NCBI GenBank assembly: GCA_963805975.1 | Contig: CAWDVR010000002.1 | Location: forward strand, 776,543 to 840,542 | From: an uncultured Acidobacteriota bacterium | GTDB lineage: Bacteria > Acidobacteriota > Thermoanaerobaculia > Multivoradales > SZUA-115 | Reading direction: 5' to 3' | Length of the DNA: 64,000 bases | In this document: piece after piece, positions 1 through 64,000 of the stretch | Position numbering within the stretch: position 1 is the stretch's first letter | Layout: the number at the start of each line of letters is the position of its first letter | The notes under the pieces: model-generated | Database searches by the model: none | Told to the model about the DNA's origin: nothing | The model's input: only the letters and a program-made list of their open reading frames with translations | Translations under genes and position numbers: made by a program

Positions 1-1936
1 GATCCGAGTCCGTGCCGCCGATCGTGTCGAACCACTCGAAGACCCGCCGGACCGCCTCTTCGGTGGGCACCAGCGGCCCGGTCGCGTTGATCGCCGGGCC
101 CTCGTAGAACCACTGCAGGGTGGCCGGCGCGCCGGCCGCCGAGCTGGCGTCCGCCTGGTTGTTGGCCACCGCCGTCACGTACTCGGCGTACGAGGCATTG
201 ATCAGCCAGTCGCCGTCGCCCTTGGGATCGAAAGTGAGGCCGACGCGCGGCGAGAGCTTGGCATCGTCGATCACCTTGACGCCCTGGGCGTTCTTACCGT
301 CGTTGACGTCGTAGCGGGCACCGATGTTGAAGCTCCAGTTGTTGTTGAGCCGCCAGCCGTCGTTGACGAAGTACGAGTTGGTCACGAAGTCCGTGCCGCT
401 GGTGGTGATCAGGATCGGGTTCCACTGGATGGTGGTGAAGTTGCCGGCGCGGCCCGGGAGGATCACCGGGAAGACCTCGCCGCCCTGGATGATCCTGCCG
501 GAGAGCAGGAGGCGGAAGTCGCTGCCCGACTGGTGGTTGTCGGCGGCCCGGATGTCGTTGAAGTGGTCGTAGCCGAACACCAGGTCGTGCGAGCCGAGCT
601 TGTCGCCCGACAGGAACCAGGAGCCCTTGACCAGGTAGTTCTCGTTGTTGCGCTCCTCGTCCGGATCGCAGGCGCCGCAGAAGGTGGGGCTGTTGAAGCG
701 GTTGCCGGTGCCCTGCGGATTGTCGACCAGGAGCGTGCCGCGGATGCGGTCGGTGAACTGCGAGCCGGAGTCGACGAAGGTGAACTCGCGCTCCGAGTAC
801 TGGGCCTCGACGAAGAAGTTGCGGGTCAGGACGCCCGAGTAGTGGGCGGAGGCGAGGGTCTGCGGCAGCTCGCGGGCGTAGACGCTGGCGAGGTCGAGGA
901 CGCTGCCGAAGATCACGCCGCCGTCTTTCTCTTCGACGTCCATGTAGGAGCCCACCAGGCTGTGGCCCTCGGCCAGGCTGAAGGTCACTTTGCCCTCGAG
1001 GCGGGTCTCCGAGTCGTCGTTGGCGTAGGGAAGATTGGTGAGCACCGTCTGGGCGACGGCGCTGGTGTCGAGGTCGCGGCCGGCGAGGAAGAACCACAGC
1101 CGGTCGCGCCACAGGTAGCCGCCGAGGGTCGCCTCGTAGGTCTCGTTGATGGTGTCCGCCTGACTCACGGTGAGCGGCGTCTCGGCGCCCCAGTCCTCGT
1201 TGGTGAAGTTGGTGCGCAGCGAGCCTTCGAACTGGTTGCCGCCGGACTTGGTCAGCACGTTGACCACGCCGCCGGCGAACCGGCCGTACTCGGCCGAGAT
1301 GCCCGAAGTAGTGGTGGTGGTCTCCTGGATGGCGTCCTCGATGAAGAGGTCGTTGGGCTGGCCGCGCAGGTTCTCGTTGACCACCACGCCGTTGACCAGG
1401 AACAGGCTCTCGTAGGACTGCGCGCCCGAGATCACGATGCCGTCGGCCGGGCCGCCGGTCGAGACGCCAGGCGCCAGAGTGACGGCGCCGGCGATGTCGC
1501 GGTTGACCGGCAGCTCTTCCAGGAACACCTTCTCGTAGGTGGTCGAGGCCTGGGGCGTCTGCGAGATGGTCTCGTAGGCGCCGGTGACCATCACCTCTTC
1601 GCTGACGCCCTCGAGCGACATCGCCATGTCGAGCTGGCTCGACTGGGCGGCCGAGAGCTTGATCGTCTGCTCGGCGGTTTGGAAACCCGAGATCTCGAAC
1701 TTGACGGTGTACTCGCCGGCCGGCATGAACGGGAAGATGTAATCGCCGTTGGCCGTGGTCTGGGTGACGCGGGCGCCCTGGAGGGTCTCCGAGGTGGCGG
1801 TCACCGTCACCCCCGGCAGCGGCTGGTCGTCCGCCAGCACCCGGCCCGAAAGGGTGCCGGTGGGGTTTTGTGCAAGGGCCGGCAAGGCCACGAACGCCCC
1901 CAGCACGAGCAGGGTCCGAAACAAGGTGGATCGCAT
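1..1936 (-). CDS. TonB-dependent receptor with N-terminal carboxypeptidase-regulatory-like domain; C-terminus runs off the window (partial)
   Basis: Own translation of the minus strand in a frame absent from the ORF track, because there is no stop inside the window: MRSTLFRTLLVLGAFVALPALAQNPTGTLSGRVLADDQPLPGVTVTATSETLQGARVTQTTANGDYIFPFMPAGEYTVKFEISGFQT..., then plug/barrel-like segments (...NFTTIQWNPILITTSGTDFVTNSYFVNDGWRLNNNWSFNIGARYDVNDGK...). ATG at 1936..1934 with GGAGG 9 nt upstream. Signal peptide present. Confidence 0.85.
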   Translation of the reverse strand, partial: MRSTLFRTLLVLGAFVALPALAQNPTGTLSGRVLADDQPLPGVTVTATSETLQGARVTQTTANGDYIFPFMPAGEYTVKFEISGFQTAEQTIKLSAAQSSQLDMAMSLEGVSEEVMVTGAYETISQTPQASTTYEKVFLEELPVNRDIAGAVTLAPGVSTGGPADGIVISGAQSYESLFLVNGVVVNENLRGQPNDLFIEDAIQETTTTTSGISAEYGRFAGGVVNVLTKSGGNQFEGSLRTNFTNEDWGAETPLTVSQADTINETYEATLGGYLWRDRLWFFLAGRDLDTSAVAQTVLTNLPYANDDSETRLEGKVTFSLAEGHSLVGSYMDVEEKDGGVIFGSVLDLASVYARELPQTLASAHYSGVLTRNFFVEAQYSEREFTFVDSGSQFTDRIRGTLLVDNPQGTGNRFNSPTFCGACDPDEERNNENYLVKGSWFLSGDKLGSHDLVFGYDHFNDIRAADNHQSGSDFRLLLSGRIIQGGEVFPVILPGRAGNFTTIQWNPILITTSGTDFVTNSYFVNDGWRLNNNWSFNIGARYDVNDGKNAQGVKVIDDAKLSPRVGLTFDPKGDGDWLINASYAEYVTAVANNQADASSAAGAPATLQWFYEGPAINATGPLVPTEEAVRRVFEWFDTIGGTDSD

Positions 1937-2039
1937 GGTTTTCTGCCTCCTTTTTCGTCGCCGCTCGGCGCGGCGGGATAGTTCTATTGCGAACGCGTTC
2001 TCTTCCGCGAAGGCACCGTGTCGCTGAGCAGGGGACGTC

Positions 2040-2055
2040 TGCAAGCCCTCCGCCA
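2040..2055 (-). promoter_or_regulatory. Candidate sigma-54 (-24/-12) promoter upstream of the TonB-dependent receptor gene
   Basis: Minus-strand sequence TGGCGG-AGGGC-TTGCA has GG and GC at exactly the consensus spacing of TGGCAC-N5-TTGCA. It lies about 90 nt upstream of the receptor ATG and directly downstream of the NtrC-type regulator / histidine kinase pair. Confidence 0.45.
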
Positions 2056-2156
2056 CTGCCCAAGCTCAGTGCTATCAGGCAGTTAGAGCGCTCATAGCGG
2101 CGCCCGCTTCAACGAGTTGGATGTAGATGCAAGATGCTGAAGTGATTATAGCTTTG

Positions 2157-3488
2157 TCACGAGGAAGTCACGGGGAGGCGGAGCGTCGCCTCGCAGCCCG
2201 GACCGGTCCTGCGGTTCGCCAGCACCAGGCTGCCGCCGTGCGCCTCGGCGATCTGCCGCGACAGCACCAGGCCGATGCCGCTGCCCGCCGGCTTGGTGGT
2301 GAAGAAGGGGACGAAGAGGTTCGAGGTCTGGGGCAGGCCGGGCCCCTCGTCCTCGATCGAGAGGACGAGGGCGGCTCCTTCGCGAACCCAGGAGATGAAG
2401 ACGCCGCCACCGGTCTCGTTCGCGGCGTCCGCGGCGTTCCTCACCAGGTTGATGAGCAGTTGCTCGAGCTGGTCGGGGTCGGCGGAGAGCACCTGCTCCG
2501 GCCCCGGCTCGACCTCCACCGCGACCCTGGTCTCGAGCGTGGCGATCCGCCGCACCAGGGAGCCGATCGCCACCGGCCGGGCCTGTGGCGGCGGCAGCCT
2601 GGCCAGCCGGGAGTAAGCGCTCATGAAACGCGACAGCGCGTCCGAGCGTTGGGCGATGACGGCGAGGCCGCCGGCCATGTCCTCACGCCAGTCGTCGGCC
2701 AGCACCGGCCGGCCGAGGAGCGCCGCCAGGGTGGCGGCCATGGACTTGATCGGCGCCAGGGAGTTGTTGAGCTCGTGCCCCAGCACCCGCAGCAGCCTCT
2801 TCCACGCCTGGCGCTCCTCCTCGCGCAGGGCCTGGGAGAGGTTGGCGATCACCAGCAGGTGGTGCGGCAGCCCGCCCTCGCGGAAGCCGCTCCTCCTCAC
2901 TCCCCAGCGCCCCGAGCCGCCGGGGAAGGCGCGCTCCACGGTTCCCGCCACCTCGCCCTCCACCAGGTCGGCCAGGCCGAGCTCGGCGGCGGTCCGGCCC
3001 AGCAGCTCCTCGGGCGGCCGGGCCAGCAGGCGCTCGCCGGCCGGATTGACGAGCCGCAGCGCGAGGTCGCCGCCGAAGGTGAAGATGGCGACGTCGATCT
3101 CCTCGATGACCTTGCGCAGCAGCATGGTCGCCTCGACCGCGCCCAGGCGCTGCTCCATCAGAGTGGCGGACAGCACGTTGATCTCCCGCATCACCTCGCC
3201 CAGCACGTCGTCCGCGGCGGCGCTCCGGGCGCGCAGCGAGAAGTCCCCCTCGCGCGAGGCCTGGAGCAGGTTGGCAATGGTCTGCAAGGGGTAGACGACG
3301 CGCTTGCGCAGCAGCGCCGCCAGCCCGAACCAGAGGCAGAGGATGAAGACCGAGAGCGTCCACTGCACCTTGGGCGCATGCTCGCCGAACCACAGGAGAG
3401 CGAGCGCCACGAACGACCCCGGCAGGCCGGCGGCCAGCGCCAGCAGCAGGATGCGCGTCTCGTAGCGCGGGGCAGGTAGGCGGGGCAC
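2157..3488 (-). CDS. Sensor histidine kinase (two N-terminal TM helices, HisKA, HATPase_c)
   Basis: ORF translation contains the H-box LGHELNNSLAPIKSMAATL and G-boxes GGGVFISWV...DEGPGLP...GSGIGLVLSRQIAEAHGG. Hydrophobic N-terminus. Confidence 0.9.
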   Translation of the reverse strand: MPRLPAPRYETRILLLALAAGLPGSFVALALLWFGEHAPKVQWTLSVFILCLWFGLAALLRKRVVYPLQTIANLLQASREGDFSLRARSAAADDVLGEVMREINVLSATLMEQRLGAVEATMLLRKVIEEIDVAIFTFGGDLALRLVNPAGERLLARPPEELLGRTAAELGLADLVEGEVAGTVERAFPGGSGRWGVRRSGFREGGLPHHLLVIANLSQALREEERQAWKRLLRVLGHELNNSLAPIKSMAATLAALLGRPVLADDWREDMAGGLAVIAQRSDALSRFMSAYSRLARLPPPQARPVAIGSLVRRIATLETRVAVEVEPGPEQVLSADPDQLEQLLINLVRNAADAANETGGGVFISWVREGAALVLSIEDEGPGLPQTSNLFVPFFTTKPAGSGIGLVLSRQIAEAHGGSLVLANRRTGPGCEATLRLPVTSS

Positions 3489-3497
3489 GGCGGGAGC

Positions 3498-4856
<1,359 letters not shown>

Positions 4857-4907
4857 GGTGCTTGCGAAGAGGCAACCCGCGTGCCAGGGCGGGCGAGCGT
4901 GACGAGG

Positions 4908-5606
4908 TCAGGTCCGGGGCGTGCCGGTCAGTGAGTCTTCCTGCACCCAGCCGTCGCGCAGGCGGATGATGCGGTGGCCGTAGCCGGCGTTCTCCTGCGA
5001 ATGGGTGACCTGGACGATCGTCGTCCCTGCCTGGTTCAGGCGGGTGAAGAGCTCCATGATCTCCCGCGCCTGCTCGCTGTGCAGGTTGCCGGTGGGCTCG
5101 TCGGCGAAGATCACCTTGGGGCTCATGATCACCGCCCGCGCCACGCCCACGAGCTGCTGCTGGCCGCCCGAGAGCTGGTTGGGGAAGAGATCTTTCTTGC
5201 CGACGATCGCGAAGCGGTCGAGGGTGTCGGCCACCAGGGCCTCGCGCTCGGTGCGCTTGATGTTGAGGTAGGAGAGCGGCACGTCCAGGTTCTCGGCCAC
5301 GGTCAAGTTGTCGAGCAGGTGATAGCTCTGGAAGACGAAGCCGATGTTGCGCTTGCGCAGCTCGTTTCTCTCCTTCACCTTCAGGGCGTGGATCGGTTCG
5401 CCCGCGAAGAAGTACTCGCCCGTCCACTCGCCGTCGAGCATGCCGAGGATGTGGAGCAGCGTCGTCTTGCCGGCGCCCGAGGGACCCATGATGGTGACGA
5501 ACTCGCCCTGCTCGATGCCCACGGTGATGCGCCGCAGCACGTAGGCCATGCCACGGCCGACCTGGTAGGCCTTCTCGACGTTCTTGAGCTCGATCATCGG
5601 TGCCAT
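4908..5606 (-). CDS. ABC transporter ATP-binding protein (LolD/MacB-ATPase-like; ATPase only)
   Basis: Walker A GPSGAGKTT, signature LSGGQQQ, Walker B IFADEPTGNL, H-loop. Confidence 0.9.
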   Translation of the reverse strand: MAPMIELKNVEKAYQVGRGMAYVLRRITVGIEQGEFVTIMGPSGAGKTTLLHILGMLDGEWTGEYFFAGEPIHALKVKERNELRKRNIGFVFQSYHLLDNLTVAENLDVPLSYLNIKRTEREALVADTLDRFAIVGKKDLFPNQLSGGQQQLVGVARAVIMSPKVIFADEPTGNLHSEQAREIMELFTRLNQAGTTIVQVTHSQENAGYGHRIIRLRDGWVQEDSLTGTPRT

Positions 5607-5686
5607 GGCGGGATCCTCGGGAATGAGAGCGAGGGCCCGAACCGCGGCGCAACGCGGTCCGGGCCTCGGGGCGGGACGTTTGGAGC

Positions 5687-6430
<744 letters not shown>

Positions 6431-6507
6431 AGTTTCCCTCGTTTATCAGTCGGATCGGTTACCTGACCTGTATAACGGCCGTCGCTCGACTTTGTTCCAG
6501 CAGCTCG

Positions 6508-7761
6508 TCACTTGAGCTGGATCACCTCGTGCTCGTCGTAGTTCGAGGTGTCCGAGAGGATCACCTGGTCGCCCTGCTGCAGGCCCTCCAGGATCTCGAT
6601 CTCGTTGACCGACGCCCGCCCCAGCTTGACGAGCTGGCGCTGCGCCTCGCCGTCGGCCATCACCTTGTACAGCTCGACGTCGCTGTTCGCCTGCCCAGAG
6701 GTCGGCCGCCCCATCTTGAGCACGTCGGAGAGGAGCGCGATCTCGATGATGCCCTCGACCGAGAGGTCCGGCCTGGCGCCCTTGGGCAGCTCGCCGACGA
6801 TCTCCACGTCCACCGTCACGGTGCCCTCCCGCACCGCCGGGTCGATGCGCTGGACCTTGCCCTCGACCACACCGTTCCTGGTGTCGATCTCGGCCCGCTG
6901 GCCGTTCAGGAGATCCTTGGCCTGGACCTGGGGAATCTGCAGCACGGCCTTGAGCCGGCTCGGGTTGGCGACCCGGGCGAGGCTGGCTCCCGGCTGCACG
7001 CGCTGCCCCACTTCGACCGGAACGTCCTGCAGCACGCCGGAGATCCCGGCCCGCACCTGGAGGCGGCTGATCAGGCTCTGGCGGAGCGCGTAGACGGCGC
7101 GCAGCTGCGCGACCTGCGTCTTCTGAGAGGCGATCTGCGCGACCACCGACTCGCGCTTCTTGGCCAGGCGCTGCACCTCGATCTGTGCCCGCTCGGCGAG
7201 CTGCTTTTCCCGAAGCTCGGCGCGCTTGAGCTCGATGGCCGGCGTCAGCCCCTCCTTGGCAAGCTCCTTCTGCGCCGCGGCGTCCAGCTTGGCCGACTCG
7301 TAGTCCGCCTGCACGCCGGCGGCCTCGGCCTGCTGGTTCAAGACCTCGCTCTCGAGGCGCACGGCGAGGTCCGTCGATTGCCCTTCGGCCACCTCGAGCG
7401 CCAGCCTGGCGTCGAGCTCCTGCTGCTCGAGCGTAGGGTTGGTGAGCTCGAGGATCACGCTCTCGGGAGTCACCTCGGTGCCCGGCAGGATGACCTTCCT
7501 GCTCACCGTGCCGTCACTCTCGGCGGTGACCCACTGGATCTCTTCGGGCTGCAGCGTCCCCGGGCCACGCACCCGGAGCGGCATGTCCCCCCGCTCCACG
7601 GTGCCCAACCAGACCGTCTCACGCTCGACCGGGAAGGCACTGGCTTTCAAGGTCGACAGCCAGACGGTGATCAGGACGAGAGCCAGGAGGCCCGCTCCGC
7701 CCAACGCGATCTGCCGCTGCTTCTTTTTTTTCTTTTCTGACTCGTCGCGAGGCTTGTCCAT
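6508..7761 (-). CDS. HlyD-family periplasmic adaptor (membrane fusion protein)
   Basis: Single N-terminal TM segment (GGAGLLALVLITVWL), long coiled-coil segment, C-terminal beta-barrel region. Start set at the internal ATG (MDKPRDESEKKKKK...) at 7761..7759, which has a GGAG SD. The ORF-track start at 7902 lies upstream of the predicted sigma-54 site. Confidence 0.85.
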   Translation of the reverse strand: MDKPRDESEKKKKKQRQIALGGAGLLALVLITVWLSTLKASAFPVERETVWLGTVERGDMPLRVRGPGTLQPEEIQWVTAESDGTVSRKVILPGTEVTPESVILELTNPTLEQQELDARLALEVAEGQSTDLAVRLESEVLNQQAEAAGVQADYESAKLDAAAQKELAKEGLTPAIELKRAELREKQLAERAQIEVQRLAKKRESVVAQIASQKTQVAQLRAVYALRQSLISRLQVRAGISGVLQDVPVEVGQRVQPGASLARVANPSRLKAVLQIPQVQAKDLLNGQRAEIDTRNGVVEGKVQRIDPAVREGTVTVDVEIVGELPKGARPDLSVEGIIEIALLSDVLKMGRPTSGQANSDVELYKVMADGEAQRQLVKLGRASVNEIEILEGLQQGDQVILSDTSNYDEHEVIQLK

Positions 7762-7826
7762 CGAGGCGACTCCTCTAACACCGATTGCGGCCCGAGCGAC
7801 CGAAGTGCGGCGTGAAATTGCGGTGG

Positions 7827-7842
7827 TGCACCCATCATGCCA
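7827..7842 (-). promoter_or_regulatory. Candidate sigma-54 promoter upstream of the hlyD-abc-abc-ntrC-HK operon
   Basis: Minus-strand TGGCAT-GATGG-GTGCA, one mismatch each in the -24 and -12 boxes at correct spacing. About 55 nt upstream of the hlyD start. Confidence 0.45.
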
Positions 7843-8037
7843 TTGGCAGACACATACGGGTAGAGCGCGGCGGAGTTGCGGAGCGCGTCCCAAACGGCCC
7901 AACGGGCAGGAAGATAACCTGTGAACGTTCGCTTTCGGGATGCCGTCGTCCCAACAACGGACAAGAAAGCCCCGAAGCGAGCGCGCCGGGCGGCCGCCGC
8001 TTCAGGGCTAGGGGTCGAGCCTCTGTTCTAGTCCGGC

Positions 8038-8385
8038 TTACGTTTCCAGCCCGCGAAAGAAGTTCTGCCGCAGCTTGTCGTTGAACTGGTGGTCGGTCAG
8101 CCGGTAGTAGATGGTCTGAGCGTCGCGGCGCGGTGCCACGAGACCGTAGGCACGGAGCTTCGACAGGTGCTGCGAAACCGCCGACACCGAGACGCCGAGC
8201 ATCTCGGCCAAATCGCAGACGCACAGCTCTTTCATGTTCTCGAGCAGGTAGAGGAGCTTGAGCCGCGTCGCGTTGCCCGCCAAGTTGAGTAGGTCGGCTG
8301 CTTCTTCCAAGTCAGGGGAGACCTCCAGGTTCTGGCGGATCTGGGAGATCTCCTTCTGCGAAATGCTGGGACCCTCGGTCTTCAT
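8038..8385 (-). CDS. ArsR/SmtB-family metalloregulatory transcriptional repressor
   Basis: Winged-HTH with the canonical metal-site motif ELCVCDLAEMLGVSVSAVSQHLSKL. ATG at 8385 with GGAGG 5-6 nt upstream. The ORF-track start at 8391 is a GTG. Confidence 0.88.
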   Translation of the reverse strand: MKTEGPSISQKEISQIRQNLEVSPDLEEAADLLNLAGNATRLKLLYLLENMKELCVCDLAEMLGVSVSAVSQHLSKLRAYGLVAPRRDAQTIYYRLTDHQFNDKLRQNFFRGLET

Positions 8386-8696
8386 GCTCACCTCCTACGG
8401 TTGCCACGGGTTGAGGGGGTTGGGGCCCACGCCGCGGAGGGCGTGGGGTTCAAAAATGGCATCAAAAGCATAGGCATTTCGACTTCAATAGATCTACGCA
8501 CAGGATACGAGAATCATTATACGCTGCTTTGCCTCGAATTTGCGAAACGCCAAAAAAATTGAGGGCTCCTAAGCATGTAGTTGGTCGCCCGTAGGCCCTC
8601 GCTCCGAGCTTGCTTGCGCACAACTTGGAGCATGATTTCTTTAAGAACTGATTGTCTCCGGACCTGGTCCGTTTGTCAACCGGCGCTTGCCGCCGG

Positions 8697-11128
<2,432 letters not shown>

Positions 11129-11132
<4 letters not shown>

Positions 11133-12460
11133 TCCTCGCCCGTGGCTCCCCCATCGAGCGGCACCAGCAGCCCTTCGAGTCGCGCCGCGGCCTCGTGCAG
11201 TCGGCCGAGCGCCGCCAGGTGGTCGGCCTCGGCCTGAAACCACGTGCGCTGGGCCATCAACACTTGCGGATACGCGGCCATCATCGCCTGGTAACGCTCG
11301 AGATAGGCGCGGTATGCCTGCTCGGCCCGCGGCAGGATCCCTTCCCGGTAGACCGAGACCATTCGGTGAGCCGAGCTGTACTCGGCCCAGACGTCGGCGA
11401 AGCGCCTCTCGAGCCCTCCCTCGAGCACCGTGACCTCGGCCCTGGCGCGGGCGGCTGCCGCCTCCGCCTCGGCGATCGAGCCCTGGCCGCGGTCGAAGAG
11501 CGGTAAGGGCACGCCGATCTCGAAGAACCCTTCCCAGCCCACGCGAGGCCCCTCGCGGACCACCCTCTCCCGCCCCTGGAGCGCGCCCGCGGTGATCTCC
11601 AGGTTGGGCACCGCCCGCGCTCGCACCGCCGCCAAGTCTGCCTCGGCCACGGCCAGCCGAGCCAGGGCGCCGGCACGCTCGGGACTGTCTCGGAGCACGC
11701 GCGCGCGTACCGTGGCCTCGTCGAGCCCCGGGAGCGGCGCTAGGTCCTCGGACACGCGGGCGATCTGTCGCCGAGGCTCGCCGGCGGCAGCGGCCAGGCT
11801 CGCCAGGGCGGCCGTCAGCTCGGTGCGGGTAGTCTCCTCTGCCAGGGCCACGAGCTCGGCCTCGATCTCGGCGGCGGTAAGGTCCGACTCGTCCGCGACA
11901 CCGGTGTTATAGAGCTGCCAGGCGATCTCGACCGCCTCGTCGGCGAGCCGCGAGAGCCGCGTCCGCGCGGCGAGCAGGCGCTGTGCCGTGGCTGCTCGGG
12001 CATACCCGACCCGTACCGCCGTCAGGGCCGCGAGCCTCGTCCTCTCGGCCTGGGCCTCGAGCTCGACCACGCGCGCCTCGGCGGCCTTGCGACCCTTGGC
12101 GAGCTTTCCCCCGAGAACGAGCTCCTGCTCGACGAAGAAGCCGTAGCGCGCCGTGTCTTCACGACCGGATTCGAGCGAGATGTCCTCACCCGCGACGCCC
12201 AGAGTCGGATTGGGCCATAGGCCGGCCTGCAACCGGGCCCCCCGACCGCCGCGCTCGGCTGCGGCAGCGGCCGCCAGCGCGGGATGGTTGTCGAGCACCA
12301 GCGATTCGAGCTCGGCGAGCGTGGTCACGGGTCCGGCCGGGGCCTCCACCGGCGCCGCCCGGGGTGCCGGGTGATGGTGCTCGTGCTGCGCCGTGGCCGT
12401 CTCTGTCGCGAAGGCCGCGATGCAGAGGACGGCCGCGGTGGTCCGCCCCCACCTGTTCAC
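11129..12460 (-). CDS. TolC-like outer membrane efflux protein (OEP family) with His-rich N-terminus
   Basis: Real reading frame is the C-terminal 443 aa of the track ORF 11129..13549: signal peptide (M)[24 protein letters not shown], then HEHHHP, then long coiled-coil/OEP-like repeats. GTG start at 12460 overlaps the multicopper-oxidase stop (GTGA). Confidence 0.75.
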
Positions 12461-13764
12461 CGGCCACCGCCGTGCGAATGGCCTTCGTGCCCGCTCGCCG
12501 GCGGCGGCTCCACCGCCTCCGCCTTGAGGGCCAGGATGCGGTCGTACATCTCCGGCTCGAGCACCCGCACCAGGGTCATCATGCCCATCATGGCGCCCGT
12601 CCAGGTCGGCCTCAGGCCCAACGTCTCGGGCTTCTCGACCGCCTTGTCCATCGCCATGAACATGTCCTGCGGGTAGCCGGGCACGGTGCGCGCGTTCGGT
12701 GCGGGCGGGTGGAAAGACATCGCGTGCTCGGCGCCCGGCTCGGTGAGCGGTCCGACCATCGTGGTCATGTGGTTCATCATGTGGTGCGGCAGGTGGCAGT
12801 GGAGCATCCAGTCGCCGGCGTGCCTGGCCTCGAACTCCACGTCCCGCGCCTGCGCCACCCCCACGATCTCGGTGTTGCCCGGCTTCCACGCCGAGCGCGG
12901 GATGCGCCCGCCCTCCGTCCCCGTCACCCACCAGGTGTTGCCGTGGAGGTGGATGGGGTGGTGGTCCATGCCGAGGTTGATCATCCGGATCCGTACCCGC
13001 TCGCCCTTCTTGACCAGCATCGGTGTGGTCGCGGGCCCGGACTTGCCGTTGAAGGTCAGCCAGTTGAACTCCATGGCCAGGGTGTTGGGCGTCTGGTTGT
13101 TGGGCAGGATCGCCCACTCCTGGAGAGCGATGCCGAAGTCGCGCTGGCAGAGCGGCGCATGAGGCCTGGCGGGATGGATGATGAAGAAGCCTAAGGCACC
13201 CATCATCTCCTGCATCGGAAAATGGGAGTGGTAGAAGAAGGTGCCGTTCTGCCGCACCGTGAACTCGTACACGTAGCGGCCGCCGGGGGCGATGGGGTCG
13301 ACCCCCAGGCCCGGCACGCCGTCCTGCAGCATCGAGACCTCGAGGCCGTGCCAGTGGACGGCGGTCTCTTCCGGCAGGTGGTTGTCGACCACGAAGCGCA
13401 GGCGGTCGCCCTCCACCACTTCGATCGTCGGCCCCGGCACCGAGCCGTTGTAGCCCCAGAGGTTGAACGGCTGGCGCCAGGGCAGAAACCGCTGCTTCAC
13501 CACCTCGCAGCGGAGGTGAAACTCCTTGGCGCCGTCCACCCACCGCCACGGCAGCTTGGCCACGTCCGGCGTCTCGACCGGCACGTAACCGAGCTTGCTC
13601 GCGTCGGCGGCTTTGGGTGGCGGCGGATCAGAGGGTGCGGGGTGGTGGCCCTCGTGCTGCGGCTCCGCCTGCGCGAGGCCGCGGACGGTCGCCAGCCCGG
13701 CCGCAGCCAGCGCGCCGCCACGCAGGAAGTCGCGGCGGTTACTCTCTCGCCGGTTACTGGCCAC
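12457..13764 (-). CDS. Multicopper oxidase (CopA/CueO-like) with Tat signal and Met/His-rich segments
   Basis: Tat motif SNRRDFLRGGALAAAGLA. Copper ligand motifs HWHG, HSHF, HPIHLHG, HCHLPHHMMNHM. Met-rich stretches (MFMAMDK, MMGMM). C-terminal GHEGHSHGGG. Start tentatively GTG at 13764; the ATG at 13848 would overlap the upstream gene by about 95 nt. Confidence 0.85.
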   Translation of the reverse strand: MASNRRESNRRDFLRGGALAAAGLATVRGLAQAEPQHEGHHPAPSDPPPPKAADASKLGYVPVETPDVAKLPWRWVDGAKEFHLRCEVVKQRFLPWRQPFNLWGYNGSVPGPTIEVVEGDRLRFVVDNHLPEETAVHWHGLEVSMLQDGVPGLGVDPIAPGGRYVYEFTVRQNGTFFYHSHFPMQEMMGALGFFIIHPARPHAPLCQRDFGIALQEWAILPNNQTPNTLAMEFNWLTFNGKSGPATTPMLVKKGERVRIRMINLGMDHHPIHLHGNTWWVTGTEGGRIPRSAWKPGNTEIVGVAQARDVEFEARHAGDWMLHCHLPHHMMNHMTTMVGPLTEPGAEHAMSFHPPAPNARTVPGYPQDMFMAMDKAVEKPETLGLRPTWTGAMMGMMTLVRVLEPEMYDRILALKAEAVEPPPASGHEGHSHGGGR

Positions 13765-14161
13765 CCTTGCCGCCGGAGAGCGCCGCCGCGTACTCGTCGA
13801 AGGTCTTCTGGCTCTCGAAGTAGAAGACCGTGCCGTCCTCGAGCGCACCGATCACCGCCATGGCCTTGTCGACCGGCTTGCCGGTCACCGGATCGACGGC
13901 GCTACGGCTCGCCGCGTCCTTGGCCAGGCGCTCTTTGCACATCTCGCAGCAGCCGTAGTAGGTCTTGTGGTCGAACTCGACCGGGATCTGGTCCTTGCTG
14001 AACACCGCGTTGTTGACCATGCAGACCTTCTTGGCCTCGACGCGGGTGAGCTTGCCCTGCGCCGGCTGGGAGGCGGTGGCAGTGTCGGAAGCCGAGGCGG
14101 TCGTCGCCGCGAGCAGGCAGAAGACGAGCGAGGCTGCGAACAGAATGCGATGAGTCTTCAT
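13754..14161 (-). CDS. Periplasmic tandem YHS/TRASH-like domain protein (putative copper-binding)
   Basis: ATG at 14161 with AAGGAG SD. Signal peptide MKTHRILFAASLVFCLLAATTASA. First repeat KKVCMVNNAVF...KTYYGCCEMCKERL resembles the YHS pattern. Second repeat DPVTGKPVDK...GTVFYFESQKTFDEY is a Cys-less YHS-like copy. Confidence 0.75.
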   Translation of the reverse strand: MKTHRILFAASLVFCLLAATTASASDTATASQPAQGKLTRVEAKKVCMVNNAVFSKDQIPVEFDHKTYYGCCEMCKERLAKDAASRSAVDPVTGKPVDKAMAVIGALEDGTVFYFESQKTFDEYAAALSGGKGGQ

Positions 14162-14301
14162 GGTGGAGCTCCTTCCGTTTGCATTTCCGATATTGGACAT
14201 CCGGCCGCGGCAACACGCCGCGACCGACCGCGCGGAGCCGGAGCGCTCGCTGGCCGCCGGTGCCAGGACACGGCGGTGCCTCGCGCGCTCGTTGGAGCGC
14301 G

Positions 14302-14703
14302 CTAGATCAGGAAACTCGAGTGGAGGGTATAGAGGCCGTCGTCGGGCGGTGGAGCCGGATCGCTGAGCAGATCCGCCTGGGGCAGCGGCCTCGAGGCCGG
14401 CAACGCCAGGCTCACGGCGCACGAAACCAGGGTTGGTAGCGGAAGCGGGGGCGCGAAGGCCGGCGTGGTCGCGACCGGCTCGGCCAGCGAGCCGCAGCAG
14501 CCGTCCACCGGGCCCGCCTGCGAGGTCGAGCCGCAGTCGTCCGCACTCGCTTCGCAGCAATCGTGCCCGCTGCAGCAATCCTCGGCCGGGGTAGGCATGC
14601 CGCAACTCACGCCGTGGCAGACGGGCGCCGCAGCCGACAGGACCCAGACCGCTGCGAGCAGCAGGAAAACCGAGGCGCGGACCCGGGGGCGAGAGGCCGT
14701 CAC
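14302..14703 (-). CDS. Hypothetical Cys-rich secreted/membrane-anchored protein at the head of the copper cluster (start uncertain: GTG 14703 or TTG 14769)
   Basis: Most protein-like frame in this interval. Signal-peptide-like (M)TASRPRVRASVFLLLAAVWVLSAAAP, then VCHGVSCGMPTPAEDCCSGHDCCEASADDCGS...DGCCGS, then a weakly hydrophobic C-terminal segment. GC3-rich. No clear SD. Confidence 0.4.
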   Translation of the reverse strand: MTASRPRVRASVFLLLAAVWVLSAAAPVCHGVSCGMPTPAEDCCSGHDCCEASADDCGSTSQAGPVDGCCGSLAEPVATTPAFAPPLPLPTLVSCAVSLALPASRPLPQADLLSDPAPPPDDGLYTLHSSFLI

Positions 14704-14784
14704 GCAGGGCAGTATACGCCTAGTCGCCGAGATGCAGTCGGCCGCAGATCCGTTCAGAGTCCGGTTCAATCGGCCGAAACGGCC

Positions 14785-14817
14785 TTGACGACATAGTCAC
14801 CTGGTGACTACTATCTG
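14785..14817 (+). promoter_or_regulatory. Promoter/operator of the TA module: TTGACG-N18-TACTAT with an embedded 17-bp palindrome TAGTCACC-T-GGTGACTA; start codon 6 nt after the -10, suggesting a leaderless mRNA
   Basis: Read directly: ttgacgacatagtcacctggtgactactatctggccATG. Typical antitoxin autoregulatory dyad. Confidence 0.5.
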
Positions 14818-14820
14818 GCC

Positions 14821-15087
14821 ATGAAAACCGTCGGGGTCGCAGCTTTAAAGGCCAGACTGAGCGAGCACCTGCGCGAGGTCCAGCAAGGGGAGATCGTGAC
14901 CGTTGTAGACCGCAAGACGCCGGTGGCACGGCTGGTGCCGTACGAGCGAGAGCTGCCGACAGGGCTCAAGGTACGGATGCCCCTGCCGGGCAGTTTGCGG
15001 CCGGGCCAAGTACCGCTGCCGGCGCCGGTCGACCTCCCCTTCGACGTGGTCGAGCTCCTGCTCGAGGACCGCCGGAACGGACGTTGA
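14821..15087 (+). CDS. Type II antitoxin (Phd/YefM-like fold) partnered with the VapC toxin
   Basis: MKTVGVAALKARLSEHLREVQQGEIVTVVDRKTPVARLVPYE matches the Phd/YefM N-terminal pattern. The stop overlaps the toxin start (ATGA). Confidence 0.8.
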   Translation: MKTVGVAALKARLSEHLREVQQGEIVTVVDRKTPVARLVPYERELPTGLKVRMPLPGSLRPGQVPLPAPVDLPFDVVELLLEDRRNGR

Positions 15088-15500
15088 TCGTCTACCTCGA
15101 CTCTTCCGTGGTGCTGCGCCGGCTGCTGGGCCAGCCTGGAGCCCTAGACTCCTGGGAAGCCATCGAGCGAGGCGTGGGGAGCGAGCTGGTGGAAGTGGAG
15201 TGCCTTCGCACCCTGGATCGGTTGTGGCTCTCAGGCTCCCTGATCAAAGAGACTCTGGTTGAGCTCCGCGAGGCCGTCTTTCGACTGACTGCCACCCTAG
15301 AGGTGGTGTCAGTCTCGCGACCGATCCTCAGCCGCGCAGCGCAGCCGATGCCGACCGCGTTGGCTACCCTGGACGCGGTCCATCTCGCGACCGCTCTCGC
15401 CTGGCAGGAGAACCTCGAGACCCAGCTCCTGATGGCGACCCACGACCAGGCGCTCGCCGCTGCCAGTCGCGCTTTTGGCTTGCGCGTGATCGGAGCCTGA
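15084..15500 (+). CDS. vapC: PIN-domain ribonuclease toxin VapC
   Basis: MIVYLDSSVVLRRL...TLDAVHLATALAWQ...LLMATHD contains the conserved PIN acidic residues. Four-nucleotide overlap with the antitoxin. Confidence 0.85.
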   Translation: MIVYLDSSVVLRRLLGQPGALDSWEAIERGVGSELVEVECLRTLDRLWLSGSLIKETLVELREAVFRLTATLEVVSVSRPILSRAAQPMPTALATLDAVHLATALAWQENLETQLLMATHDQALAAASRAFGLRVIGA

Positions 15501-15553
15501 CGCCGGCGAGCAGCCTCACGCCAGGGGGCCGGTGCGCAGCAGGCTCAGGGCTC

Positions 15554-17383
15554 TCACCAGCCGCACACCCGTCCTCTGTTCTGCTCGTCGAGCCAGGTCT
15601 TGAGCGGCGCGAAGTAATCGAGGATCGCCGTGGCGTCCATCTGCCGCTCGCCGGAGAGCGCTTCGAGGGCCTCCGGCCAGGGCCGCGAGCTGCCCATGGC
15701 GAGCATCTTCTCGAGCTTCTCGCCGGCCGCTTTGTTGCCGTAGATCGAGCCGCGATGGAGCGGCCCCTGGCAGCCGGCCGTCGCGCAGAGCGCGCGGTGG
15801 AACTGGAACTGGAGGATGTCGGCGAGGAAGTAGCGCGTGTACGGCACGTTGCCCGGCACATGGAACTTGGAGCCGGGGTCGAAGTCCGCTTCGCTCCTCG
15901 CCACCGGCGGCTCGATGCCCTGGTACTTGCGCACCAGCTCCCACCACGAGCGGTTGTAGTCGGCGGGCTTGATCTCGCCCGAGAACACCTTCCAGCGCCA
16001 CTGGTCGATGAGCAGCCCGAAGGGCAGGAAGGCCACCTTGTCGAGCGCGCGCTGCATCAGGAGGCCGAGGTCCTTCGACGGATCGGGCTCGTTCGGGATC
16101 AGGCCGATGTCCTTGAGGTACTTGGGGGTCACCGACAGCGCGACGGTGTCGCCCACGGCCTCGTGGAAGCCGTCGTTGGCGCTGTCGCGATAGAGGTGCG
16201 GCTGGTGCTTGTAGGCGCGCTGGTAGAAGTTGTGCCCCAGCTCGTGATGGATGGTCGAGAAGTCCTCCTCGTCGATGCCGATGCACATCTTGATGCGCAG
16301 GTCGTCCTCGGCGTCGATGTCCCAGGCGCTCGCGTGGCAGATCACCTCGCGATCCGGCGGGCGCACGAACATCGAGCGTTCCCAGAAGGTCTGCGGCAGG
16401 GGATCGAAGCCCAGCGAGGTGAAGAAGCGCTCGCCGGAGCGCACCATCTCCTTCTCGTCGTACTTGGCGGCCCTGAGCGCCGCCGTCAGGTCGAAGCCGG
16501 GGTCGGCGTCGGCGGGCCCCACCAGCGAGTAGATGCCCTGCCAGTCCTGGGCCCACATGTTGCCCAGGAGGTGGGCGGGGATCGGCCGGTCTGGCGGCAC
16601 CAGCTTGGTGCCGTAGTGCTCGCCGAGCTTGGCCCGCACGTGGCAATGGAGAGCGTCGTAGAGCGGCTTGACCTGGCCCCACAGCCGGTCGAGCTCCGCC
16701 CCGAAGTCGTCCGGCGGCATGTCGTAGGCCGAGCGCCACAGGGCGCCGACGTCCGGGTAGCCCAGCTCGCGGGCGCCTTGGTTGGAGATCTGGACCAGGC
16801 GTTCGAACTCGGGCCGCATGGGCGGCGACACCGTGCGCCAGCCCACCCAGATGTCCTGGAGCTCGGCAGGGTCGCGGCCCTCCCACATCATGCGCTCCAT
16901 GACGTCGAGCGTCAGGCACTCGCCGTTCGGCTTGCAGTACTTGCCACTCCCGAAGCGCGAGTTGAGGGAGGCGGCGAGACGCGCCAGCTCGGAGCCCAGG
17001 GCCGGGTCGGAAGGCGCCGGCAGGACGAGCCCGCGCTTCAGGATCTCGAGCTTGCGCCGCACGTCGTAGGGCAGCTCGAGCCCGTTGAAGCGCGCCGCCT
17101 GCTTGGCGATCTCGACGCCCGCCGCGGTCACGCGCTCGCTGGCGAGGGCGCCCAGGATCTCGGTGTCGTGGGTGATGTGCGTCTCCTGCACCCAGGCGGC
17201 GCGCTGCGCCTCCTCCGCGAGGCCGGCCAGCCGCTTCTCCGCCGCCTCGGCGAAGGCCTGGGCCTCCTGGGCGGTGGGCGCCGGGGCGGCGCCCGCCTTC
17301 ACCTTGTCTGCACCGAGAGCGGCCAACGCCGGCACCAGCGTCAGGCAGGCCGAGAGCACCAAGAGAATCTGGAATCGGGTCAT
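15554..17383 (-). CDS. M2-family zinc peptidyl-dipeptidase (angiotensin-converting-enzyme-like), secreted
   Basis: HEXXH zinc motif HHELGHNFYQ plus downstream EAVGDTVALS. Signal peptide. Length and motif order match bacterial ACE homologues. Confidence 0.85.
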   Translation of the reverse strand: MTRFQILLVLSACLTLVPALAALGADKVKAGAAPAPTAQEAQAFAEAAEKRLAGLAEEAQRAAWVQETHITHDTEILGALASERVTAAGVEIAKQAARFNGLELPYDVRRKLEILKRGLVLPAPSDPALGSELARLAASLNSRFGSGKYCKPNGECLTLDVMERMMWEGRDPAELQDIWVGWRTVSPPMRPEFERLVQISNQGARELGYPDVGALWRSAYDMPPDDFGAELDRLWGQVKPLYDALHCHVRAKLGEHYGTKLVPPDRPIPAHLLGNMWAQDWQGIYSLVGPADADPGFDLTAALRAAKYDEKEMVRSGERFFTSLGFDPLPQTFWERSMFVRPPDREVICHASAWDIDAEDDLRIKMCIGIDEEDFSTIHHELGHNFYQRAYKHQPHLYRDSANDGFHEAVGDTVALSVTPKYLKDIGLIPNEPDPSKDLGLLMQRALDKVAFLPFGLLIDQWRWKVFSGEIKPADYNRSWWELVRKYQGIEPPVARSEADFDPGSKFHVPGNVPYTRYFLADILQFQFHRALCATAGCQGPLHRGSIYGNKAAGEKLEKMLAMGSSRPWPEALEALSGERQMDATAILDYFAPLKTWLDEQNRGRVCGW

Positions 17384-17384
17384 T

Positions 17385-18560
17385 TCATGCTCCTGACGCG
17401 AGCGCGTTCGCGATGCGGGAAAGGGCCGTCTCGAGGGTCTGCCGCGAGCAGGCGAAGGAGATGCGTACGTGGTCGTCGTCCCCGAAGGCGATGCCCGGCA
17501 CTACCGCCACCCCGGCCTGGTGCAGCAGGAACTCCGAGAGCTCCACCGAGCCCTGGCGGCCCGGCCGGTAGCAGCCGGCGACGTTGGGGAAGGCGTAGAA
17601 GGTACCGCGCGGCGGCGCGCAGCGGAACCCGGGGATCCGCGCCAGGCCCGCGGTGACGAGATCGCGGCGCGCCAGGTACTCGGCGATCATCGCCTCGACC
17701 TCCGGCTCGGCCGCGGCCAGCGCCCCGAGCGCTCCCTTCATGGCAAACGAGGTGGGGTTCGAGGTGCTGTGGCTCTGGAGCGTCGCCATCGCCTTGACGA
17801 GGCCGGGCGGGCCGAACACGTAGCCCAGCCGCCAGCCGGTCATGGCGTAGGTCTTGGAGAAAGAACCGACCAGCACCACGGTCTCCGGGAACTCCGCCGC
17901 CAGGCTCGCCGAGCTCGCGAAGCCGTCGCCGTAGACGAAGCGGTCGTAGGTTTCGTCGGCGATGAACGGGATGCCGCGCGCCGCGCAGGCTTCGACCACG
18001 CGCCGCAGATCCTCGGCCGCCATGATGCCGCCGGTCGGGTTGGATGGTGAGTTGACGAGCACGGCGCGGGTGCGCTCGGAGAGCGCCCTGAGGATGGGCT
18101 CGGCGTGGATCGTGAACCCGTCCTCGCCGGCCGTCGGCACCAGCACCGGGGTCGCGCCGGTCAAGCGGATCTGCTCGGGAAAGCTCACCCAGCAGGGGCT
18201 CGGCAGCACCACCTCGTCGCCCTGATCGAAGAGGGCGAGCGCCAGGTGGTAGAGGGCCATCTTCGCGCCCACCGTGATCAGGCCGTCCCCGGCGCTCCAG
18301 GGAGCTCCATAGCGGCGGGCGAGCACCGCGGCCACGGCCTGCCGCAGCTCCTTGAGACCATTGCCGTCCGTGTACTTGGTAAAGCCCTGGGTGAGGGCCT
18401 CGCGCGCGGCGTCGACCGCCACCCTGGGCGAGCCGAAGTCGGGCTCGCCGACGCCCAGGTCCAGCACGTCTTTCCCCTGGGCGCGCAGCTCGGCCGCCAG
18501 CCGTCCCACCTTGAGCGTGGTCGACTCGCCGACTCGCGCCATGCGGGCCGCGAGCTTCAT
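17385..18560 (-). CDS. Class I/II pyridoxal-phosphate-dependent aminotransferase (aspartate-aminotransferase-like)
   Basis: PLP-lysine motif SFSKTYAMTGWRLGY, NPTG, typical fold-type I order. Confidence 0.9.
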   Translation of the reverse strand: MKLAARMARVGESTTLKVGRLAAELRAQGKDVLDLGVGEPDFGSPRVAVDAAREALTQGFTKYTDGNGLKELRQAVAAVLARRYGAPWSAGDGLITVGAKMALYHLALALFDQGDEVVLPSPCWVSFPEQIRLTGATPVLVPTAGEDGFTIHAEPILRALSERTRAVLVNSPSNPTGGIMAAEDLRRVVEACAARGIPFIADETYDRFVYGDGFASSASLAAEFPETVVLVGSFSKTYAMTGWRLGYVFGPPGLVKAMATLQSHSTSNPTSFAMKGALGALAAAEPEVEAMIAEYLARRDLVTAGLARIPGFRCAPPRGTFYAFPNVAGCYRPGRQGSVELSEFLLHQAGVAVVPGIAFGDDDHVRISFACSRQTLETALSRIANALASGA

Positions 18561-18636
18561 GGGAGGCCTGAATCCACGGCGCGGATGGTATCACCGGGCG
18601 GCGGCCCGAACGGTGGCCATGCTATTCTCGAAGCGT

Positions 18637-19515
18637 ATGCGGAAACGGCTGCCCGCCCTGGCGCTCGCCGCTCTCTGGACCGCTTCGACGTGGGCGGTGC
18701 CCTCTGCCCATGCGAGCGCTGCGGGCGCCGGCTGGCTGACGAGCCTCGGCGAGGCGAAGAAGGCGGCCGAGGCGAGCGGGCGGCTCCTGGTGGTGGACCT
18801 CTACGCCGACTGGTGTGGGTGGTGCAAGGTGCTCGAGCGCGAGGTGTTCTCCTCGCCCCAGTTCAAGCAGTACGCGAGCAAGTTCGTCCTCCTGCGGGTG
18901 GACGTCGAGGACGGCGGCGAGGGCTCCATGCTGCAGAGCCGCTTCGAGGCCTACTCGTTGCCCACCACCCTGGTGCTCGATCCCGATCTCGTGCTGGTCG
19001 GCCGGGTCGAAGGCTATGCGCCGGTGGACGGCTTCCTGAAGAGCCTGGAGGGCGAGATCGCCACCTACGGCAAGCTCGCCGCCCGCTTCGACAAAGAGAA
19101 GGGAAGCTCCAACCTGCGGGTGCTCGAGGGGCTCGCCGGCGAGCTCTTCGCCCGCACGGACGGCCGCCGGGCCGCCGCTCTCTACCAGCGGATGATCGAC
19201 GCCGGCAAGCCGTCGCCGGCGATAGTGCCGCGCATCGAGTACCAGCTCGCCGAGTCCTGGCGCCTCGCCGGCGACTACGGCAAGGCCCGCACCGCTCTCG
19301 AGGCCGCGCGGCGCGACGCCACGGCGCGCAAGGACTCGGCGGTGGTCGAGGCCTGCGATCTCCTGGCGGCGCGCATCGCCCAGGCGAGCGGTGACTGCCG
19401 GCAGGCCATCACCGCCCTCGAGGCGTTCCTCAAGCAGTATCCGCAGAGCGGCTTCCAAGAGTTCGCCCGTCACAACCTGCGCTCTCTCAAGCAGCAGGGC
19501 CCGTCCTGCTCGTAG
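18637..19515 (+). CDS. Periplasmic thioredoxin-fold protein (WCGWC active site) with C-terminal helical/TPR-like domain
   Basis: Signal peptide MRKRLPALALAALWTASTWA. LVVDLYADWCGWCKVLE is a thioredoxin CXXC motif. Sits immediately upstream of dsbD. The ORF-track N-terminal extension is ignored. Confidence 0.8.
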   Translation: MRKRLPALALAALWTASTWAVPSAHASAAGAGWLTSLGEAKKAAEASGRLLVVDLYADWCGWCKVLEREVFSSPQFKQYASKFVLLRVDVEDGGEGSMLQSRFEAYSLPTTLVLDPDLVLVGRVEGYAPVDGFLKSLEGEIATYGKLAARFDKEKGSSNLRVLEGLAGELFARTDGRRAAALYQRMIDAGKPSPAIVPRIEYQLAESWRLAGDYGKARTALEAARRDATARKDSAVVEACDLLAARIAQASGDCRQAITALEAFLKQYPQSGFQEFARHNLRSLKQQGPSCS

Positions 19516-19662
19516 CTCGGACGGCCGGCACAGGTCCGGCCGCTACGTTCAGAACGTGCTTCCGGACGTAGCGGCCGGGCTCGTACCGGCCGTGCGACCT
19601 CAGGCATGAAAGGTCCCGGGCGGCGGGGCATAGGCGAGTGCGCTCGTCCTGTTAGAGAATCC

Positions 19663-21513
19663 ATGTCGATGACGACCTGCCTCCGCGGCACCGCGCTCGC
19701 CTGTCTCGCTTTCTCCCTGGCCCTCCCCGCCGCCGCCGTTCGGCCCCAGGTCGAGAAGGCCAAGGTGAGCTTCGCGCTCGATCGCACCGCCTACGAGCCC
19801 GGCACCACGGCTCGCCTCGCCGCGGTGCTGGACATCGAAGACGGCTGGCACGTCAACGCCAACCCGGCGAGCTTCGACTACCTGATCCCGACCGCGCTCG
19901 AGCTCGAGGCGCCGGCCGGCTGGCCGCAGGCCGCGGTGACCTATCCGCAGGGCAAGAGGCTCCCCTTCGCGTTCGCCGAGGAACCGCTCTCGGTCTACGA
20001 CGGACGGGTGGCCCTGGTGGCCCGGATGGCGGTGCCGTCCGAGGCCGGCGCGGGGGCGGTGAAAGTCCGCGCCACCGTCACCTACCAGGCTTGCGACGAC
20101 AGCTCCTGCCTGCCGCCGGTGACCAAGGAGGAGGAGGTCGAGATCAGGGTTGGCGCCGGCGGCGAACCGGCGAACGATGGGGTGTTCACGGCGGCGAGCA
20201 GTGCCCCCCCGCCCTCGGGCGGCGCGCCCCGGCGCGGCCTCCTCGGCATCCTGCTGCTCGCGCTGCTGGGCGGGTTGATCCTGAACGCCATGCCCTGCGT
20301 GCTGCCGGTGCTCTCGCTCAAGGTCTTCGGCCTGGTCAAGAGCGCCGGCGGGGGGGGCCGCGCGGTGTCGGCCGGCGCCCTCGCCACCGCGGCCGGCATC
20401 CTGATCTCGTTCTGGGCCCTGGCCGCCGCCGCCGTCGCCGCCAAGTCGGCCGGCTCGGCCGTGGGCTGGGGCATCCAGTTCCAGAACCCCGCCTTCGTCA
20501 CCTTCCTGACGGTGGTGGTGCTGCTCTTCTGCCTCAACCTCTGGGGCCTGTTCGAGATCACGCTGCCGGCGCGGCTCGGCCGCCTGGAGGGCCAGGGCAG
20601 GCGCGAGGGCGCCGCCGGCCACTTCGCCTCCGGGCTCTTCGCCACGCTGATGGCGACGCCCTGCTCGGCTCCCTTCCTCGGCACCGCGCTCGGCTTCGCC
20701 CTGGGCCAGACGGCGGCCGTGATCCTCGCCGTCTTCACCGCCGTGGGGATAGGGATGGCGCTCCCCTACCTGGTGCTCGCGGTGGCGCCCGGTGCGGCCC
20801 GGCTGCTGCCGCGGCCCGGTGCCTGGATGGACACGGTGCGGGGCCTGATGGGCTTCCTGCTGGCCGGCGCCGCGGTGTGGCTGCTCTACGTGCTCTCCGC
20901 CCAGGTCTCCCCGGTGCGGCTGGCGGTGATCGAGGTCTGCCTGGTGGTGATCGCGCTCTTCGTCTGGCTGCGCCACCGCGCCGCGACGGGGCCGCGGCCG
21001 GCCGCTCGGCTGCTGGTCACCGGCGGGCTCCTGGCGGCGCTCGTCGCCACCCTGGCCCTGGCCTGGAAGGTGGAGGCGCCTGCCTCGAGCCGGGCGGCCG
21101 CCGAGACGCCGGGGCTGATCTCCTGGGCGCCCTTCGACCGCGCCGAGGCCGAGGCGCTCGCCGCCGAAGGACGGCTGGTGTTCGTCGACGTGACCGCGGA
21201 CTGGTGCTTCACCTGCAAGTTCAACGAGAAGCTGGTGCTCGACACGGCCGAGGTGGCGGGTGCCTTCGCGCGCCAGGACGTGCTGGCGATGAAGGCGGAC
21301 TGGACCAATCGCAACGACGAGATCGGCGACTACCTGGCGAGCTTCGACCGCTACGGCATCCCGTTCTACGTCCTCTACCGCCCCGGCGCTCCGCCCAAGG
21401 TGTTCAGCGAGCTGCTGAGCAAGGAGGCGGTGCTGGCGGCCGTGGAGGAGGCGGCGAGCCTCAGGACTGCCGCTCGCCTTCCTCTGCCTGCCTCTCCTTC
21501 GCCTTCTCCCTGA
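19663..21513 (+). CDS. dsbD: Thiol:disulfide interchange protein DsbD (alpha domain + CcdA-like TM core + C-terminal thioredoxin)
   Basis: TM-core cysteines (NAMPCVLPVLSLK...TPCSAPFLG). C-terminal VFVDVTADWCFTCKFNE. Start set at MSMTTCLRG with a signal peptide. Confidence 0.88.
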   Translation: MSMTTCLRGTALACLAFSLALPAAAVRPQVEKAKVSFALDRTAYEPGTTARLAAVLDIEDGWHVNANPASFDYLIPTALELEAPAGWPQAAVTYPQGKRLPFAFAEEPLSVYDGRVALVARMAVPSEAGAGAVKVRATVTYQACDDSSCLPPVTKEEEVEIRVGAGGEPANDGVFTAASSAPPPSGGAPRRGLLGILLLALLGGLILNAMPCVLPVLSLKVFGLVKSAGGGGRAVSAGALATAAGILISFWALAAAAVAAKSAGSAVGWGIQFQNPAFVTFLTVVVLLFCLNLWGLFEITLPARLGRLEGQGRREGAAGHFASGLFATLMATPCSAPFLGTALGFALGQTAAVILAVFTAVGIGMALPYLVLAVAPGAARLLPRPGAWMDTVRGLMGFLLAGAAVWLLYVLSAQVSPVRLAVIEVCLVVIALFVWLRHRAATGPRPAARLLVTGGLLAALVATLALAWKVEAPASSRAAAETPGLISWAPFDRAEAEALAAEGRLVFVDVTADWCFTCKFNEKLVLDTAEVAGAFARQDVLAMKADWTNRNDEIGDYLASFDRYGIPFYVLYRPGAPPKVFSELLSKEAVLAAVEEAASLRTAARLPLPASPSPSP

Positions 21514-22840
21514 GCGCCCGGAACCTCGCGAGCCGCGCTCCCAGCTCCGCCTCGAAGCCCTCTCCCCCGGGCTCGTAGAACCGGGTGCCGAGGAGAGTCT
21601 CGGGCAGGCAGTCGAGGCCGCCCACTCCTTCCTCCGTGTCCGGCGCGTAGACGTAGCCCTTGCCGTAGCCCAGGCCCGACATCAGCTTCGTGGGGGCGTT
21701 GCGGATGACCAGCGGCACCGGGTCCGCCGGCCGTTCCTCGACCGTCCGGCGCGCCTCGCCGTAGGCCACGTAGGCGCGGTTGCTCTTGGGGGCCAGCGCG
21801 AGGTACACGGCGAGCTCCGCCAGCGCCAGCTCCCCCTCGGGCGAGCCCAGGCGGCGGAAGGCGTCCCAGGCCGCGAGCGAAAGCGGCAGCGCCTGGGGAT
21901 CGGCGAGGCCGATGTCCTCGCTCGCCATGCGGGTCATGCGGCGGGCGAGATAGAGCGGGTCCTCGCCGGAGGCGAGCATGCGGGCGAGCCAGTAGAGGGC
22001 GGCGTCCGGGTCGCTCTCGCGCACCGACTTGTGGAGCGCCGAGATCAGGTTGTAGTGCTCCTCGCCGGACTTGTCGTAGAGCAGCACCTTGCGCTGCGAC
22101 ACGCGCCGCACGTCCTCCGCCTGGATGGCGCCGCCTTGCCCGGCGTCCGCCGCCGCCAGCTCCAGGAGGTTCAGGAGCCGGCGCGCATCCCCCGAGGCGA
22201 GCTGCGCCAGCTCGGCCAGGGCTGCATCATCGGCCGAGACCTCGAGCGCCCCCAGGCCCCGCTCGGCGTCGGCCAGCGCACGCCGCGCCAGGGCCTCGAG
22301 ATCCTGTGTCGACAGCGGTTGCAGCACGACCACCCGGCAGCGCGACAAGAGCGCCGCGTTGAGCTCGAAGGAAGGGTTCTCGGTGGTGGCCCCGACCAGC
22401 ACAATGTCGCCGCTCTCGACGTAGGGCAGGAAGGCGTCCTGCTGGGCGCGGTTGAAGCGGTGGATCTCGTCGACGAAGAGCAGGGTCCGGCGGCCGGTGG
22501 CACGGCGCAGGCGCATGGCGTCGGCCATCACCTCCTTGACCTCCTTGATACCGGCGGTCACGGCCGAGAACGGCACGAAGCTCCAGGTGGTCTCGATGGC
22601 GATGATGCGGGCGAGCGTCGTCTTGCCGCTGCCGGGCGGCCCCCAGAAGATGAGCGACGGCACGCGGTGGTCGGAGATGGCTCGCGCCAGGAAGCCGCCC
22701 TTGCCCACCATCTCCTGCTGCCCCACCACCTCCTCGAGGCTCCGCGGGCGCAGCCGCTCGGCGAGCGGCGTGCCGGCAACGCTCGCCGGCGCCTCCGCCC
22801 GCGCGCCGGCTTCCTGGTCGTCGAAGAGGGAGGGGGCCAC
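21461..22840 (-). CDS. rarA: Replication-associated recombination protein A (AAA+ ATPase, MgsA/RarA)
   Basis: GPPGSGKTTLARIIA, LFVDEIHRFNRAQQD, characteristic C-terminal MgsA helical domain. GTG start at 22840. The 3' end overlaps dsbD by 53 nt (convergent). Confidence 0.9.
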   Translation of the reverse strand: MAPSLFDDQEAGARAEAPASVAGTPLAERLRPRSLEEVVGQQEMVGKGGFLARAISDHRVPSLIFWGPPGSGKTTLARIIAIETTWSFVPFSAVTAGIKEVKEVMADAMRLRRATGRRTLLFVDEIHRFNRAQQDAFLPYVESGDIVLVGATTENPSFELNAALLSRCRVVVLQPLSTQDLEALARRALADAERGLGALEVSADDAALAELAQLASGDARRLLNLLELAAADAGQGGAIQAEDVRRVSQRKVLLYDKSGEEHYNLISALHKSVRESDPDAALYWLARMLASGEDPLYLARRMTRMASEDIGLADPQALPLSLAAWDAFRRLGSPEGELALAELAVYLALAPKSNRAYVAYGEARRTVEERPADPVPLVIRNAPTKLMSGLGYGKGYVYAPDTEEGVGGLDCLPETLLGTRFYEPGGEGFEAELGARLARFRALREKAKERQAEEGERQS

Positions 22841-23141
22841 AGGGTGATTCTATGGCCGGGAGGCGAGCCGCCGGCTCAACCGGTGCGCTGCGCGGGCCTG
22901 GGGCGAGGCAGGAAATAGACGTTCGACCAGGGCCGCAGAAGCGCCCGGCACTCGCGCTGCGACAGAGCTCGGGAGGCGACGGCCCTGGGCGCACGAGGGC
23001 GCCGGGAAGCGAGGATCGGATCGACGCCGCGTTCGAGCACCGCAGCGAGCAGCCACTGGCAGAGCGTGCGGCGCGCGGCTGAGCCGCGAAAGGTCGTCAC
23101 CCGAGCATCTTAGCCGCGATGGAACCACGTGTACCTTGCCC

Positions 23142-23184
23142 ATCGTCCATCACGTGGACGATAATCGTCCACGTGATGGACGAT
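23142..23184. promoter_or_regulatory. 43-bp perfect palindrome ATCGTCCATCACGTGGACGAT-A-ATCGTCCACGTGATGGACGAT overlapping the start codon of the downstream ATPase gene; a third CACGTG half-site sits at 23126
   Basis: Checked base by base: left arm 23142..23162, centre 23163, right arm 23164..23184. Each arm is itself a near-palindrome around CACGTG. Confidence 0.6.
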
Positions 23185-24411
23185 TATCAGATCCTCCCTC
23201 GCCTGGCTTCCGGCCTGCTCCAACGTGTCATGGAGGTTTCGCCAGTGGTCGTGGTGATGGGTGCTCGCCAGACCGGAAAGAGCACTCTCGTCCAATCCGA
23301 ACCCTCGCTCGCAGATGCGCTCTACCTGACCCTCGACGATCTCGCCGCACGCGAGCGGGCGATAACCGCCCCGGACGACTTCGTACACAGCGCGCCCCGC
23401 CTGATCCTCGACGAGGTCCAACGCCAGCCGGAGCTGGTCCTCGCCATCAAGCGGGCCGTCGACCGTGATCGCCCGCGTGTCCCCGGCCGCTTCGTGGTCA
23501 CCGGCTCGGCGAACCTCCTGCTCATGCAACGGATCTCCGAGACCCTGGCCGGCCGGGCAACCTACGTCACCCTGTGGCCGCTCTCGCGGCGGGAAAAGCT
23601 GGGGTTGGGGCGGGCCGGTCTCTGGGACGAGCTCTTTTCGACGCCGCCCCGTCAGTGGTACGACCTTCTTCGGCAGCAGCCGCCTCGGTCGGTAAGCTGG
23701 GAGGCCGAGGTCCGAGTCGGGGGCTACCCGACGCCCGCGGCGGAGCTCAGGTCAGACGCAGATCGAGCGATCTGGTTCGATGGCTACTTGCGGACCTACC
23801 TCGAGCGCGACCTCCAAGACCTCGCCGCGATCGACAACCTGCTGGACTTCCGGCGCCTGATGCGTGCGACTTGCCTGCGGCTCGGCAACCTCGTCAACCA
23901 GGCCGAGCTGGGGCGGGACACGGGCATTCCTCGTCCCACCGTTCATCGCTACCTGAACCTCCTCGAGACATCCTTTCAACTGGTGCGCTTGGAGCCCTAT
24001 GCGGTCAACCGGACCAAGCGACTCATCAAGGCTCCCAAGCTCTACTGGAGCGACCCTGGCCTGGCCCTCTACCTGAGCGGCCTCGAGCAGCCAACGGGTT
24101 TTCACCTGGAGAACCTCGTGCTCGTGGATCTCCTCGTCTGGCGCGATGCACAGGTGCCGCGGCCGGAGGTTCTCTACTGGCGCACGGCCGCCGGGCTCGA
24201 GGTCGATTTCGTCATCGAGCACCGCCGCGGGCTTCTACCCATCGAGGTGAAGGCTACGTCCCGACCGGGATCGAAAGATATCCGCGCGCTGCAAGCGTTT
24301 CGCGACGAGTACCCTGACCTCTTCCTCGGCGGCCTGCTGCTCCACGATGGCGAGGAGACGCAGTGGCTCTCGGACTCCATCCTCGCGGTCCCCTGGCATC
24401 GGGTCGTCTGA
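23176..24411 (+). CDS. AAA-family ATPase of the AAA_14/DUF4143 type
   Basis: VVVMGARQTGKSTL is the P-loop. LILDEVQR is the Walker B. C-terminal DUF4143-like region (EVDFVIE...IEVK). Start chosen at MDDYQILPRL (23176). Confidence 0.8.
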   Translation: MDDYQILPRLASGLLQRVMEVSPVVVVMGARQTGKSTLVQSEPSLADALYLTLDDLAARERAITAPDDFVHSAPRLILDEVQRQPELVLAIKRAVDRDRPRVPGRFVVTGSANLLLMQRISETLAGRATYVTLWPLSRREKLGLGRAGLWDELFSTPPRQWYDLLRQQPPRSVSWEAEVRVGGYPTPAAELRSDADRAIWFDGYLRTYLERDLQDLAAIDNLLDFRRLMRATCLRLGNLVNQAELGRDTGIPRPTVHRYLNLLETSFQLVRLEPYAVNRTKRLIKAPKLYWSDPGLALYLSGLEQPTGFHLENLVLVDLLVWRDAQVPRPEVLYWRTAAGLEVDFVIEHRRGLLPIEVKATSRPGSKDIRALQAFRDEYPDLFLGGLLLHDGEETQWLSDSILAVPWHRVV

Positions 24412-24440
24412 GGAAAAGTGGCCGGTAGGGGCCGCAGCCG

Positions 24441-25466
24441 CTATGCCGGCCGCACGGCACCGGCGGCGATCGAGGCCACGACCTGGTCGGTGAACTCGGA
24501 GGTCGAGGCCGTGCCCCCCAGGTCGCGGGTATAGACCTGCCGCGTGACGATGGTGTCGTAGAGGCCGCCGCGCACGCGCTCCGCGATCTCGTTCAGGCCC
24601 AGGTGGCGGAGCATGAGGATCGCCGAGCGCACGAGGGCGAGCGGGTTCGCGAGATTCTTGCCGGCGATGTCGGGGGCGCTGCCATGGACGGCCTCGAACA
24701 CGGCGACGGTGAGGCCGAGGTTGGCGCCCGGCACCACGCCGAGGCCGCCCACCAGCCCGGCCGCGAGGTCCGAGACGATGTCGCCATAGAGGTTCTCGAG
24801 CACCAGCACGTCGTACTCCTCGGGCCGCACCACGAGCTGCATGCAGAGGTTGTCGATGATCTTGTCGTCGAAACGGATCTCCGGGTACTCCTTCGCAACT
24901 GTGCGGCAGCAGTCGAGAAAGAGCCCGTCCGACTTCTTCATGATGTTGGCCTTGTGCACGGCCGTGACGCGCTGGCGGCCGTGGAGGCGCGCGTAGTCGA
25001 AGGCGAAGCGGGCGATGCGCGTGGAAGCCACGGCGGTGATGATCTTCAGGCTCTCGACCACCCCCGGCACCACCTCGTGCTCGAGCCCGCGGTAGAGGCC
25101 CTCGGTGTTCTCGCGCACGATGATCAGGTCGACGCCGGGGAACTTGGTCGGCAGGCCGGGCAAGGTGCGCGCCGGCCGCAGGTTGGCGTAGAGGTCGAGC
25201 TCCTGGCGGAGCTGGACGTTGATCGAGGAGAAGCCCTTGCCCACCGGCGTCGTCACCGGGCCCTTGAGCGCCACCTTGTTGCGGCGGATGGACTCGAGCA
25301 CCTCTGCCGGCAGCGGCACGCCGTGCTTCTCCACCGCCTCGGCGCCGGCCACGTGACGCTCCCATTCGAAGTCCGCGCCCGCGGCGGCGAGGATCTCGAG
25401 CGTCGCATCCGCCACCTCCGGGCCGATGCCGTCGCCGGCGAGAAGGGTGATGGTGGGCTTGCTCAT
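24441..25466 (-). CDS. Isocitrate/isopropylmalate dehydrogenase family protein (NAD-dependent IDH-like, 341 aa)
   Basis: MSKPTITLLAGDGIGPEV..., TAVHKANIMKKSDGLF, NLYGDIVSD, GSAPDIAGKNLANP. Only the C-terminal 341 aa of the track ORF 24441..27392 is real. Confidence 0.85.
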   Translation of the reverse strand: MSKPTITLLAGDGIGPEVADATLEILAAAGADFEWERHVAGAEAVEKHGVPLPAEVLESIRRNKVALKGPVTTPVGKGFSSINVQLRQELDLYANLRPARTLPGLPTKFPGVDLIIVRENTEGLYRGLEHEVVPGVVESLKIITAVASTRIARFAFDYARLHGRQRVTAVHKANIMKKSDGLFLDCCRTVAKEYPEIRFDDKIIDNLCMQLVVRPEEYDVLVLENLYGDIVSDLAAGLVGGLGVVPGANLGLTVAVFEAVHGSAPDIAGKNLANPLALVRSAILMLRHLGLNEIAERVRGGLYDTIVTRQVYTRDLGGTASTSEFTDQVVASIAAGAVRPA

Positions 25467-25652
25467 GGCGGGCGGGAAGGTATCACAGCGGGAGCATTCC
25501 CAGCCCCGAGACGAGCGGCCGATTTCCACCGCCTGCATTCTCGCGCCTGAGACCCCAAACCAACGAAAAGGCCCGCAAACACGAGGGTTTCCGCGTGGTC
25601 TCGCCCTTGCTCTCCACGACCGACAGACCATCGATCGAAAGGAGCCTCGGGT

Positions 25653-27419
25653 ATGGAGCAAGGGAAGAATAGAAAAGTATGCCCTCGCTGGCGGGCTGCC
25701 GCGCTCGCGGGAGTGCTGGCTGCCACGGGGACTACCGCCGCAGTCGCGGCCCCTCACCATTCGACGTTCGTGGATCAGTCCGTGCTGTCGGTGATGGAGC
25801 CGGGCAAGGCCTACCGCGTGCGGGTGCGGCTCAAGAACACGGGGACGAACACCTGGAGCGCGGCGCAGAGCTACCGCCTCGGCTCGCAGAACCCGCAGGA
25901 CAACATGACCTGGGGCCTCAACCGCGTCAACCTGCCGGCAGGGCTGAGCGTCCCGCCCAACGCCATCCACGAGTTCGTCTTCGACGTCCAGGCGCCCTCG
26001 GCCGCCGCCACCTACAACCAGCGCTGGCGGATGGTGCGCGAGGGGGTCGAGTGGTTCGGCGACTTCACGCCGAACGTGGCGGTGCGCGTCAACTCGAACC
26101 TGGGCTGGAAGGGCACGCACCTCTCTCGCATGTGCCGGGTGTGGGCGCTCGGCAACCTCGGCGCTCGCCAGACCGTGCCGGGCGTGAGCTATCTGGACCT
26201 CGCGGACCGCGTGGCGCAGGCTGGCTGCCGCCTGCTCAACTGGGGAGGCTCGGGCTGGGACAAGGCCACCGACGGGCACGCCTTCGCGGCGACCGATCCC
26301 TACTGGGACCGTGCCGAGGCGTTCATCCACCGCACCAAGACGGGCAACCCCGAGGCACGCTTCATCTACACGCTGGCCGAGGTCATGCACCCGAGCAAGG
26401 TGGCAACGGTGCAGGAAGGGCTCCCGGTGTGGACGGACATCGCGCCCCTCGAGTGCCTGCGCGACTCCCCGGCCCTCAAGCGCTACATGTTCCGCTGGTT
26501 CTTCAAGGAAAACGACGACGTGGTGTGTACCCCTGCCGGCCAGCCGGTGCCGGCCGGGGGCTGCCGCTGCTCCACGCACCCGACCTGCCCGTCGAACCAT
26601 TTCTGCCCTGCCACCACGACCAACCCGGAGTGGGTGAACCACATCCCAGACGTGCGGCAGGAAGCGACGAAGGTCTGGTGGGCGAAGCTCGCGAGCCACG
26701 CCTGCAGCAGCGGTTTCGAGGACATCAACTTCAGCCTGGCTTTCCGCTCGGCCAGCCTCGACTGGCCCGCCTATGGGAACCTCCAGGAGATCATGAACCG
26801 GGTGCGAGCGGTCGCCTGCGGTGCGGACACCAGCTTCGGGGTGGAGGACCTGCGTCGCGCGCCGGAGGGCGCGCCACCGCTGGCCAGCATCGGCGAGCGC
26901 TTCCTCAAGCGGATCGACAAGATCCAGAAGCTCTCGCCTGGCGAAACCTACAACAGCCGCGGCTGCTTCCAATTCGACAACGACCCCGGCCAGCCAGGGG
27001 ACCTCTGCATCCCACGCGAGCGGTTCGAGACGCCGGGTTATCCCGCGAGCTACGGCTCGCCGTATGTGGAGCTCGACGGGGACTCTCGCTGGCGGTTCTT
27101 CACCGCGTCCTACGAGGCGCGCCGGCGGTTCCTGCTCCACAGCCTGCGCTCGGCGCGGGCGACCTACGGCAACGGCGTGCCGACCTTCTTCGAGGTGCCG
27201 ATGGTCCTGCCGGTGCCGGCGGCGTCGTTCACCGAACAGTTGGGGCCCTTCGGCGATCCCATCGGTTGGAGCCTGACCTGGGACGACCTCGAGGACTCGG
27301 CCGGGCCGCTCCCGGTATGCTCGACACCCGCCTGGCCGGGCGGAGCGCCCTTCCCGGTTCACGGCGTCGCCGATCTCTGGTCGTGCGGCCACGGGGACCT
27401 GTTCCCCGCGAGCTGGTGA
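25653..27419 (+). CDS. Hypothetical secreted protein with N-terminal Ig-like/CARDB-like beta-sandwich and Cys-rich central region
   Basis: AAGGAG SD. Signal peptide. KAYRVRVRLKNTGTNTWS...HEFVFDVQAPSAAATYNQRWRMVREGVEWFGD is an Ig-like module. Unknown catalytic domain. The overlapping 25679..27430 frame is Arg-rich noise. Confidence 0.7.
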   Translation: MEQGKNRKVCPRWRAAALAGVLAATGTTAAVAAPHHSTFVDQSVLSVMEPGKAYRVRVRLKNTGTNTWSAAQSYRLGSQNPQDNMTWGLNRVNLPAGLSVPPNAIHEFVFDVQAPSAAATYNQRWRMVREGVEWFGDFTPNVAVRVNSNLGWKGTHLSRMCRVWALGNLGARQTVPGVSYLDLADRVAQAGCRLLNWGGSGWDKATDGHAFAATDPYWDRAEAFIHRTKTGNPEARFIYTLAEVMHPSKVATVQEGLPVWTDIAPLECLRDSPALKRYMFRWFFKENDDVVCTPAGQPVPAGGCRCSTHPTCPSNHFCPATTTNPEWVNHIPDVRQEATKVWWAKLASHACSSGFEDINFSLAFRSASLDWPAYGNLQEIMNRVRAVACGADTSFGVEDLRRAPEGAPPLASIGERFLKRIDKIQKLSPGETYNSRGCFQFDNDPGQPGDLCIPRERFETPGYPASYGSPYVELDGDSRWRFFTASYEARRRFLLHSLRSARATYGNGVPTFFEVPMVLPVPAASFTEQLGPFGDPIGWSLTWDDLEDSAGPLPVCSTPAWPGGAPFPVHGVADLWSCGHGDLFPASW

Positions 27420-27507
27420 TCTTCCGCTGAATAGAAGAAGCTCGACGGCAGCCGGACGGTGCCACCAGGCCCGCCCGGCTGCTTCGGCTCCCCGCCCCTC
27501 TCCCCGC

Positions 27508-30500
27508 CTAGCGGCCCAGCTCTTCGAGCCGGGCCACCACGTCGCGATAGTTGGTGTTGACGCCGTAGATGTCGACGAAGGTCTTGTAGGCGCTGTCGCG
27601 CTCGCCGGTCAGCAGGTAGGCGCTGCCGAGCTCGTAGAGCAGGCCGAGCGACTCGTTCTCGGAGAGCGCGGGGTTGTCGAGACCGCGCTTGTACCACTTG
27701 ACGGCGAGCTCCGGCAGGCCCTTGTCGATGAAGCACATGCCGAGCATGGAGCAGCAGTCCACCAGCCGGTCGGGATGCTTGGCGGAGAGCTGGAACTCGC
27801 CGATCGCCTCGTCGAGCAGACCCATCTCGCGGTAGGCGATGCCGAGGTTGAAGTGGGTCTCGTAGTCCTCGGGGGAGAGGTGCTCGGCCACGCCGCGCTT
27901 GAAGCCTTCGACGATCTCCTCGAGCGACTGCTCGTGCGGTTGGGCGAAGAGGCTCTCGCCGTGGATCGCCTCCTCCTTCCGGAGCTCTTCTTCGAGCTCG
28001 GCCGCGAGGTTGAAGAAGCCCTCCTCGGCCTCGAAGATCTTCTGGTCGGCCGCCGGGCCGGCGGCGGCCTGCGCCGAGGCCTCGTCGAGCCAGGACAGGT
28101 CGGCCTCGTCGAGCGCCGGCGCCACGGGCTCGGCGGCGAAGATCTCGATCCCGTCGAGGTCGTCGGCGGTGGCGGCGAAATCCTCGGGCAGCTCGGGTGG
28201 GGCCGGCGGAGCCTCCGCCGCGGGCTCGGGCGCCAGAGACGGCGGTGCGAAGAGCGGCGCAGGCGCGGGCGGTGGGACTGGAGCCGGCGTCCCGGGAGCG
28301 GGCGCTCCCGAAGCCAGGCCCTCGGCCTCGATGTCGGCGCCGATGCTCTTGAGGTCGAAGAGGTCGCCAGCCTCTGCGGCGGCCACCGGAGCCGGCGGCG
28401 GGGGCGGCGCCGAGACCGGCTTCGCCGGGCGGGCGGCAGCAGGCCGGCCCCGGACGCTGCCGGCGATCTGGGCCAGGGTGGCGTCCAGGTCCTGGATCGG
28501 CGCCTTCTTCTTGGGTGCCGGGGCCGACGCCGGGGCTTCGACCGGCAGCGGCGGCGCCGGAGCCGCCACCTCGGCAGCCGGAGGCGCGGGGGGCTCCGAA
28601 GCCTTCTCGAAAGGAACCTCTTCGAACAGCTCCAGCGGCGGGAGCTGCTCTTCGGCCTCGGCCGCGAACGGGGGCAGCGATCCCTCGAAAGAGCTCCACG
28701 GCTCGCCGGCGAGCGCCGGGGCGTCGAACCCGTCGAAGCTGAGGTCGATCTCCGCCGGCTCCGGCTCGAGGGCAGGAAGCGGCGCGTGCTCGACGGCCGC
28801 CGGGGCCTCGTCGTGCGGCTCGGGCAGCGCCGCCGCTTCCACCACCAGGGGCTCTTCCGATACCGGGGGTTCTGCCGGCCGAGGTCTGACCTCGGGCTCG
28901 GCCACGGCGGCGCCCGGTGCGGCGGTCACGCGGCGCTCGCCCTCGATACGGAAGCCGGCCGCGAGCAGGCGCTCGCGGACTTCCTGCCACGGCTCCGGAT
29001 TGCCCATCTCGGCCGCGATGGCGCCCATCTCGTTGGCGAGCATCACCACCCGCTCGTGGCGGCCCATCTCGAGATAGAGGCCGATCTGTACCGCGTAGGC
29101 CCCCAAGTGGTTGGGGTTGATCCGGAACACCTCTTCGAGGCGCTCCAGGGCCTTGTCCCGCATGCCGTACTTGGCGAGCACCTCGGCCTCGGTCAGGAGG
29201 TCGTCCTCGTGCGCGTGACGCCGCGGCTCGAGCTCGGCCGCCGTCCGTTCGAGGAGGTCGATGTCGAGATCGGGCACGGCCTCCGCACGGTCGCGCTCGT
29301 CGGCGAAGTCGAACTCGGGCTGCACTTCCCACGGCTGAGGCTCGACCGCGGGCGCCTCGCTGGCCGGCGCTTCGATGACCACGGCCGGCGGCGGCGGGGC
29401 CGCTGTCCGGCCGGCGGCCGAAGGTTCGAAGGGCGGCACCTCTGCCGGCGGCCGGGGCGGCTTCTCGAGCATGTCCGGCGGCGGTGCGACCTGGCTCGCC
29501 GGTGTCGCGTCGTCGTCGAGGTCGAAAACGAAGACCTCGTCGAGGTCGAGGTCGAACTCCACCGGAGGCGGCGCTCGCACCGGTTCCGGCGGAGCGGCAC
29601 CGGCCGCGGTGTCCTCCTCGAGCAGCATCTCGACCGGGCTGTCCTCCGGAGGCCGCTCTTGCCGGGGGTGGGGCTGGGATTCCTCGGCCAGCCGGCCGCC
29701 GTGATCGTCGACAAAAGCCGGCGGCTCGGGCCGCGGTGGAGGCGCCGGTCGGGAGACGGCGGCGGGCGGTGGCGGAGCCGGCTCGACCTTGGACCGCGGG
29801 TGGACGAGGGGCAGCTCTCGCGCCACCGGCTTCTCCGGCACCGGCGGAGCGCTCGGCGCCAGACCGTGGCCGAGGTCGCCAAGGCGCTGCTCGATCCCCG
29901 GGTTGCGCTTGGTCACGGCGGCAAGCAGCCGCGCCGCCGCGCCGTCCTGCCCGGCCGCGCGCAGGCTCTGGATCGCATCCCGCAGCAGCTCGTGGTTCTC
30001 GGGGTCGATGTCGAGAGCCTTTTCCCAAACCCGGGTGGCACCCTCCCACTGGCCGCTCGCGACGAGCTGCCCGGCGATGGTGCGGTACTCGCCGATCGCC
30101 TCGGCGATCGCCCCCTGCTGCTCCAGGAGGTCGGCCAGCCTGGCGCGGTGCGAGGGGTTCCCCGGCTCGAGCTGCACCATCCGCCGGCAGATGGCGGTCG
30201 CCGCCGGGGCGTCGTTGTGCTTCTGGAAGTAGTCGGCCAGCACCTGGTACTGGGTGCGCGCCTCGTTGACCAGGCCCTGGCGGTGGTAGAGCTCGGCCAG
30301 GCGCTCGTAGATGTCGAGCCGCGTGGGGTCGAGCTTGATGATCTTCTTGTAGATGGCGATCGCTTTGACGAAGAAGCCGTCGTCCGTGTAGTGCTCGGCG
30401 ATGCGGACGAAGAGCGTGATCGCCTCGCCGTGGCGCTCCAGGCGGGCGTAGAGGTCGCCCACGCGGTTGAGCGTGTTGGTGTCGCGCGGGTTGTCCGCCA

Positions 30501-30594
30501 GCACCTTGCGGTACTCGCGGATCGCCGCCTCCACCTTGCCGCGGGCGACGAGGCGCTCGGCCTGCTGGATGACCTTCTCGCGGGTGGCGGCCAA
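27508..30594 (-). CDS. Large TPR-repeat protein with a ~570-aa Pro/Ala/Glu-rich disordered linker
   Basis: N-terminal and C-terminal TPR blocks (YRKVLADNPRD..., HFNLGIAYREMGLLDEAIGEFQ...). Central low-complexity PPxP/EAPA region. Confidence 0.8.
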   Translation of the reverse strand: MAATREKVIQQAERLVARGKVEAAIREYRKVLADNPRDTNTLNRVGDLYARLERHGEAITLFVRIAEHYTDDGFFVKAIAIYKKIIKLDPTRLDIYERLAELYHRQGLVNEARTQYQVLADYFQKHNDAPAATAICRRMVQLEPGNPSHRARLADLLEQQGAIAEAIGEYRTIAGQLVASGQWEGATRVWEKALDIDPENHELLRDAIQSLRAAGQDGAAARLLAAVTKRNPGIEQRLGDLGHGLAPSAPPVPEKPVARELPLVHPRSKVEPAPPPPAAVSRPAPPPRPEPPAFVDDHGGRLAEESQPHPRQERPPEDSPVEMLLEEDTAAGAAPPEPVRAPPPVEFDLDLDEVFVFDLDDDATPASQVAPPPDMLEKPPRPPAEVPPFEPSAAGRTAAPPPPAVVIEAPASEAPAVEPQPWEVQPEFDFADERDRAEAVPDLDIDLLERTAAELEPRRHAHEDDLLTEAEVLAKYGMRDKALERLEEVFRINPNHLGAYAVQIGLYLEMGRHERVVMLANEMGAIAAEMGNPEPWQEVRERLLAAGFRIEGERRVTAAPGAAVAEPEVRPRPAEPPVSEEPLVVEAAALPEPHDEAPAAVEHAPLPALEPEPAEIDLSFDGFDAPALAGEPWSSFEGSLPPFAAEAEEQLPPLELFEEVPFEKASEPPAPPAAEVAAPAPPLPVEAPASAPAPKKKAPIQDLDATLAQIAGSVRGRPAAARPAKPVSAPPPPPAPVAAAEAGDLFDLKSIGADIEAEGLASGAPAPGTPAPVPPPAPAPLFAPPSLAPEPAAEAPPAPPELPEDFAATADDLDGIEIFAAEPVAPALDEADLSWLDEASAQAAAGPAADQKIFEAEEGFFNLAAELEEELRKEEAIHGESLFAQPHEQSLEEIVEGFKRGVAEHLSPEDYETHFNLGIAYREMGLLDEAIGEFQLSAKHPDRLVDCCSMLGMCFIDKGLPELAVKWYKRGLDNPALSENESLGLLYELGSAYLLTGERDSAYKTFVDIYGVNTNYRDVVARLEELGR

Positions 30595-30605
30595 TGTGCG
30601 GGCCC

Positions 30606-31250
30606 TCAGCAGACCGCGGCGCGCGGCAGAACCGAGCGGAAGGTGAGGCGGTGGAGCGGGCAGGGGCCGTGGGTGACGAGCGCCGACAGGTGCTCGGGCG
30701 CGCCGTAGCCCTTGTGCGACGCGAAACCGTAGTGCGGGAAGTCGCGGCCGAAGCCGACCATCAGCCGGTCGCGCGCCACCTTGGCGACGATCGAGGCCGA
30801 GGCCACGGCGTAGGAGACGGCGTCGCCGCGGATCAAGGGCAGGTAGGGAACGCCGAGACCGGGCAGCGGGACGGCGTCGATCACCACGCAGTCCGGCGCC
30901 GGATCGAGGCCGGCGAGGGCCCGGCGCATGGCCAGGCGGGTCGCTTCGAGGATGTTGACGCGATCGATGTCACCCGCGTCGACGGCGGCCACCGAGACCG
31001 CCAGCGCGCTCGCCCGGATCTGGTAGGCCAGGCGTTCGCGCTCCGCGGGATCGAGGTTCTTGCTGTCGTCGACGCCGGGCACCAGGCGCTCCGGGTCCGG
31101 GATCACGGCTGCCGCCACCACCGGGCCGGCCAGCGCCCCTCGCCCGACCTCGTCCACTCCGGCGATGCGCAGATAGCCGCACTGCTGGAGCAGGCCTTCG
31201 AGGCCTCGCATCAGGCGCAGTCGGTAGGCTTCGGCGAACAGCTCCAGCAC
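30606..31250 (-). CDS. rnhB: Ribonuclease HII
   Basis: IAGVDEVGRGALAGPVVAAAV...DDSKNL...RGD matches RNase HII. Confidence 0.92.
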   Translation of the reverse strand: MLELFAEAYRLRLMRGLEGLLQQCGYLRIAGVDEVGRGALAGPVVAAAVIPDPERLVPGVDDSKNLDPAERERLAYQIRASALAVSVAAVDAGDIDRVNILEATRLAMRRALAGLDPAPDCVVIDAVPLPGLGVPYLPLIRGDAVSYAVASASIVAKVARDRLMVGFGRDFPHYGFASHKGYGAPEHLSALVTHGPCPLHRLTFRSVLPRAAVC

Positions 31251-31361
31251 GGTACTGACGTGCTCCTCGGTTGCTCTACGGTCCCTCGTTCGCCTCGGAT
31301 CGGCCGGCGCAGAGCTTTCTGCAACCGGCGGGTCTGGTTGCGCACTGTGCCCGGGCGGTCC

Positions 31362-31739
31362 TCAGCCGCCGCCCGCCGCGCTCTCGCTGGGGCGCTCGTC
31401 GCGCCGCTCTTCGATGCGGGCTGCACGGCCCCGCAGATCGCGCAGGTAGTAGAGCTTGGCGCGCCGCACCTTGCCGCGGCGGACGAGCTCGATCTTGTCG
31501 AGCACCGGCGAGTGCAGAGGAAAGATCCGCTCGACGCCGACGCCGCCCGAGATCTTGCGCACGGTGAAGGTCTCGCGGACGCCGCCGCCCCGGCGGGCGA
31601 TGATCACGCCCTGGAAGATCTGGATCCGCTCTTTACTACCTTCGACTACCCGCACGTGTACCTTGACGGTATCGCCGGGACGAAACTCTGGGATGCCGCC
31701 GCGCAGATACGCGGCCTCGACCTGCTGCAACTGGTTCAT
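31362..31739 (-). CDS. rplS: 50S ribosomal protein L19
   Basis: [35 protein letters not shown]...[19 protein letters not shown]. Confidence 0.95.
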
Positions 31740-31787
31740 CGTGACCTTCCCTTGAAAGAAAGAAACCCGAAAAGGAGACGCTCCGCA

Positions 31788-32537
31788 TCATTCCGCATCC
31801 GAGCCGGGGATTGCAAGTGTCGTCCGTGATTCACTTTGCGGCCGGTCGGCAGGGGCGAGGCGGGCCGGCGCCAGGAGGTCCGGGCGCTTGCGGCGCGTCG
31901 CCTCCAGGGCCTTCTCCCGCCGCCAGCGCTCGATGGCCGCGTGGTCGCCCGAGAGCAGCACCGCCGGCACCGGAAGACCCTCGACCTGCGGTGGCCGGGT
32001 GTAGTGGGGATGGTCCAGCAGGCCGCCGCGGAAGCTGTCGCGCTCGACCGAGCCGGCGAGCCCCACCACCCCGGGCACCTGGCGCGACACCGCCTCGATC
32101 AGCACCATGGCCGGCAGCTCCCCTCCCGACAGCACGTAGTCGCCAATCGAAACCTCCTCGTCCACCACCGTCTCGAGCACCCGCTCGTCCAGCCCTTCGT
32201 ACCTGCCGCAGAGCAGCAGGAGCTCGCCCCTACCGCCCAGCTCGCGCACCTTGGCCTCGTCCAGCCGCCCCCCCTGGGGCGAGAGCAGAACCCGCCACGG
32301 CGCGCTCTCGCCACCCACCTCCCGCACCGCCCTGATCCACGGCGGCGCCGTCATCACCATGCCGCCACCGCCGCCGTAGGGCTCGTCGTCGACGCTCCTG
32401 TGGCGGTCCTCGGTGAAGCCCCGCAAATCGTGGACCGCCACCTCGAGCAGGCCCTTCTCGATCGCCCGCCCCACCAGGCTGGTCCCGAGGAAGGTCGAGA
32501 ACAGCTCGGGGAAGATGGTTATGACCTGGATGCGCAT
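31788..32537 (-). CDS. trmD: tRNA (guanine37-N1)-methyltransferase
   Basis: MRIQVITIFPELF...DDEPYGGGGGMVM...LLCGRYEGLDERV. Confidence 0.95.
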   Translation of the reverse strand: MRIQVITIFPELFSTFLGTSLVGRAIEKGLLEVAVHDLRGFTEDRHRSVDDEPYGGGGGMVMTAPPWIRAVREVGGESAPWRVLLSPQGGRLDEAKVRELGGRGELLLLCGRYEGLDERVLETVVDEEVSIGDYVLSGGELPAMVLIEAVSRQVPGVVGLAGSVERDSFRGGLLDHPHYTRPPQVEGLPVPAVLLSGDHAAIERWRREKALEATRRKRPDLLAPARLAPADRPQSESRTTLAIPGSDAE

Positions 32538-33076
32538 GCTTCGACGAGGCCGGGAGGCAGATCGAGCTCGATCGACCTCGCCTCGACATCGATCGAGCGG
32601 ATGAAGCGCTCGACGAACGGCACCAGCACTTCACCCGCCGGCCCCGAGACCACCAGCATCTGCCCGCCGCCCTCCTCCACCAAGTCCGTCACCTCGCCCA
32701 GCACGCCGGCCTCACGGTCGTGGCAGCGGCAGCCGACGAGCTGGAACTGGTAGAAGGCGCCCGCAGGGGGCGGCGGCACCTCGTGCGGCTCGACCTCCAG
32801 GGTCGAGCCCCGCAGCGCCTCGGCCGCGTTGCGGTCCGCGACGCCCTCGAAGGTGACGAGGGAGAAGCCCTTGTGCGGCCGGGCCGCCGCCACCGTGAGA
32901 GCGCGCCGGCCACCGCGCCGGTCCACTGCCGTGAACTCGCGGCCCTCCGCCAACCGCCCGGGCACATCGGACAGCAGCTCCACCGCCACCTCGCCGCGAA
33001 TGCCATGGGCGTGGTGGACGACGCCGACCACCACGGTCTCGGCCGGCTGGCTAGTCGTCGAGGATCTCGAGACCAT
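32519..33076 (-). CDS. rimM: 16S rRNA processing protein RimM
   Basis: VVVGVVHHAHGIRGEVAVEL...PRB barrel. Start at ATG 33076 (alternatives possible). Confidence 0.85.
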   Translation of the reverse strand: MVSRSSTTSQPAETVVVGVVHHAHGIRGEVAVELLSDVPGRLAEGREFTAVDRRGGRRALTVAAARPHKGFSLVTFEGVADRNAAEALRGSTLEVEPHEVPPPPAGAFYQFQLVGCRCHDREAGVLGEVTDLVEEGGGQMLVVSGPAGEVLVPFVERFIRSIDVEARSIELDLPPGLVEACASRS

Positions 33077-33314
33077 ACTGCGCGCTCTCGGCGTCCCCAC
33101 GGCAATCGAGCAGCGTGCGCAGCGCGCGGGCCGTCCGGCCGCGGCGGCCGATCACCTGGCCCATGTCCTCGGGGGCCGCCGTCACCTCGAAGACTGTGGC
33201 GCGGCGCATCGGCACCGCCACCACCGACAGCTCCTGCGGCTGGTCGACGATCTGCCTCAGCAGGCTTTCGAGGTCCGCGCGGACCGCTTCGGGGTCGGAT
33301 CTGGGCTCGGACAT
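33051..33314 (-). CDS. khpA: KH-domain RNA-binding protein (YlqC/KhpA-like) between rpsP and rimM
   Basis: VIGRRGRTARALRTLL is the KH GXXG loop. Conserved synteny. Confidence 0.8.
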   Translation of the reverse strand: MSEPRSDPEAVRADLESLLRQIVDQPQELSVVAVPMRRATVFEVTAAPEDMGQVIGRRGRTARALRTLLDCRGDAESAQYGLEILDD

Positions 33315-33336
33315 GGGAGTGGATCAGGAGCCCGGC

Positions 33337-33567
33337 TCAGGCGCGGCCAGCGAGGCTCTTGACCGTCTCGGAGACCTGGGCGCCCTTGCTCACCCAGTAG
33401 TCGTAGCGCTCGCGGTCGAGCTTGACCTCGGCCGGCTTGCGCTCGGGATCGTAGTGGCCGATCTGCTCGACGGCCGCGGCCCTGGGGGTGCGGCGGCTGT
33501 CAGAGACCACCACCCGGTAGAAGGCGCGGTTGGTGGTGCCGGTGCGCCGCAGTCGAATCGTCAACAT
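33337..33567 (-). CDS. rpsP: 30S ribosomal protein S16
   Basis: MLTIRLRRTGTTNRAFYRVVVSDSRRTPR...YDPE. Start at the internal ATG 33567 with GGAGG SD. The ORF-track N-terminal extension is spurious. Confidence 0.93.
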   Translation of the reverse strand: MLTIRLRRTGTTNRAFYRVVVSDSRRTPRAAAVEQIGHYDPERKPAEVKLDRERYDYWVSKGAQVSETVKSLAGRA

Positions 33568-33713
33568 GGCTTTGGAAGGACCTCCGGGGGTTGTTTCGAC
33601 GCACGGCGAGCGTTCCGCCCAGCCGCGCGAAGCGTCGGATGCTACCAGGAAGCCGGACCAGGCGCCAGTCCCGGGCGGGCTCGGCGGCCCGGAGAGCATG
33701 TTACGCTGTCGCC

Positions 33714-35606
33714 ATGACCAAACGTCTCACGACTCCCATGGTTCGCGACCGGCGCGGAGCGCCGCTCCGGCCGGCGACCTGGGACGAGGCGTTGGATCGA
33801 GCCGCCGCCGGCCTCTCCTCCGTGGTGGAGGCCCGCGGCCCGCGCGCTTTCGGGCTCTTCAGCTGCTCGAAGGCGACGAACGAGATGAACTACGCGGCGG
33901 GCAAGTTCGCGCGCGCGGTCATCGGCTCGAACAACGTCGACAGCTGCAACCGCACCTGACACGCCCCGAGCGTCGCCGGTCTGGCGACTGTGTTCGGAGC
34001 GGGTGGCGGCACGAGCTCCTACCAGGAGATCGAAGAGACGAGTTGTATCTTGCTGTGGGGCTCGAACGCGCGGGAGACGCACCCGATCTTCTTCCACCAT
34101 CTGCTGAAGGGCATGAGAAACGGCGCCCGCCTCTACACGATCGACCCGCGCCGCACCTCCTCGGCCGCCTGGGCCGACCTGTGGGCCGGGCTCGAGGTGG
34201 GCACGGACATCGCGCTCGCCCACACCATGGCGCGGGAGATCATCGCCGCCGGGCTCGTCAACCAGGAGTTCGTCGAGCACGCGACCAGCGGCTTCGAGGC
34301 CTATCGTGAGTCAGTCGAGCCCTGGACTCTGGAGCGCGGCGCGGCCGAGACCGGCGTGCCGGCGGCGGTGATCCGCGAGATCGCCCACGCCTACGCCCAG
34401 GCGCCCCGCGCCATGATCTGCTGGACGCTCGGCATCACCGAGCACCACAACGCGGTCGACAACGTGGTGTCGCTCATCAACCTCTCGCTGCTCACCGGCC
34501 ACGTCGGCCGCTACGGCTCGGGGCTCAACCCGCTCCGGGGCCAGAACAACGTCCAGGGCGGCGGCGACATGGGGGCGCTCCCCGACCGCCTGCCCGGCTT
34601 CCAGCACCTGGAGAACGCGCCGCTGCGCGAGAAGTTCGAGGCCGCCTGGGGCGCCAGGATCCCGCCGCAGGGCGGCTGGCACCTCTCGGGGATGTTCGAC
34701 GCCATGGAACGCGGCGAGCTCACCGCCCTCTACGTGATCGGCGAGAACCCGTTGCGCTCCGAGGCGGACCAGCACCGGGCGAGGAAGCTGCTCGAGGGCC
34801 TCGAGTGCCTGATCGTGCAGGACGTGGTCGAGACCGCCACCTCCGAGATTGCGGACGTGGTGCTGCCGGCGGCGGCGGGCTGGTGCGAGTCCGAAGGTAC
34901 TGTCACCTCGAGCGAGCGGCGGGTGCAGCGGGTGCGTCGCGCCCTGCCGCCGCCGGCCGGCGCCCGCGACGACCTCGAGATCATCTTCGGCCTGGCCAAC
35001 CGCCTGGGCAAGAGCTGGGGCGAGCCCGACCCCGAGGCGCTCTGGAACGAGCTGCGGACCGTCTCCCCCATGCACGCCGGCATGAGCTATGCGCGGCTCG
35101 AGGCCGAGGGCGGCATCCAGTGGCCCTGCTACGACGACCACCACCCGGGCGAGCTCTTCCTGCACAGCCGGCTCTGGGAGCGGCCGGTGAAAGGGCCGCG
35201 GGCGCCCTTCAGCGTGGTCGAGCACGACCTGCCGGTCGACCGCCTGGACGACGATTTCCCGATGCGCCTCACCACCGGCCGCCGGCTCGAGGAGTACAAC
35301 ACCGGCGTGCAGACGGCGGGCTACAGCTCGCCGGTGCGCCGCGGCGAGACCCTGGACCTCTCCCCCGAGGATGCCGTGCGGCTGGGTTTCGCCGAGGGCG
35401 AGAGGGCGCGTGTCTCGTCGCGCCGCGGCAGTGTCGAGGCGCCGGTGCACATCGACCCCGCCCTGCGGCCGGGGCTGTCGTTCATGACCTTCCACTTCCC
35501 CGAGGAAGTGCCCACCAACCTCCTCACCATCGATGCCACGGACCCGCGCTCCGGCACGGCGGAGTTCAAGGCGACGGCGGTCCGCATCGAGCGCCCAGAG
35601 GCCTGA
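33714..35606 (+). CDS. fdhA: Formate dehydrogenase catalytic (Mo/W-bisPGD) subunit, selenocysteine-containing; the in-frame TGA at 33957..33959 is read as Sec; lacks the usual N-terminal Fe-S domains (split gene)
   Basis: Two track ORFs, 33591..33959 and 33990..35606, are in the same frame separated by a single TGA. The junction reads NVDSCNRT-[TGA]-HAPSVAGL, homologous to E. coli FdhF ...CARV-U-HGPSVA. The N-terminus MTKRLTTPMVRDRRG aligns to the FdhF region after its 4Fe-4S domain. Confidence 0.85.
33966..33997 (+). ncRNA. SECIS-like hairpin, about 12 nt downstream of the UGA; apical loop GGUCU
   Basis: Stem gcgtcgcc / ggcgac, 6 bp, closing the loop ggtct (33978..33982), plus a possible lower stem ccga/tcgg. 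Distance and GGUC loop resemble the E. coli fdhF SECIS. Confidence 0.6.
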
Positions 35607-35609
35607 GCC

Positions 35610-37538
35610 TTGGACATCCGGGTCACCGGCGCCGAGCCGAGCGCGGAGGAGCGGGCGGCGGTCGATCGACTGCTCGGGCCGGCGCCTTCGAGCTGGGAGG
35701 GCGGGGAGCGGGGCCGGGGTGAGGACGCGCGGTCCGCTCGCGCCGGCTTCCACGAGTCCCGCGAGCGGCGGGACCTGCTGCTGCCGGCGCTCCACGCCGT
35801 GCAGGACCGCGTGGGCTGGATCAGCGAGGGCGCGCTCAACTACATTTGCCTGCGGCTGATCGTGCCGCCCGCCGAGGCCTGGGGCGTGGTGAGCTTCTAC
35901 CACCTGTTCGCGACCGAGCCCCGGCCGCCGCTGGTGGTCCACGTCTGTGACGACCTCGCCTGCCGGCTCCACGGCGCGGAGCGGCTGTGCACAGCTCTCG
36001 AGCACTCGGCAGGGCCGGAGCGAGCGCCGCTCGCCGGCGGCCGCACCACCTGGCAGCGCAGCCCCTGCCTCGGCCAGTGCGAGCGCGCCCCGGCGGTGCT
36101 GGTCCAGACCGCCGGCGAGGCGCCGCACGCCGAGGTGCTGGCCCCGGTGGCGGAGGCGGACGTGCTCGGTGCTCTCGGCCTCGCCCTGGACCGAGTGCAA
36201 GTACCTGCCGCCGGAAATGACCTGGAGGCAGTGCCGGATCGCCTCGCCGCAGCGCGCGTGTCCACACCCCAGGCGGGAAGCGACGGCCTGCGGCTCCTCG
36301 CCCGGGTCGGCGTGGTCGACCCCGAGAGCCTCGAGGCCTACCGCGCGAGCGGCGGCTATCAGGCCCTCGCCCGCGCCCTGGAGCTGGGACCCGCGGGCGT
36401 GACCGGAGAGGTGCTGGCCTCGAAGCTCCTGGGCCGCGGCGGCGCCGCCTTCCCCACCGGCCGCAAGTGGCAGGCGGTGGCCGCGGCCCCGGCCCTGCCG
36501 CGCTACCTGGTGTGCAATGCCGACGAGTCCGAGCCCGGCACGTTCAAGGACCGGGTATTGCTCGAGGAAGACCCCTTCGCGGTCGTCGAGTCGATGACGA
36601 TCGCGGCTTTCGCCTGCGGCTGCGAGCGCGGCTTCGTCTACCTGCGCGGCGAGTACCCTCTCGCCCACCGGCGCTTGGATAACGCCATCGCCGCGGCACG
36701 GCAGGCCGGTCTCCTGGGCGACGACGTGGCCGGTTCGAGCTTCCGCTTCGATCTCGAGATCCGCCGCGGCGCTGGCGCCTACATCTGCGGCGAGGAGACG
36801 GCGCTCTTCAACTCGATCGAGGGCAAGCGCGGCGAGCCGCGCTCGAAGCCGCCGTTCCCCAGCGAGTTCGGCCTGTTCGGCAAGCCGACGGTGGTCAACA
36901 ACGTCGAGACCCTGGCCAACGTGCCCTGGGTCCTGCGCGAAGGCGGCGCGGCCTTCGCCGCGCTCGGCAGCGGCGGCTCGACCGGCAGCAAGCTGTTCTG
37001 CGTCTCCGGCCACGTCACCCGGCCGGGTCTCTACGAGGTGCCGTTCGGCACCACGCTGGGAGAGCTGCTGGAGCTGGCGGGCGGGGTCGCCGGGGGGCGA
37101 AGCCTCGCGGCCATCCTCTTGGGCGGGGCCGCGGGCGCCTTCGTGGGGCCGGAGGCTCTCGCCACCCCTCTCACCTTCGAAGGCACCCGCGCCGCGGGCG
37201 CCACGCTCGGCTCGGGCGTGGTGCTGGTCTACGACGAGACCGCCGACTTGGGCGACGCCCTGCTGCGCGTCGCGAGCTTCTTCCGGCACGAGTCCTGCGG
37301 CCAGTGCGTGCCCTGCCGGGTGGGCACCGTGCGCCAGGAAGAGCTGCTCCAGCGCTTGCGCCGAGCCCGGCCCCTGGGCTCGCGGGCCGAGGAGCTGGCG
37401 CTCTTTGCCGAGCTCTCGCAGGCGATGCGCGACGCCTCGATCTGCGGCCTCGGCCAAACCGCCTCCTCCGCCATCGAGTCCGCCCTCGCCCGCTTCGATC
37501 CCTTCCCTGCCGCCCCTCCCTTTGGAGCGCAGCCGTGA
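35610..37538 (+). CDS. NAD(H)-binding formate dehydrogenase beta/gamma fusion (NuoE-like 2Fe-2S thioredoxin-fold + NuoF-like FMN/NADH/4Fe-4S)
   Basis: NuoE-like CDDLACRLHG...SPCLGQCERAP. NuoF-like GGAAFPTGRKW, CNADESEPGTFKDR, ESCGQCVPCRVGT. Confidence 0.9.
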   Translation: MDIRVTGAEPSAEERAAVDRLLGPAPSSWEGGERGRGEDARSARAGFHESRERRDLLLPALHAVQDRVGWISEGALNYICLRLIVPPAEAWGVVSFYHLFATEPRPPLVVHVCDDLACRLHGAERLCTALEHSAGPERAPLAGGRTTWQRSPCLGQCERAPAVLVQTAGEAPHAEVLAPVAEADVLGALGLALDRVQVPAAGNDLEAVPDRLAAARVSTPQAGSDGLRLLARVGVVDPESLEAYRASGGYQALARALELGPAGVTGEVLASKLLGRGGAAFPTGRKWQAVAAAPALPRYLVCNADESEPGTFKDRVLLEEDPFAVVESMTIAAFACGCERGFVYLRGEYPLAHRRLDNAIAAARQAGLLGDDVAGSSFRFDLEIRRGAGAYICGEETALFNSIEGKRGEPRSKPPFPSEFGLFGKPTVVNNVETLANVPWVLREGGAAFAALGSGGSTGSKLFCVSGHVTRPGLYEVPFGTTLGELLELAGGVAGGRSLAAILLGGAAGAFVGPEALATPLTFEGTRAAGATLGSGVVLVYDETADLGDALLRVASFFRHESCGQCVPCRVGTVRQEELLQRLRRARPLGSRAEELALFAELSQAMRDASICGLGQTASSAIESALARFDPFPAAPPFGAQP

Positions 37539-38443
37539 GCACCGACCCGATCTGGTTCAACCCGGCCCCGCCGCCGTCTCGCGTGCCGGCGGCGCCGCCC
37601 CGCGCGCCACGACCGCAGGTGGAGCTCTCGATCGACGGCCAGGCGGTCACCGTGGAGCAGGGCGCGACCGTGCTCGAGGCCTGCCGGAAAGCCGGCGTCG
37701 AGGTGCCGACCCTCTGCTACCTGGAGACGCTCACGCCGGTCAACGCCTGCCGCCTCTGCGTGGTGGAGCAGGAAGGCGCGAGGGTGCTGGTGCCGGCCTG
37801 CTCGCGCAAGGCCGAGCCGGGGATGAAGATCCACACCAACTCGGAGCGCGTGCGGCTGTCGCGCAAGCTGGTGCTGGAGCTCCTGGGCTCGTCAGTCGAT
37901 CTCTCGACCGCTCCCGGCCTGGCCGAGACCATGGCCGAGTATGGCGCCCGCCCGGAGCGCTTCGGCACCGGTGCCACCGTGGCGCAGCCGCCCAAGATCG
38001 ACAACGACCTCTACGTGCGTGACTACGGCAAGTGCGTGCTTTGCTACAAGTGCGTGGAGGCCTGCGGCTACGACGCCCAGAACACCTTCGCCATCGCCGT
38101 GGCCGGCCGCGGCTTCGACGCCCACATCTCGACCGAGTGGGACGTGCCGCTGCCCACCTCGGCCTGCGTCTACTGCGGCAACTGCATCGCCGTCTGCCCC
38201 ACCGGGGCGCTGATGGCGAGCCCCGAGTTCGAGCTGCGCCGCGAAGGAAAATGGGACGAGTCCCGCCAGACGAAGACCGACACCATCTGCGGCTACTGCG
38301 GCGTGGGCTGCACCCTCACCCTGCACGTCCAGGACGAGCGCATCGTCAAGGCCACCTCGCCCTTCGAGAACTCCGTGACGCAGGGCAATCTTTGCGTCAA
38401 GGGCAGGTTCGGGTTCGAGTTCGTGCAGAAAGGGCGGGGCTAG
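37535..38443 (+). CDS. Fe-S subunit equivalent to the N-terminal part of FdsA/NuoG (2Fe-2S ferredoxin + 4Fe-4S clusters + MopB-type 4Fe-4S domain), encoded separately and downstream
   Basis: GTG start at 37535 overlaps the upstream stop (GTGA). CYLETLTPVNACRLCVV, CVLCYKCVEAC, CVYCGNCIAVCP, and C-terminal ICGYCGVGCTL...NLCVKGRFGFEFVQ, which is the MopB 4Fe-4S motif that normally directly precedes the LTxP region of the catalytic domain. Confidence 0.85.
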   Translation: MSTDPIWFNPAPPPSRVPAAPPRAPRPQVELSIDGQAVTVEQGATVLEACRKAGVEVPTLCYLETLTPVNACRLCVVEQEGARVLVPACSRKAEPGMKIHTNSERVRLSRKLVLELLGSSVDLSTAPGLAETMAEYGARPERFGTGATVAQPPKIDNDLYVRDYGKCVLCYKCVEACGYDAQNTFAIAVAGRGFDAHISTEWDVPLPTSACVYCGNCIAVCPTGALMASPEFELRREGKWDESRQTKTDTICGYCGVGCTLTLHVQDERIVKATSPFENSVTQGNLCVKGRFGFEFVQKGRG

Positions 38444-38453
38444 CTAGCCGCCC
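38432..38453. terminator. Palindromic hairpin GGGCGGGGCTAG/CTAGCCGCCC spanning the abutting convergent stop codons (TAG of the Fe-S gene, CTA = TAG of ffh); the TTTCT tail on the minus side suggests a terminator at least for ffh
   Basis: Read directly from the sequence. Confidence 0.45.
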
Positions 38454-39775
38454 AGCGCCCGCTTCAGCCAGCTTCCCTTGACGCCCTTGAGCATCTTGCG
38501 CATGCCCTTGTACTGCTTCAGGAGCTTGTTGATGTCCTGGACGGTGGTGCCGGAGCCCTGGGCGATGCGCCGCTTGCGGCTGCCGTCCAAGAGCTGAGGC
38601 AGGCGGCGCTCGCGGGCGGTCATCGAGTTGACGATCGCCTCGACGCGCTGCAACTGGCTCTCGTCCACGTTGGCGGCGTCGAGCCCCTTGAGCGGCCCCA
38701 CCTTGGGCATCAGCTCCATCACCTGGCCCAAGGGCCCCATCTTCCGCAACTGGCGGAGCTGATCGCGCAGGTCCTCGAGCGTGAACTCGCGGGAGATCAG
38801 GCGCTTGGCCAGGCGCTCGGTCTCGCCCGAGTCGAGCCCCTTTTCGGCCTTCTCGATCAGCGACAGCACGTCGCCCATGCCGAGCATGCGCGAGGCGATG
38901 CGGTCCGGGTGGTAGAGCTCCAGGTCGTCGGCCTTCTCGCCCATGCCGACGTAGCGGATCGGCACCTGGGCAACAGTACGGATCGAGAGCGCCGCTCCGC
39001 CGCGGCTGTCGCCGTCGAGCTTGGTCAGGATGACGCCGGTGAGCGGGAGCTGCTCGGCGAACTCCTGGGCGCTCTTGACCGCGTCCTGGCCGGTCATGGC
39101 GTCGGCCACGAAGAGGGTCTCGGAGGGCTTGATGAGCTCGGCCAGCGCGCGGATCTCCTGCATCAGCGCCGCGTCCACGTGCAGGCGGCCGGCGGTGTCG
39201 ACGATCACTACGTCGTGGCCGCGGTCCTTCGCCTCGCGGATGGCACGGGGAGCGAGCTCGAGCACCGTCTCGCCCGGCTGCGGTGTCGCCACCGCCACTC
39301 CCACCCCGGCCCCCACCTGCCGGAGCTGCTCGACGGCCGCGGCGCGCTGCAGGTCGCCGGCCACCAGCAACGGGTGGCGGCCGCGGGCCTTGAGCTGCTT
39401 GGCGAGCTTGCCGGCGGTGGTGGTCTTGCCCGAGCCCTGGAGGCCGCAGAGCATGACCACCGTGGGACGGCCGTCGAGCTTGAGCTCGGCCCCGGCACCG
39501 GGGCCGCCCAGGAGCTCGATCAGCTCGTCGCGGACGATCTTGATCACCTGCTGGGCGCCCGACAGGCTGGCCAGCACCTCCTGGCCCTCGGCCCGCTCGC
39601 GCACGCGGTCGATGAACGGCTTGACCACACGCACGTGGACGTCCGCCTCGAGGAGCGCCAGGCGCACCTGGCGCAGCGCCCCGGCCAGCACGTCGGCGGA
39701 GATGCGGCCCTCACCCCGAAGCTGGTGAAAGACCTCTTGCAGCTTGCCCTGGAGACCGTCGAACATGGATTGCAC
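38444..39775 (-). CDS. ffh: Signal recognition particle protein Ffh
   Basis: GLQGSGKTTTAGKLA, DTAGRL, TKLDGDSRGGAALS, Met-rich M-domain. Start may be the internal MFDGLQ. Confidence 0.95.
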   Translation of the reverse strand: MQSMFDGLQGKLQEVFHQLRGEGRISADVLAGALRQVRLALLEADVHVRVVKPFIDRVRERAEGQEVLASLSGAQQVIKIVRDELIELLGGPGAGAELKLDGRPTVVMLCGLQGSGKTTTAGKLAKQLKARGRHPLLVAGDLQRAAAVEQLRQVGAGVGVAVATPQPGETVLELAPRAIREAKDRGHDVVIVDTAGRLHVDAALMQEIRALAELIKPSETLFVADAMTGQDAVKSAQEFAEQLPLTGVILTKLDGDSRGGAALSIRTVAQVPIRYVGMGEKADDLELYHPDRIASRMLGMGDVLSLIEKAEKGLDSGETERLAKRLISREFTLEDLRDQLRQLRKMGPLGQVMELMPKVGPLKGLDAANVDESQLQRVEAIVNSMTARERRLPQLLDGSRKRRIAQGSGTTVQDINKLLKQYKGMRKMLKGVKGSWLKRALGG

Positions 39776-40126
39776 CTCGTGGCGCCACCCTGACGATCGG
39801 GCGGCGGGAGGCGGATGCTACCACCGGCGGAAGGGGCCGGCGCTGCTAGAATTCCCGACATGAGCGACCCGACCTCGACCGCGTCGAAACGAGCGCGCGG
39901 CAACGCGGAAAGGCTGGCCGATACGGGTCTACCGGCTTGGTGGCGAGCCTTCCGCCGACCTCAGTGCCACGACCACTGCCACCGACCGGTTGTCCATGAT
40001 GTGGCCTCTGGCACTGGATGCCTGGACCCTTGCCGGTCGCACGATCCCCGACTACCCGCGGCACCAGACGCCCTGCTTTCTTCGGCGCCCGCTCGCGGGC
40101 TCGGCGCACGCCGTTGGAGCCCGCGA

Positions 40127-40570
40127 CTGAACGACGACTTCCAGGATTTGCTCGCTGCGCTGCAGGCGACCGAATCGCGATTCCTGATCGTCGGGGCTCA
40201 CGCTCTCGCGGTCCATGGCGTCCCTCGCGCGACAGGCGATCTCGACGTCTGGGTGCGCCCTGACTCCGAGAACGCGGCTCGCGTGCTCCGCGCGCTGATC
40301 GAGTTCGGGGCGCCGATCGAGTCATTGAAGGTGACGATCGGCGATCTCTCCTCACCAGGGATGGTGTTGCAGATCGGGCTGCCTCCTCGGCGTATCGACA
40401 TCTTGACCGAGATCAGCGGTGTCGACTTCGACGAAGCCTGGGCTTCACGCACCGTGGCTACGGTGGGCGCGCTTCAGATCTCTTTCCTGGGCCGAGAGGC
40501 GTTCCTGCGAAACAAGCGAGCCAGCGGGCGTCCGAAGGATTTGCTGGACATCTCCCTACTCGACGCCGAG
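40127..40570 (+). pseudogene. Remnant of a minimal nucleotidyltransferase-fold gene (no canonical start; the ORF reads through into the downstream convergent gene)
   Basis: Core FLIVGAHALAVHGVPRATGDLDVWV is the hG[GS]...DhD NTase motif. No ATG/GTG/TTG in frame upstream of the domain. The upstream ORF part is Arg/Pro-rich noise. No stop until 40879, giving a 196-nt overlap with the ScyD-like gene. Confidence 0.4.
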
Positions 40571-40683
40571 ACTCGACGACGAGAGCAGCGACTGACTGCA
40601 CGAGCGGCTGCGGTGGTCGTGATCCCGGCTGAAAGGCCGGAACGCCGTGCGACAGGCGTCCCGGCAGGTGCAGGCGAGTCAGC

Positions 40684-41986
40684 TTACGGCGTAACCTCGA
40701 TCAGGCGGTCGGTGTTGTACTCGGTGACGAAGATCGAGCCGGACACCGGGTCGAGGAGCATGCTGGTCGGGCCTTCGAGGTCGTCGACCAGCACGGTCGG
40801 CGGGCCGGCGGGCGTGGCGAAGTGCAGGATGCGGCCGTGGCCGCCGCCCAGCAGGTTGGACGAGTGCTCGAGCACGTAGTAGCTGCTGCCGTCCACCTGC
40901 ACGTCGATGACACAGGACAGACCGGTGATCAGCGGCGTGCTGGTGCCGTCGGTGCTGTTGTAGGAGTGGATCTCCGAGCGGCCGGGCACGAACGGCGAGC
41001 CGGTGAAGAGTGTCACCAGCAGGCCGCCGCCGGCGCCGTGGCGCACCCGGTTCGAGACCACCTCGACGGTGGGCCGGCCGGAGCCCGGGAAGTTCGGGTT
41101 GGGGAGCTCGGCGAAGATCGTCTTGCTGACCAGCTTGCCGCTGGCGAACGGAGCGCTCCGGATGCGGTTGGAGCCGGCGTCGGCGATCCAGAGCGTGGTC
41201 CGATCCGCCAGGCGGTCGCCCAGGGGGCTGTCGAGGTTGTTCCAGGCGAAGCGCTCGGCGGAGGCGAGGACCGCCGCCTCGCTGGCACCGTGGTCCAGCT
41301 CGTCGAGGTAACGCTGGGCATTGAGGTCACGCAGGTCCCGCACCGTGAGCCCGCCGGTCAGCGCCAGGCCGAACGGGTTCGCCTTGCGGACGACGGTGCG
41401 CGGGTCCTGGATCAGGTCGCGGACGTCGGCCACCAGGCGCACGGTGGCGTGCTCGCCGGAGGCGTTGCTGAGCTCCACGTTGTAGCCGTCCGCGAGCTGG
41501 CCGTGCTGCGCCACGGTGAGCGCCAGCCCCTCGACGACGGCGTCGAGCGGGCGGTCGAAGGTGGCGACCACCACCGAGCTCATGATCGGCGAGGAGGGCC
41601 CGATCGGGTTCGGCGCGTCCTGGCCGGCGGCGGCGCCGCGCTTCACCACGTCACCCTCGCCGATGAGGATGATCAGCGTACGACCCTTGAGGATGACGTC
41701 GTGCGGGCCCGAGGGAGCGCCGGTCGCGGGGATGCCGGCAGGCAGGCCGGAGAGCAGCGAGCGGACGACACCGGACGAGCGGGCGACCAGCGAGATACGC
41801 CCGACGTTGGTGCCGAAGCCGGACTCGGCGACCACCAGGTTGCCGGCGTCCGAGAAGACCACGGAGGTCGGCGAGACCACGGGCGCGAGAACATCGTGCT
41901 GGGCGCTGGCGATCGGAGCGGCCGACGACAGCCGCTACGAGCGCAGCTCCGAAGATCAGAAAACGACAGAATCGTGCTGCAGACAT
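40684..41986 (-). CDS. Secreted beta-propeller protein (ScyD/ScyE-like or NHL-type), apparently interrupted by a 1-nt frameshift just after the signal peptide
   Basis: ATG at 41986 with SD AAGGAGG 7 nt upstream encodes the signal peptide MSAARFCRFLIFGAALVAAVVG. Its frame then degenerates, while the +1 frame continues as ...AAPIASAQHDVLAPVVSPTSVVFSDAGNLVVAESGF... through to 40684. Confidence 0.6.
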
Positions 41987-42098
41987 GGAAAACCCTCCTT
42001 GCGATTTAATGGTGACGGTCCTCTAGTGCCCGGAGGCGTGGCAAAGGGGACAGCTCGCGCAAAGAGGTTCGTTCAGGCCGGAGGGCAGCCCCTTCGCC

Positions 42099-43163
42099 TC
42101 ATGGGCACGTCGCCAGCGCCCCGGTGTCGGTGATGGTCACCGCAGTGCGGCCGAGGGGGTTGTGGTAGCTCGCCTGCTGGCCGGTCGAGAGGTCGGTGAC
42201 GGTCAGGTCGTACTCCACGTTGGTGGTGCCGGCGGCGAACACCCAGTAGCGGCCATTGACCGCGCAGCCGTCGAGCACCTTCACCTGCAGCTCCCAGTTG
42301 CTGTCGCGGAAGAACCACAGGAGTCCGGCGTCGGCGGTGCGGGCCTCCGTGGCGCGGGCCGCGCCGACGAGGCCGGAGGGCGCGCGCCAGGTGGCCTCGA
42401 CGGCGAAGCGGCCCTCCCGCAGGCAGAGGCGGGTGTCGCTCGGCTGGCAGCCGCCGGCCGTGTGGTAGGTCTGTGAGAGCAGAAATGCGAAGCCTTCCTC
42501 GAACGTGCCCGGCGGCCAGCCGCTGTGGCCCTGGCCGGGTGCGATCTCGCTCTCGACCGCCACACCGAGCCGCTGGAGCTGGTCGCGGATGGCGGCGAAG
42601 CTCTGGCCGGTGTAGTTGGGGTCCTGGTTGCCGTAGTAGAGGCGGATGGGCGCCGTGTAGTCCGCGTCCTCCACCCCGAGCACCGTACGGTAAGGCGCAC
42701 CCAGGGAGAAAACCCCTGCAAAGCGCAGCCTGGTGCCGTAGGCGAGCACGAAGGCATAGGCGCCGCCCGAGGAATGGCCGGCGATCGACACCCGCCGGGG
42801 GTCGACCGTGATCTCGGCCCGCAACTGGCGCAGGCTGTCCTCGATCGTCGCCTGGTCGTCACCGATGCCGAAGCCGAGGTTGGAGACCGACTTGGGCAGG
42901 ACCAGCGCGCAGCCGAGGGCGTCGGCCACGGGCTCGAGAAGGTCCTGCCAGTGCTCGGGAAAGGCCCCGGAGCCGTGCAGGAAGACGACGACCGGCGCCG
43001 GCTGGCCCTGGTCCAGCGCCGCCGGCAGGTAGCGGAGGGCGTACTCGCCCGTGGCCTCGATCTCGTAGCGCCGCCAGCCCGGGTCGGCCGCCCAGGCCGA
43101 GCCGGCGAGGAGAACAGGCAGCGCCAGGAGGGCTGCGCGAACGATCCGATGCCGGTTTCCCAT
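42099..43163 (-). CDS. Secreted alpha/beta-hydrolase (esterase/depolymerase-like) with C-terminal beta-sandwich domain
   Basis: Signal peptide. VVVFLHGSG. Nucleophile elbow IAGHSSGGAY. C-terminal Cys-containing extra domain. Confidence 0.8.
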   Translation of the reverse strand: MGNRHRIVRAALLALPVLLAGSAWAADPGWRRYEIEATGEYALRYLPAALDQGQPAPVVVFLHGSGAFPEHWQDLLEPVADALGCALVLPKSVSNLGFGIGDDQATIEDSLRQLRAEITVDPRRVSIAGHSSGGAYAFVLAYGTRLRFAGVFSLGAPYRTVLGVEDADYTAPIRLYYGNQDPNYTGQSFAAIRDQLQRLGVAVESEIAPGQGHSGWPPGTFEEGFAFLLSQTYHTAGGCQPSDTRLCLREGRFAVEATWRAPSGLVGAARATEARTADAGLLWFFRDSNWELQVKVLDGCAVNGRYWVFAAGTTNVEYDLTVTDLSTGQQASYHNPLGRTAVTITDTGALATCP

Positions 43164-43237
43164 GCCGTGCCAGCCTAGCAGGCCCGTGCCGCCCGCGGCA
43201 GCCCCGGTGGCTCCGCGGTTTACAATCCCGTCCGCCC

Positions 43238-44587
43238 ATGGACGACGCGACCCTCGACTCGCTCTTTGCCGCCCTGGCGGCCACGCCGGGGAACCTCGAG
43301 CTGCGGCGCGTGCTGGCCCGTGCCCTGGCCGCGCGGGAGGAGCCGGCGCGGGCTCTCGAGCTGCTGACCGGCGACGATCCGCAGGCCCTGACCGCCGACG
43401 ACCGCCTCCTCGCCGCCGACCTCGCGCTGGCGGCCGGCGACCCCGAGCGTGCCCTGGAGCATGCCGCGGGCAGCTCGCCCGAGGCGCTGATCCGGCAGGC
43501 GCGGGCGCTCGCCGCCCTCGGGCGCCAGCCGCAGGGCCGTGCGGCCTACGACCAGGCCGTGGCCGCCAACCCGGCGCTCGAAAGCCTGGATCTGAAGCAG
43601 CGTCTCGGCGCCACGGTGCGCACCTTCCCCAGGGTCGCGGAGCGCGGGCGCCCGCGCCTGGCCGTGATCTCGAACGACGACACGGACGCGAGCGAGGTCA
43701 AGCGCCTGCTGGTCCCCGAGGTGGAGCGCGTCTCCTTCGCCGACGTCGGCGGCCTCGACGAGATCAAGAAGCAAATCCACAAGCGCATCATCCTGCCGTT
43801 CCAGAAGCCCTCTCTCTTCGCGCGCTTCAAGCGGCGGGCAGGCGGCGGCATCCTGCTCTACGGGCCGCCGGGCTGCGGCAAGACCCTCCTCGCCCGCGCC
43901 ACGGCCGGCGAGTGCGGCGCCGCCTTCTTCAGCGTGGCGATCAACGACATCCTCGACATGTACATCGGCGAGTCGGAACGGAAGCTCCATGCTCTCTTCG
44001 AGCAGGCGCGGGAGAAGGCGCCCTCGGTGCTCTTCTTCGACGAGCTCGAGGCGCTGGGCGGCCGGCGCGAGCACACCCGCGAGTCCACCTCCTCGAAGCT
44101 CGTCAGCCAGTTCCTGACCGAGATGGACGGCTTCGCCCAGGGCAACCACGGCGTGCTGATCCTGGCTGCCACCAACGTGCCGTGGGCCATCGACCCGGCC
44201 TTCCGCCGGCCGGGGCGCTTCGACCGCGTGCTCTTCGTGCCGCCGCCCGACCGGCCGGCGCGCGCCGCCATCCTCGAGCTGCTCCTCGCCGGGCGGCCCA
44301 CCGCCGGCGCGCTCGACACCGGGAGCCTCGCCGCGGCGACCCCCGGTTTCTCCGGTGCCGACCTGGGCAACCTGGTCGAGACGGCGAGCGACGAGGCGAT
44401 CGAGGCCAGCCTCGAGCGCGGCAGCGAGGTGCCGATCGGCCCCGAGCACCTGAAGGCGGCGCGCGCCGAGGTCAAGCCGACCACTCTCGAATGGCTGACC
44501 ACGGCGCGCAACTACGCCCGCTACGCCAACGAGGGCGGCCAGTACGACGAGGTGCTGGAGTTCCTGAAGACCCACGGGAAGAGCTGA
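43238..44587 (+). CDS. TPR-like N-terminal domain fused to a single AAA+ ATPase module (CDC48/FtsH-type AAA)
   Basis: GILLYGPPGCGKTLLARA, VLFFDELEAL, second region of homology ILAATNVPWAIDPAFRRPGRFDR. Confidence 0.85.
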   Translation: MDDATLDSLFAALAATPGNLELRRVLARALAAREEPARALELLTGDDPQALTADDRLLAADLALAAGDPERALEHAAGSSPEALIRQARALAALGRQPQGRAAYDQAVAANPALESLDLKQRLGATVRTFPRVAERGRPRLAVISNDDTDASEVKRLLVPEVERVSFADVGGLDEIKKQIHKRIILPFQKPSLFARFKRRAGGGILLYGPPGCGKTLLARATAGECGAAFFSVAINDILDMYIGESERKLHALFEQAREKAPSVLFFDELEALGGRREHTRESTSSKLVSQFLTEMDGFAQGNHGVLILAATNVPWAIDPAFRRPGRFDRVLFVPPPDRPARAAILELLLAGRPTAGALDTGSLAAATPGFSGADLGNLVETASDEAIEASLERGSEVPIGPEHLKAARAEVKPTTLEWLTTARNYARYANEGGQYDEVLEFLKTHGKS

Positions 44588-45063
44588 TGACGGCGGCGGG
44601 CTACCACATCGAGGACGAGCCGCGGCCCGGCCCCTGGCAGCACCTCGCGATGCAGCCGTTCTGGCCGCTCCTGGCGATGATGCTCGCCGGCTCGTGGCTC
44701 GGCCTGCCGTGGTTCGTGGTCAACGGCTTCGTGGTGGGGAGCCCCACCCGCTGGCGGGAGGCGGCGCTCGCCGGGGCCGGCCTCGCCGGCAGCGTGGCGC
44801 TGGTCGTGCTGCTCTCGGTGCTGGTCCAGACGGCGGCGCTCTCCGCCACCACGCTGCCTTACGCCGCGGTGGGAATCACCGTGTGGAAGCTCGCCGTGGG
44901 CTACGTCCTCTTCCTCTGGCAGCAGCGGAGCATCCACCTCTACGAGTACTTCGGTGGCACCCTTGCCAACGGGCTGCCGGTTCTGCTCCTGGCCAGCATC
45001 GCCGGCGGTCGGCTGCTGTCCAAGGCCGTGACCCACCCTCTCTGGCGGATCGTCCTCTCGTGA
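44587..45063 (+). CDS. Small polytopic membrane protein (about 4 TM), translationally coupled (TGATG) to the AAA ATPase
   Basis: The C-terminal 158 aa of track ORF 43162..45063 is hydrophobic with distinct helices (FWPLLAMMLAGSWLGLPWFVVNGFVV...). The upstream part of that ORF is noise. Confidence 0.55.
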   Translation: MTAAGYHIEDEPRPGPWQHLAMQPFWPLLAMMLAGSWLGLPWFVVNGFVVGSPTRWREAALAGAGLAGSVALVVLLSVLVQTAALSATTLPYAAVGITVWKLAVGYVLFLWQQRSIHLYEYFGGTLANGLPVLLLASIAGGRLLSKAVTHPLWRIVLS

Positions 45064-45076
45064 GCGCCCACCGGCA

Positions 45077-46009
45077 ATGAACGGACGGGGTCTCGACCTC
45101 GAGCTGGCGCGCGCCCGCGAACAGATGCGCCAGGGCCAAGCGGACGCCGCGATCGAGTCGCTGCGCAAGGTGCTCTCCGCCGAGCCCGAGCACGCCGCGG
45201 CGCACGCGCTCCTCTCCTCGTGCCTGCTCGCCGACAAGCGGCTCCACGCCGCCCTCCACGAGGCGCGCGCCGCCCTGCGGCTCGATCCGGTCCTGCCGGA
45301 GGCGCGCCTCGCCCTGGCGGCGAGCCTGCTCGCGAAGCGCGACCTGAAAGGCGCCGCCGCGGAGCTCGAGGAGCTGCGGCGGATCGCTCCGGCGAGCGAC
45401 GCGCCCTACCGGATGCTCGCCGAGATCGAGAAGCTCAAGGCCAACCGCGCCGAGGTGAGACGGCTCCTCGAGCAGGCCCTGGCGCTCGACCCCGAAGATC
45501 CCGAGACCCTGGTCGAGCTGGGCGAGTGGCACCTCGAGCGCGGCGACGACGCCACGGCCCGCGCTCTGGCCCGCGAGGCGCTCTCGATCGTGCCCACCCT
45601 GCCCTCCGCGCTGGTGCTGATGGGACATTGCCTGCTGCGCCACGGCGAGGTCGAAGAAGCCCGCCAGCACGCCGTGTGGGCGCTCGCCCAGCGGCCCGAC
45701 GACACCGCGGCGCTGGCGCTCCTCGCCGCCATCAAGGCGCGCGGCAACTGGTTCCTGGGCCTCTGGTGGCGATGGAGCGTGTGGATGGGAGACCTGGGCG
45801 ACGGCCGCGCGCTCCTGGTGCTGTTCGGGGCTTATATTCTCTACCGCTTCGGCGTGGTGGCGCTGACGCAGAGCGAGGCGAAGGGACCCGCGGCGATCCT
45901 GCAGATCGCCTGGCTCTCCTTCTGCGTCTACACCTGGGTGGGGCCGGGCCTCTTTCGGCGTGCGCTCCGGAAAGATCTCGAGACGGTCGTGCTCAAGAAA
46001 GGTTTCTGA
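45077..46009 (+). CDS. TPR-repeat protein with C-terminal transmembrane helices
   Basis: TPR-like repeats (AAAHALLSSCLL..., ARLALAASLLAKRD...), then WFLGLWWRWSVWMGDLGDGRALLVLFGAYILYRF. Confidence 0.7.
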   Translation: MNGRGLDLELARAREQMRQGQADAAIESLRKVLSAEPEHAAAHALLSSCLLADKRLHAALHEARAALRLDPVLPEARLALAASLLAKRDLKGAAAELEELRRIAPASDAPYRMLAEIEKLKANRAEVRRLLEQALALDPEDPETLVELGEWHLERGDDATARALAREALSIVPTLPSALVLMGHCLLRHGEVEEARQHAVWALAQRPDDTAALALLAAIKARGNWFLGLWWRWSVWMGDLGDGRALLVLFGAYILYRFGVVALTQSEAKGPAAILQIAWLSFCVYTWVGPGLFRRALRKDLETVVLKKGF

Positions 46010-46017
46010 CTCCAACC

Positions 46018-47460
46018 ATGGAACGCCGCGCCAAGATCGTCGCCACCCTGGGGCCCGCGAGCTCCGAGCCCGCCATGGTCCGGCGCCTGCTCACCGCGGG
46101 GGTGGACGTGGTGCGGCTCAACCTCTCGCACGGCGACCAGGAGTCCCACCGCCGGCTGCTCGCCACGGTACGCGCCGAAGCCGCCGCGCTCGGCCGGCAC
46201 GTGCCGGTGCTCGCCGACCTCATGGGGCCCCGCTACCGCCTGGGCACCATCGCCGGCGGGCCACGCCTGCTGAAGCGTGGCGAGCGCGTGACGCTCGGCG
46301 CCGGGCCCGGGAGCTTCGACCTGCCGGTGGACGACCGCCAGCTCGTGGCGCACCTGCGGGCCGGGGAAACGGTGCTGATCGACAACGGCCTGGTCGAGCT
46401 CGCGGTGGAGGCCAAGCGCGCCGGGAGGGTGACGGCGCGGGTCACGACGCCCGGCCTGGTCTCGACCCGCAAAGGCATCAACCTGCCGGACACCGAGCTG
46501 CCGTTCGTGATCTCGAAGAAGGACCGCTCGGACCTCGCCTTCGCGGTACGCGAGGGCGTGGACTACGTGGCCGCGAGCTACGTGGCCGGTGCCGCCGACT
46601 TGAAGGCCCTGCGCCGCGCGGCCGCGCGCTTCGGCGAGCCGCCGCCGCTGGTGGCCAAGCTCGAGCGCAAGGCGGCCATCGAACGGCTGGACGAGATCCT
46701 CGCCGAGACCGACGCGGTGATGGTGGCGCGCGGCGACCTGGGGGTCGAGGTGCCGCTCGACCAGGTGCCGGTGCTGCAGAAGCGCATCGTCGCCGCCAGC
46801 CGCCGGACGGGCCTGCCGGTGATCGTGGCCACGCAGATGCTCGAGTCGATGATGGAGCGCCCGCGCCCGACCCGCGCCGAGGCCACCGACGTGGCCAACG
46901 CCGTGCTCGAGGGCGCGGACGCGGTGATGCTCTCCGGCGAGACCGCGGCCGGCCGCTACCCCGTCGAGGCGGTGAAGATGATGGCGCGCATCATCGAGCG
47001 CGCCGAGGCCTACCGCCGCGAGTTTCCGGAACGGATCACCCTGCGTCACGCCGCGGCCCCGACCCGTGGCGGTGCTCCCGACCCCCGGCAGGAGGCCGCC
47101 CGCGTGGTGTGTGCCACCGCGGCCCAGGCCGCGGACGAGCTGGGGGTCGCCTTCATCGTCGCCTTCAGCCAGGGAGGCTTCACCGCGCGCTCGATCGCCC
47201 GCTACCGGCCGACCGCACCGATCCGCGTCTTCACCACCGACGCCGCCGTGGCCCGCCAGGTGCAGCTCCTGTGGGGCATCCGGCCGCTGCTCATCGAGCG
47301 CGACGTGGACCACCTGGACGAGGTGGTCGAGGTGGTCGACCGCCAGTTGCGCCAGGCGCGGCTGGTCCGGGGCGGCGACTCGATCGTGCTCCTGATGGGT
47401 GACCCGATCCGCGAGCGCCCGCTCACCAACCTCATGCGCGTGCACCGCTTCGCCCCATGA
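46018..47460 (+). CDS. pyk: Pyruvate kinase
   Basis: MERRAKIVATLGPAS..., VARGDLGVEVP, MLSGETAAGRYPVEAV. Only the C-terminal 480 aa of the track ORF is real. Confidence 0.93.
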   Translation: MERRAKIVATLGPASSEPAMVRRLLTAGVDVVRLNLSHGDQESHRRLLATVRAEAAALGRHVPVLADLMGPRYRLGTIAGGPRLLKRGERVTLGAGPGSFDLPVDDRQLVAHLRAGETVLIDNGLVELAVEAKRAGRVTARVTTPGLVSTRKGINLPDTELPFVISKKDRSDLAFAVREGVDYVAASYVAGAADLKALRRAAARFGEPPPLVAKLERKAAIERLDEILAETDAVMVARGDLGVEVPLDQVPVLQKRIVAASRRTGLPVIVATQMLESMMERPRPTRAEATDVANAVLEGADAVMLSGETAAGRYPVEAVKMMARIIERAEAYRREFPERITLRHAAAPTRGGAPDPRQEAARVVCATAAQAADELGVAFIVAFSQGGFTARSIARYRPTAPIRVFTTDAAVARQVQLLWGIRPLLIERDVDHLDEVVEVVDRQLRQARLVRGGDSIVLLMGDPIRERPLTNLMRVHRFAP

Positions 47461-48170
47461 TCCCGCTGCGCGACCTCAACCGCAGCCGGACCTTCCCATG
47501 GGTGACGGTGGGGCTGATCGCCGTCAACGCCCTGCTCTTCCTCTACGAGCTGTCGCTCGGCGACCGGCTCGAGGGCTTCCTCTTCCAGGCGGCGTTCGTG
47601 CCCGCCAAGGCCTTCGCCTCCGGGCCCGGTGCCGGCCTCGACTTCGGCCTGGCGAGCGGCCTGCTGTCGATGTTCCTCCATGGCGGCTGGATGCACTTCC
47701 TCGGCAACATGCTCTTCCTGTGGATCTTCGGCGACAACGTGGAGGACCTGCTGGGCCGCTTCCGCTACCTGGTCTTCTACCTGCTCTGCGGCTACGCGGC
47801 GACCTTCGCCCACGCCTTCGCGAGCCCCGGCTCCACGGTGCCGGCGATCGGCGCCTCGGGCGCCATCGCAGGGGTGCTCGGCGCCTACCTGGTGCTCTTC
47901 CCCGGCGCCCGCGTCGTCACCCTGATCTTCCTCGGCTTCTTCAGCCAACTGGTGGAGCTTCCGGCGCTCCTCTACCTGGGCATCTGGTTCGTGATCCAGT
48001 TCTTCTCCGGCGTGGCCTCGGTCTCCTCGGACACCACGGCGGCCCAGGGCGGCGTCGCGTGGTTCGCGCACATCGGCGGCTTCGTGGCCGGGCCGATCCT
48101 GTACTTCCTCCTGGGCGGGCGCCGGCCGCCCCGCGACGCCTACCCGCCCCGGCGCTCGCCCTACTCCTGA
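47457..48170 (+). CDS. Rhomboid-family intramembrane serine protease
   Basis: GASGAIAGVLGAY is the catalytic Ser. AHIGGFVAG is the His. Six TM helices. ATGA overlap with pyk. Confidence 0.88.
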   Translation: MIPLRDLNRSRTFPWVTVGLIAVNALLFLYELSLGDRLEGFLFQAAFVPAKAFASGPGAGLDFGLASGLLSMFLHGGWMHFLGNMLFLWIFGDNVEDLLGRFRYLVFYLLCGYAATFAHAFASPGSTVPAIGASGAIAGVLGAYLVLFPGARVVTLIFLGFFSQLVELPALLYLGIWFVIQFFSGVASVSSDTTAAQGGVAWFAHIGGFVAGPILYFLLGGRRPPRDAYPPRRSPYS

Positions 48171-49666
48171 TGCGGGGGCCCTGGCAGAGCTGGCGAGCCG
48201 CCGCCTTCGTTGTCCTGGGGCTCGGTGCGCTGGCCGCGCTCGACGGTTTCTGGATCGAGCCGCGGCTGCTTCTGCTCCGCGACGAGGTGGAGCTCGGGCT
48301 CGAGCACCCACCGTTTCGCATCCTCCACCTGAGCGACCTGCACGTGGGGCGCGAGACGCAGATCGAGCGCCGCCTGCTCGCCGCCGCCGCCGCCGAGCGC
48401 CCGGATTTGATTGCCATCACCGGCGACATGGTGGCCGACACTCACGACCTGCCCAGGCTCGCGGAGCACACGGTGGCCGCCGCCCGCGTGCTGGCCGAGC
48501 TGCGGGCCGTGGCCCCGGTGGTGGCGGTGCAGGGGCACAGCGAGTACTACGGGCCGGTGGTGGCGACCCTCGGGCGCTCGGGGCTCGCCTGGCTCTCGAA
48601 CGAAGGCCGGCGCGCCGGCAGCGGCGCCGGTTTTCTGCTCCTGGGGCTCAACCAGCAGGTGGGCAGGGAGTCGACGAACCCCGGCTCCGAGCCGCCCTAC
48701 AAGCCGCTCACCGTGGGCGGCGAGGCCGCCTTCGGCCGCGACGAGGAGGGCTGGGAGAACGCCTACGACCACTACGACCCGGCGCCCGCGAGCCTGGTGG
48801 CGGACGGGGGGCCGCTCTCCTGGACCTCGTACACGCTGGACTGCGAGATCCGGCTGGGGGACGCCGAGGCGGAGGCCGGGGTCGCGGTGCTCAGCCGCTA
48901 CGTGCTGGGGGAGGACCGGTTGCTCCAGATCCGCCGGCCCTCGCCCGAGGGCGGTCCGCCCACCACTTTCAGCCTGGTGCCCCACGGCACGGCGCTCACC
49001 GACGGTCAGACGGACACCGGCGTCGCCCCCGAGCCCGGACGCTGGTACCGGCTGAAGGTGGCGACCGAGGTGGAGACGGCCGAGAGCCGGGTGCGATTCA
49101 AGGCCTGGCCGGCGGACGAGGCCGAGCCCAAGGACTGGCAGGCGTGGGCCACCGACGCCTCTCCCGAGCGGCTCACCGCCGGCACCGTGGGCCTCTGGGC
49201 CCGGCAGGGGACCGCCGCCTTCCGCAACCTCATCGTGACCGCCGCGGACGGCACGGTGCTGCTCACCGAGTCGCTGACCGGCGGCACCCTCCCGGCCGGC
49301 TTTCGTGAGGGCGCCCGCGCCACGCGACTCGAGCTCGCCCTCGCCCGCTCGCCCAGGCCGCCGCCCGGCACGCCGGTCATCGTCCTCGCCCACACCCCCG
49401 GCCCGGTGCTCGAGGCCGCCCGCCTGGGTCTCGACGCCGTGCTCGCCGGCCACACCCACGGCGGCCAGGTGCGCCTGCCCGGCCTGGCCCTCCTCACCCG
49501 CTCCACCATGGGCCTGCACTATGACCTGGGAGTCTTCGACTTCGCGGCGCCGAACCCACGAGGCTGGACTCGTCTCTATTTGAATCCCGGCGTCGGCACC
49601 TCGAAGCTCGCAGTGCGCTTCTTCTGCCCGCCGCGGTACGCGGTGGTGGAGGTGGGGAGTCGCTGA
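48170..49666 (+). CDS. Calcineurin-like metallophosphoesterase with a ~230-aa inserted DUF1080/LamG-like jelly-roll domain
   Basis: MPE motifs LHLSDLHVG, ITGDMVAD, VQGHSEYYG, LAHTPGP, GHTHGGQVRLPG. Between motifs III and IV sits an inserted domain ending GTVGLWARQGTAAFRNLIVT, the DUF1080-type C-terminal motif. TGATG coupling to the rhomboid gene. Confidence 0.8.
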   Translation: MRGPWQSWRAAAFVVLGLGALAALDGFWIEPRLLLLRDEVELGLEHPPFRILHLSDLHVGRETQIERRLLAAAAAERPDLIAITGDMVADTHDLPRLAEHTVAAARVLAELRAVAPVVAVQGHSEYYGPVVATLGRSGLAWLSNEGRRAGSGAGFLLLGLNQQVGRESTNPGSEPPYKPLTVGGEAAFGRDEEGWENAYDHYDPAPASLVADGGPLSWTSYTLDCEIRLGDAEAEAGVAVLSRYVLGEDRLLQIRRPSPEGGPPTTFSLVPHGTALTDGQTDTGVAPEPGRWYRLKVATEVETAESRVRFKAWPADEAEPKDWQAWATDASPERLTAGTVGLWARQGTAAFRNLIVTAADGTVLLTESLTGGTLPAGFREGARATRLELALARSPRPPPGTPVIVLAHTPGPVLEAARLGLDAVLAGHTHGGQVRLPGLALLTRSTMGLHYDLGVFDFAAPNPRGWTRLYLNPGVGTSKLAVRFFCPPRYAVVEVGSR

Positions 49667-49723
49667 GCCGCGGTCTTGTGCACGGCTGGCCGCAGCCCTA
49701 CGACGAAGGCAGCCAGCCCCGTC

Positions 49724-50012
49724 TCAGCCGCGGGTCCGGAACACCACCACGACCTCTTCGCCGCCCTCGGAATGGCGGCTGACGTCGCAGATCACGAACT
49801 GCTCCCGCAGCGAGCGCTCGCGGGCTGCCGGGGTCAGCCGCGGGTCGTCCGCGAACTGGATCTCCGTGACTCTCGTCTGCCCCCCGGAGAGCGGCACGAT
49901 CTCGACGTGGATATGGGCCGGCAGCGTGCTCGCCGGGTAGCCGCCGGGCCGGATCGTCTTCACCTCGAAGCGCCCTCGCTCATCGGTGAGCTCAGCCGAG
50001 GATGCGGTCAAC
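49724..50012 (-). CDS. Small protein with intradiol-dioxygenase-C-like / transthyretin-like beta-sandwich motif; TTG start overlapping the MMPL stop (TTGA)
   Basis: ...ERGRFEVKTIRPGGYPASTLPAHIHVEIVPLSGGQTRVTEIQFADDP... resembles the Dioxygenase_C core (GxYxFxTIxPGxYP...HIHf). Only about 96 aa. Confidence 0.45.
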
Positions 50013-52581
50013 CGGCGGCAGGCGTGTGCCTCTTCACCCGGAGCGCCAGGTAAGCCGGCAACAGGGCCACCGCCACGATCAGCGTGGAGATGGCGCCGAT
50101 CGTCGCCACGTAGCCCGTGCTGCGCAGGCCGGGGTAGTGCGAGACGGCGAGCGAGCCGAAACCGGCAATGGTGGTGAGCGCCGCCACCACCACGGCGTTG
50201 CCGGTCTCCGCGAGGCCGGCGGCGATGTCGCCGCCCTCGCTCTTGAGCTCGTTGTAGCGGTGCATCATGTGCAGGCCGTAGTCGACGCCGATCCCCAGGA
50301 TCATGGTGGTGACGAAGACGTTCATGAAGTTCATCTGCAGCCCGAAGAGCACCATCCCGCCCAGCATCCACAGCACGCCCACCGCCAGCGGCACCTGGCA
50401 GAAGAGGGCCAGGCGCACGTCGCGGAAGTCCGCCCAGGAGAGCAGGAAGACCAGGAGGGTCCCCAGCAGCATGCCGATCCAGGCATCGCGCCGCACCCGG
50501 TCGCGCATGATCTGGCTCACCACGTTGGCGCCGGTGAGGATCGCGTCCGGGCCGACCTCGGCGGCCAGGGCATGGGCCTCGGGCGGCGCCTGGCGGCGCC
50601 AGCGCTCGCCCGGCTGGTAGAGCTTCACCACGCTCTGCCACTGGCCGTTCTTCTGGCGCAGCAGGCGGCCGACGAGCTGGCCGGCCTGGCCCTCGAGTCC
50701 GAGGTCCCCGAGGTGGATCGGCTGGCTCGGCGACAGCGACTTCGTCAGCAGATCGAGACCATGCGCGAACGGCTCGGGCCGCAGGCCCTCGGCGGCGAGC
50801 GCGGTCTCGAAGTCGGTGCGGATCCGGGCCGGGTCCAGGCTTCCGTCCTGGCGGCCCGCCGTGAGCCAGGTGAGGGCCTGCTGCTGCTTGCTGGGCGCGG
50901 GCACGAGGGTGGTCAGGCTCGAGACGCCGGTGAGCACGCCGTCGGCCACCAGCTTCTTGGCCTTCGCCGTCGCGAGCTCCGTGCGCTCGAGGAGCGCGTC
51001 GAGGTCCGGCCCGGAGAACAGCAGCATCATGTAGTCGAACTCCGACTTGAAGTGCGCCTGCACCTCCTCCTCGACCTCGACCCCCTGGTTGCCCGCCGGC
51101 CGCATCTGACGCCAACTGTCCTGGAACTTGAGATTGAGAGCGAGCACGCCCGAGGCCAGGGTGATCACCGCGCCGGCGGCGAGCACGGCGCGCGGGTAGC
51201 GGAAGCAGAAGCGGATCAGCCGGCCGACGCCGAAGCTGTGCAGGTAGAGCTTGGGCTGCGTCAGCCGTTTCGAGTGGCGGGCCTCGCTCCAGCCCAGCAT
51301 GGCCGGCAGCAGCACCAGCACCGCGGCGAGGCAGAACAGGATGCCGGTGCCGGTCAGGATGCCCATCTGCCGCAGGCCGGTGAAGTCGGTGAAGGTGAAG
51401 GCGTAGAACGACGCCGCGGTGGTCAGCGCCCCGACCACGATGCCGCGCGCGCAGTAGGTCATCACCACGTCGAGCGCCTGGTCGAAGGTGCGCCCGCGGT
51501 TGCGCTCCTCGACGAAACGGCCGTAGGCCACGACCACGAAGTCCACCCCGAGCCCGGCCAGGAGCGCGGCCGTGCCGCTGGTGGCCGAGGAGAGGACGCC
51601 GAACACCAGCGAGGAGAAAGCGAAGGTCAGCGCCAGGCCCACGGTCAGGGGCAGGAAGGCGTAGATCATCGTCCCCAGGCGCCGGAAGGCGATCACGAAG
51701 ACCACCAGCACCAGCGCCATCGAGGTGTAGCCGTTGAGCTGCATGTCCTCTTTGATCAGGCGCTCGTCGAACATCGCGGAGACGTGCGGCCCGCCGACCT
51801 TGACCAGCGGCGCCTCTTCGCGGCCGCCCATCGTCGGCCATTCGGCGGTGGTGGCGGTGATCGCCGCCTGCACCTTGGCGTAGAGCGCCTGGTCGAAGGC
51901 GATGTTCTGCGGCGGCTGGCGCGGCTTGGCGAGGACGAGCAGCAGGCGCTGGTCCTGCGACAGGTAGTAGCCGCTCATCCAGTCGACCGACATCGAGCCC
52001 TGGCCGCTCTCGATGCGGCCGATGAACATCTCGGCCAGCCCGGCCGGATCGAGCCGGATCAGGTCGCGGAGGACGATCGACTGGGGCGTCGAGATCAACC
52101 GCCGGAGCTCGGCGGCACGACGGGAGAGGCCCTCGGTCGAGAGCTTCTTCGCCACCGCCGTGCGGTCCTCGTCGGAGACGAAGAGCATGGCCTGCGGCAG
52201 GAAACCCTCGATCAGCTTCTCGGGATCGTCGATCCGGTGCTCGACGGCCTCGATCTCGGGAATCTCGGCCAGCCGGGGAGCGAGCGCGTCGGCGAAGGCC
52301 TCGTAGGGATCGACCGCCGTGCCCTCGGGGATCGCCACCGTGATCAGCAGGTAGTCGAAGGTGCCGAAATCGGCCAGCGTCGAGATGTAGGCATTGAGCG
52401 CCGGGTCGTTCTTCGGCAGCAGGTTCAGGACGTCGGTGTCGAAGCGCAGGCGCGAGATCAGCACGCCCGAGATCGCCAGCAGCACGGCCGTGACCAGGAA
52501 GACCTGGTAGTAGTGGCGCTGGGCGTAGCGCGCCAGACGCTGCATCAGGCCCCTTTCGGGGGCGGTGGGCGGCTCGTGCAA
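50008..52581 (-). CDS. MMPL/RND-superfamily transporter (12 TM, two large periplasmic loops)
   Basis: Two homologous halves with TM bundles (ALVLVVFVIAFRRLGTMIYAFLPLTVGLALTFAF... and GMLLGTLLVFLLSWADFRDVRLALFCQVPLAVGVLW...GIGVDYGLHMMHRY). Confidence 0.88.
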   Translation of the reverse strand: MHEPPTAPERGLMQRLARYAQRHYYQVFLVTAVLLAISGVLISRLRFDTDVLNLLPKNDPALNAYISTLADFGTFDYLLITVAIPEGTAVDPYEAFADALAPRLAEIPEIEAVEHRIDDPEKLIEGFLPQAMLFVSDEDRTAVAKKLSTEGLSRRAAELRRLISTPQSIVLRDLIRLDPAGLAEMFIGRIESGQGSMSVDWMSGYYLSQDQRLLLVLAKPRQPPQNIAFDQALYAKVQAAITATTAEWPTMGGREEAPLVKVGGPHVSAMFDERLIKEDMQLNGYTSMALVLVVFVIAFRRLGTMIYAFLPLTVGLALTFAFSSLVFGVLSSATSGTAALLAGLGVDFVVVAYGRFVEERNRGRTFDQALDVVMTYCARGIVVGALTTAASFYAFTFTDFTGLRQMGILTGTGILFCLAAVLVLLPAMLGWSEARHSKRLTQPKLYLHSFGVGRLIRFCFRYPRAVLAAGAVITLASGVLALNLKFQDSWRQMRPAGNQGVEVEEEVQAHFKSEFDYMMLLFSGPDLDALLERTELATAKAKKLVADGVLTGVSSLTTLVPAPSKQQQALTWLTAGRQDGSLDPARIRTDFETALAAEGLRPEPFAHGLDLLTKSLSPSQPIHLGDLGLEGQAGQLVGRLLRQKNGQWQSVVKLYQPGERWRRQAPPEAHALAAEVGPDAILTGANVVSQIMRDRVRRDAWIGMLLGTLLVFLLSWADFRDVRLALFCQVPLAVGVLWMLGGMVLFGLQMNFMNVFVTTMILGIGVDYGLHMMHRYNELKSEGGDIAAGLAETGNAVVVAALTTIAGFGSLAVSHYPGLRSTGYVATIGAISTLIVAVALLPAYLALRVKRHTPAAG

Positions 52582-52605
52582 GGTGAGGGCTCTCCGGTTG
52601 GGCGG

Positions 52606-53265
52606 CTAGACCTTGCCACGGGCGGCGGCCGGGGCCTCGCTCCGGGCCGGGCTCTCGCCGTCGGGGGTCGCATGGCGCTCCGGCTCCCCGCCGAAGCGAT
52701 GCTCGCCGTAGAGGATCAGGCGGCCGAAGCGGATGAAGTAATGGACGCCCGAGTACATCGAGATGGCGAGCGCAACCCACAGGAAAACGGGCGCCACCCA
52801 CACCGCCGGCGGCGCCAGGTCACGCAGCTCGAGCAGCTTGTCGTGAATGATGAGGAGCGAGATGGCGATCACGTGGACCACGGTCTTGACCTTGCCCCAG
52901 AAGCCGGCGGCGATGATGATGCCCTCGCTCGCCGCGAAGCTGCGCAGCGCCGAGACCGCGAACTCGCGGGCGATGATGGCGACCACCATCCAGGCCGGCG
53001 CGGTCGCCGGGTTGAGCTCTACCAGAGAGATGAAGGCGGCCGCCATCAGGATCTTGTCCGCCGCCGGATCGAGGAGCTTGCCGAGGCGGGTCTCCTGCTG
53101 GCGCCGGCGGGCGAGGAAGCCGTCGAGGAAGTCGGTGAGCGAGGCGACGAGGAAGAGACCGAGCCCCCACCACTCCTTGTTCTCGAACTTGGTCAAGAGG
53201 ACCACGACCAGGATCGGCACCAGGACGATGCGGCCGAGAGACAGGAGGTTGGGCAGGTTGAGCAT
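52606..53265 (-). CDS. pgsA: CDP-diacylglycerol--glycerol-3-phosphate 3-phosphatidyltransferase (CDP-alcohol phosphatidyltransferase family)
   Basis: DFLDGFLARRRQQETRLGKLLDPAADK (D-G-x2-A-R...G-x3-D-x3-D). Confidence 0.88.
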   Translation of the reverse strand: MLNLPNLLSLGRIVLVPILVVVLLTKFENKEWWGLGLFLVASLTDFLDGFLARRRQQETRLGKLLDPAADKILMAAAFISLVELNPATAPAWMVVAIIAREFAVSALRSFAASEGIIIAAGFWGKVKTVVHVIAISLLIIHDKLLELRDLAPPAVWVAPVFLWVALAISMYSGVHYFIRFGRLILYGEHRFGGEPERHATPDGESPARSEAPAAARGKV

Positions 53266-53333
53266 GCGCTTTGGGCGGCATCATCGCCTGGTGGCAACGA
53301 TACCCCACCCCGCGAGCACCGGGATCGTCGACG

Positions 53334-53990
53334 TTATTGCCGCCGCGGCGGATCGGTGGTGATGAGCAGGCGGCCCGAAGCGTCGCGGACCAGGAACGGG
53401 ATACGGCCCTTCTGGCTCTGGGCCAGGGTCGCCGCCGGCACCGGCATCTCGCGCCCGTGGAAGAGCTGGAGCACGCGGCGCACGTAGTCGCGGGTCTCGG
53501 GGTAGGGCGGGATGCCGCCGTAGCGCTCCACCGCGCCGGGCCCGGCGTTGTAGGCGGCGAGGGCGATCTCCACGCGGTCCTGGAAGCGGTTCAGCAGCCA
53601 CCGCAGGTAGGAGGTGCCGCCGCGCACGTTCTGCTCCGGGTCGTAGGGGTCGTCCACCGCCATGTCCTGGGCGGTGGCGGCGGTGAGCTGCATCAGGCCC
53701 ATGGCCCCCTTGTTCGACCGCGCCTGCGGGTTGTAGCCGGACTCGACCTGGATCACCGCCCGCACCAGCTTGGGCTCCAGGCGCTGCTCCTGGCAGTGGC
53801 GCTCGATCACCGTCCCCAGGTTCTCGCCGGGCACCGGCGCGAGCTGGACCGAGTGGCGCCGGGCGCGGTGCTCGGCACCCTCGTTGGTGATCACCTTGAG
53901 CCCGTCCGGCCGCGTCTCGACGCGCACGCCAGCGGCAGCCGGCAGAGCCAGCACCGAGGCACAGAGGAGGAACAGGCCGCGCTTCATCAA
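53334..53990 (-). CDS. Soluble lytic transglycosylase-domain protein (secreted)
   Basis: IQVESGYNPQARSNKGAMGLMQL...AYNAG is the SLT catalytic motif. Signal peptide. Confidence 0.88.
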   Translation of the reverse strand: MMKRGLFLLCASVLALPAAAGVRVETRPDGLKVITNEGAEHRARRHSVQLAPVPGENLGTVIERHCQEQRLEPKLVRAVIQVESGYNPQARSNKGAMGLMQLTAATAQDMAVDDPYDPEQNVRGGTSYLRWLLNRFQDRVEIALAAYNAGPGAVERYGGIPPYPETRDYVRRVLQLFHGREMPVPAATLAQSQKGRIPFLVRDASGRLLITTDPPRRQ

Positions 53991-54080
53991 CCGTTCTTGG
54001 TCAAAACCCGATAAGGGAGAAGCATCTTACACCCGCCCGGGGGCCGGGGGAAGGGCGAGCCGCCGGCTTGGGAGCCGCGC

Positions 54081-56732
<2,652 letters not shown>

Positions 56733-56865
56733 AGATGGTCTCAGAACGTGCCTCTAGAGCGGACTGTGGAGCGAGCAGGCCGGGCAGTCCGGCCGGAGCA
56801 GCAGAGGATAGCAAGGCCGGGGCGACAAAGGCGTCGGTCAAAGGCTCAGCCGGGCGGGGCCGCTT

Positions 56866-57996
56866 TCACTCCCGCCACTCCACCGCCGGCTCTTCCTCGA
56901 GCCGCACGCTCCAGACGGCACGATACAGGGCCGCCGGGGTCAGAGCGACGACGATTTCCTGGCGGACTTCGTCAGCGGCGGGCAGGCCGGCCGGCGTGGC
57001 CCAGGAGCGGCGAGGGGCGAGGAGGGCCGAGAGGGCGACGGGCTGCTCCGCGGCTTGCCGGCGCAGCTCGATGAAGACCAGGGCCGGGCTCGGCGCGACC
57101 CAGCGGTCCGCCAGCCGCCGGAAAGCCGCCCACAAGCCCATCTCCGGCACCTCGAGACGGCCATCGCCGAGATCGGCGAAACCCTCGACCTCGGTGGGCG
57201 CGGAGGGCAGGGCGACCTCGAGGCGGGCCGGGAAGGGGTCGAGCACCAGCCGCGAAAGCTCGTCGATCGACATCTCCTCACCGCTCGGCACCTGGAGCAC
57301 GTCCCACACCTGGAGCATGGCGTCTCCCAGCCGGTCGAGCTCCTCCTCTTCGGTGGCGTTGAGGGCCGGCAGGCTCCGCTTCTCCTCTTCGCTCAGCAGA
57401 TCCTCGTAGATCTTCCCGAGGCAGGCGCGGTCGCGCTCGGGATGCTCGTCGAGGTAGGCGTAGAGGGCCGCGGCCTCGCGCAGGTAGACGGCGAGGCTCT
57501 CCGACCACCGGCCCAACGCCTCGTCCACCAGCCGCCGCTCGCGCCGCCCCGCACGGCTGGAGGAGCCGGGCGCGAGGGTTAGCTCCGCCAGGCCCTGCTC
57601 GGCGTCGATGCGGTAGCTGGCGGAAACGTCGGTGGAGCCGAAAAACCTCTGGAGGGCCTCCGGCTCGGTCACCATCGCCGCCCGGCGCACCGAACGGAGC
57701 CCGCCGAGGCGCTTCTCCCACCCGAAGCGCTCGGCCGCCGGCTGGAACGCGGCGAAGCGGGCAGACCAGGGGTCCGTGCCCTCGAGGAGAGCCCCTTCGG
57801 CCTCCGAGAGCCGCCGCTTCACCACCGCGTTGGTCTCGGCCTCGACCGCGGCGAGCTCCACCTCCGCCGTGAGGCGGAGGAAGCCGTTGGGTGCGAAGTC
57901 CAGGTAGAGGGTCTCGCGGATCGCCGGCTCGAAGCAGGAGGCGAGGAGCAGGGCCGAGGCGAGCGGGAGGAGGGCGCGGCGAGCGGATGTCAGCAT
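56866..57996 (-). CDS. Hypothetical lipoprotein
   Basis: Start at ATG 57996. Lipobox-type signal MLTSARRALLPLASALLLASC. Otherwise no recognisable domain. Confidence 0.55.
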   Translation of the reverse strand: MLTSARRALLPLASALLLASCFEPAIRETLYLDFAPNGFLRLTAEVELAAVEAETNAVVKRRLSEAEGALLEGTDPWSARFAAFQPAAERFGWEKRLGGLRSVRRAAMVTEPEALQRFFGSTDVSASYRIDAEQGLAELTLAPGSSSRAGRRERRLVDEALGRWSESLAVYLREAAALYAYLDEHPERDRACLGKIYEDLLSEEEKRSLPALNATEEEELDRLGDAMLQVWDVLQVPSGEEMSIDELSRLVLDPFPARLEVALPSAPTEVEGFADLGDGRLEVPEMGLWAAFRRLADRWVAPSPALVFIELRRQAAEQPVALSALLAPRRSWATPAGLPAADEVRQEIVVALTPAALYRAVWSVRLEEEPAVEWRE

Positions 57997-58053
57997 TCTC
58001 GGATGATACGGCTGGCGGGCGGGCGCCGCGCCAGCCGTGGCCAACCGCTCAGC

Positions 58054-58371
58054 TCACTGCATCGCGCCGCAGTAACCACCGTCGTCCAGGGAGCCCCAAC
58101 AGGCGTCACAACCGTCGAAACAGCAGCCAAGGTCACCGTCGTAGTAGTAGCAAACGCACACGTTGCAGTTGCACCCGCCATAGCAGCCACCGGCTGACTG
58201 CGTCGCGAAGTTGAACTGCTGCTGCGCGCCAGGAGCGCTGGCGCTCCTGCCCGCACGCGACATGCTGATCTTCCCCGCCTGGCTCGCGGCATCGACGGCC
58301 GCCACGCCCAGGAACACCGCCAATACGAACGCCGACACCACTACCAACCAAGCCCGATTACGACGCATCAT
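58054..58371 (-). CDS. Secreted cysteine-rich mini-protein / peptide precursor (12 Cys in the C-terminal 43 aa)
   Basis: ATGATG start with AAGGAG SD 8 nt upstream. Sec-type signal peptide MMRRNRAWLVVVSAFVLAVFLGVAAVDAASQA. Mature tail ...GGCYGGCNCNVCVCYYYDGDLGCCFDGCDACWGSLDDGGYCGAMQ, verified codon by codon. Confidence 0.65.
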   Translation of the reverse strand: MMRRNRAWLVVVSAFVLAVFLGVAAVDAASQAGKISMSRAGRSASAPGAQQQFNFATQSAGGCYGGCNCNVCVCYYYDGDLGCCFDGCDACWGSLDDGGYCGAMQ

Positions 58372-58445
58372 TTCGGACTCCTTTTCTGCCTTAACAGGCA
58401 TTAGGTTGGCAGGAGCATAGCTCTATTATCCTTGAAGCTCAATAG

Positions 58446-59855
58446 TCAAGGGTCGGCTCGTGGTGCCGAAACTCGGGCCAGGTCACCGCGGATGTCCCGC
58501 GCCAGCCGCTCGGCGGCGGGAGGATCTTCGTTGGCCAGCACGATCACGGTCCAGCCGGACTTCCAGTCGCTTTCCAGCGCGGCGTTGAGGCCAGGCGCTC
58601 CCCCGGCAACACCGAGCCCGCCGCGGGTACGAAACGGCTCCACCACGCCCAGCTTCCCGGCCTCGAGCGCACGGGCGAGGCGCCGCAGGTCCTGCGCCGT
58701 GGAGTAGCCGCCGCCGGCCGAGGAGCCGCGGCCGGGCAGCGACAGCGCGTTGTCGCGGCGTGGGGCACGAGGCTCCTCCGGGCGTCTTTCGTTCAGGCGC
58801 TCGTCGAGCCGGGTGTAGCCGCGGGCTCGGTTCGGGACCACCTCGTCGGAGGCGAAGTGGCCGGTGCCGGTCATCCCGGCCGGCCGGTAGATGTGCTCTC
58901 GGACGTAGTCGAAGTAGCTCTGGCCGGAAAGCCGCTCGATCACGAGCCCCAGCACCACGAACCCGGCGTTCGAGTAGCGGCGGTCGCTCCCCGGCTCGAA
59001 AGCCAGCGGCTGGTCGGCGAAGAGCTTCAGGTAGTCGGAGAGCTGGCGGATCTGGTGGCGGGGAGTGGCGTCGAAGCGGGGGCCGAAGAAGTCCCCCATG
59101 CCGGAGGTGTGGTCGAGCAGCCGCGCGATCGTCACCCGTCGCGCCACCTCCGGGTTGGGGTAGTCCGGCCAGTGGTGGGAGAGCGCGTCGTCGAGCGACA
59201 GCTTGCCCGCGGCGGCGAGCTGGCGGATCGCGATCTCGGTGAGCAGCTTGTTGATCGAGCCCAGGTTGAACCGGGTGTCGACGCGGTTGGGCACCTCGAG
59301 CGCACGGTCCGCGAAGCCCACCGCCTTCTCCACGAGAACCGTGTCGCCCTCTGCCACCAGCACCACGCCCGAGAACAGGTCGTCTTTGGCCAGCGCATCG
59401 ACCCGGGCGCGGATGGCCGCGAGCGCCTGCTCGCGGGTCAGCGGTTCGGTCGCAACCACCTCCGGCGGAGACTGGTCCGCCTCGACCCGTGTTCCCAGCA
59501 CCCCGAAGGGAGGGTTCGGTTCGAGGTCGAGGTCGAACGTCATCCACAGCGGCTCGTCTTGCGACTGGAGGACCACCCGCGCCCCGCGCTCACCCAGCGG
59601 CTCGACTCTCACCAGGCTCGCCTTGCCCAGGTCGGAAGCGATGCGCGCGAAAGTCTTCGCTCGCTCTGCTGCCGGCCTCTCGGCCAGCGCCGAGGCGGCG
59701 TAGTGCTCGGTGAAGAACCGCTCTGCGGTAGCCGGCTGCACCCCGGCCACGAAGAGGTCCGCGAGAGCCCGGCCGTGCCGCAGGGCCGCCTCGGAAGCGG
59801 TTCCGGCCGCACCGCTCGCCGTGGCGAGGCCGGCCATCGCCAGCACGGCGAGCAT
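58446..59855 (-). CDS. Secreted serine hydrolase of the beta-lactamase/transpeptidase fold (class C / EstB-like) with N-terminal extra domain
   Basis: Start at MLAVLAMAGLATASGAAG (59855). SxxK motif NLGSINKLLT. YSN-like motif RYSNAGFVVLG. Confidence 0.82.
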   Translation of the reverse strand: MLAVLAMAGLATASGAAGTASEAALRHGRALADLFVAGVQPATAERFFTEHYAASALAERPAAERAKTFARIASDLGKASLVRVEPLGERGARVVLQSQDEPLWMTFDLDLEPNPPFGVLGTRVEADQSPPEVVATEPLTREQALAAIRARVDALAKDDLFSGVVLVAEGDTVLVEKAVGFADRALEVPNRVDTRFNLGSINKLLTEIAIRQLAAAGKLSLDDALSHHWPDYPNPEVARRVTIARLLDHTSGMGDFFGPRFDATPRHQIRQLSDYLKLFADQPLAFEPGSDRRYSNAGFVVLGLVIERLSGQSYFDYVREHIYRPAGMTGTGHFASDEVVPNRARGYTRLDERLNERRPEEPRAPRRDNALSLPGRGSSAGGGYSTAQDLRRLARALEAGKLGVVEPFRTRGGLGVAGGAPGLNAALESDWKSGWTVIVLANEDPPAAERLARDIRGDLARVSAPRADP

Positions 59856-60191
59856 CAAGATCCTGCGTTTGATCAGCACTTTGTTTGCCTTTCCCCGGCT
59901 CCCGTGGGTGGGGCCGGATCGCGGAGGCGGGTTAGCAAGGTAGCTGCCAAGGTTGGCGAGCCTCGGCAACACGTTGGCCACGCCAACGGCCGGGCATGAC
60001 TCTCCTCAATTCGGGAGGCGGTTCCTCAAAGAAGGAGCCTGCGCTCCTCGTCCGCTGTCGCACCTCCGTCACAGGTCTGCCGCGTAGACGCGGCCGGGCC
60101 AGCCTAGCCTCTGCCCGATCCCGCTGCTCCTTCGAGCGGCAGTCAACGCCGTTCAATTTCGGAACCCGCGATCCAAATAGAGGAGATCTGT

Positions 60192-61577
60192 ATGCGCAAA
60201 CCAGCAGTGTTCGTCACCTGTCTTCGGGTCGCCATCTTCTGCGCCCTGGCCCTGGCGCTCGCCGCCTCGCCGGCCGCCCGGGCGCAGGTGGCCGGGCTCT
60301 ATTACCAGGAGGTCGAAAAGGAAGGCCGCATCTACGTCTTCAACACTCCCGAGCGCTACAAGAGCTGGAGCGACTCGGGCGAGCTGGGCACGGCCATCAC
60401 CCTGGTCGGCCGCGGCGCCAAGGGCGAGACCGTGGTGGCGGAGAACGAGACCGCCGCCGACCTCTACCTCTTCAAGCACAACCTGCCCGGCTACGAGCGG
60501 CCGACCCCCAAGGCGGAGGCGCCCTTCGACAGCCGGGTCTTCTACCGGGACGGCCGCACCAACATCGTGATGAAGGCCGGCACCGTGCAGATCAGCAACC
60601 GCGTACAGGCCCGCTTCACCCAGACCGACCCCGAGGTCGGCGACGAGGTGGGCTCGTTCCGCATCCGTCGCATGAAGACGACCATCGAGGGCAACGCCTA
60701 CAACAACCTGTGGCGCTTCAAGCTGCAGGCCAACTGGGTGGGCGGCGACGTGGTGACCAACGTCACCCAGGCCGCCAACGGCGCCGTGGCCCAGTCGCGC
60801 AGCCGCGGCCCGATCCTCGAGGACGCCGAGCTCCAGTATGCGAAGAACCCGCTCGCCACCCTCTGGGTCGGCCAGGGCAAGTCGTTCTTCGGCCGCCAGG
60901 AGCTCACCTCCTCGGGCCGCCAGCAGTTCGTGGACCGCTCGATCGCCTCCGACCGCTTCGCCGGCCTGCGCCAGATCGGCGTCGGCCTCCTCGGCTCCAA
61001 CCAGGGCAAGACCTTCGAGTACAACCTGGGCATCTACAACGGCAACGGCATCAACACCACGGCCAACGACAACGACGACTACCTCTATGCGGGCCGCCTG
61101 CTGTGGACGCCCTTCGGTGAGTACCGGCTCGAGGAGTCTTCCCTCGACTACCCGACCTCCCCCAAGCTCGCCCTGGGCGCCGGCATCTACCAGAACACCA
61201 CCGGCACCGGTGCCTCGGAGACCGACGTCGATCGCATCGGCGCCGAGGTCGCCTTCAAGTACCTGGGCTTCAATGCCAACGGCGAGTACTTCACCGAGAC
61301 CTCGCAGCGCCTGAACGCGGCCGAGGTGGACACCGACGGCTACTACCTCCAGCTCGGCTACCTCTTCCCCAACAAGAAGTTCGAGCTGGCCGGCCGGCTC
61401 TCCGAGATCGCGCCCGACACCGCCTCGCCCCAGGATCGCACCGAGACCGGCGTCGCGCTCTCCTGGTATTTCGACCGGCACAATCACAAGCTCCAGGGTG
61501 ACTATCGTCAGGTCGAGGACGACGCCACCGGCCGCACGGACAACGAGATCCGCCTGCAGCTCCAGTTGATCTTCTAG
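60192..61577 (+). CDS. Phosphate-selective porin O/P family outer membrane protein
   Basis: Signal peptide. Beta-strand-rich repeat pattern. Ends ...LQLQLIF with an aromatic terminus. Matches OprO/OprP-type length and composition. Confidence 0.8.
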   Translation: MRKPAVFVTCLRVAIFCALALALAASPAARAQVAGLYYQEVEKEGRIYVFNTPERYKSWSDSGELGTAITLVGRGAKGETVVAENETAADLYLFKHNLPGYERPTPKAEAPFDSRVFYRDGRTNIVMKAGTVQISNRVQARFTQTDPEVGDEVGSFRIRRMKTTIEGNAYNNLWRFKLQANWVGGDVVTNVTQAANGAVAQSRSRGPILEDAELQYAKNPLATLWVGQGKSFFGRQELTSSGRQQFVDRSIASDRFAGLRQIGVGLLGSNQGKTFEYNLGIYNGNGINTTANDNDDYLYAGRLLWTPFGEYRLEESSLDYPTSPKLALGAGIYQNTTGTGASETDVDRIGAEVAFKYLGFNANGEYFTETSQRLNAAEVDTDGYYLQLGYLFPNKKFELAGRLSEIAPDTASPQDRTETGVALSWYFDRHNHKLQGDYRQVEDDATGRTDNEIRLQLQLIF

Positions 61578-61611
61578 CGCCGATTCCCTCTCTCCAGAAG
61601 GATCCATGCGA

Positions 61612-61637
61612 GGCCCCCGGCGACGGGGGCCGTTTTT
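61612..61637 (+). terminator. Rho-independent terminator after the porin gene
   Basis: GGCCCCCG-GCGA-CGGGGGCC followed by GTTTTTCG. Confidence 0.75.
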
Positions 61638-61713
61638 CGTTGACACTGGGCCAGGCCATAGCACTGCGTACACTGGGCGAGTCACCGACACCGCCCTGCT
61701 ACCATCGCCGGGA

Positions 61714-62628
61714 ATGGGCAATCTCCTTCTGCTCGCAGTCTGCCTGGTCGCGGGAGTCTGCCTGCACGCGCTCCGCGTCGTGCCCGCCGACGGTCACCGG
61801 CCGCTCAACCAGTACGTGATCTACGTCGCGCTGCCGGCGCTGGTGCTGCAGCACGTGCATGCGCTCGAGGTCGACCGCAGCCTGCTCCTCCCGGCGCTGA
61901 TGCCGTGGCTGGTGTTCGCCGCCGGGACGGCGCTCTTCCTGCTGCTGCTGCGCGCCGGCGCGATCTCGCGGCCGACGGCCGGGGCGCTAATCCTGACCTC
62001 GGCACTCGGCAACACCTCCTTCGTCGGCCTGCCGATGATCGAAGCGTTCTACGGCAAGGATCTGTTGGGCGTGGGGGTGATCGCGGACCAGCTCGGCACC
62101 TTCATGTGCCTCAACGTGCCGGGCATCCTCCTCGCGGCGCGCCTCGCCGCACGGAGCGAAGAGGAGGCGCGTGCCGGTGCGATCGCCAGGAAGATCCTGC
62201 TCTTTCCACCGTTCCTGGCCCTGCTGGCCGCGCTCGCCCTCCGACCCGTGGACTACCCGCCCTGGGCGGGCTCCCTCCTTGGCCGGCTCGGAGACTCGCT
62301 GACCCCGGTGGCGCTCGTCTCGGTGGGCTTGCAGCTCCACCTGGGCGAGCTGCGGAGGCGGTGGCGAGACCTCTCGCTCGGCTTGGGCTACAAGCTCGCC
62401 GTGGCGCCGGCCCTGGCGCTGCTGGTCTTCGGGCTGCTCCTCGGCGCCCGCGGCCCCGTGTTCCAGGTCACGGTCTTCGAGGCCGCCATGGCGCCCATGC
62501 TCACCGGCTCGATCGTGGCCCAGGAGCACGACCTCGACCCGCCGCTCGCCGCTTTGATGGTGGGCGTCGGCGTGCCGATCTCGTTCCTCACGCTCTGGGG
62601 CTGGGCAAAGCTCCTCGAGAGCTTCTGA
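61714..62628 (+). CDS. AEC-family (auxin efflux carrier / MdcF-like) membrane transporter
   Basis: Start at MGNLLLLAVCLVAG. About 10 TM helices. The track's N-terminal extension overlaps the terminator and is rejected. Confidence 0.8.
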   Translation: MGNLLLLAVCLVAGVCLHALRVVPADGHRPLNQYVIYVALPALVLQHVHALEVDRSLLLPALMPWLVFAAGTALFLLLLRAGAISRPTAGALILTSALGNTSFVGLPMIEAFYGKDLLGVGVIADQLGTFMCLNVPGILLAARLAARSEEEARAGAIARKILLFPPFLALLAALALRPVDYPPWAGSLLGRLGDSLTPVALVSVGLQLHLGELRRRWRDLSLGLGYKLAVAPALALLVFGLLLGARGPVFQVTVFEAAMAPMLTGSIVAQEHDLDPPLAALMVGVGVPISFLTLWGWAKLLESF

Positions 62629-62640
62629 GGCGGTGCTCTC

Positions 62641-63976
62641 CTACCCCACCGCCCCCTCCTGGCCGCGGGTCTCGACGCGGCGCAGGTAGGCCAGGAGCTC
62701 GGTGAGCATGGCGGCGGAGACAGCTTCGCGCCGCGCCGCCTCCTGAAAGAGGAGCAGTGCGGCGGTGGCCTCGCGGTGAACGTCCTGCGCCATGAAGATG
62801 GGCACCATCTCCTCGGCGAGCCGCTTCACTTCGGCGGTGCGGTCCTGGTGAACGTAGAGGAGAGCAAGGTCGAGGCCGGCTAGCGGCTGCGTCGAGCCCA
62901 ACCCTTCGCGCAGGAAGCCTTGCCGAACCTGGGGAAGAGACTTCGGCCGTCGCCCGTCGCCGAGTTCCGTATGCGACCTTTGCCCAGCAGCCACTGGCGG
63001 CGGAGCTGGGTCCAGAGGTCGGCGAACCGGTGTAGAGGGAGCCGTTGCGCTCGAGACGTTCGCCAGCCTCCAGTAGCCGTCCCGATTCGGCCAAGTACAT
63101 GGTGAGGTTGTGCTGCGCACAGAGATGGAGCTTGGGATTGACGCCTGGGTCGATGTGAGACAGCGCTGCCTCGACGGACGGGATCGCGCGAGCAGTCTCG
63201 CCGGCGTTGTACAAGACCCTGGCTCTTCTCGATCGAGCACCTTCGCGAGGCGCAGAGTGGAGCCGGATCCTCTCGTAGATGCCCTTCGCCATGTCGAGGT
63301 AGCCCTCGGCATCTACGAAGCGACGCTGGTCCACTCGCAGCGCGACCCGAACAATGTCCAGCAGCTCACCTTCGACCAGCGGGTCGGCATTACCTTCGCC
63401 GTCGAAGATCTCCAAGGCAAAGGCGAGCAGCGAATCCGCACGCTTCAGGTCTCCCGTGGCTCGGAGCGCATTGGCGCGATGGCCATGGGCCCGCGCCAGG
63501 CAGGTCATGGCCCAGGCGCGGCCGAACTCGGAGTGCGAGATGCGGAGCGCCACCTCGAAGGCGCACTCGGCGAGCTCGTAGGCCTCGAAAGGGTCTGCCG
63601 TGACCTTCCGGGCGCACTCGGTGAGGAAGAGGTCCACCAAGGCCGGGGTGCGGAAGCGGGTGAGAGCGCGGGTGATCTTGGGCCGGCGCTTCTCGGGCGG
63701 GAGCTTCATCAGCTCCTGGAGCTCGGCCGCGGCCTCCGCCTCGATCTCGCCCAGGCGCTCCACCCGGCGGCCGGCGAGCATGAGGGCGTGGTGGACGAGG
63801 CCGGTGGACGAGGAGGGTCCGCGGTACCTTCCTCCGACCCCGGCCGAGAGCTCGGCACGGCACGCGTCACAGATCTGCAGATGGTGCTCGATCAGGTCTT
63901 CGAGGACGGCCCTGGGCGGGTTCTGGCCGCCGAGCAACGCCAGGTACTCCTGGTAGCCGAGGTGCGAGCGTGCCAT
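62641..63976 (-). CDS. Zinc-finger (HHLQICDACRAEL) plus TPR/helical-repeat regulatory protein, apparently disrupted by one or two frameshifts around 62950-63080
   Basis: Frame starting at 63976 is protein-like for about 300 aa, then turns into Ser/Pro/Arg noise. A different frame becomes protein-like and TPR-like (…LDLALLYVHQDRTAEVKRLAEEMVPIFMAQDVHREATAALLLFQEAARRE…) down to the stop at 62641. Confidence 0.5.
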
Positions 63977-64000
63977 GGACCTCCCCTGAGACCCGAGCCG

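Follow-up and report, generated by a model that had tools for sequence, protein, structure and literature searches.

A single TGA at position 33957 of the window (the whole stretch of DNA analysed, 64 kb in length) separates two open reading frames that lie in the same frame, and raises the question whether this codon ends a protein or specifies selenocysteine (Sec), and which enzyme is encoded around it. The arrangement, pointed out by the first-pass annotation, is confirmed by translation and by the list of open reading frames. The reading preferred here, with a probability of about 0.9, is that the locus encodes the Sec-containing catalytic subunit of a cytoplasmic Mo- or W-dependent formate dehydrogenase (FDH), the UGA being decoded by means of a hairpin downstream of it. 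The gene is an ordinary selenoprotein gene, and a UGA followed by a hairpin is a well-known arrangement, found here in an uncultured bacterium of soil type. FDH is the commonest bacterial selenoprotein, so that the finding itself is unsurprising. The sole unusual feature is the split and permuted architecture of the enzyme. The features of the locus are the following:

33337–33567, minus strand: rpsP (ribosomal protein S16; Pfam Ribosomal_S16), divergent left neighbour, outside the system
33714–35606, plus strand: catalytic Mo/W-bisPGD FDH subunit, here called fdhC, 630 codons including Sec82 (Pfam and PDB matches, alignment)
33957–33959, plus strand: UGA, almost certainly read as Sec82, the predicted Mo/W ligand (alignment with E. 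coli FdhF, conservation of TGA)
33972–33988, plus strand: predicted minimal bacterial SECIS hairpin, 6-bp stem GUCGCC/GGCGAC, loop GGUCU (RNAalifold, frozen codons)
35610–37538, plus strand: NuoE-NuoF fusion of 642 amino acids, equivalent to FdsG plus FdsB (Pfam 2Fe-2S_thioredx, Complex1_51K, SLBB, NADH_4Fe-4S)
37535–38443, plus strand: Fe-S protein of 302 amino acids, counterpart of the N-terminal third of FdsA/NuoG (Pfam Fer2_4, Fer4_7, Fer4, Molybdop_Fe4S4)
38444–39775, minus strand: ffh (SRP54; Pfam SRP54, SRP_SPB, SRP54_N), convergent right neighbour, outside the system

The reading frame and its internal UGA

The plus-strand region 33714–35606 translates to 630 codons, and its sole internal stop is the TGA at codon 82 (33957–33959), which is flanked in the mechanical ORF list by the same-frame pair 33591–33959 and 33990–35606. 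The peptide around this codon reads IGSNNVDSCNRT before the stop and HAPSVAGLATVFGAGGG after it, and contains the motif CNRT-U-HAPSVAGL. The motif had been taken for the Sec site of FdhF-type formate dehydrogenases; the Sec site holds, while the assignment to an FdhF-type (FDH-H) enzyme does not, as the FS0 domain is found elsewhere. Pairwise alignment with E. coli FdhF places U82 on U140, the correspondence that the first-pass annotation had singled out, and likewise H83 on H141 and R275 on R333. The C/U-H ... R-G-Q motif (motif classes according to PMC8808070) is present, with U82-H83 and R275-G-Q as the counterparts of U140-H141 and R333-G-Q of the E. coli enzyme.

Orthologous loci were retrieved by a tblastn scan of species-representative genomes, which do not include the genome of the window and among which the best match is 82%. 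The Sec codon is TGA in all 80 loci retrieved, and the tblastn matches cover residues 2–630 across it. These loci are distributed over at least four phyla, the groups represented being Acidobacteriota, Chloroflexota, Rokubacteria/Methylomirabilota, Planctomycetota and Gaiellales. Homologues from Saccharopolyspora contain Cys (TGC) at the same position, forming a classical Sec/Cys pair.

Alternatively, the TGA could be a genuine stop, the gene being either a pseudogene or a pair of fragments of 81 and 538 amino acids expressed independently, the latter being a possibility that the first-pass annotation had itself raised. Public gene calls contain only the 538-aa product, both here and for about 100 close homologues, a GTG that could open this ORF is available at 33990, and the window is devoid of Sec machinery. 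However, of the 81 orthologues only 36 have a start codon at this position, codon +11, the others including 24 with GTC and 11 with GTT, which means that independent initiation is not conserved. The 538-aa product would begin ~90 residues into the Mo domain and would be without the Sec and His residues of the active site. The dN/dS ratio relative to the nearest relative is low on either side of the UGA, 0.21 over the 70 codons 5′ of it and 0.17 over the 549 codons 3′ of it. Together with the retention of the TGA and of the frame in 80 species across phyla and with the Cys found at this position in homologues, these data make a genuine stop extremely unlikely.

A global reassignment of UGA is also rejected, since TGA is the normal stop of 24 of the 36 genes here, including the Sec gene itself. 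A search for other selenoprotein genes in the window gave no candidates, with only two same-frame gene junctions found, and the three further coincidences of a TGA with a hairpin in the window are all out of frame. The 82-nt tRNA-Ala(cgc) that ARAGORN calls inside the gene, on the minus strand at 34331–34412, is rejected as spurious on account of its length, the lack of an Rfam tRNA match and the lack of a corresponding call in any orthologue.

The hairpin downstream of the UGA

The 6-bp hairpin with a GGUCU loop reported by the first-pass annotation is present as described: its stem (33972–33977 paired with 33983–33988) begins 12 nt past the UGA, and the loop begins 18 nt past it. Counted from the U of the UGA, the G and U of the loop occupy positions 23 and 24, the same offset as in E. 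coli fdhF, which bears out the geometric resemblance to the E. coli SECIS that had been suggested. A bacterial SECIS is expected to be a stem-loop inside the reading frame, directly 3′ of the UGA, with an apical loop ~16–37 nt away and G/U in the loop, and the hairpin at 33972–33988 has both this position and this loop. The minimum-free-energy fold of the stretch (−23.5 kcal/mol, z = −2.93 relative to shuffles) is built around it. As many as 49 perfect hairpins with a 6-bp stem and a 5-nt loop occur per strand in this window of 70% G+C, so the hairpin by itself is weak evidence; what sets it beyond chance is the comparative data, namely the RNAalifold consensus and the uniquely frozen synonymous sites.

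The RNAalifold consensus of 81 orthologues is this same hairpin, with 100% of the cells paired. The stem accumulates 33 one-sided wobble changes among the 81 sequences and no disruptive ones. Compensatory, two-sided changes are likewise absent from the 81 sequences, the stem being nearly invariant and its three variable pairs differing by wobble only, and a shuffle control for covariation is uninformative for that reason. The complete 17-nt hairpin is identical in 45 of the 80 orthologues, and an outlier, L086, shows one C-G to U-A change in the stem.

Three codons, +5 GTC, +8 CTG and +9 GCG, show zero variation; they are the only invariant ones among 357 conserved degenerate codon columns, and all three lie inside the hairpin. 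For the Gly of the loop, codon +7, 76 of the 81 sequences use GGT, a codon that is not otherwise preferred. In Cys-type genes the peptide SVAGLA is retained but is encoded differently (GTG, GGG/GGC, GCC), with loss of the top of the stem and of the GGU loop, a contrast of Sec and Cys synonymous sites that is made with only two closely related Saccharopolyspora sequences. The test performed on these data thus points to an RNA constraint at the hairpin beyond the protein code. The hairpin overlaps the highly conserved peptide SVAGLA, and its conservation is for this reason partly protein-driven.

Among Rfam families, SECIS_3 (RF01989) scores best on the hairpin stretch. In a permissive search of 201 nt it gives a full-length match (model positions 1–59) on the right strand, at 33954–34015, starting at the UGA, with 18.4 bits and E = 0.088. 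No Rfam match at the gathering threshold was obtained anywhere in the window. The gathering score of SECIS_3, 63 bits, lies far above that of the match, and the hairpin is not a member of the family by the Rfam criterion.

Probable decoding of the UGA and distribution of the gene

The hairpin with its GGUCU loop, 17 nt in length and 12 nt past the UGA, would be bound by SelB carrying Sec-tRNA(Sec), and SelB would hand selenocysteine to the ribosome, so that the UGA at 33957 would not act as a stop. The product would be a 630-residue protein with Sec82 as a metal ligand beside His83 and Arg275. On the comparative evidence, the UGA is almost certainly read as Sec with the help of the hairpin; SelB binding and Sec insertion are the predicted steps in this organism, which presumably encodes the necessary machinery.

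The first-pass annotation had noted that the window has no selA, selB, selC or selD, and this is correct: tblastn with the E. coli proteins finds no selA, selB or selD in the 64 kb, and Rfam and ARAGORN find no tRNA-Sec (selC) there. Such genes do accompany the orthologues. In 25 of the 80 loci ARAGORN calls a tRNA-Sec upstream of the orthologue, no more than 10 kb away and usually in company with selA, selB and selD, and Rfam RF01852 supports it in all five loci tested (68–73 bits); selA, selB and selD are found near the orthologue in 23, 22 and 27 of the 80 loci, respectively. The hairpin is identical to that of the window in 24 of the 25 selC-linked loci. In Chloroflexota, the FDH cluster and selB-selA-selC-selD form a single “island”.

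These loci bear on the possibility that the UGA is recoded to an amino acid other than Sec, either to Cys by a selC* tRNA-Cys with a SelB-like factor or by near-cognate read-through to Trp, Cys or Arg. Opal suppressors of the selC* tRNA-Cys type are known in some anaerobic bacteria (PMC5389517), Cys functions at the Sec position in homologues, and one metagenomic homologue has CGA (Arg) there with the hairpin still kept. However, the reports of selC* concern Firmicutes, Thermodesulfobacteria, Nitrospirae and Proteobacteria (PMC5389517), none of them among the phyla represented here. The tRNA adjacent to the orthologues matches the tRNA-Sec model of Rfam and has on its flanks selA and selD, whose products, Sec synthase and selenophosphate synthetase, are needed only for Sec. 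Unassisted read-through would also leave the frozen hairpin unexplained, and recoding to another amino acid is accordingly judged very unlikely.

Another explanation is that the gene is a former selenoprotein gene in a lineage that lost its Sec machinery, the TGA and SECIS being a recent relic and the full-length protein no longer made. The Sec machinery of this genome is itself only predicted, and the location of the cluster between ffh and rpsP, atypical and seen in this genome alone among the loci compared, may reflect a recent acquisition. Against this, both halves of the gene have been under purifying selection since the split from the nearest relative (dS 0.2–0.3), with no frameshift and no extra stop, the third-position G+C of the catalytic gene is 0.95 and matches that of the neighbouring genes, and both partner genes are intact. 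A relic is thus given very little probability, and Sec remains the preferred reading of the codon.

The split Sec form of the enzyme is widespread, with at least 598 matches in species-representative genomes, and occurs in Acidobacteriota, Chloroflexota, Rokubacteria, Planctomycetota and Actinobacteria from soil and groundwater. This wide spread, the sel island of Chloroflexota and the insertion between ffh and rpsP may hint at a mobile module. It is possible, albeit doubtful, that the split and permuted Sec form constitutes a separate class of NAD-linked FDH, as yet uncharacterised biochemically, as well as a mobile module, and that FDH is the main or only reason for keeping the Sec trait. 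The public calls of ~538 residues are without the active site, and metabolic reconstructions may consequently overlook formate oxidation and selenium dependence, or score them wrongly, in the lineages affected, which are abundant uncultured soil lineages.

The three-gene cluster and comparison with known formate dehydrogenases

Pfam detects only two domains in the catalytic subunit, Molybdopterin (PF00384, 3.6e-63, 214 bits) and Molydop_binding (PF01568, 5.2e-25, 88 bits), and FDHs head the list of its PDB matches (E values of 1e-139 to 1e-108). It spans residues 58–686 of E. coli FdhF and 308–931 of R. capsulatus FdsA. Pfam finds no Molybdop_Fe4S4 (FS0) domain in it, and the alignment with FdhF gives no equivalents of Cys8, 11, 15 and 42.

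The NuoE-NuoF fusion is a diaphorase module with predicted 2Fe-2S, FMN/NAD(H) and 4Fe-4S sites, and its PDB matches include the FDH β-subunits 6vw7_B, 6tg9_B and 7e5z_B. In 72 loci this gene lies 3′ of the one for the catalytic subunit. The Fe-S gene begins with a GTG that shares bases with the stop codon of nuoEF (GTGA). Its product has one 2Fe-2S site and two 4Fe-4S ferredoxin motifs and carries at its C-terminus the Molybdop_Fe4S4 (FS0) domain that is absent from the catalytic subunit; Pfam places this domain at residues 323–375 of the 379-aa ORF. Residues 22–296 of the Fe-S protein match residues 18–302 of R. capsulatus FdsA. The stop codon of ffh abuts that of the Fe-S gene (CTAGCTAG), and on the other side of the cluster the ATG start of rpsP at 33567 is preceded by GGAGG. 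Genes for FdsC/FdhD or FdsD were not seen adjoining the cluster in the window.

The α-subunit is thus split at the boundary of the [4Fe-4S] and Mo domains, and the order of the parts is permuted: the Mo/Sec subunit comes first, the NuoE-NuoF fusion second and the Fe-S N-terminal part third. Almost every orthologous locus with sufficient flanking sequence shows the permuted order; 64 are complete, with the Fe-S gene in third place, and two are exceptions. No description of such a split, permuted FDH was found in the literature. With FS0 located in the product of the second gene downstream, the enzyme is a split FDH of the FdsABG/NuoEFG type and not of the FdhF type.

The probable partners of the catalytic subunit in a complex are the two proteins encoded directly downstream of it. 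The NuoE-NuoF fusion would bring the FMN and NAD(H) site, and the NuoG-like Fe-S protein would provide in trans the [4Fe-4S] cluster adjacent to the pterin. The assembled whole would be an FdsABG-like, NAD+-linked formate:CO2 oxidoreductase; this is probable from the domain content, NAD+ as the acceptor being deduced from the NuoF-type domain only, and formate oxidation or CO2 reduction is the predicted activity. The architecture suggests that the catalytic Mo/Sec module may be separable from the electron-transfer module in synthesis and maturation. The conserved split between FS0 and Mo domain, with its permuted order, offers a natural experiment to engineers of metal-dependent FDHs for CO2 reduction.

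E. coli FdhF is 39% identical to the catalytic subunit over 622 residues, with Sec, His and Arg aligned. The U-H-x-P-S-V-A-G-L frame after the UGA is ungapped, which puts GGUCU at an equal distance, with G23 and U24 in the apical loop; in E. coli fdhF these two loop bases bind SelB. The sequence of the SECIS stem differs from that of E. coli fdhF, and the bulged U17 of E. coli is predicted to be paired with A31 here. FdhF contains its own N-terminal [4Fe-4S] domain (Cys8, 11, 15 and 42), which the catalytic subunit of the window does not, and it is monomeric and docks to hydrogenase 3, in contrast to the NuoEF-like and NuoG-like partners found here. The mycobacterial Sec-containing FDH (PMC13449736) is a different, FdoG-type enzyme.

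The same domain inventory is found in the NAD+-dependent FdsABG from Rhodobacter capsulatus (PDB code 6tg9) and Cupriavidus necator (PDB code 6vw7) and in the tungsten-containing FDH1 from Methylobacterium extorquens (PDB codes 7e5z and 7vw6). Residues 4–625 of the catalytic subunit correspond to FdsA 308–931, NuoE plus NuoF correspond to FdsG plus FdsB, and their fusion parallels the 572-aa β-subunit of M. extorquens FDH1. Unlike FdsA, which is a single polypeptide with an Fe-S N-terminus and a Mo domain, the two parts are here encoded by two genes with nuoEF between them. To our knowledge, the characterised FdsABG and FDH1 enzymes use Cys as the metal ligand, whereas the predicted ligand here is Sec. 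The Cys-type orthologues of Saccharopolyspora (e.g. S. antimicrobica, RBXX01000002.1) are 65–68% identical over the full length and share both the split and the three-gene order, but contain Cys (TGC) and show no SECIS-type codon pattern. Their cluster adjoins genes for oxalyl-CoA decarboxylase, formyl-CoA transferase and FdhD.

Catalytic subunit and its internal UGA

Translation of the catalytic formate dehydrogenase (FDH) gene gives 630 codons with a single internal stop, the TGA at 33957-33959 (codon 82), surrounded by the peptide IGSNNVDSCNRT-*-HAPSVAGLATVFGAGGG. The mechanical ORF list holds the gene as a same-frame pair, 33591-33959 and 33990-35606, and both sources agree with the first-pass annotation, which had described two ORFs parted by one TGA in a selenocysteine (Sec) type FDH. 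The features concerned are the following.

33714-35606, + strand: catalytic FDH subunit; Pfam Molybdopterin and Molydop_binding domains, no others
33972-33988, + strand: putative SECIS hairpin GUCGCC-GGUCU-GGCGAC, 12 nt after the UGA
35610-37538, + strand: NuoE-NuoF fusion; Pfam 2Fe-2S thioredoxin-like, Nuo51 FMN, SLBB and NADH_4Fe-4S domains
37535-38443, + strand: Fe-S protein of 302 aa; 2Fe-2S domain, two 4Fe-4S motifs and Molybdop_Fe4S4 at the very end

The top solved-structure matches of the catalytic subunit are FDHs without exception (the FdhF subunit of hydrogen-dependent CO2 reductase, E. coli FDH-H, F420-dependent FDH, R. capsulatus FdsA and M. extorquens FDH1). When the subunit is aligned pairwise to E. 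coli FdhF (39% identity, 622 residues), U82 falls on U140, as had been anticipated, H83 on H141 and R275 on R333, so that the active site belongs to the ‘U-H ... R-G-Q’ type considered in PMC8808070. The alignment begins only at FdhF residue 58, and the N-terminal [4Fe-4S] cluster of FdhF, with its four cysteines, has no counterpart in the catalytic subunit.

Public data carry the catalytic gene in a wrongly truncated form: the call for the window's own gene, P0241, located on a 1,246,780-bp NCBI/ENA contig that also encodes an AlaRS 100% identical to the window's, has 538 aa and starts after the UGA. The approximately 100 close homologues from a homology search (75-92% identity) are all annotated with about 535-566 aa and 81-85% query coverage, indicating that these gene calls begin just after the TGA. 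Such truncated calls (P0241 and the ~100 closest homologues among the public proteins P0001-P0120) are devoid of the active-site Sec and His. Full-length homologues have 635-645 aa and 65-68% identity and come mostly from Saccharopolyspora, where Cys occupies the UGA site (CNRT-C-HAPSVAGL), an alternation of Sec and Cys at the metal-ligand position.

A scan using one genome per species yielded at least 598 relatives, of which the best 80 loci, labelled Acidobacteriota, Chloroflexota, Rokubacteria/Methylomirabilota, Planctomycetota and Gaiellales, were analysed. In these best 80 the tblastn matches extend through the stop, and TGA stands at the homologous codon in 80/80, in the context NN[IVL]DSCNRT*HAPS. 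Relative to the nearest relative, locus L084 (92% identical), dN/dS is 0.21 upstream of the UGA (70 comparable codons) and 0.17 downstream (549 codons), which argues that both parts are translated in the frame of 33714-35606 and are under the same constraint. A true stop, whether in a pseudogene or between two separately expressed fragments, is contradicted by this conservation of TGA and frame and by the dN/dS on both sides, and the resulting 538-aa product would have no active site. Where the 538-aa ORF opens with GTG, over half of the orthologues have a different codon, such as GTC or GTT, hence independent initiation there is not conserved. A reassigned genetic code is excluded, as TGA is the normal stop of 24 of the 36 predicted window genes, the catalytic gene included. 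That this genome recently lost the Sec trait seems unlikely, given that the gene sequence is intact and constrained; purifying selection on both halves has been maintained throughout a dS of ~0.2-0.3 since the nearest relative, which would be hard to account for were the protein unmakeable.

The catalytic-gene stop TGA (35604-35606) and the nuoEF start TTG (35610) share a frame and are separated by one codon (35604-35612). A second recoding site was rejected here because the spacing varies from 6 to >200 nt in the orthologues.

The hairpin downstream of the UGA

The 6-bp stem, the GGUCU loop and the start 12 nt after the UGA are exactly as first reported, and when the 45 nt following the UGA are folded, the minimum-free-energy structure has the hairpin at its core (-23.5 kcal/mol, z = -2.93). 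Taken alone it is weak evidence of Sec recoding, since the window, at 70% G+C, has 49 perfect 6-bp/5-nt hairpins on each strand. For 81 sequences of 60 nt beginning at the UGA, RNAalifold gives this hairpin as the sole consensus structure, with all cells paired and three pairs that vary, one-sidedly and always to wobble (33 changes). Two-sided changes number 0 among the 81 sequences, and covariation statistics are therefore neutral, neither for nor against the hairpin.

The decisive evidence of RNA-level constraint is the freezing of synonymous sites. Of the 357 columns in the alignment whose amino acid is both conserved and degenerate (codon entropy 1.10 bits on average), zero entropy is found in only three, Val+5 (GTC), Leu+8 (CTG) and Ala+9 (GCG), all within the stem. 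For the glycine of the loop (+7), 76/81 sequences use GGT, neighbouring glycines being mostly GGC, and the flanking codons (+2 to +4; +10, +11 and +13) vary freely. The Cys-type Saccharopolyspora genes, which serve as a control though they are only two related sequences, encode S-V-A-G-L-A by GTG, GCT/GCG, GGG/GGC, CTG and GCC, codons with which the outer two of the six stem pairs are broken and the GGU loop is gone.

The proposed resemblance to the E. coli fdhF SECIS is borne out by an ungapped comparison, where GGUCUG has the same offset from the UGA in both genes; the loop G and U of the window consequently fall at positions 23 and 24, bases essential for SelB binding in E. coli. Of the Rfam families, SECIS_3 matches the stretch best, over its full length and in the correct orientation (33954-34015), although at 18.4 bits, where the gathering score is 63, the stretch is not a member by Rfam's criterion.

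In an ENA farmland soil contig (comparison locus L086, 170-2107; protein P0070) CGA (Arg) replaces the TGA and the hairpin is retained, with a compensatory change of a C-G to a U-A pair (GUCGUC/GACGAC). The CGA may be a recent mutation from TGA, a sequencing error or a mark of an inactive copy.

Selenocysteine machinery near orthologous genes

As the first-pass annotation had stated, the window contains no detectable selA, selB or selD (tblastn with the E. coli proteins) and no tRNA-Sec; Pfam annotation of 38 ORFs from the window gives no selenium-related domain. Among the best 80 of at least 598 loci, 25, nearly all from Chloroflexota, have a tRNA-Sec called by ARAGORN no more than 10 kb upstream of the orthologue, and Rfam confirms it in 5/5 loci tested (68-73 bits, gathering score 47). 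Of the same best 80, 23 loci have selA near the orthologue, 22 have selB and 27 have selD. The 17-nt hairpin is identical to that of the window in 24 of the 25 tRNA-Sec-linked loci, so the RNA element co-occurs with machinery that reads such elements. This linkage, seen in orthologous sequences, points strongly if indirectly to Sec decoding. Recoding of the UGA to Cys through a selC*-type tRNA (PMC5389517) is unlikely because the orthologous loci have selA, selD and Rfam-confirmed tRNA-Sec. Conservation of TGA and hairpin, the alignment with U140 and the sel linkage of orthologues together support the interpretation as a Sec-type FDH, and UGA 33957 very probably (about 0.9) decodes Sec with a functional bSECIS. 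The catalytic gene is an ordinary kind of selenoprotein gene.

In Chloroflexota the sel genes and the FDH cluster form a compact island of Sec machinery plus selenoprotein: L012 (51-4489), L017, L046, L048, L077 and 20 further loci have selB, selA, tRNA-Sec and selD directly upstream of the cluster. Many island loci have 1-6 kb of other genes between the catalytic gene and nuoEF.

An 82-nt tRNA-Ala(cgc) called by ARAGORN within the FDH gene but antisense to it (34331-34412, -) matches no Rfam tRNA and has no counterpart among the calls in the orthologues; it is almost certainly a false positive, arising in coding sequence rich in G+C.

Genomic placement and three-gene architecture

The FDH cluster lies between two groups of genes on the strand opposite to its own (window 33337-39775).

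38444-39775, - strand: ffh, on the far side of the cluster
Other side of the cluster, - strand: rpsP, KH-domain gene, rimM, trmD, rplS and rnhB (annotation)

In bacteria ffh and rpsP are often adjacent. Neither occurs within 10 kb of the orthologues in the best 80 of at least 598 loci (0/80), so the placement is particular to this genome, and the cluster looks like an insertion specific to it. The Fe-S gene and ffh end back-to-back with their stop codons abutting (CTAGCTAG, 38440-38447), so that no intergenic space is left. The named relatives of the window's AlaRS are MAGs of Thermoanaerobaculia (Acidobacteriota) with 67-69% identity, which hints at an acidobacterial origin without proving it. 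Elsewhere in the window, a 609-aa protein (15554-17383, -) is a full-length match to Peptidase_M2, the angiotensin-converting enzyme family (E = 1e-220), near a multicopper oxidase (12457-13848) and a copper/heavy-metal P-type ATPase (8697-11243).

The cluster runs from the Mo/Sec part through the NuoE-NuoF fusion, whose PDB matches include FDH beta subunits, to the Fe-S N-terminal part (33714-38443), and the GTG start of the Fe-S gene overlaps the nuoEF stop TGA. This permuted order is found in 64 of the best 80 (of at least 598) loci, while eight show nuoEF followed by the contig end and six end too early to tell. L052 and L066 (10001-21866) have a Sec-type catalytic gene, but the downstream sequence available for them (10 kb in L066) contains neither nuoEF nor the Fe-S gene.

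R. capsulatus FdsA is matched over residues 18-302 by residues 22-296 of the Fe-S protein and over 308-931 by residues 4-625 of the catalytic subunit. These complementary matches identify the two proteins as halves of an FdsA-type alpha subunit, which is cut cleanly at the boundary between the Mo domain and FS0, the N-terminal [4Fe-4S] domain of FdsA/FdhF-type proteins. No description of such a split, permuted FdsA architecture was found in the searchable literature. [quoted passage not shown] Mo- or W-bisPGD would be loaded into the 630-residue subunit, which would dock to the 302-aa Fe-S protein with the C-terminal FS0 cluster beside the pterin. Electrons from formate would travel along the Fe-S chain to the FMN of the NuoEF fusion and from there to NAD+; the reverse direction may also be possible.

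The Cys-type cluster of Saccharopolyspora adjoins genes for oxalyl-CoA decarboxylase, formyl-CoA transferase and FdhD. In S. antimicrobica (L085, 1-17908) the neighbours are a TPP enzyme (oxalyl-CoA decarboxylase-like), a family III CoA-transferase (formyl-CoA transferase-like), an ADP-forming CoA ligase and FdhD, which hints at a role in disposal of formate made from oxalate.

The Cys-type Saccharopolyspora cluster has the same three genes in the same order as the window. This order, kept there and in the 64 loci, marks the split as an old and stable feature, and its conservation across loci rules out an assembly artefact or a decayed gene. The architecture, an FdsA-type alpha subunit in two permuted parts, is the unusual part of an otherwise ordinary system.

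Follow-up and report, generated by a model that had tools for sequence, protein, structure and literature searches.

Three co-directional genes in the DNA analysed here (a 64-kb stretch, hereafter the window) between them make up a complete canonical Mo/W formate dehydrogenase (FDH) of the NAD-linked kind, the alpha subunit of which is divided between two genes lying in swapped order around a fused NuoE-NuoF gene (Table 1). The split and the swapped gene order are a real and conserved arrangement. A formate-oxidizing enzyme usually has one large protein as its core; here, in place of a single alpha chain with its N-terminal half first, the catalytic half is encoded first and the N-terminal Fe-S half last, and literature searches, together with papers on FDHs and the DMSO-reductase family, yielded no description of this split. 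Judged from sequence, the three genes most likely encode one soluble, cytoplasmic, NAD+-linked Mo/W-bisPGD FDH of the FdsABG/MeFDH1 type with a split alpha subunit.

Table 1. Features of the split FDH locus and its flanks (window coordinates).
Feature	Position	Strand	Basis
rpsP (ribosomal protein S16), divergent neighbour outside the enzyme	33337..33567	-	
Divergent intergenic region between rpsP and the catalytic gene, 146 bp	33568..33713	.	Sequence read
Catalytic subunit gene (630 aa)	33714..35606	+	Pfam, TIGR01591, FdhF alignment
In-frame UGA, predicted selenocysteine codon (FdhF U140 position)	33957..33959	+	Conservation in related loci
SECIS-like hairpin GUCGCC-GGUCU-GGCGAC	33972..33988	+	Homologue covariation
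NuoE-NuoF fusion gene (642 aa), TTG start	35610..37538	+	Pfam/NCBIfam domains
Fe-S subunit gene (302 aa), GTG start	37535..38443	+	Pfam, 16 invariant Cys, NCBIfam
FS0 (Molybdop_Fe4S4) domain, Fe-S residues 246-298	38270..38428	+	Pfam, TIGR01591 1-50, FdhF 3-53
ffh (SRP54), convergent flank, not part of the enzyme	38444..39775	-	Pfam

The first gene supplies the Mo/W-bisPGD part of a catalytic subunit of FdhF/FdsA type; the N-terminal FS0 [4Fe-4S] domain is missing from it, and Pfam finds no other Fe-S domain there. Its pterin-binding domains and C-terminal cap domain are complete according to Pfam (Molybdopterin, positions 1-352 of 353; Molydop_binding, 1-109 of 110) and TIGR01591, the score for the latter being 609 bits, under the 666-bit equivalog cut-off. 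FS0, which in the TIGR01591 family resides on the same chain as the catalytic domains, is found on the separate Fe-S protein. In the PDB alignment, residue 1 of the catalytic protein corresponds to residue 58 of Escherichia coli FdhF and the match extends over FdhF residues 58-686. Residues 247-298 of the Fe-S protein match FdhF 3-53 and its C-terminal residue, 302, corresponds to FdhF 57; the FdhF sequence used for this second alignment is consistent with the PDB alignment. The NCBIfam model TIGR01591 is likewise shared between the Fe-S protein (positions 1-50) and the catalytic protein (51-672), as is Rhodobacter capsulatus FdsA (18-302 and 308-931, respectively). These alignments place the cut in the alpha subunit exactly at the boundary between the FS0 and pterin-binding domains. 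The initial annotation had proposed just such a catalytic gene of its own beginning right after the MopB Fe-S domain, an Fe-S gene stopping at the preceding residue and a reversed order around NuoE-NuoF; the junction residues align with FdhF as it had stated, and the order was recovered both here and in related loci. The start/stop overlap that it reported for the last two genes (GTGA, 37535-37538) is present, and the start codon of NuoEF lies 3 nt past the stop codon of the catalytic gene.

NuoEF is a single ORF with the Pfam domains 2Fe-2S_thioredx, Complex1_51K, SLBB and NADH_4Fe-4S, and by this domain content is the diaphorase subunit, predicted to carry a [2Fe-2S] cluster, an FMN/NADH site and a [4Fe-4S] cluster. 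Both the NuoF-like FMN/NADH and [4Fe-4S] part and the NuoE-like [2Fe-2S] part of FDH-type enzymes are present, and Cupriavidus necator FdsB matches the protein with 375 bits. NuoE and NuoF are fused as one ORF in nearly all of the related loci. No C-terminal ferredoxin extension follows on NuoEF, which ends 12 residues past NADH_4Fe-4S (Pfam), and the extra ferredoxin-type clusters found on the NuoF-like subunit of Bfu-type enzymes have no counterpart among its domains (no extra Fer4). The Fe-S protein (Pfam Fer2_4, 4Fe-4S dicluster and Molybdop_Fe4S4) begins with a module of NuoG/HoxU-like N-terminal type, offering one [2Fe-2S] site and two [4Fe-4S] sites, and continues into the MopB FS0 domain. 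The protein has 16 invariant Cys residues, and the FS0 domain contains C252, C255, C259, C287 and Lys289, the last being equivalent to FdhF Lys44. The motif of the His-ligated A5 [4Fe-4S] cluster was not found, since no His or Cys occurs in the Fe-S region aligned to FdsA HPLDCLTCAANGDC. Database look-up of the window's own Fe-S protein returned no record.

The reading frame of the catalytic gene includes an in-frame TGA (CNRT-stop-HAPSV), because of which the mechanical ORF call starts at 33990. CNRT-U-HAPSV aligns to FdhF U140-H141 and PLRGQNNVQG aligns to FdhF R333, giving Sec82-His83 and the arginine motif RGQNNVQG in the catalytic protein. The TGA, followed by a His codon, is kept in all 65 validly aligned related loci, and Saccharopolyspora carries Cys at this position in an uninterrupted 635-aa ORF. 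The GGUC of the downstream hairpin loop occupies nucleotides 22-25 counted from the U of the UGA, the same spacing as in E. coli fdhF. All six pairs of the hairpin are Watson-Crick or G-U in 66 distinct homologous sequences, one of them varying between C-G, U-G and U-A but never C-A; the wobble base of the loop GGT is invariant in the same set, and the loop is missing in the sole copy without Sec. The UGA stands at a site that is Cys in homologues and precedes a covarying SECIS-like hairpin, which together identify the catalytic gene as a selenoprotein gene and the TGA as its predicted active-site Sec codon. The initial annotation was silent on both the TGA and the hairpin. A longer lower stem in the MFE fold around the UGA (z = -0.5) was discarded, as it is not kept among the homologues, in which only the 6-bp apical hairpin is conserved.

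At least 595 species genomes carry a relative of the Fe-S gene, the hosts being hundreds of bacteria, mostly uncultured and from soil. A contiguous fdsA in relatives, which would have spoken against the initial annotation, was sought and did not turn up: the best ~240 database matches to the Fe-S protein are without exception free-standing, roughly 290-390 aa long. The order catalytic-NuoEF-Fe-S on one strand is shared by all retrieved loci that cover the three genes, with the exception of L014, in which no catalytic gene adjoins the NuoEF and Fe-S genes. The spanning loci belong to at least seven phyla (Acidobacteriota, Chloroflexota, Gemmatimonadota, Eremiobacterota, Dormibacterota, Planctomycetota and Eisenbacteria), and the cultured Saccharopolyspora antimicrobica has the same gene order at RBXX01000002.1, about 6.565-6.570 Mb. 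The gene order, break point and intact ORFs recur in more than 80 independent assemblies, which excludes a chance origin and argues, in agreement with the initial annotation, for a probably expressed arrangement and against an assembly break. The permuted architecture is not peculiar to one genome; it defines a large multi-phylum clade. Genomic contexts vary from locus to locus. An FdhD gene is adjacent in at least 21 loci and a formate-tetrahydrofolate ligase in seven, and genes for formyl-CoA transferase and a TPP lyase/decarboxylase adjoin the operon in Saccharopolyspora and an Eremiobacterota MAG (flanking-ORF families were defined by single-linkage clustering with strict coverage). In two loci (L008 and L009) an opposite-strand gene lies between the NuoEF and Fe-S genes, so co-translation of these two is not obligatory. 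Stand-alone matches of ~360-375 aa from the representative search resembled further split forms; the two of them that were read in sequence, P0197 and P0201, proved to be fused FdhA genes cut short at the Sec codon, ending ...IDHCARL and ...IDNCSRA.

Among known systems, the tungsten FDH1 of Methylorubrum extorquens (MeFDH1; Fdh1A/Fdh1B; PDB 7E5Z, 7VW6, 8J83) is soluble and NAD-linked, like the enzyme predicted here, and its Fdh1B joins NuoE-like and NuoF-like parts in one chain, as NuoEF does. The alpha subunit of MeFDH1 holds three clusters of [4Fe-4S] type plus a single [2Fe-2S] cluster, without A5, and the beta subunit corresponds to FdsB plus FdsG (PMC10869683). By ligand motifs the cofactor set here equals that of MeFDH1. 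The comparison with FdsA made in the initial annotation stands for the split and the gene order, but in cofactors the enzyme is closer to M. extorquens FDH1. The FDH1 alpha subunit, however, consists of one chain of ~990 aa and has Cys as the ligand, whereas here two chains are cut after FS0, in permuted order, with Sec as the ligand. The NuoF part shows no particular closeness to Fdh1B (320 bits, compared with 396 for its best match), and the E-F fusion may therefore be independent. FdsABG(D) of R. capsulatus and C. necator (PDB 6TGA, 6VW7) provides the best PDB match of the Fe-S protein (151 bits) and, through FdsA 308-931, a strong match of the catalytic part, and likewise has an FdhD-like maturation partner. 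It differs in that FdsA is one polypeptide with an A5 cluster and a Cys ligand, FdsB and FdsG are separate and FdsD is present; here alpha is split, NuoE and NuoF are fused and neither an A5 motif nor FdsD was seen. Closest to the catalytic part are the FdhF-type subunits (E. coli FdhF in FHL, 470 bits; Thermoanaerobacter kivui HDCR FdhF, PDB 7QV7, 451 bits), which have Sec at the same position, an fdhF-like SECIS and, as here, a place apart from the electron-transfer subunits. FdhF proteins keep their own FS0 (residues 1-57), whereas here it belongs to the partner subunit, which puts the subunit interface between FS0 and the pterin. FdhF-HylABC is presumably a further case of an FdhF-type catalytic subunit docking on separate Fe-S/diaphorase subunits. 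The HoxEFU module of NAD-reducing [NiFe] hydrogenases also pairs a stand-alone NuoG-N-terminal-like Fe-S protein with NuoE- and NuoF-like proteins, and the HoxU model scores 133 bits on Fe-S residues 30-228; HoxU, however, lacks the MopB FS0 domain and partners a hydrogenase, not a molybdoenzyme. The textbook MopB enzyme encoded as two polypeptides is formylmethanofuran dehydrogenase FwdB/FwdD (PMC7331816), in which the split precedes the C-terminal cap (Molydop_binding) domain instead of following FS0, and FwdB retains its own FS0.

We infer that the three proteins join in one complex with formate:NAD+ oxidoreductase activity; NAD+ specificity, catalytic direction and the identity of the metal are likewise predicted from their relatives. 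By homology, formate would be oxidized at the Sec-ligated metal centre of the catalytic subunit. Electrons would leave via the FS0 cluster and the bridging lysine K289, both of which the Fe-S protein would provide in trans with its C-terminal domain, pass through the two ferredoxin-type [4Fe-4S] clusters and the [2Fe-2S] cluster of that subunit, and finally arrive at the NuoE-NuoF fusion, with its [4Fe-4S] cluster and FMN, where NAD+ would be reduced.

Several other readings of the locus were weighed. An in-frame TGA and an odd gene order could pass for damage, and one distant copy, L002, is truly degenerate, lacking the cap domain and having Gly in place of Sec and QRR in place of RGQ. That assembly or rearrangement produced an artefact, or that a once-contiguous fdsA survives here as a decaying pseudogene, is nevertheless effectively refuted and has a negligible probability: order, break point and intact ORFs recur in independent assemblies across phyla and in isolate genomes, the GC3 of the genes is 0.91-0.95, typical of coding sequence here, and the TGA is conserved together with its hairpin. 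Hardly more credible is that the TGA is a true stop, leaving ORFs of 81 aa and 538-549 aa of which the longer would be inactive or a different enzyme. Most database gene calls do give the Sec form as a ~538-aa ORF alone, and none of selA, selB, selC or selD lies within the 64-kb window. Yet the TGA occupies the exact active-site position in every aligned locus, the hairpin covaries around an invariant GGU, cultured relatives encode Cys without interruption, tRNA-Sec (selC) and SelD genes lie directly upstream of the operon in L017, and one NCBI record reads the L001 homologue through the TGA as 632 aa.

It is also improbable, to a lesser degree, that the genes do not form one enzyme, NuoEF and the Fe-S protein being a HoxEFU-like general diaphorase and the catalytic protein acting alone or with another partner. 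Such a division would suit L014, the loci in which insertions part the genes and the scores of the Fe-S protein on HoxU and [FeFe]-hydrogenase N-terminal models. It would, however, leave a catalytic protein without an Fe-S cluster, when the missing FS0 and pterin-bridging lysine are precisely the C-terminus of the Fe-S protein; we know of no role for an FS0 domain apart from a MopB catalytic domain, and the three genes stay together in every spanning locus but L014. Somewhat less remote, though still unlikely, is that the physiological role of the same complex is not formate-oxidizing NAD+ reduction but CO2 reduction to formate, feeding C1 assimilation, or electron bifurcation of the Bfu type. 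Sec-containing FDHs of anaerobes often run reductively, the ligase adjacency in seven loci fits C1 assimilation, and bifurcating HydB and NfnB are among the top PDB matches of the NuoF part. Formate disposal is instead suggested by the formyl-CoA transferase linkage in two phyla, and NuoEF stops right after NADH_4Fe-4S, whereas extra C-terminal ferredoxin clusters are typical of Bfu B subunits.

The split clade, here preferred as an NAD+-linked FDH, is monophyletic with respect to three fused relatives (41-46% identity) in a neighbour-joining tree whose outgroup is thin, consisting of these three sequences, and a single ancient event would account for the split. In P0226, a fused relative that stands close, the genes run nuoE-nuoF-fdhA, and the His-ligated cluster is likewise absent. 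An E-F-[N-C] operon may have duplicated in tandem and lost its outer ends, leaving the order C-EF-N, an operon-level counterpart of circular permutation by duplication; the module would later have spread both vertically and by horizontal transfer. Relics of such a duplication were sought, and neither an Fe-S fragment upstream of the catalytic gene nor a catalytic fragment downstream of the Fe-S gene was found.

Whether the split and the catalytic-gene-first order are functional rather than neutral is doubtful, but a selenium gate combined with modular maturation can be envisaged. With the Sec gene in first place and codon 82 being the UGA, selenium supply would govern how far the two genes after it are expressed, either through translational coupling, the genes following tightly with a 3-nt gap and then the GTGA overlap, or through transcriptional polarity. 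The cluster-free catalytic subunit could then undergo Moco and Sec maturation apart, before docking on a pre-assembled HoxEFU-like diaphorase. If this is true, the enzyme would be a natural example of a modular formate dehydrogenase of plug-in design.

Metal-dependent FDHs are intensively studied for CO2 reduction and NADH regeneration, and to our knowledge every characterized member has its FS0 cluster on the same chain as the catalytic domains. A large natural clade in which a different subunit contributes FS0 and the pterin-bridging lysine would indicate that this interface can be cut, a point relevant to the folding and cofactor loading of MopB enzymes, and would make a cluster-free catalytic subunit available for engineering. 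The cultured Saccharopolyspora, with its Cys version, makes the system directly testable. Automated annotation hides the enzyme behind a ~538-aa fragment, a sub-equivalog catalytic score and a vague label for the Fe-S subunit ('2Fe-2S iron-sulfur cluster-binding protein' or 'YjgC'), and formate oxidation capacity is therefore probably under-counted in Acidobacteriota, Eremiobacterota, Gemmatimonadota and their relatives.

As to the flanks, no fdhD, Moco or Sec-machinery genes occur within the window, and the ffh/rpsP context was seen in no other locus compared. The divergent intergenic region is presumed to hold the promoter of the FDH genes; a consensus promoter and terminator scan was uninformative and called no promoter there. 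ARAGORN reported a minus-strand tRNA-Ala (cgc) within the catalytic gene (34331..34412), a call treated as a false positive since no Rfam family, tRNA or other, was found in the window and the region is GC-rich coding sequence. On one side rpsP heads the gene run rpsP-KH-rimM-trmD-(rplS)-rnhB, and on the other the stop codon of ffh abuts that of the Fe-S gene (CTAGCTAG).

The catalytic, NuoE-NuoF fusion (NuoEF) and Fe-S genes are three co-directional frames at 33714-38443 with a GC3 of 0.91-0.95, the high GC3 of real genes in this 64 kb window of roughly 70% G+C, whose closest relatives, by the database matches listed and a species-genome scan, are Thermoanaerobaculia (Acidobacteriota) MAGs. 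NuoEF starts at a TTG 3 nt 3′ of the catalytic stop, and the GTGA overlap described in the initial annotation is present, the GTG start of the Fe-S gene overlapping the NuoEF stop.

Features of the window and of related loci (L-numbers, loci in other genomes)
Sequence	Feature	Position	Strand	Content
Window	Peptidase_M2 gene	15554..17500	-	full-length homologue, 734 bits
Window	FDH genes plus flanking rpsP and ffh	33337..39775		between ffh and rpsP-KH-rimM-trmD-rnhB
Window	Catalytic gene	33714..35606	+	Pfam Molybdopterin, Molydop_binding; no Fe-S domain
Window	In-frame TGA	33957-33959		CNRT*HAPSV
Window	Candidate tRNA-Ala (cgc)	34331..34412	-	82 nt (ARAGORN)
Window	NuoEF gene	35610..37538	+	one ORF: NuoE-like 2Fe-2S_thioredx, then NuoF-like Complex1_51K, SLBB, NADH_4Fe-4S
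Window	NuoEF N-terminal extension	35610..35755		~48 residues
Window	Fe-S gene	37535..38443	+	Pfam Fer2_4, 4Fe-4S dicluster, MopB Molybdop_Fe4S4
Window	Fe-S N-terminal extension	37535..37615		Pro-rich, ~27 residues (DPIWF.PPP...)
Window	Fe-S and ffh stops	38440-38447		CTAGCTAG
L001	Intervening gene	9276..10004	same as operon	secreted-looking rhodanese-thioredoxin fusion
L002	Locus with degenerate catalytic gene	1255..5820
L008	Intervening gene	6988..7950	-	unrelated
L009	Intervening gene	6521..7870	-	unrelated
L014	Chloroflexota MAG contig	1..8918		NuoEF, Fe-S, FdhD genes
L088	Saccharopolyspora antimicrobica RBXX01000002.1	1..14026		split permuted operon

Alignment places the cut between the MopB [4Fe-4S] domain (FS0) and the remainder of the MopB fold. 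Residue 1 of the catalytic protein corresponds to residue 58 of E. coli FdhF (PDB alignment), and its residues 4-625 align with residues 308-931 of R. capsulatus FdsA. In the Fe-S protein, residues 22-296 align with FdsA 18-302 and residues 247-298 with FdhF 3-53 (in agreement with the PDB alignment), and its last residue, 302, thus equals FdhF 57. The two halves likewise divide the NCBIfam equivalog TIGR01591 into model positions 1-50 (Fe-S protein) and 51-672 (catalytic protein), bearing out the exact break originally claimed. FdhF K44, the lysine bridging FS0 to the pterin, has its counterpart in K289 of the Fe-S protein, which must act in trans because the cut leaves FS0 on a separate chain. 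The N-terminal extensions of NuoEF and the Fe-S protein can be aligned from the first residue across many related loci; in Methylorubrum extorquens FDH1 (MeFDH1) the beta N-terminus touches the alpha cap domain (PMC10869683).

The in-frame TGA of the catalytic gene, absent from the initial annotation, occupies the position of FdhF Sec140, and TGA is found there in 65/65 validly aligned related loci. A hairpin, GUCGCC-GGUCU-GGCGAC, starts 13 nt after it. Counted from the U of UGA, the GGUC loop occupies nucleotides 22-25, the spacing of the E. coli fdhF SECIS. All six pairs are Watson-Crick or G-U in each of 66 distinct homologous sequences, one varying as C-G (26), U-G (27) or U-A (13) and never C-A, and the wobble T of the GGT is invariant although GC3 exceeds 0.9. 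The one divergent copy without Sec, L002, has GGC in place of the loop GGT. In cultured Saccharopolyspora the Sec residue is replaced by Cys and the ORF, of 635-640 aa, is uninterrupted. In a Limnocylindrales locus (L017), the catalytic gene is immediately preceded by a tRNA-Sec gene, SelD (TIGR00476, 350 bits versus a cut-off of 125) and FdhD.

Sixteen Cys of the Fe-S protein are invariant and fall into four groups, accounting for one [2Fe-2S] cluster, two ferredoxin-type [4Fe-4S] clusters and FS0; nothing in the protein's alignment to FdsA corresponds to the motif HPLDCLTCAANGDC of FdsA. NuoEF ends just past the NADH_4Fe-4S domain and, unlike bifurcating enzymes, in which extra ferredoxin domains on the NuoF-like subunit are typical, it lacks such domains. 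MeFDH1, in which the A5 cluster (the His-ligated [4Fe-4S] cluster of FdsA) is absent and the beta subunit comprises FdsB plus FdsG, has a reported cofactor set identical to that predicted here (PMC10869683). Because of this likeness and of the missing ferredoxin domains, we read the three genes from their sequences as a three-subunit NAD+-linked formate dehydrogenase. Electrons would pass from Sec-Mo/W-bisPGD to FS0, provided in trans, then through the two [4Fe-4S] clusters and the [2Fe-2S] cluster to the NuoF [4Fe-4S] cluster, FMN and NAD+. The known MopB split, FwdB/FwdD, differs in being cut at the opposite end of the protein (PMC7331816). A full-text literature search that took in the structure paper on MeFDH1, a review of metal-dependent FDHs from 2026 and a phylogeny of the DMSO-reductase family returned no description of a split between FS0 and the catalytic part. 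Database labels of the parts are generic, and the Sec form is usually shortened to about 538 aa. The chemistry and modules are familiar; what is unfamiliar is how they are shared out between polypeptides, and the permuted order of the genes.

The arrangement is widespread. Each of the best 120 database matches to the Fe-S protein is a stand-alone protein, about 290-390 aa long, as are the Fe-S proteins matched by a Planctomycete query. When GTDB species, each represented by one genome, were scanned with search patterns specific to the split clade, at least 595 loci proved to encode an Fe-S protein relative; the best 80 belong to Acidobacteriota (several classes), Chloroflexota, Gemmatimonadota, Eremiobacterota, Dormibacterota, Planctomycetota and Eisenbacteria. 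Among these 80, all region-spanning contigs show the same permuted split, in the order catalytic, NuoEF, Fe-S on one strand, with the sole exception of L014, where the 6 kb upstream contain no catalytic gene. Each Fe-S ORF in the related loci ends 5-40 residues past the KGRFG motif. The order recurs in the 55%-identical L002 and in the isolate Saccharopolyspora antimicrobica (proteins 61-65% identical to those of the window); with order and break kept across phyla and in an isolate genome, the permutation is no accident, in line with the earlier view that it is not an assembly break. The L002 catalytic copy, which has Gly instead of Sec, QRRNN in place of RGQNN and no C-terminal cap domain, may be decaying or repurposed; the NuoEF and Fe-S genes of this locus appear intact. 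Some Thermoanaerobaculia loci (L001, L008 and L009) have an extra gene between NuoEF and the Fe-S gene, in L008 and L009 on the strand opposite to the operon, and therefore the Fe-S gene can be transcribed separately.

The nearest fused relatives recovered in the database search, P0211 and P0226, show 41-46% identity, against 55-92% identity of split-clade members to the window's proteins. In a tree of the catalytic part built by neighbour joining, all split forms constitute one clade on a long stem, grouped mostly by phylum with a few taxa misplaced, which suggests a single origin and then vertical inheritance with some horizontal transfer, provisionally, given the small outgroup. P0226 has the order nuoE-nuoF-fdhA and, like the split clade, lacks the His-ligated cluster. 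Tandem doubling of such an operon would yield E-F-N-C-E-F-N-C (E, nuoE; F, nuoF; N and C, N-terminal and catalytic parts of alpha), and loss of the outer parts would leave exactly C-E-F-N; a search for duplication relics found none.

FdhD adjoins the operon in at least 21 loci and formate-THF ligase in seven; formyl-CoA transferase (TIGR03253, 649 bits, above cut-off) and a TPP lyase/decarboxylase adjoin it in Saccharopolyspora and an Eremiobacterota MAG. The linkage to FdhD and to the transferase/TPP enzyme pair leads us to favour, on gene context, disposal of formate made from formyl-CoA. In the cultured actinomycete S. antimicrobica (L088), where Cys replaces Sec, the neighbours are formyl-CoA transferase, the TPP enzyme (oxalyl-CoA decarboxylase or 2-hydroxyacyl-CoA lyase-like, under all equivalog cut-offs), an ADP-forming acyl-CoA ligase and FdhD, with an acyl-CoA dehydrogenase gene directly downstream; in the Eremiobacterota locus (L020) this TPP enzyme is likewise paired with frc, upstream of the catalytic gene.

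In the window, ffh on one side and rpsP-KH-rimM-trmD-rnhB on the other, usually one conserved cluster, immediately flank the FDH genes, which run on the opposite strand. This context was found in no related locus compared, and neighbours vary among loci. The Fe-S and ffh stops abut without a spacer, leaving no room for a terminator. The tRNA-Ala called inside the catalytic gene, where there is no Rfam tRNA, is probably a false positive. Elsewhere, the window encodes a bacterial angiotensin-converting enzyme homologue.

Follow-up and report, generated by a model that had tools for sequence, protein, structure and literature searches.

A predicted disulfide-stapled, exported mini-protein of an apparently undescribed family found mainly in Thermoanaerobaculia

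The locus and its small gene

The window (the whole stretch of 64,000 nucleotides analysed here, from an uncultured bacterium of the Acidobacteriota) carries on its minus strand a small gene located between a gene of the beta-lactamase fold and a lipoprotein gene. Its features are listed below in the direction of transcription; L001 and L004 are two orthologous loci, the first found with L002 in a Logan assembly and the second in a MAG of the Thermoanaerobaculia.

58446-59981, minus strand: beta-lactamase-fold gene (bla), PF00144, E 6e-54
58372-58427, minus strand: conserved 5' untranslated leader, near-identical in the window, L001 and L004
58378-58383, minus strand: Shine-Dalgarno sequence AAGGAG, 6 nt 5' of the first ATG, from reading of the sequence
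58054-58371, minus strand: coding sequence of the precursor, stop codon included, 105 aa, from the ORF list and its translation
58288-58371, minus strand: signal peptide, residues 1-28, with MMRRNR, a 20-residue hydrophobic core and the site VDA/A, from reading of the sequence
58186-58287, minus strand: N-terminal half of the mature protein, residues 29-62, with Arg39, Phe53 and the predicted strands beta1 and beta2
58057-58185, minus strand: Cys-rich domain, residues 63-105, with 10 Cys, a predicted beta3-beta4 hairpin, a helix and a C-terminal tail
58010-58036, minus strand: G+C-rich stem-loop right after the stop codon, terminator-like, with no clear U tract, z = -2.4
56866-57996, minus strand: lipoprotein gene with the lipobox LLLASC (MLTSARRALLPLASALLLASC...), alaS lying beyond it

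The minus-strand ORF announced by the first-pass annotation, with its Shine-Dalgarno (SD) sequence and tandem start, was borne out, the AAGGAG standing at the distance given above from the start codons ATGATG. A purine-rich SD is retained in the orthologues, identical in L001 and AGGAAG in L004. The 105-aa precursor (MMRRNRAWLVVVSAFVLAVFLGVAAVDAASQAGKISMSRAGRSASAPGAQQQFNFATQSAGGCYGGCNCNVCVCYYYDGDLGCCFDGCDACWGSLDDGGYCGAMQ), which ends in ...GYCGAMQ, has an identical product in the public annotation (P0001). An in-frame upstream ATG at 58401 was considered as an alternative start and rejected: it is not preceded by an SD, it would place the AAGGAG inside the ORF, and the public gene calls give the 105-aa form instead.

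Long fortuitous ORFs are frequent in the window, and both the G+C content of the small gene (approximately 0.64) and its GC3 (0.78) lie below the values of the neighbouring genes (0.87-0.95 for GC3), as could be the case for a chance ORF in DNA of 70% G+C that is no gene at all. Against this reading, approximately 40 relatives share common invariant residues, the SD and the leader are conserved, the position is syntenic, and in the Cys domain the comparisons with two orthologues gave a pN of 0.18-0.28 versus a pS of 0.70-0.76, pN being lower than pS as is the case when the protein sequence is under purifying selection. The first-pass annotation had left room for translation of the overlapping frames, but GC3 is highest in the frame of the minus-strand ORF (of the five overlapping frames, four have 0.53-0.60 and one has 0.73). 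The probability of a chance ORF is practically negligible, and the small ORF is a real gene under protein-level constraint.

The signal peptide was recognised by inspection as a classical Sec signal, as proposed before, with its basic n-region (RRNR), its hydrophobic core and the V-D-A/A cleavage site. Export by the Tat pathway was discarded, since no Tat consensus follows the 'RRNR' and the family does not keep the twin Arg. The translation contains ten cysteines (residues 63, 67, 69, 72, 74, 83, 84, 88, 91 and 101) and not the twelve first counted. The segment between the signal peptide and these cysteines, first described as a Gly/Ser/Ala-rich 'linker', proved to hold an invariant Arg, an invariant Phe and two predicted strands of the fold.

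Across the window, L001 and L004 the leader is near-identical, in contrast to the downstream spacer and to the last part of the upstream gene, both of which have diverged. The predicted fold of the leader, with a CCAACC/GGUUGG pairing, hides the SD and the AUG (z = -2.2), and the leader has no match in Rfam. The stem-loop located after the stop codon was not called by a consensus terminator scan; hairpins of differing sequence are found at the same place in L001 (z = -5.4) and in L004 (z = -0.6, no better than shuffled sequences).

The neighbours of the small gene in the window comprise the PF00144 gene, the lipoprotein gene, a porin gene, a transporter gene and alaS, the two flanking genes on the same strand being confirmed by the lipobox and the PF00144 match. 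The order of bla-fold gene, small gene and lipoprotein gene is kept in L001/L002 and in L004, where alaS and the porin gene are also in common with the window, and on the contig of another member (P0003) the small gene again lies directly upstream of alaS. The bla and lipoprotein neighbours are common only to the closest relatives of the window. Polyphosphate kinase, phosphoglycerate mutase and NIF3 genes are the neighbours in a further locus, L003, and those of 12 other loci include DUF885, MFS transporters, acyl-CoA dehydrogenase, cytochrome c, Uma2 and HlyD/ABC genes, together with histidine kinases, LysR regulators, carbamoyltransferase, MglB-like proteins and mannosyltransferase. The distant members have no conserved neighbour, and neither a maturase nor a transporter or an immunity gene lies close to them in the loci examined. 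Neither MNIO/DUF692, DUF2063 or radical-SAM genes nor a peptidase-ABC exporter or a small 'immunity' gene recurs across the loci, the MNIO and radical-SAM check covering the tested window genes from approximately 40.7 to 62.6 kb, 10 kb on either side in L003 and 20 neighbours of the 12 other loci. The gene is present in single copy in each locus, with no tandem arrays. A mobile-element origin was rejected, as neither IMG/VR (viral) nor PLSDB (plasmid) contains a match to the family. The small gene is a stand-alone chromosomal gene.

Distribution, cysteine framework and evolutionary rate

An exhaustive HMMER search among 1.84 billion protein representatives retrieved 21 cluster representatives at E<1e-3. 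Their length is 90-122 aa, P0018 alone, extended at its N terminus, reaching 212 aa. In every one of them a signal peptide precedes a middle segment of approximately 30-60 residues, which leads into the Cys-rich domain at the C terminus. A word-indexed search with the full alignment retrieved 6 members, its candidate list being filled by signal-peptide words, and one with the Cys domain alone, too short a profile for 5.8 billion sequences, retrieved none. In parallel, the invariant residues were turned into a degenerate DNA pattern, which was scanned over the GTDB species genomes and the JGI metagenomes. It gave 8 true matches in the former (besides 3 further chance matches in poly-Cys frames) and 17 true matches in the latter, members with an x7 or x8 spacing, including that of the window, being under-sampled in these counts because the pattern takes only the x5 class. 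Six of the 8 genome matches belong to Thermoanaerobaculia (one being labelled only Thermoanaerobaculaceae), one to 'Acidobacteriota' and one to Archangium (Myxococcota). All the annotated members are called 'hypothetical protein'.

Altogether 41 distinct Cys domains were collected, and they follow the framework C1-x(1,2)-G-x-C2-x-C3-x2-C4-x-C5-x(5-8)-C6C7-x2-G-C8-x2-C9-W-x(4-10)-C10, in which Cys1 is fixed by the extraction pattern. Ten positions, namely two Gly, seven Cys and one Trp, are invariant in an alignment of 40 sequences. Upstream of the framework, Arg39 (in an h-x-h-x-R motif) and Phe53 are invariant in 21-22 database members and more than 90% conserved in 39. The search for homologues and for conserved Cys spacing suggested in the first pass has thus yielded approximately 40 distinct relatives that keep the framework. 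An N-terminal signal peptide or lipoprotein signal was found in every family member, and a lipobox Cys in five 8-Cys members, namely L008 (Archangium) and four soil contigs. As a working definition, a family member has a signal peptide or lipoprotein signal, the h-x-h-x-R motif followed by the F, the Cys framework, and optionally a C-terminal Cys paired with Cys3; every one of these elements is found in the window protein.

Scans of the window protein and of 21-22 members against Pfam, NCBIfam and PADLOC returned isolated sub-threshold matches only, and a profile search of the PDB sequences returned nothing at E<=10. The earlier statement that the protein belongs to no known family therefore holds against Pfam, NCBIfam, PADLOC, the PDB sequences and, as described below, the PDB folds. 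Judged from these sequence comparisons, the protein appears to belong to an undescribed family with a new Cys framework, small, taxonomically narrow and found mainly in Thermoanaerobaculia (Acidobacteriota).

The rate of evolution differs strongly along the locus. Between the window and L001 (protein P0002), identity reaches 93% in the signal peptide and 42% in the mature part, with 89% for the lipoprotein and 81% for the bla-fold protein. The corresponding values with L004 are 75, 51, 72 and 70%, AlaRS being 87% identical. Most other close pairs likewise show a signal better conserved than the mature part. The dN of the mature part is 0.40-0.53 versus 0.08-0.19 for bla and alaS, while the dS of the signal region (0.32-0.41) equals the background of bla and alaS (0.41-0.62). 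An excess of nucleotide constraint on the signal-peptide codons was consequently rejected, the mature part being the outlier. The mature part is the fastest-evolving sequence of the locus, with a fixed Cys framework. In its N-terminal portion the dN/dS is approximately 0.7-0.8, at saturated synonymous sites (the pS of the mature region is 0.65-0.67, with 0.57-0.76 in sub-regions). Since dN/dS is not above 1, these values do not demonstrate positive selection, and fast divergence of the mature part would look alike under relaxed constraint.

These rates bear on the hypothesis of an endogenous envelope role, in which a stable protein of the periplasm would, for instance, partner or regulate an envelope enzyme of the cell itself and its divergence would reflect relaxed constraint on a very small scaffold that the cysteines keep in place. 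A dN/dS that never exceeds 1 in the N-terminal portion is in agreement with it, and so are the chromosomal, single-copy location amid housekeeping genes, the absence of the family from viral contigs and plasmids, and the stable order of bla-fold gene, small gene, lipoprotein gene and alaS in the closest clade. On the other side, no neighbour is conserved family-wide, and so rare and patchy a distribution would be unusual for a core envelope function. We regard such a role as unlikely.

Predicted fold and cysteine pairing

AlphaFold2 gave the same beta1-beta2-beta3-beta4-helix layout for the precursor (mean pLDDT 83.5) and for the mature chain (mean pLDDT 80.6). In the numbering of the precursor the predicted elements are beta1 34-38, beta2 51-56, beta3 62-67, beta4 71-76 and the helix 81-98; the pLDDT is 88-93 across the Cys domain and approximately 70-87 at the beta1 and beta2 strands. 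In the model the eight invariant Cys are shared equally, four each, between the beta3-beta4 hairpin and the helix (which holds C84-x3-C88), with Cys3 at the turn of the hairpin and Cys10 (Cys101) in the C-terminal tail. A Foldseek comparison with the PDB reached a best E of 0.24-0.4, with profilins, and no defensin, toxin, knottin or inhibitor is present in the resulting lists. The structure prediction called for in the first pass has accordingly returned confident folded models with no solved neighbour in the PDB. The models suggest a sheet-plus-helix mini-domain that would span the whole mature chain, the two N-terminal strands included, and that would resemble a reverse-order version of the cystine-stabilised alpha/beta motif.

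The number of Cys in the domain is always even, 8 or 10 in the 41 domains. Cys3 (Cys69) and Cys10 (Cys101) are both present in 32 domains, both missing in 9 and in no case found singly (Fisher 2.9e-9, a value which overstates the evidence since the independent co-losses are few, maybe as low as 1-3, the 8-Cys forms making up two groups when the mature parts are placed on a neighbour-joining tree). These 8-Cys forms are found behind at least three unrelated signal types, window-like, P0010-like and lipoprotein. The strictly joint presence and absence of Cys3 and Cys10 in the alignment points to a Cys3-Cys10 disulfide. The remaining four disulfides would most simply be helix-to-hairpin staples between Cys63/67/72/74 and Cys83/84/88/91, a pairing reached by reasoning on the model; it is very probable that five disulfides hold the fold together. 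Apart from the framework, an extra odd Cys (the 11th) occurs in 7 of the 21 members shortly after the invariant Arg, and it has no place in the five-disulfide scheme.

The first-pass annotation had offered both a disulfide-rich and a metal-binding reading of the cysteines, and the perfect co-occurrence of Cys3 and Cys10 together with the confident AlphaFold2 fold supports the former and disfavours the latter. The protein could be imagined as a periplasmic metal-binding protein of the metallothionein or Cu/Zn-buffer type, its ten reduced thiols being held on metal ions: 43 residues contain 10 Cys arranged as C-x-C, CC and C-x2-C with many Asp and Glu, and some Thermoanaerobaculia are anaerobes, for which periplasmic oxidation is not guaranteed. 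The loss of Cys3 and Cys10 as a strict pair while the other eight are kept is nevertheless the behaviour of a disulfide and not that of a metal cluster. The regular strands and helix predicted at high pLDDT, and the invariant Gly, Trp, Arg and Phe, also argue against metal binding; metallothioneins are not known to have such a regular fold. No metallothionein or copper-protein match was found in Pfam or NCBIfam, and a metal-resistance gene adjoins the small gene in none of the loci examined. Metal binding on reduced thiols is in our view quite unlikely.

Enzymatic modification of the cysteines was likewise weighed, the gene product being in that case a RiPP precursor, either a bufferin/oxazolin-type MNIO substrate or a radical-SAM thioether peptide. 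Bufferin and oxazolin precursors have the unusual combination of a Sec signal and a Cys-containing core (PMC12452194, PMC11626156), which is also that of the window protein. These precursors are, however, defined by the adjacency of MNIO and DUF2063 genes, and no MNIO, DUF2063 or radical-SAM gene was found among the tested window genes within approximately 6-18 kb, within 10 kb in L003 or among the immediate neighbours in the 12 other loci. The DUF2282, BUF and SCIFF families are unmatched, and the whole mature chain is predicted to be folded. A modified peptide is on these grounds very improbable.

Possible role and comparison with known systems

The following scheme could be proposed for the small gene. 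The precursor would be exported by Sec and cleaved by signal peptidase I after Ala28, and the released mature protein would be acidic, with approximately 77 residues and a pI of approximately 4. The mature chain would then fold oxidatively, bringing together the two N-terminal strands with the invariant Arg and Phe, the Cys-rich beta-hairpin and the Cys-rich helix, and five disulfides, the Cys3-Cys10 clamp and four helix-to-sheet staples, would lock the fold. No modifying enzyme would take part. The site of action would lie outside the cytoplasm, where the protein would be soluble or, for some 8-Cys relatives, held by a lipoprotein anchor, and it would constitute a very stable binding module whose role may be that of a periplasmic or surface inhibitor or decoy directed against incoming, typically cationic, lytic enzymes or peptides.

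The strength of this scheme differs from step to step. The molecular description, an exported mini-protein with the Cys framework, is very likely correct; what we infer is how all the cysteines pair, where the protein finally resides and what it does. The net charge of the Cys domain is -2 to -8 in 41 of 41 domains, and the pI of the mature part is 4.1-6.1 in all 21 members tested. A role in conflict was judged the likeliest given a mature part that is fast, a Cys framework that is fixed and a protein that is always acidic. The preference for an inhibitor or a decoy comes from the uniform acidity, the existence of both soluble and lipoprotein forms, the lack of export or immunity genes and the quick evolution. 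Drawn by analogy with PliC/MliC-type inhibitors, this functional step stays tentative when taken alone and is less probable than its opposite. As a whole, the reading of an unmodified, disulfide-stapled protein located in the envelope or outside the cell, with a target to bind and probably a part in conflict between organisms, has in our estimation a probability of about 0.5.

Conflict between organisms could also take an offensive form, in which the product would be a secreted antimicrobial mini-protein (defensin-like or a Sec-dependent bacteriocin) harming competitors, its surface being shaped by an arms race. The precursor has a signal peptide and a small alpha/beta design predicted to be stapled by its Cys, C-x3-C falling on the modelled helix and C-x-C on a modelled strand; both traits are consistent with this hypothesis. 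So is the conserved signal in front of a rapidly diverging mature part, as in conotoxins and venom peptides (PMC4494067), and bacterial cis-defensins with signal peptides do exist, some of them acidic (PMC11561630). Yet every member of the present family is acidic, and in its diderm hosts delivery by Sec ends in the periplasm. Neither a secretion system nor an immunity gene or an ABC exporter is consistently adjoining, five relatives are anchored as lipoproteins, and the gene is in single copy with no tandem arrays. Altogether an antimicrobial function seems rather unlikely.

A bolder reading would see in the family an independent bacterial invention, a hyper-cross-linked 'reverse' version of the cystine-stabilised alpha/beta fold that packs five disulfides into approximately 75 residues, without a structural relative among solved proteins, and that serves as a quickly evolving weapon or shield in conflicts of Thermoanaerobaculia and some Myxococcota. 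We hold this reading to be doubtful rather than probable.

Disulfide-rich mini-proteins are familiar from animals, plants and fungi, and rare and poorly catalogued in bacteria. The present family would add to them a new Cys framework and, by prediction, a fold without a neighbour among the structures of the PDB; it has so far been hidden under the name 'hypothetical protein' in a class, the Thermoanaerobaculia, that is known almost entirely via metagenomes. If the five-disulfide fold is true, it would provide a new and very stable scaffold for peptide engineering, as well as a data point on the origin of cystine-stapled alpha/beta architectures; if the conflict role is true, the family would point to a factor with which soil Acidobacteriota antagonise others or protect themselves. 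The family is small, settles no long-standing question and is not a major surprise, and it should mainly concern those who study disulfide-rich mini-proteins and Acidobacteriota.

Several known systems share one or another of its traits. The metallothioneins SmtA and BmtA are cytosolic and have no signal peptide, whereas the window family has a signal peptide throughout and no match to them in Pfam or NCBIfam. SCIFF, ranthipeptides and sactipeptides differ by their radical-SAM enzymes, for which the window family has no neighbouring gene in any locus, and it has no NCBIfam match to them either. With bufferins and oxazolins (PMC11626156, PMC12452194) the family has in common a Sec signal followed by a Cys-containing core and, putatively, a periplasmic location in Gram-negative bacteria, but no MNIO or DUF2063 neighbours were found in the loci examined, nor was a DUF2282 or BUF_6/12Cys signature in the 21-22 members, and its Cys behave as disulfide partners. 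Sec-dependent class II bacteriocins are cationic and accompanied by an adjacent immunity gene, in contrast to a family with a pI of 4.1-6.1 and no conserved small neighbour.

PliC/MliC, Ivy and ecotin are small exported inhibitors that protect the envelope against foreign hydrolases; they are not Cys-rich, and within this group one family has both soluble periplasmic and lipoprotein-anchored forms. By analogy, the window family may be likened to them as small exported proteins with soluble and lipoprotein forms, although it is Cys-rich and has no similarity to them in sequence or fold (Pfam being negative). The conotoxin-type precursors (PMC4494067) show the same conserved signal, fixed Cys framework and fast mature region, but they belong to animal venoms and to large multigene families, unlike a single-copy bacterial gene.

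The closest parallel is probably that of the cis-defensins, which have the CS-alpha-beta fold (xanthusin-1 and actifensin, for example) and of which forms with signal peptides and long N-terminal tails, some of them acidic, have been described in Myxococcota and in one Acidobacteria MAG (PMC11561630). The order of the motifs differs, C-x-C coming before C-x3-C in 41 of 41 domains of the window family (C72-x-C74 in the predicted strand 71-76 and C84-x3-C88 in the predicted helix 81-98 of the window protein) and the reverse being the case in cis-defensins. With this order, 10 Cys, two extra strands and no structural similarity to solved defensins, the window protein does not qualify as a cis-defensin. 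Both are nevertheless small and secreted, with a signal peptide and often an N-terminal tail; both have C-x3-C and C-x-C motifs and disulfides that staple a helix to a beta-hairpin (putatively so in the window family); and both are found in Myxococcota and Acidobacteria hosts with a highly variable sequence between the Cys. By analogy with these proteins, the family would work most like a cystine-stabilised alpha/beta protein of the cis-defensin kind.

Sequences flanking the small gene

On either side of the minus-strand small gene (58054-58371), which encodes the signal-peptide-bearing, 10-Cys protein, two elements were delimited:

58372-58427, minus strand: 5' leader of the small gene
58010-58036, minus strand: G+C-rich stem-loop immediately 3' of its stop codon (z -2.4)

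The leader is nearly the same sequence in three genomes, those of the window and of the syntenic orthologues L001 (a Logan assembly) and L004 (a Thermoanaerobaculia MAG), and the flanking intergenic DNA has diverged. In the predicted fold, a CCAACC of the leader pairs with codons 8-10 (GGUUGG) of the small gene, and the Shine-Dalgarno sequence and the AUG would be sequestered in a hairpin (z -2.2). No match to the leader was found in Rfam; it may act as a translational control element.

Directly past the stop codon, L001 also carries a G+C-rich stem-loop (about 1085-1125, z -5.4), and L004 has one of another sequence in the equivalent position (about 3640-3685), its z of -0.6 being no better than that of shuffles. 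Since the stem-loop lacks a clear U tract, it may be either a terminator or an mRNA-stabilising hairpin.

The small gene itself has a G+C content of about 0.64, below the 0.70-0.77 of its neighbours, and a GC3 of 0.78 against 0.87-0.95. These low values could result from the codons that Cys, Tyr, Asn and Asp require, from the expression level, or from allele exchange.

Variation within the family and false matches

An 11th Cys, located 2-8 residues C-terminal to the invariant Arg, gives an odd total Cys count in a third of the family members (7/21: database proteins P0004, P0006, P0008, P0015, P0016, P0019 and P0020), where its thiol could remain free or form a disulfide with another molecule. 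In the 8-Cys subgroup, devoid of Cys3 and Cys10, the loci L008 (Archangium), L015, L029, L038 and L042 encode lipoprotein signal peptides, each with a lipobox Cys, and a middle segment that is longer and rich in Asp and Ser; P0018 is instead extended by about 110 aa at its N-terminus.

Among the matches to the degenerate Cys pattern, some (L006, L007, L011, L016, L018-L021 and others) fall in poly-Cys reading frames of simple repeats, either GC-rich or TG-rich; they are due to chance and were rejected as family members.

Other genes in the window

12457-13848, minus strand: multicopper oxidase with a Tat signal
14302-14769, minus strand: Cys/His-rich ORF of 155 aa (GC3 0.83)
14821-15500, plus strand: Phd/YefM antitoxin (PF02604) overlapping a PIN-domain toxin (PF01850)
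15554-17383, minus strand: full-length Peptidase_M2 protein (E 1e-220)

The 155-aa ORF, for which Pfam gave no hit, lies immediately upstream of the multicopper oxidase on the shared strand. Its product has a hydrophobic N-terminal segment and contains 12 Cys as well as His (…CHGVSCGMPTPAEDCCSGHDCCEASADDCGS…GCCGS…); it is possibly an envelope protein, rich in Cys and His, with a role related to copper. The PF02604/PF01850 pair is a type II toxin-antitoxin system, and the Peptidase_M2 protein, which bears a signal peptide, is angiotensin-converting-enzyme-like.
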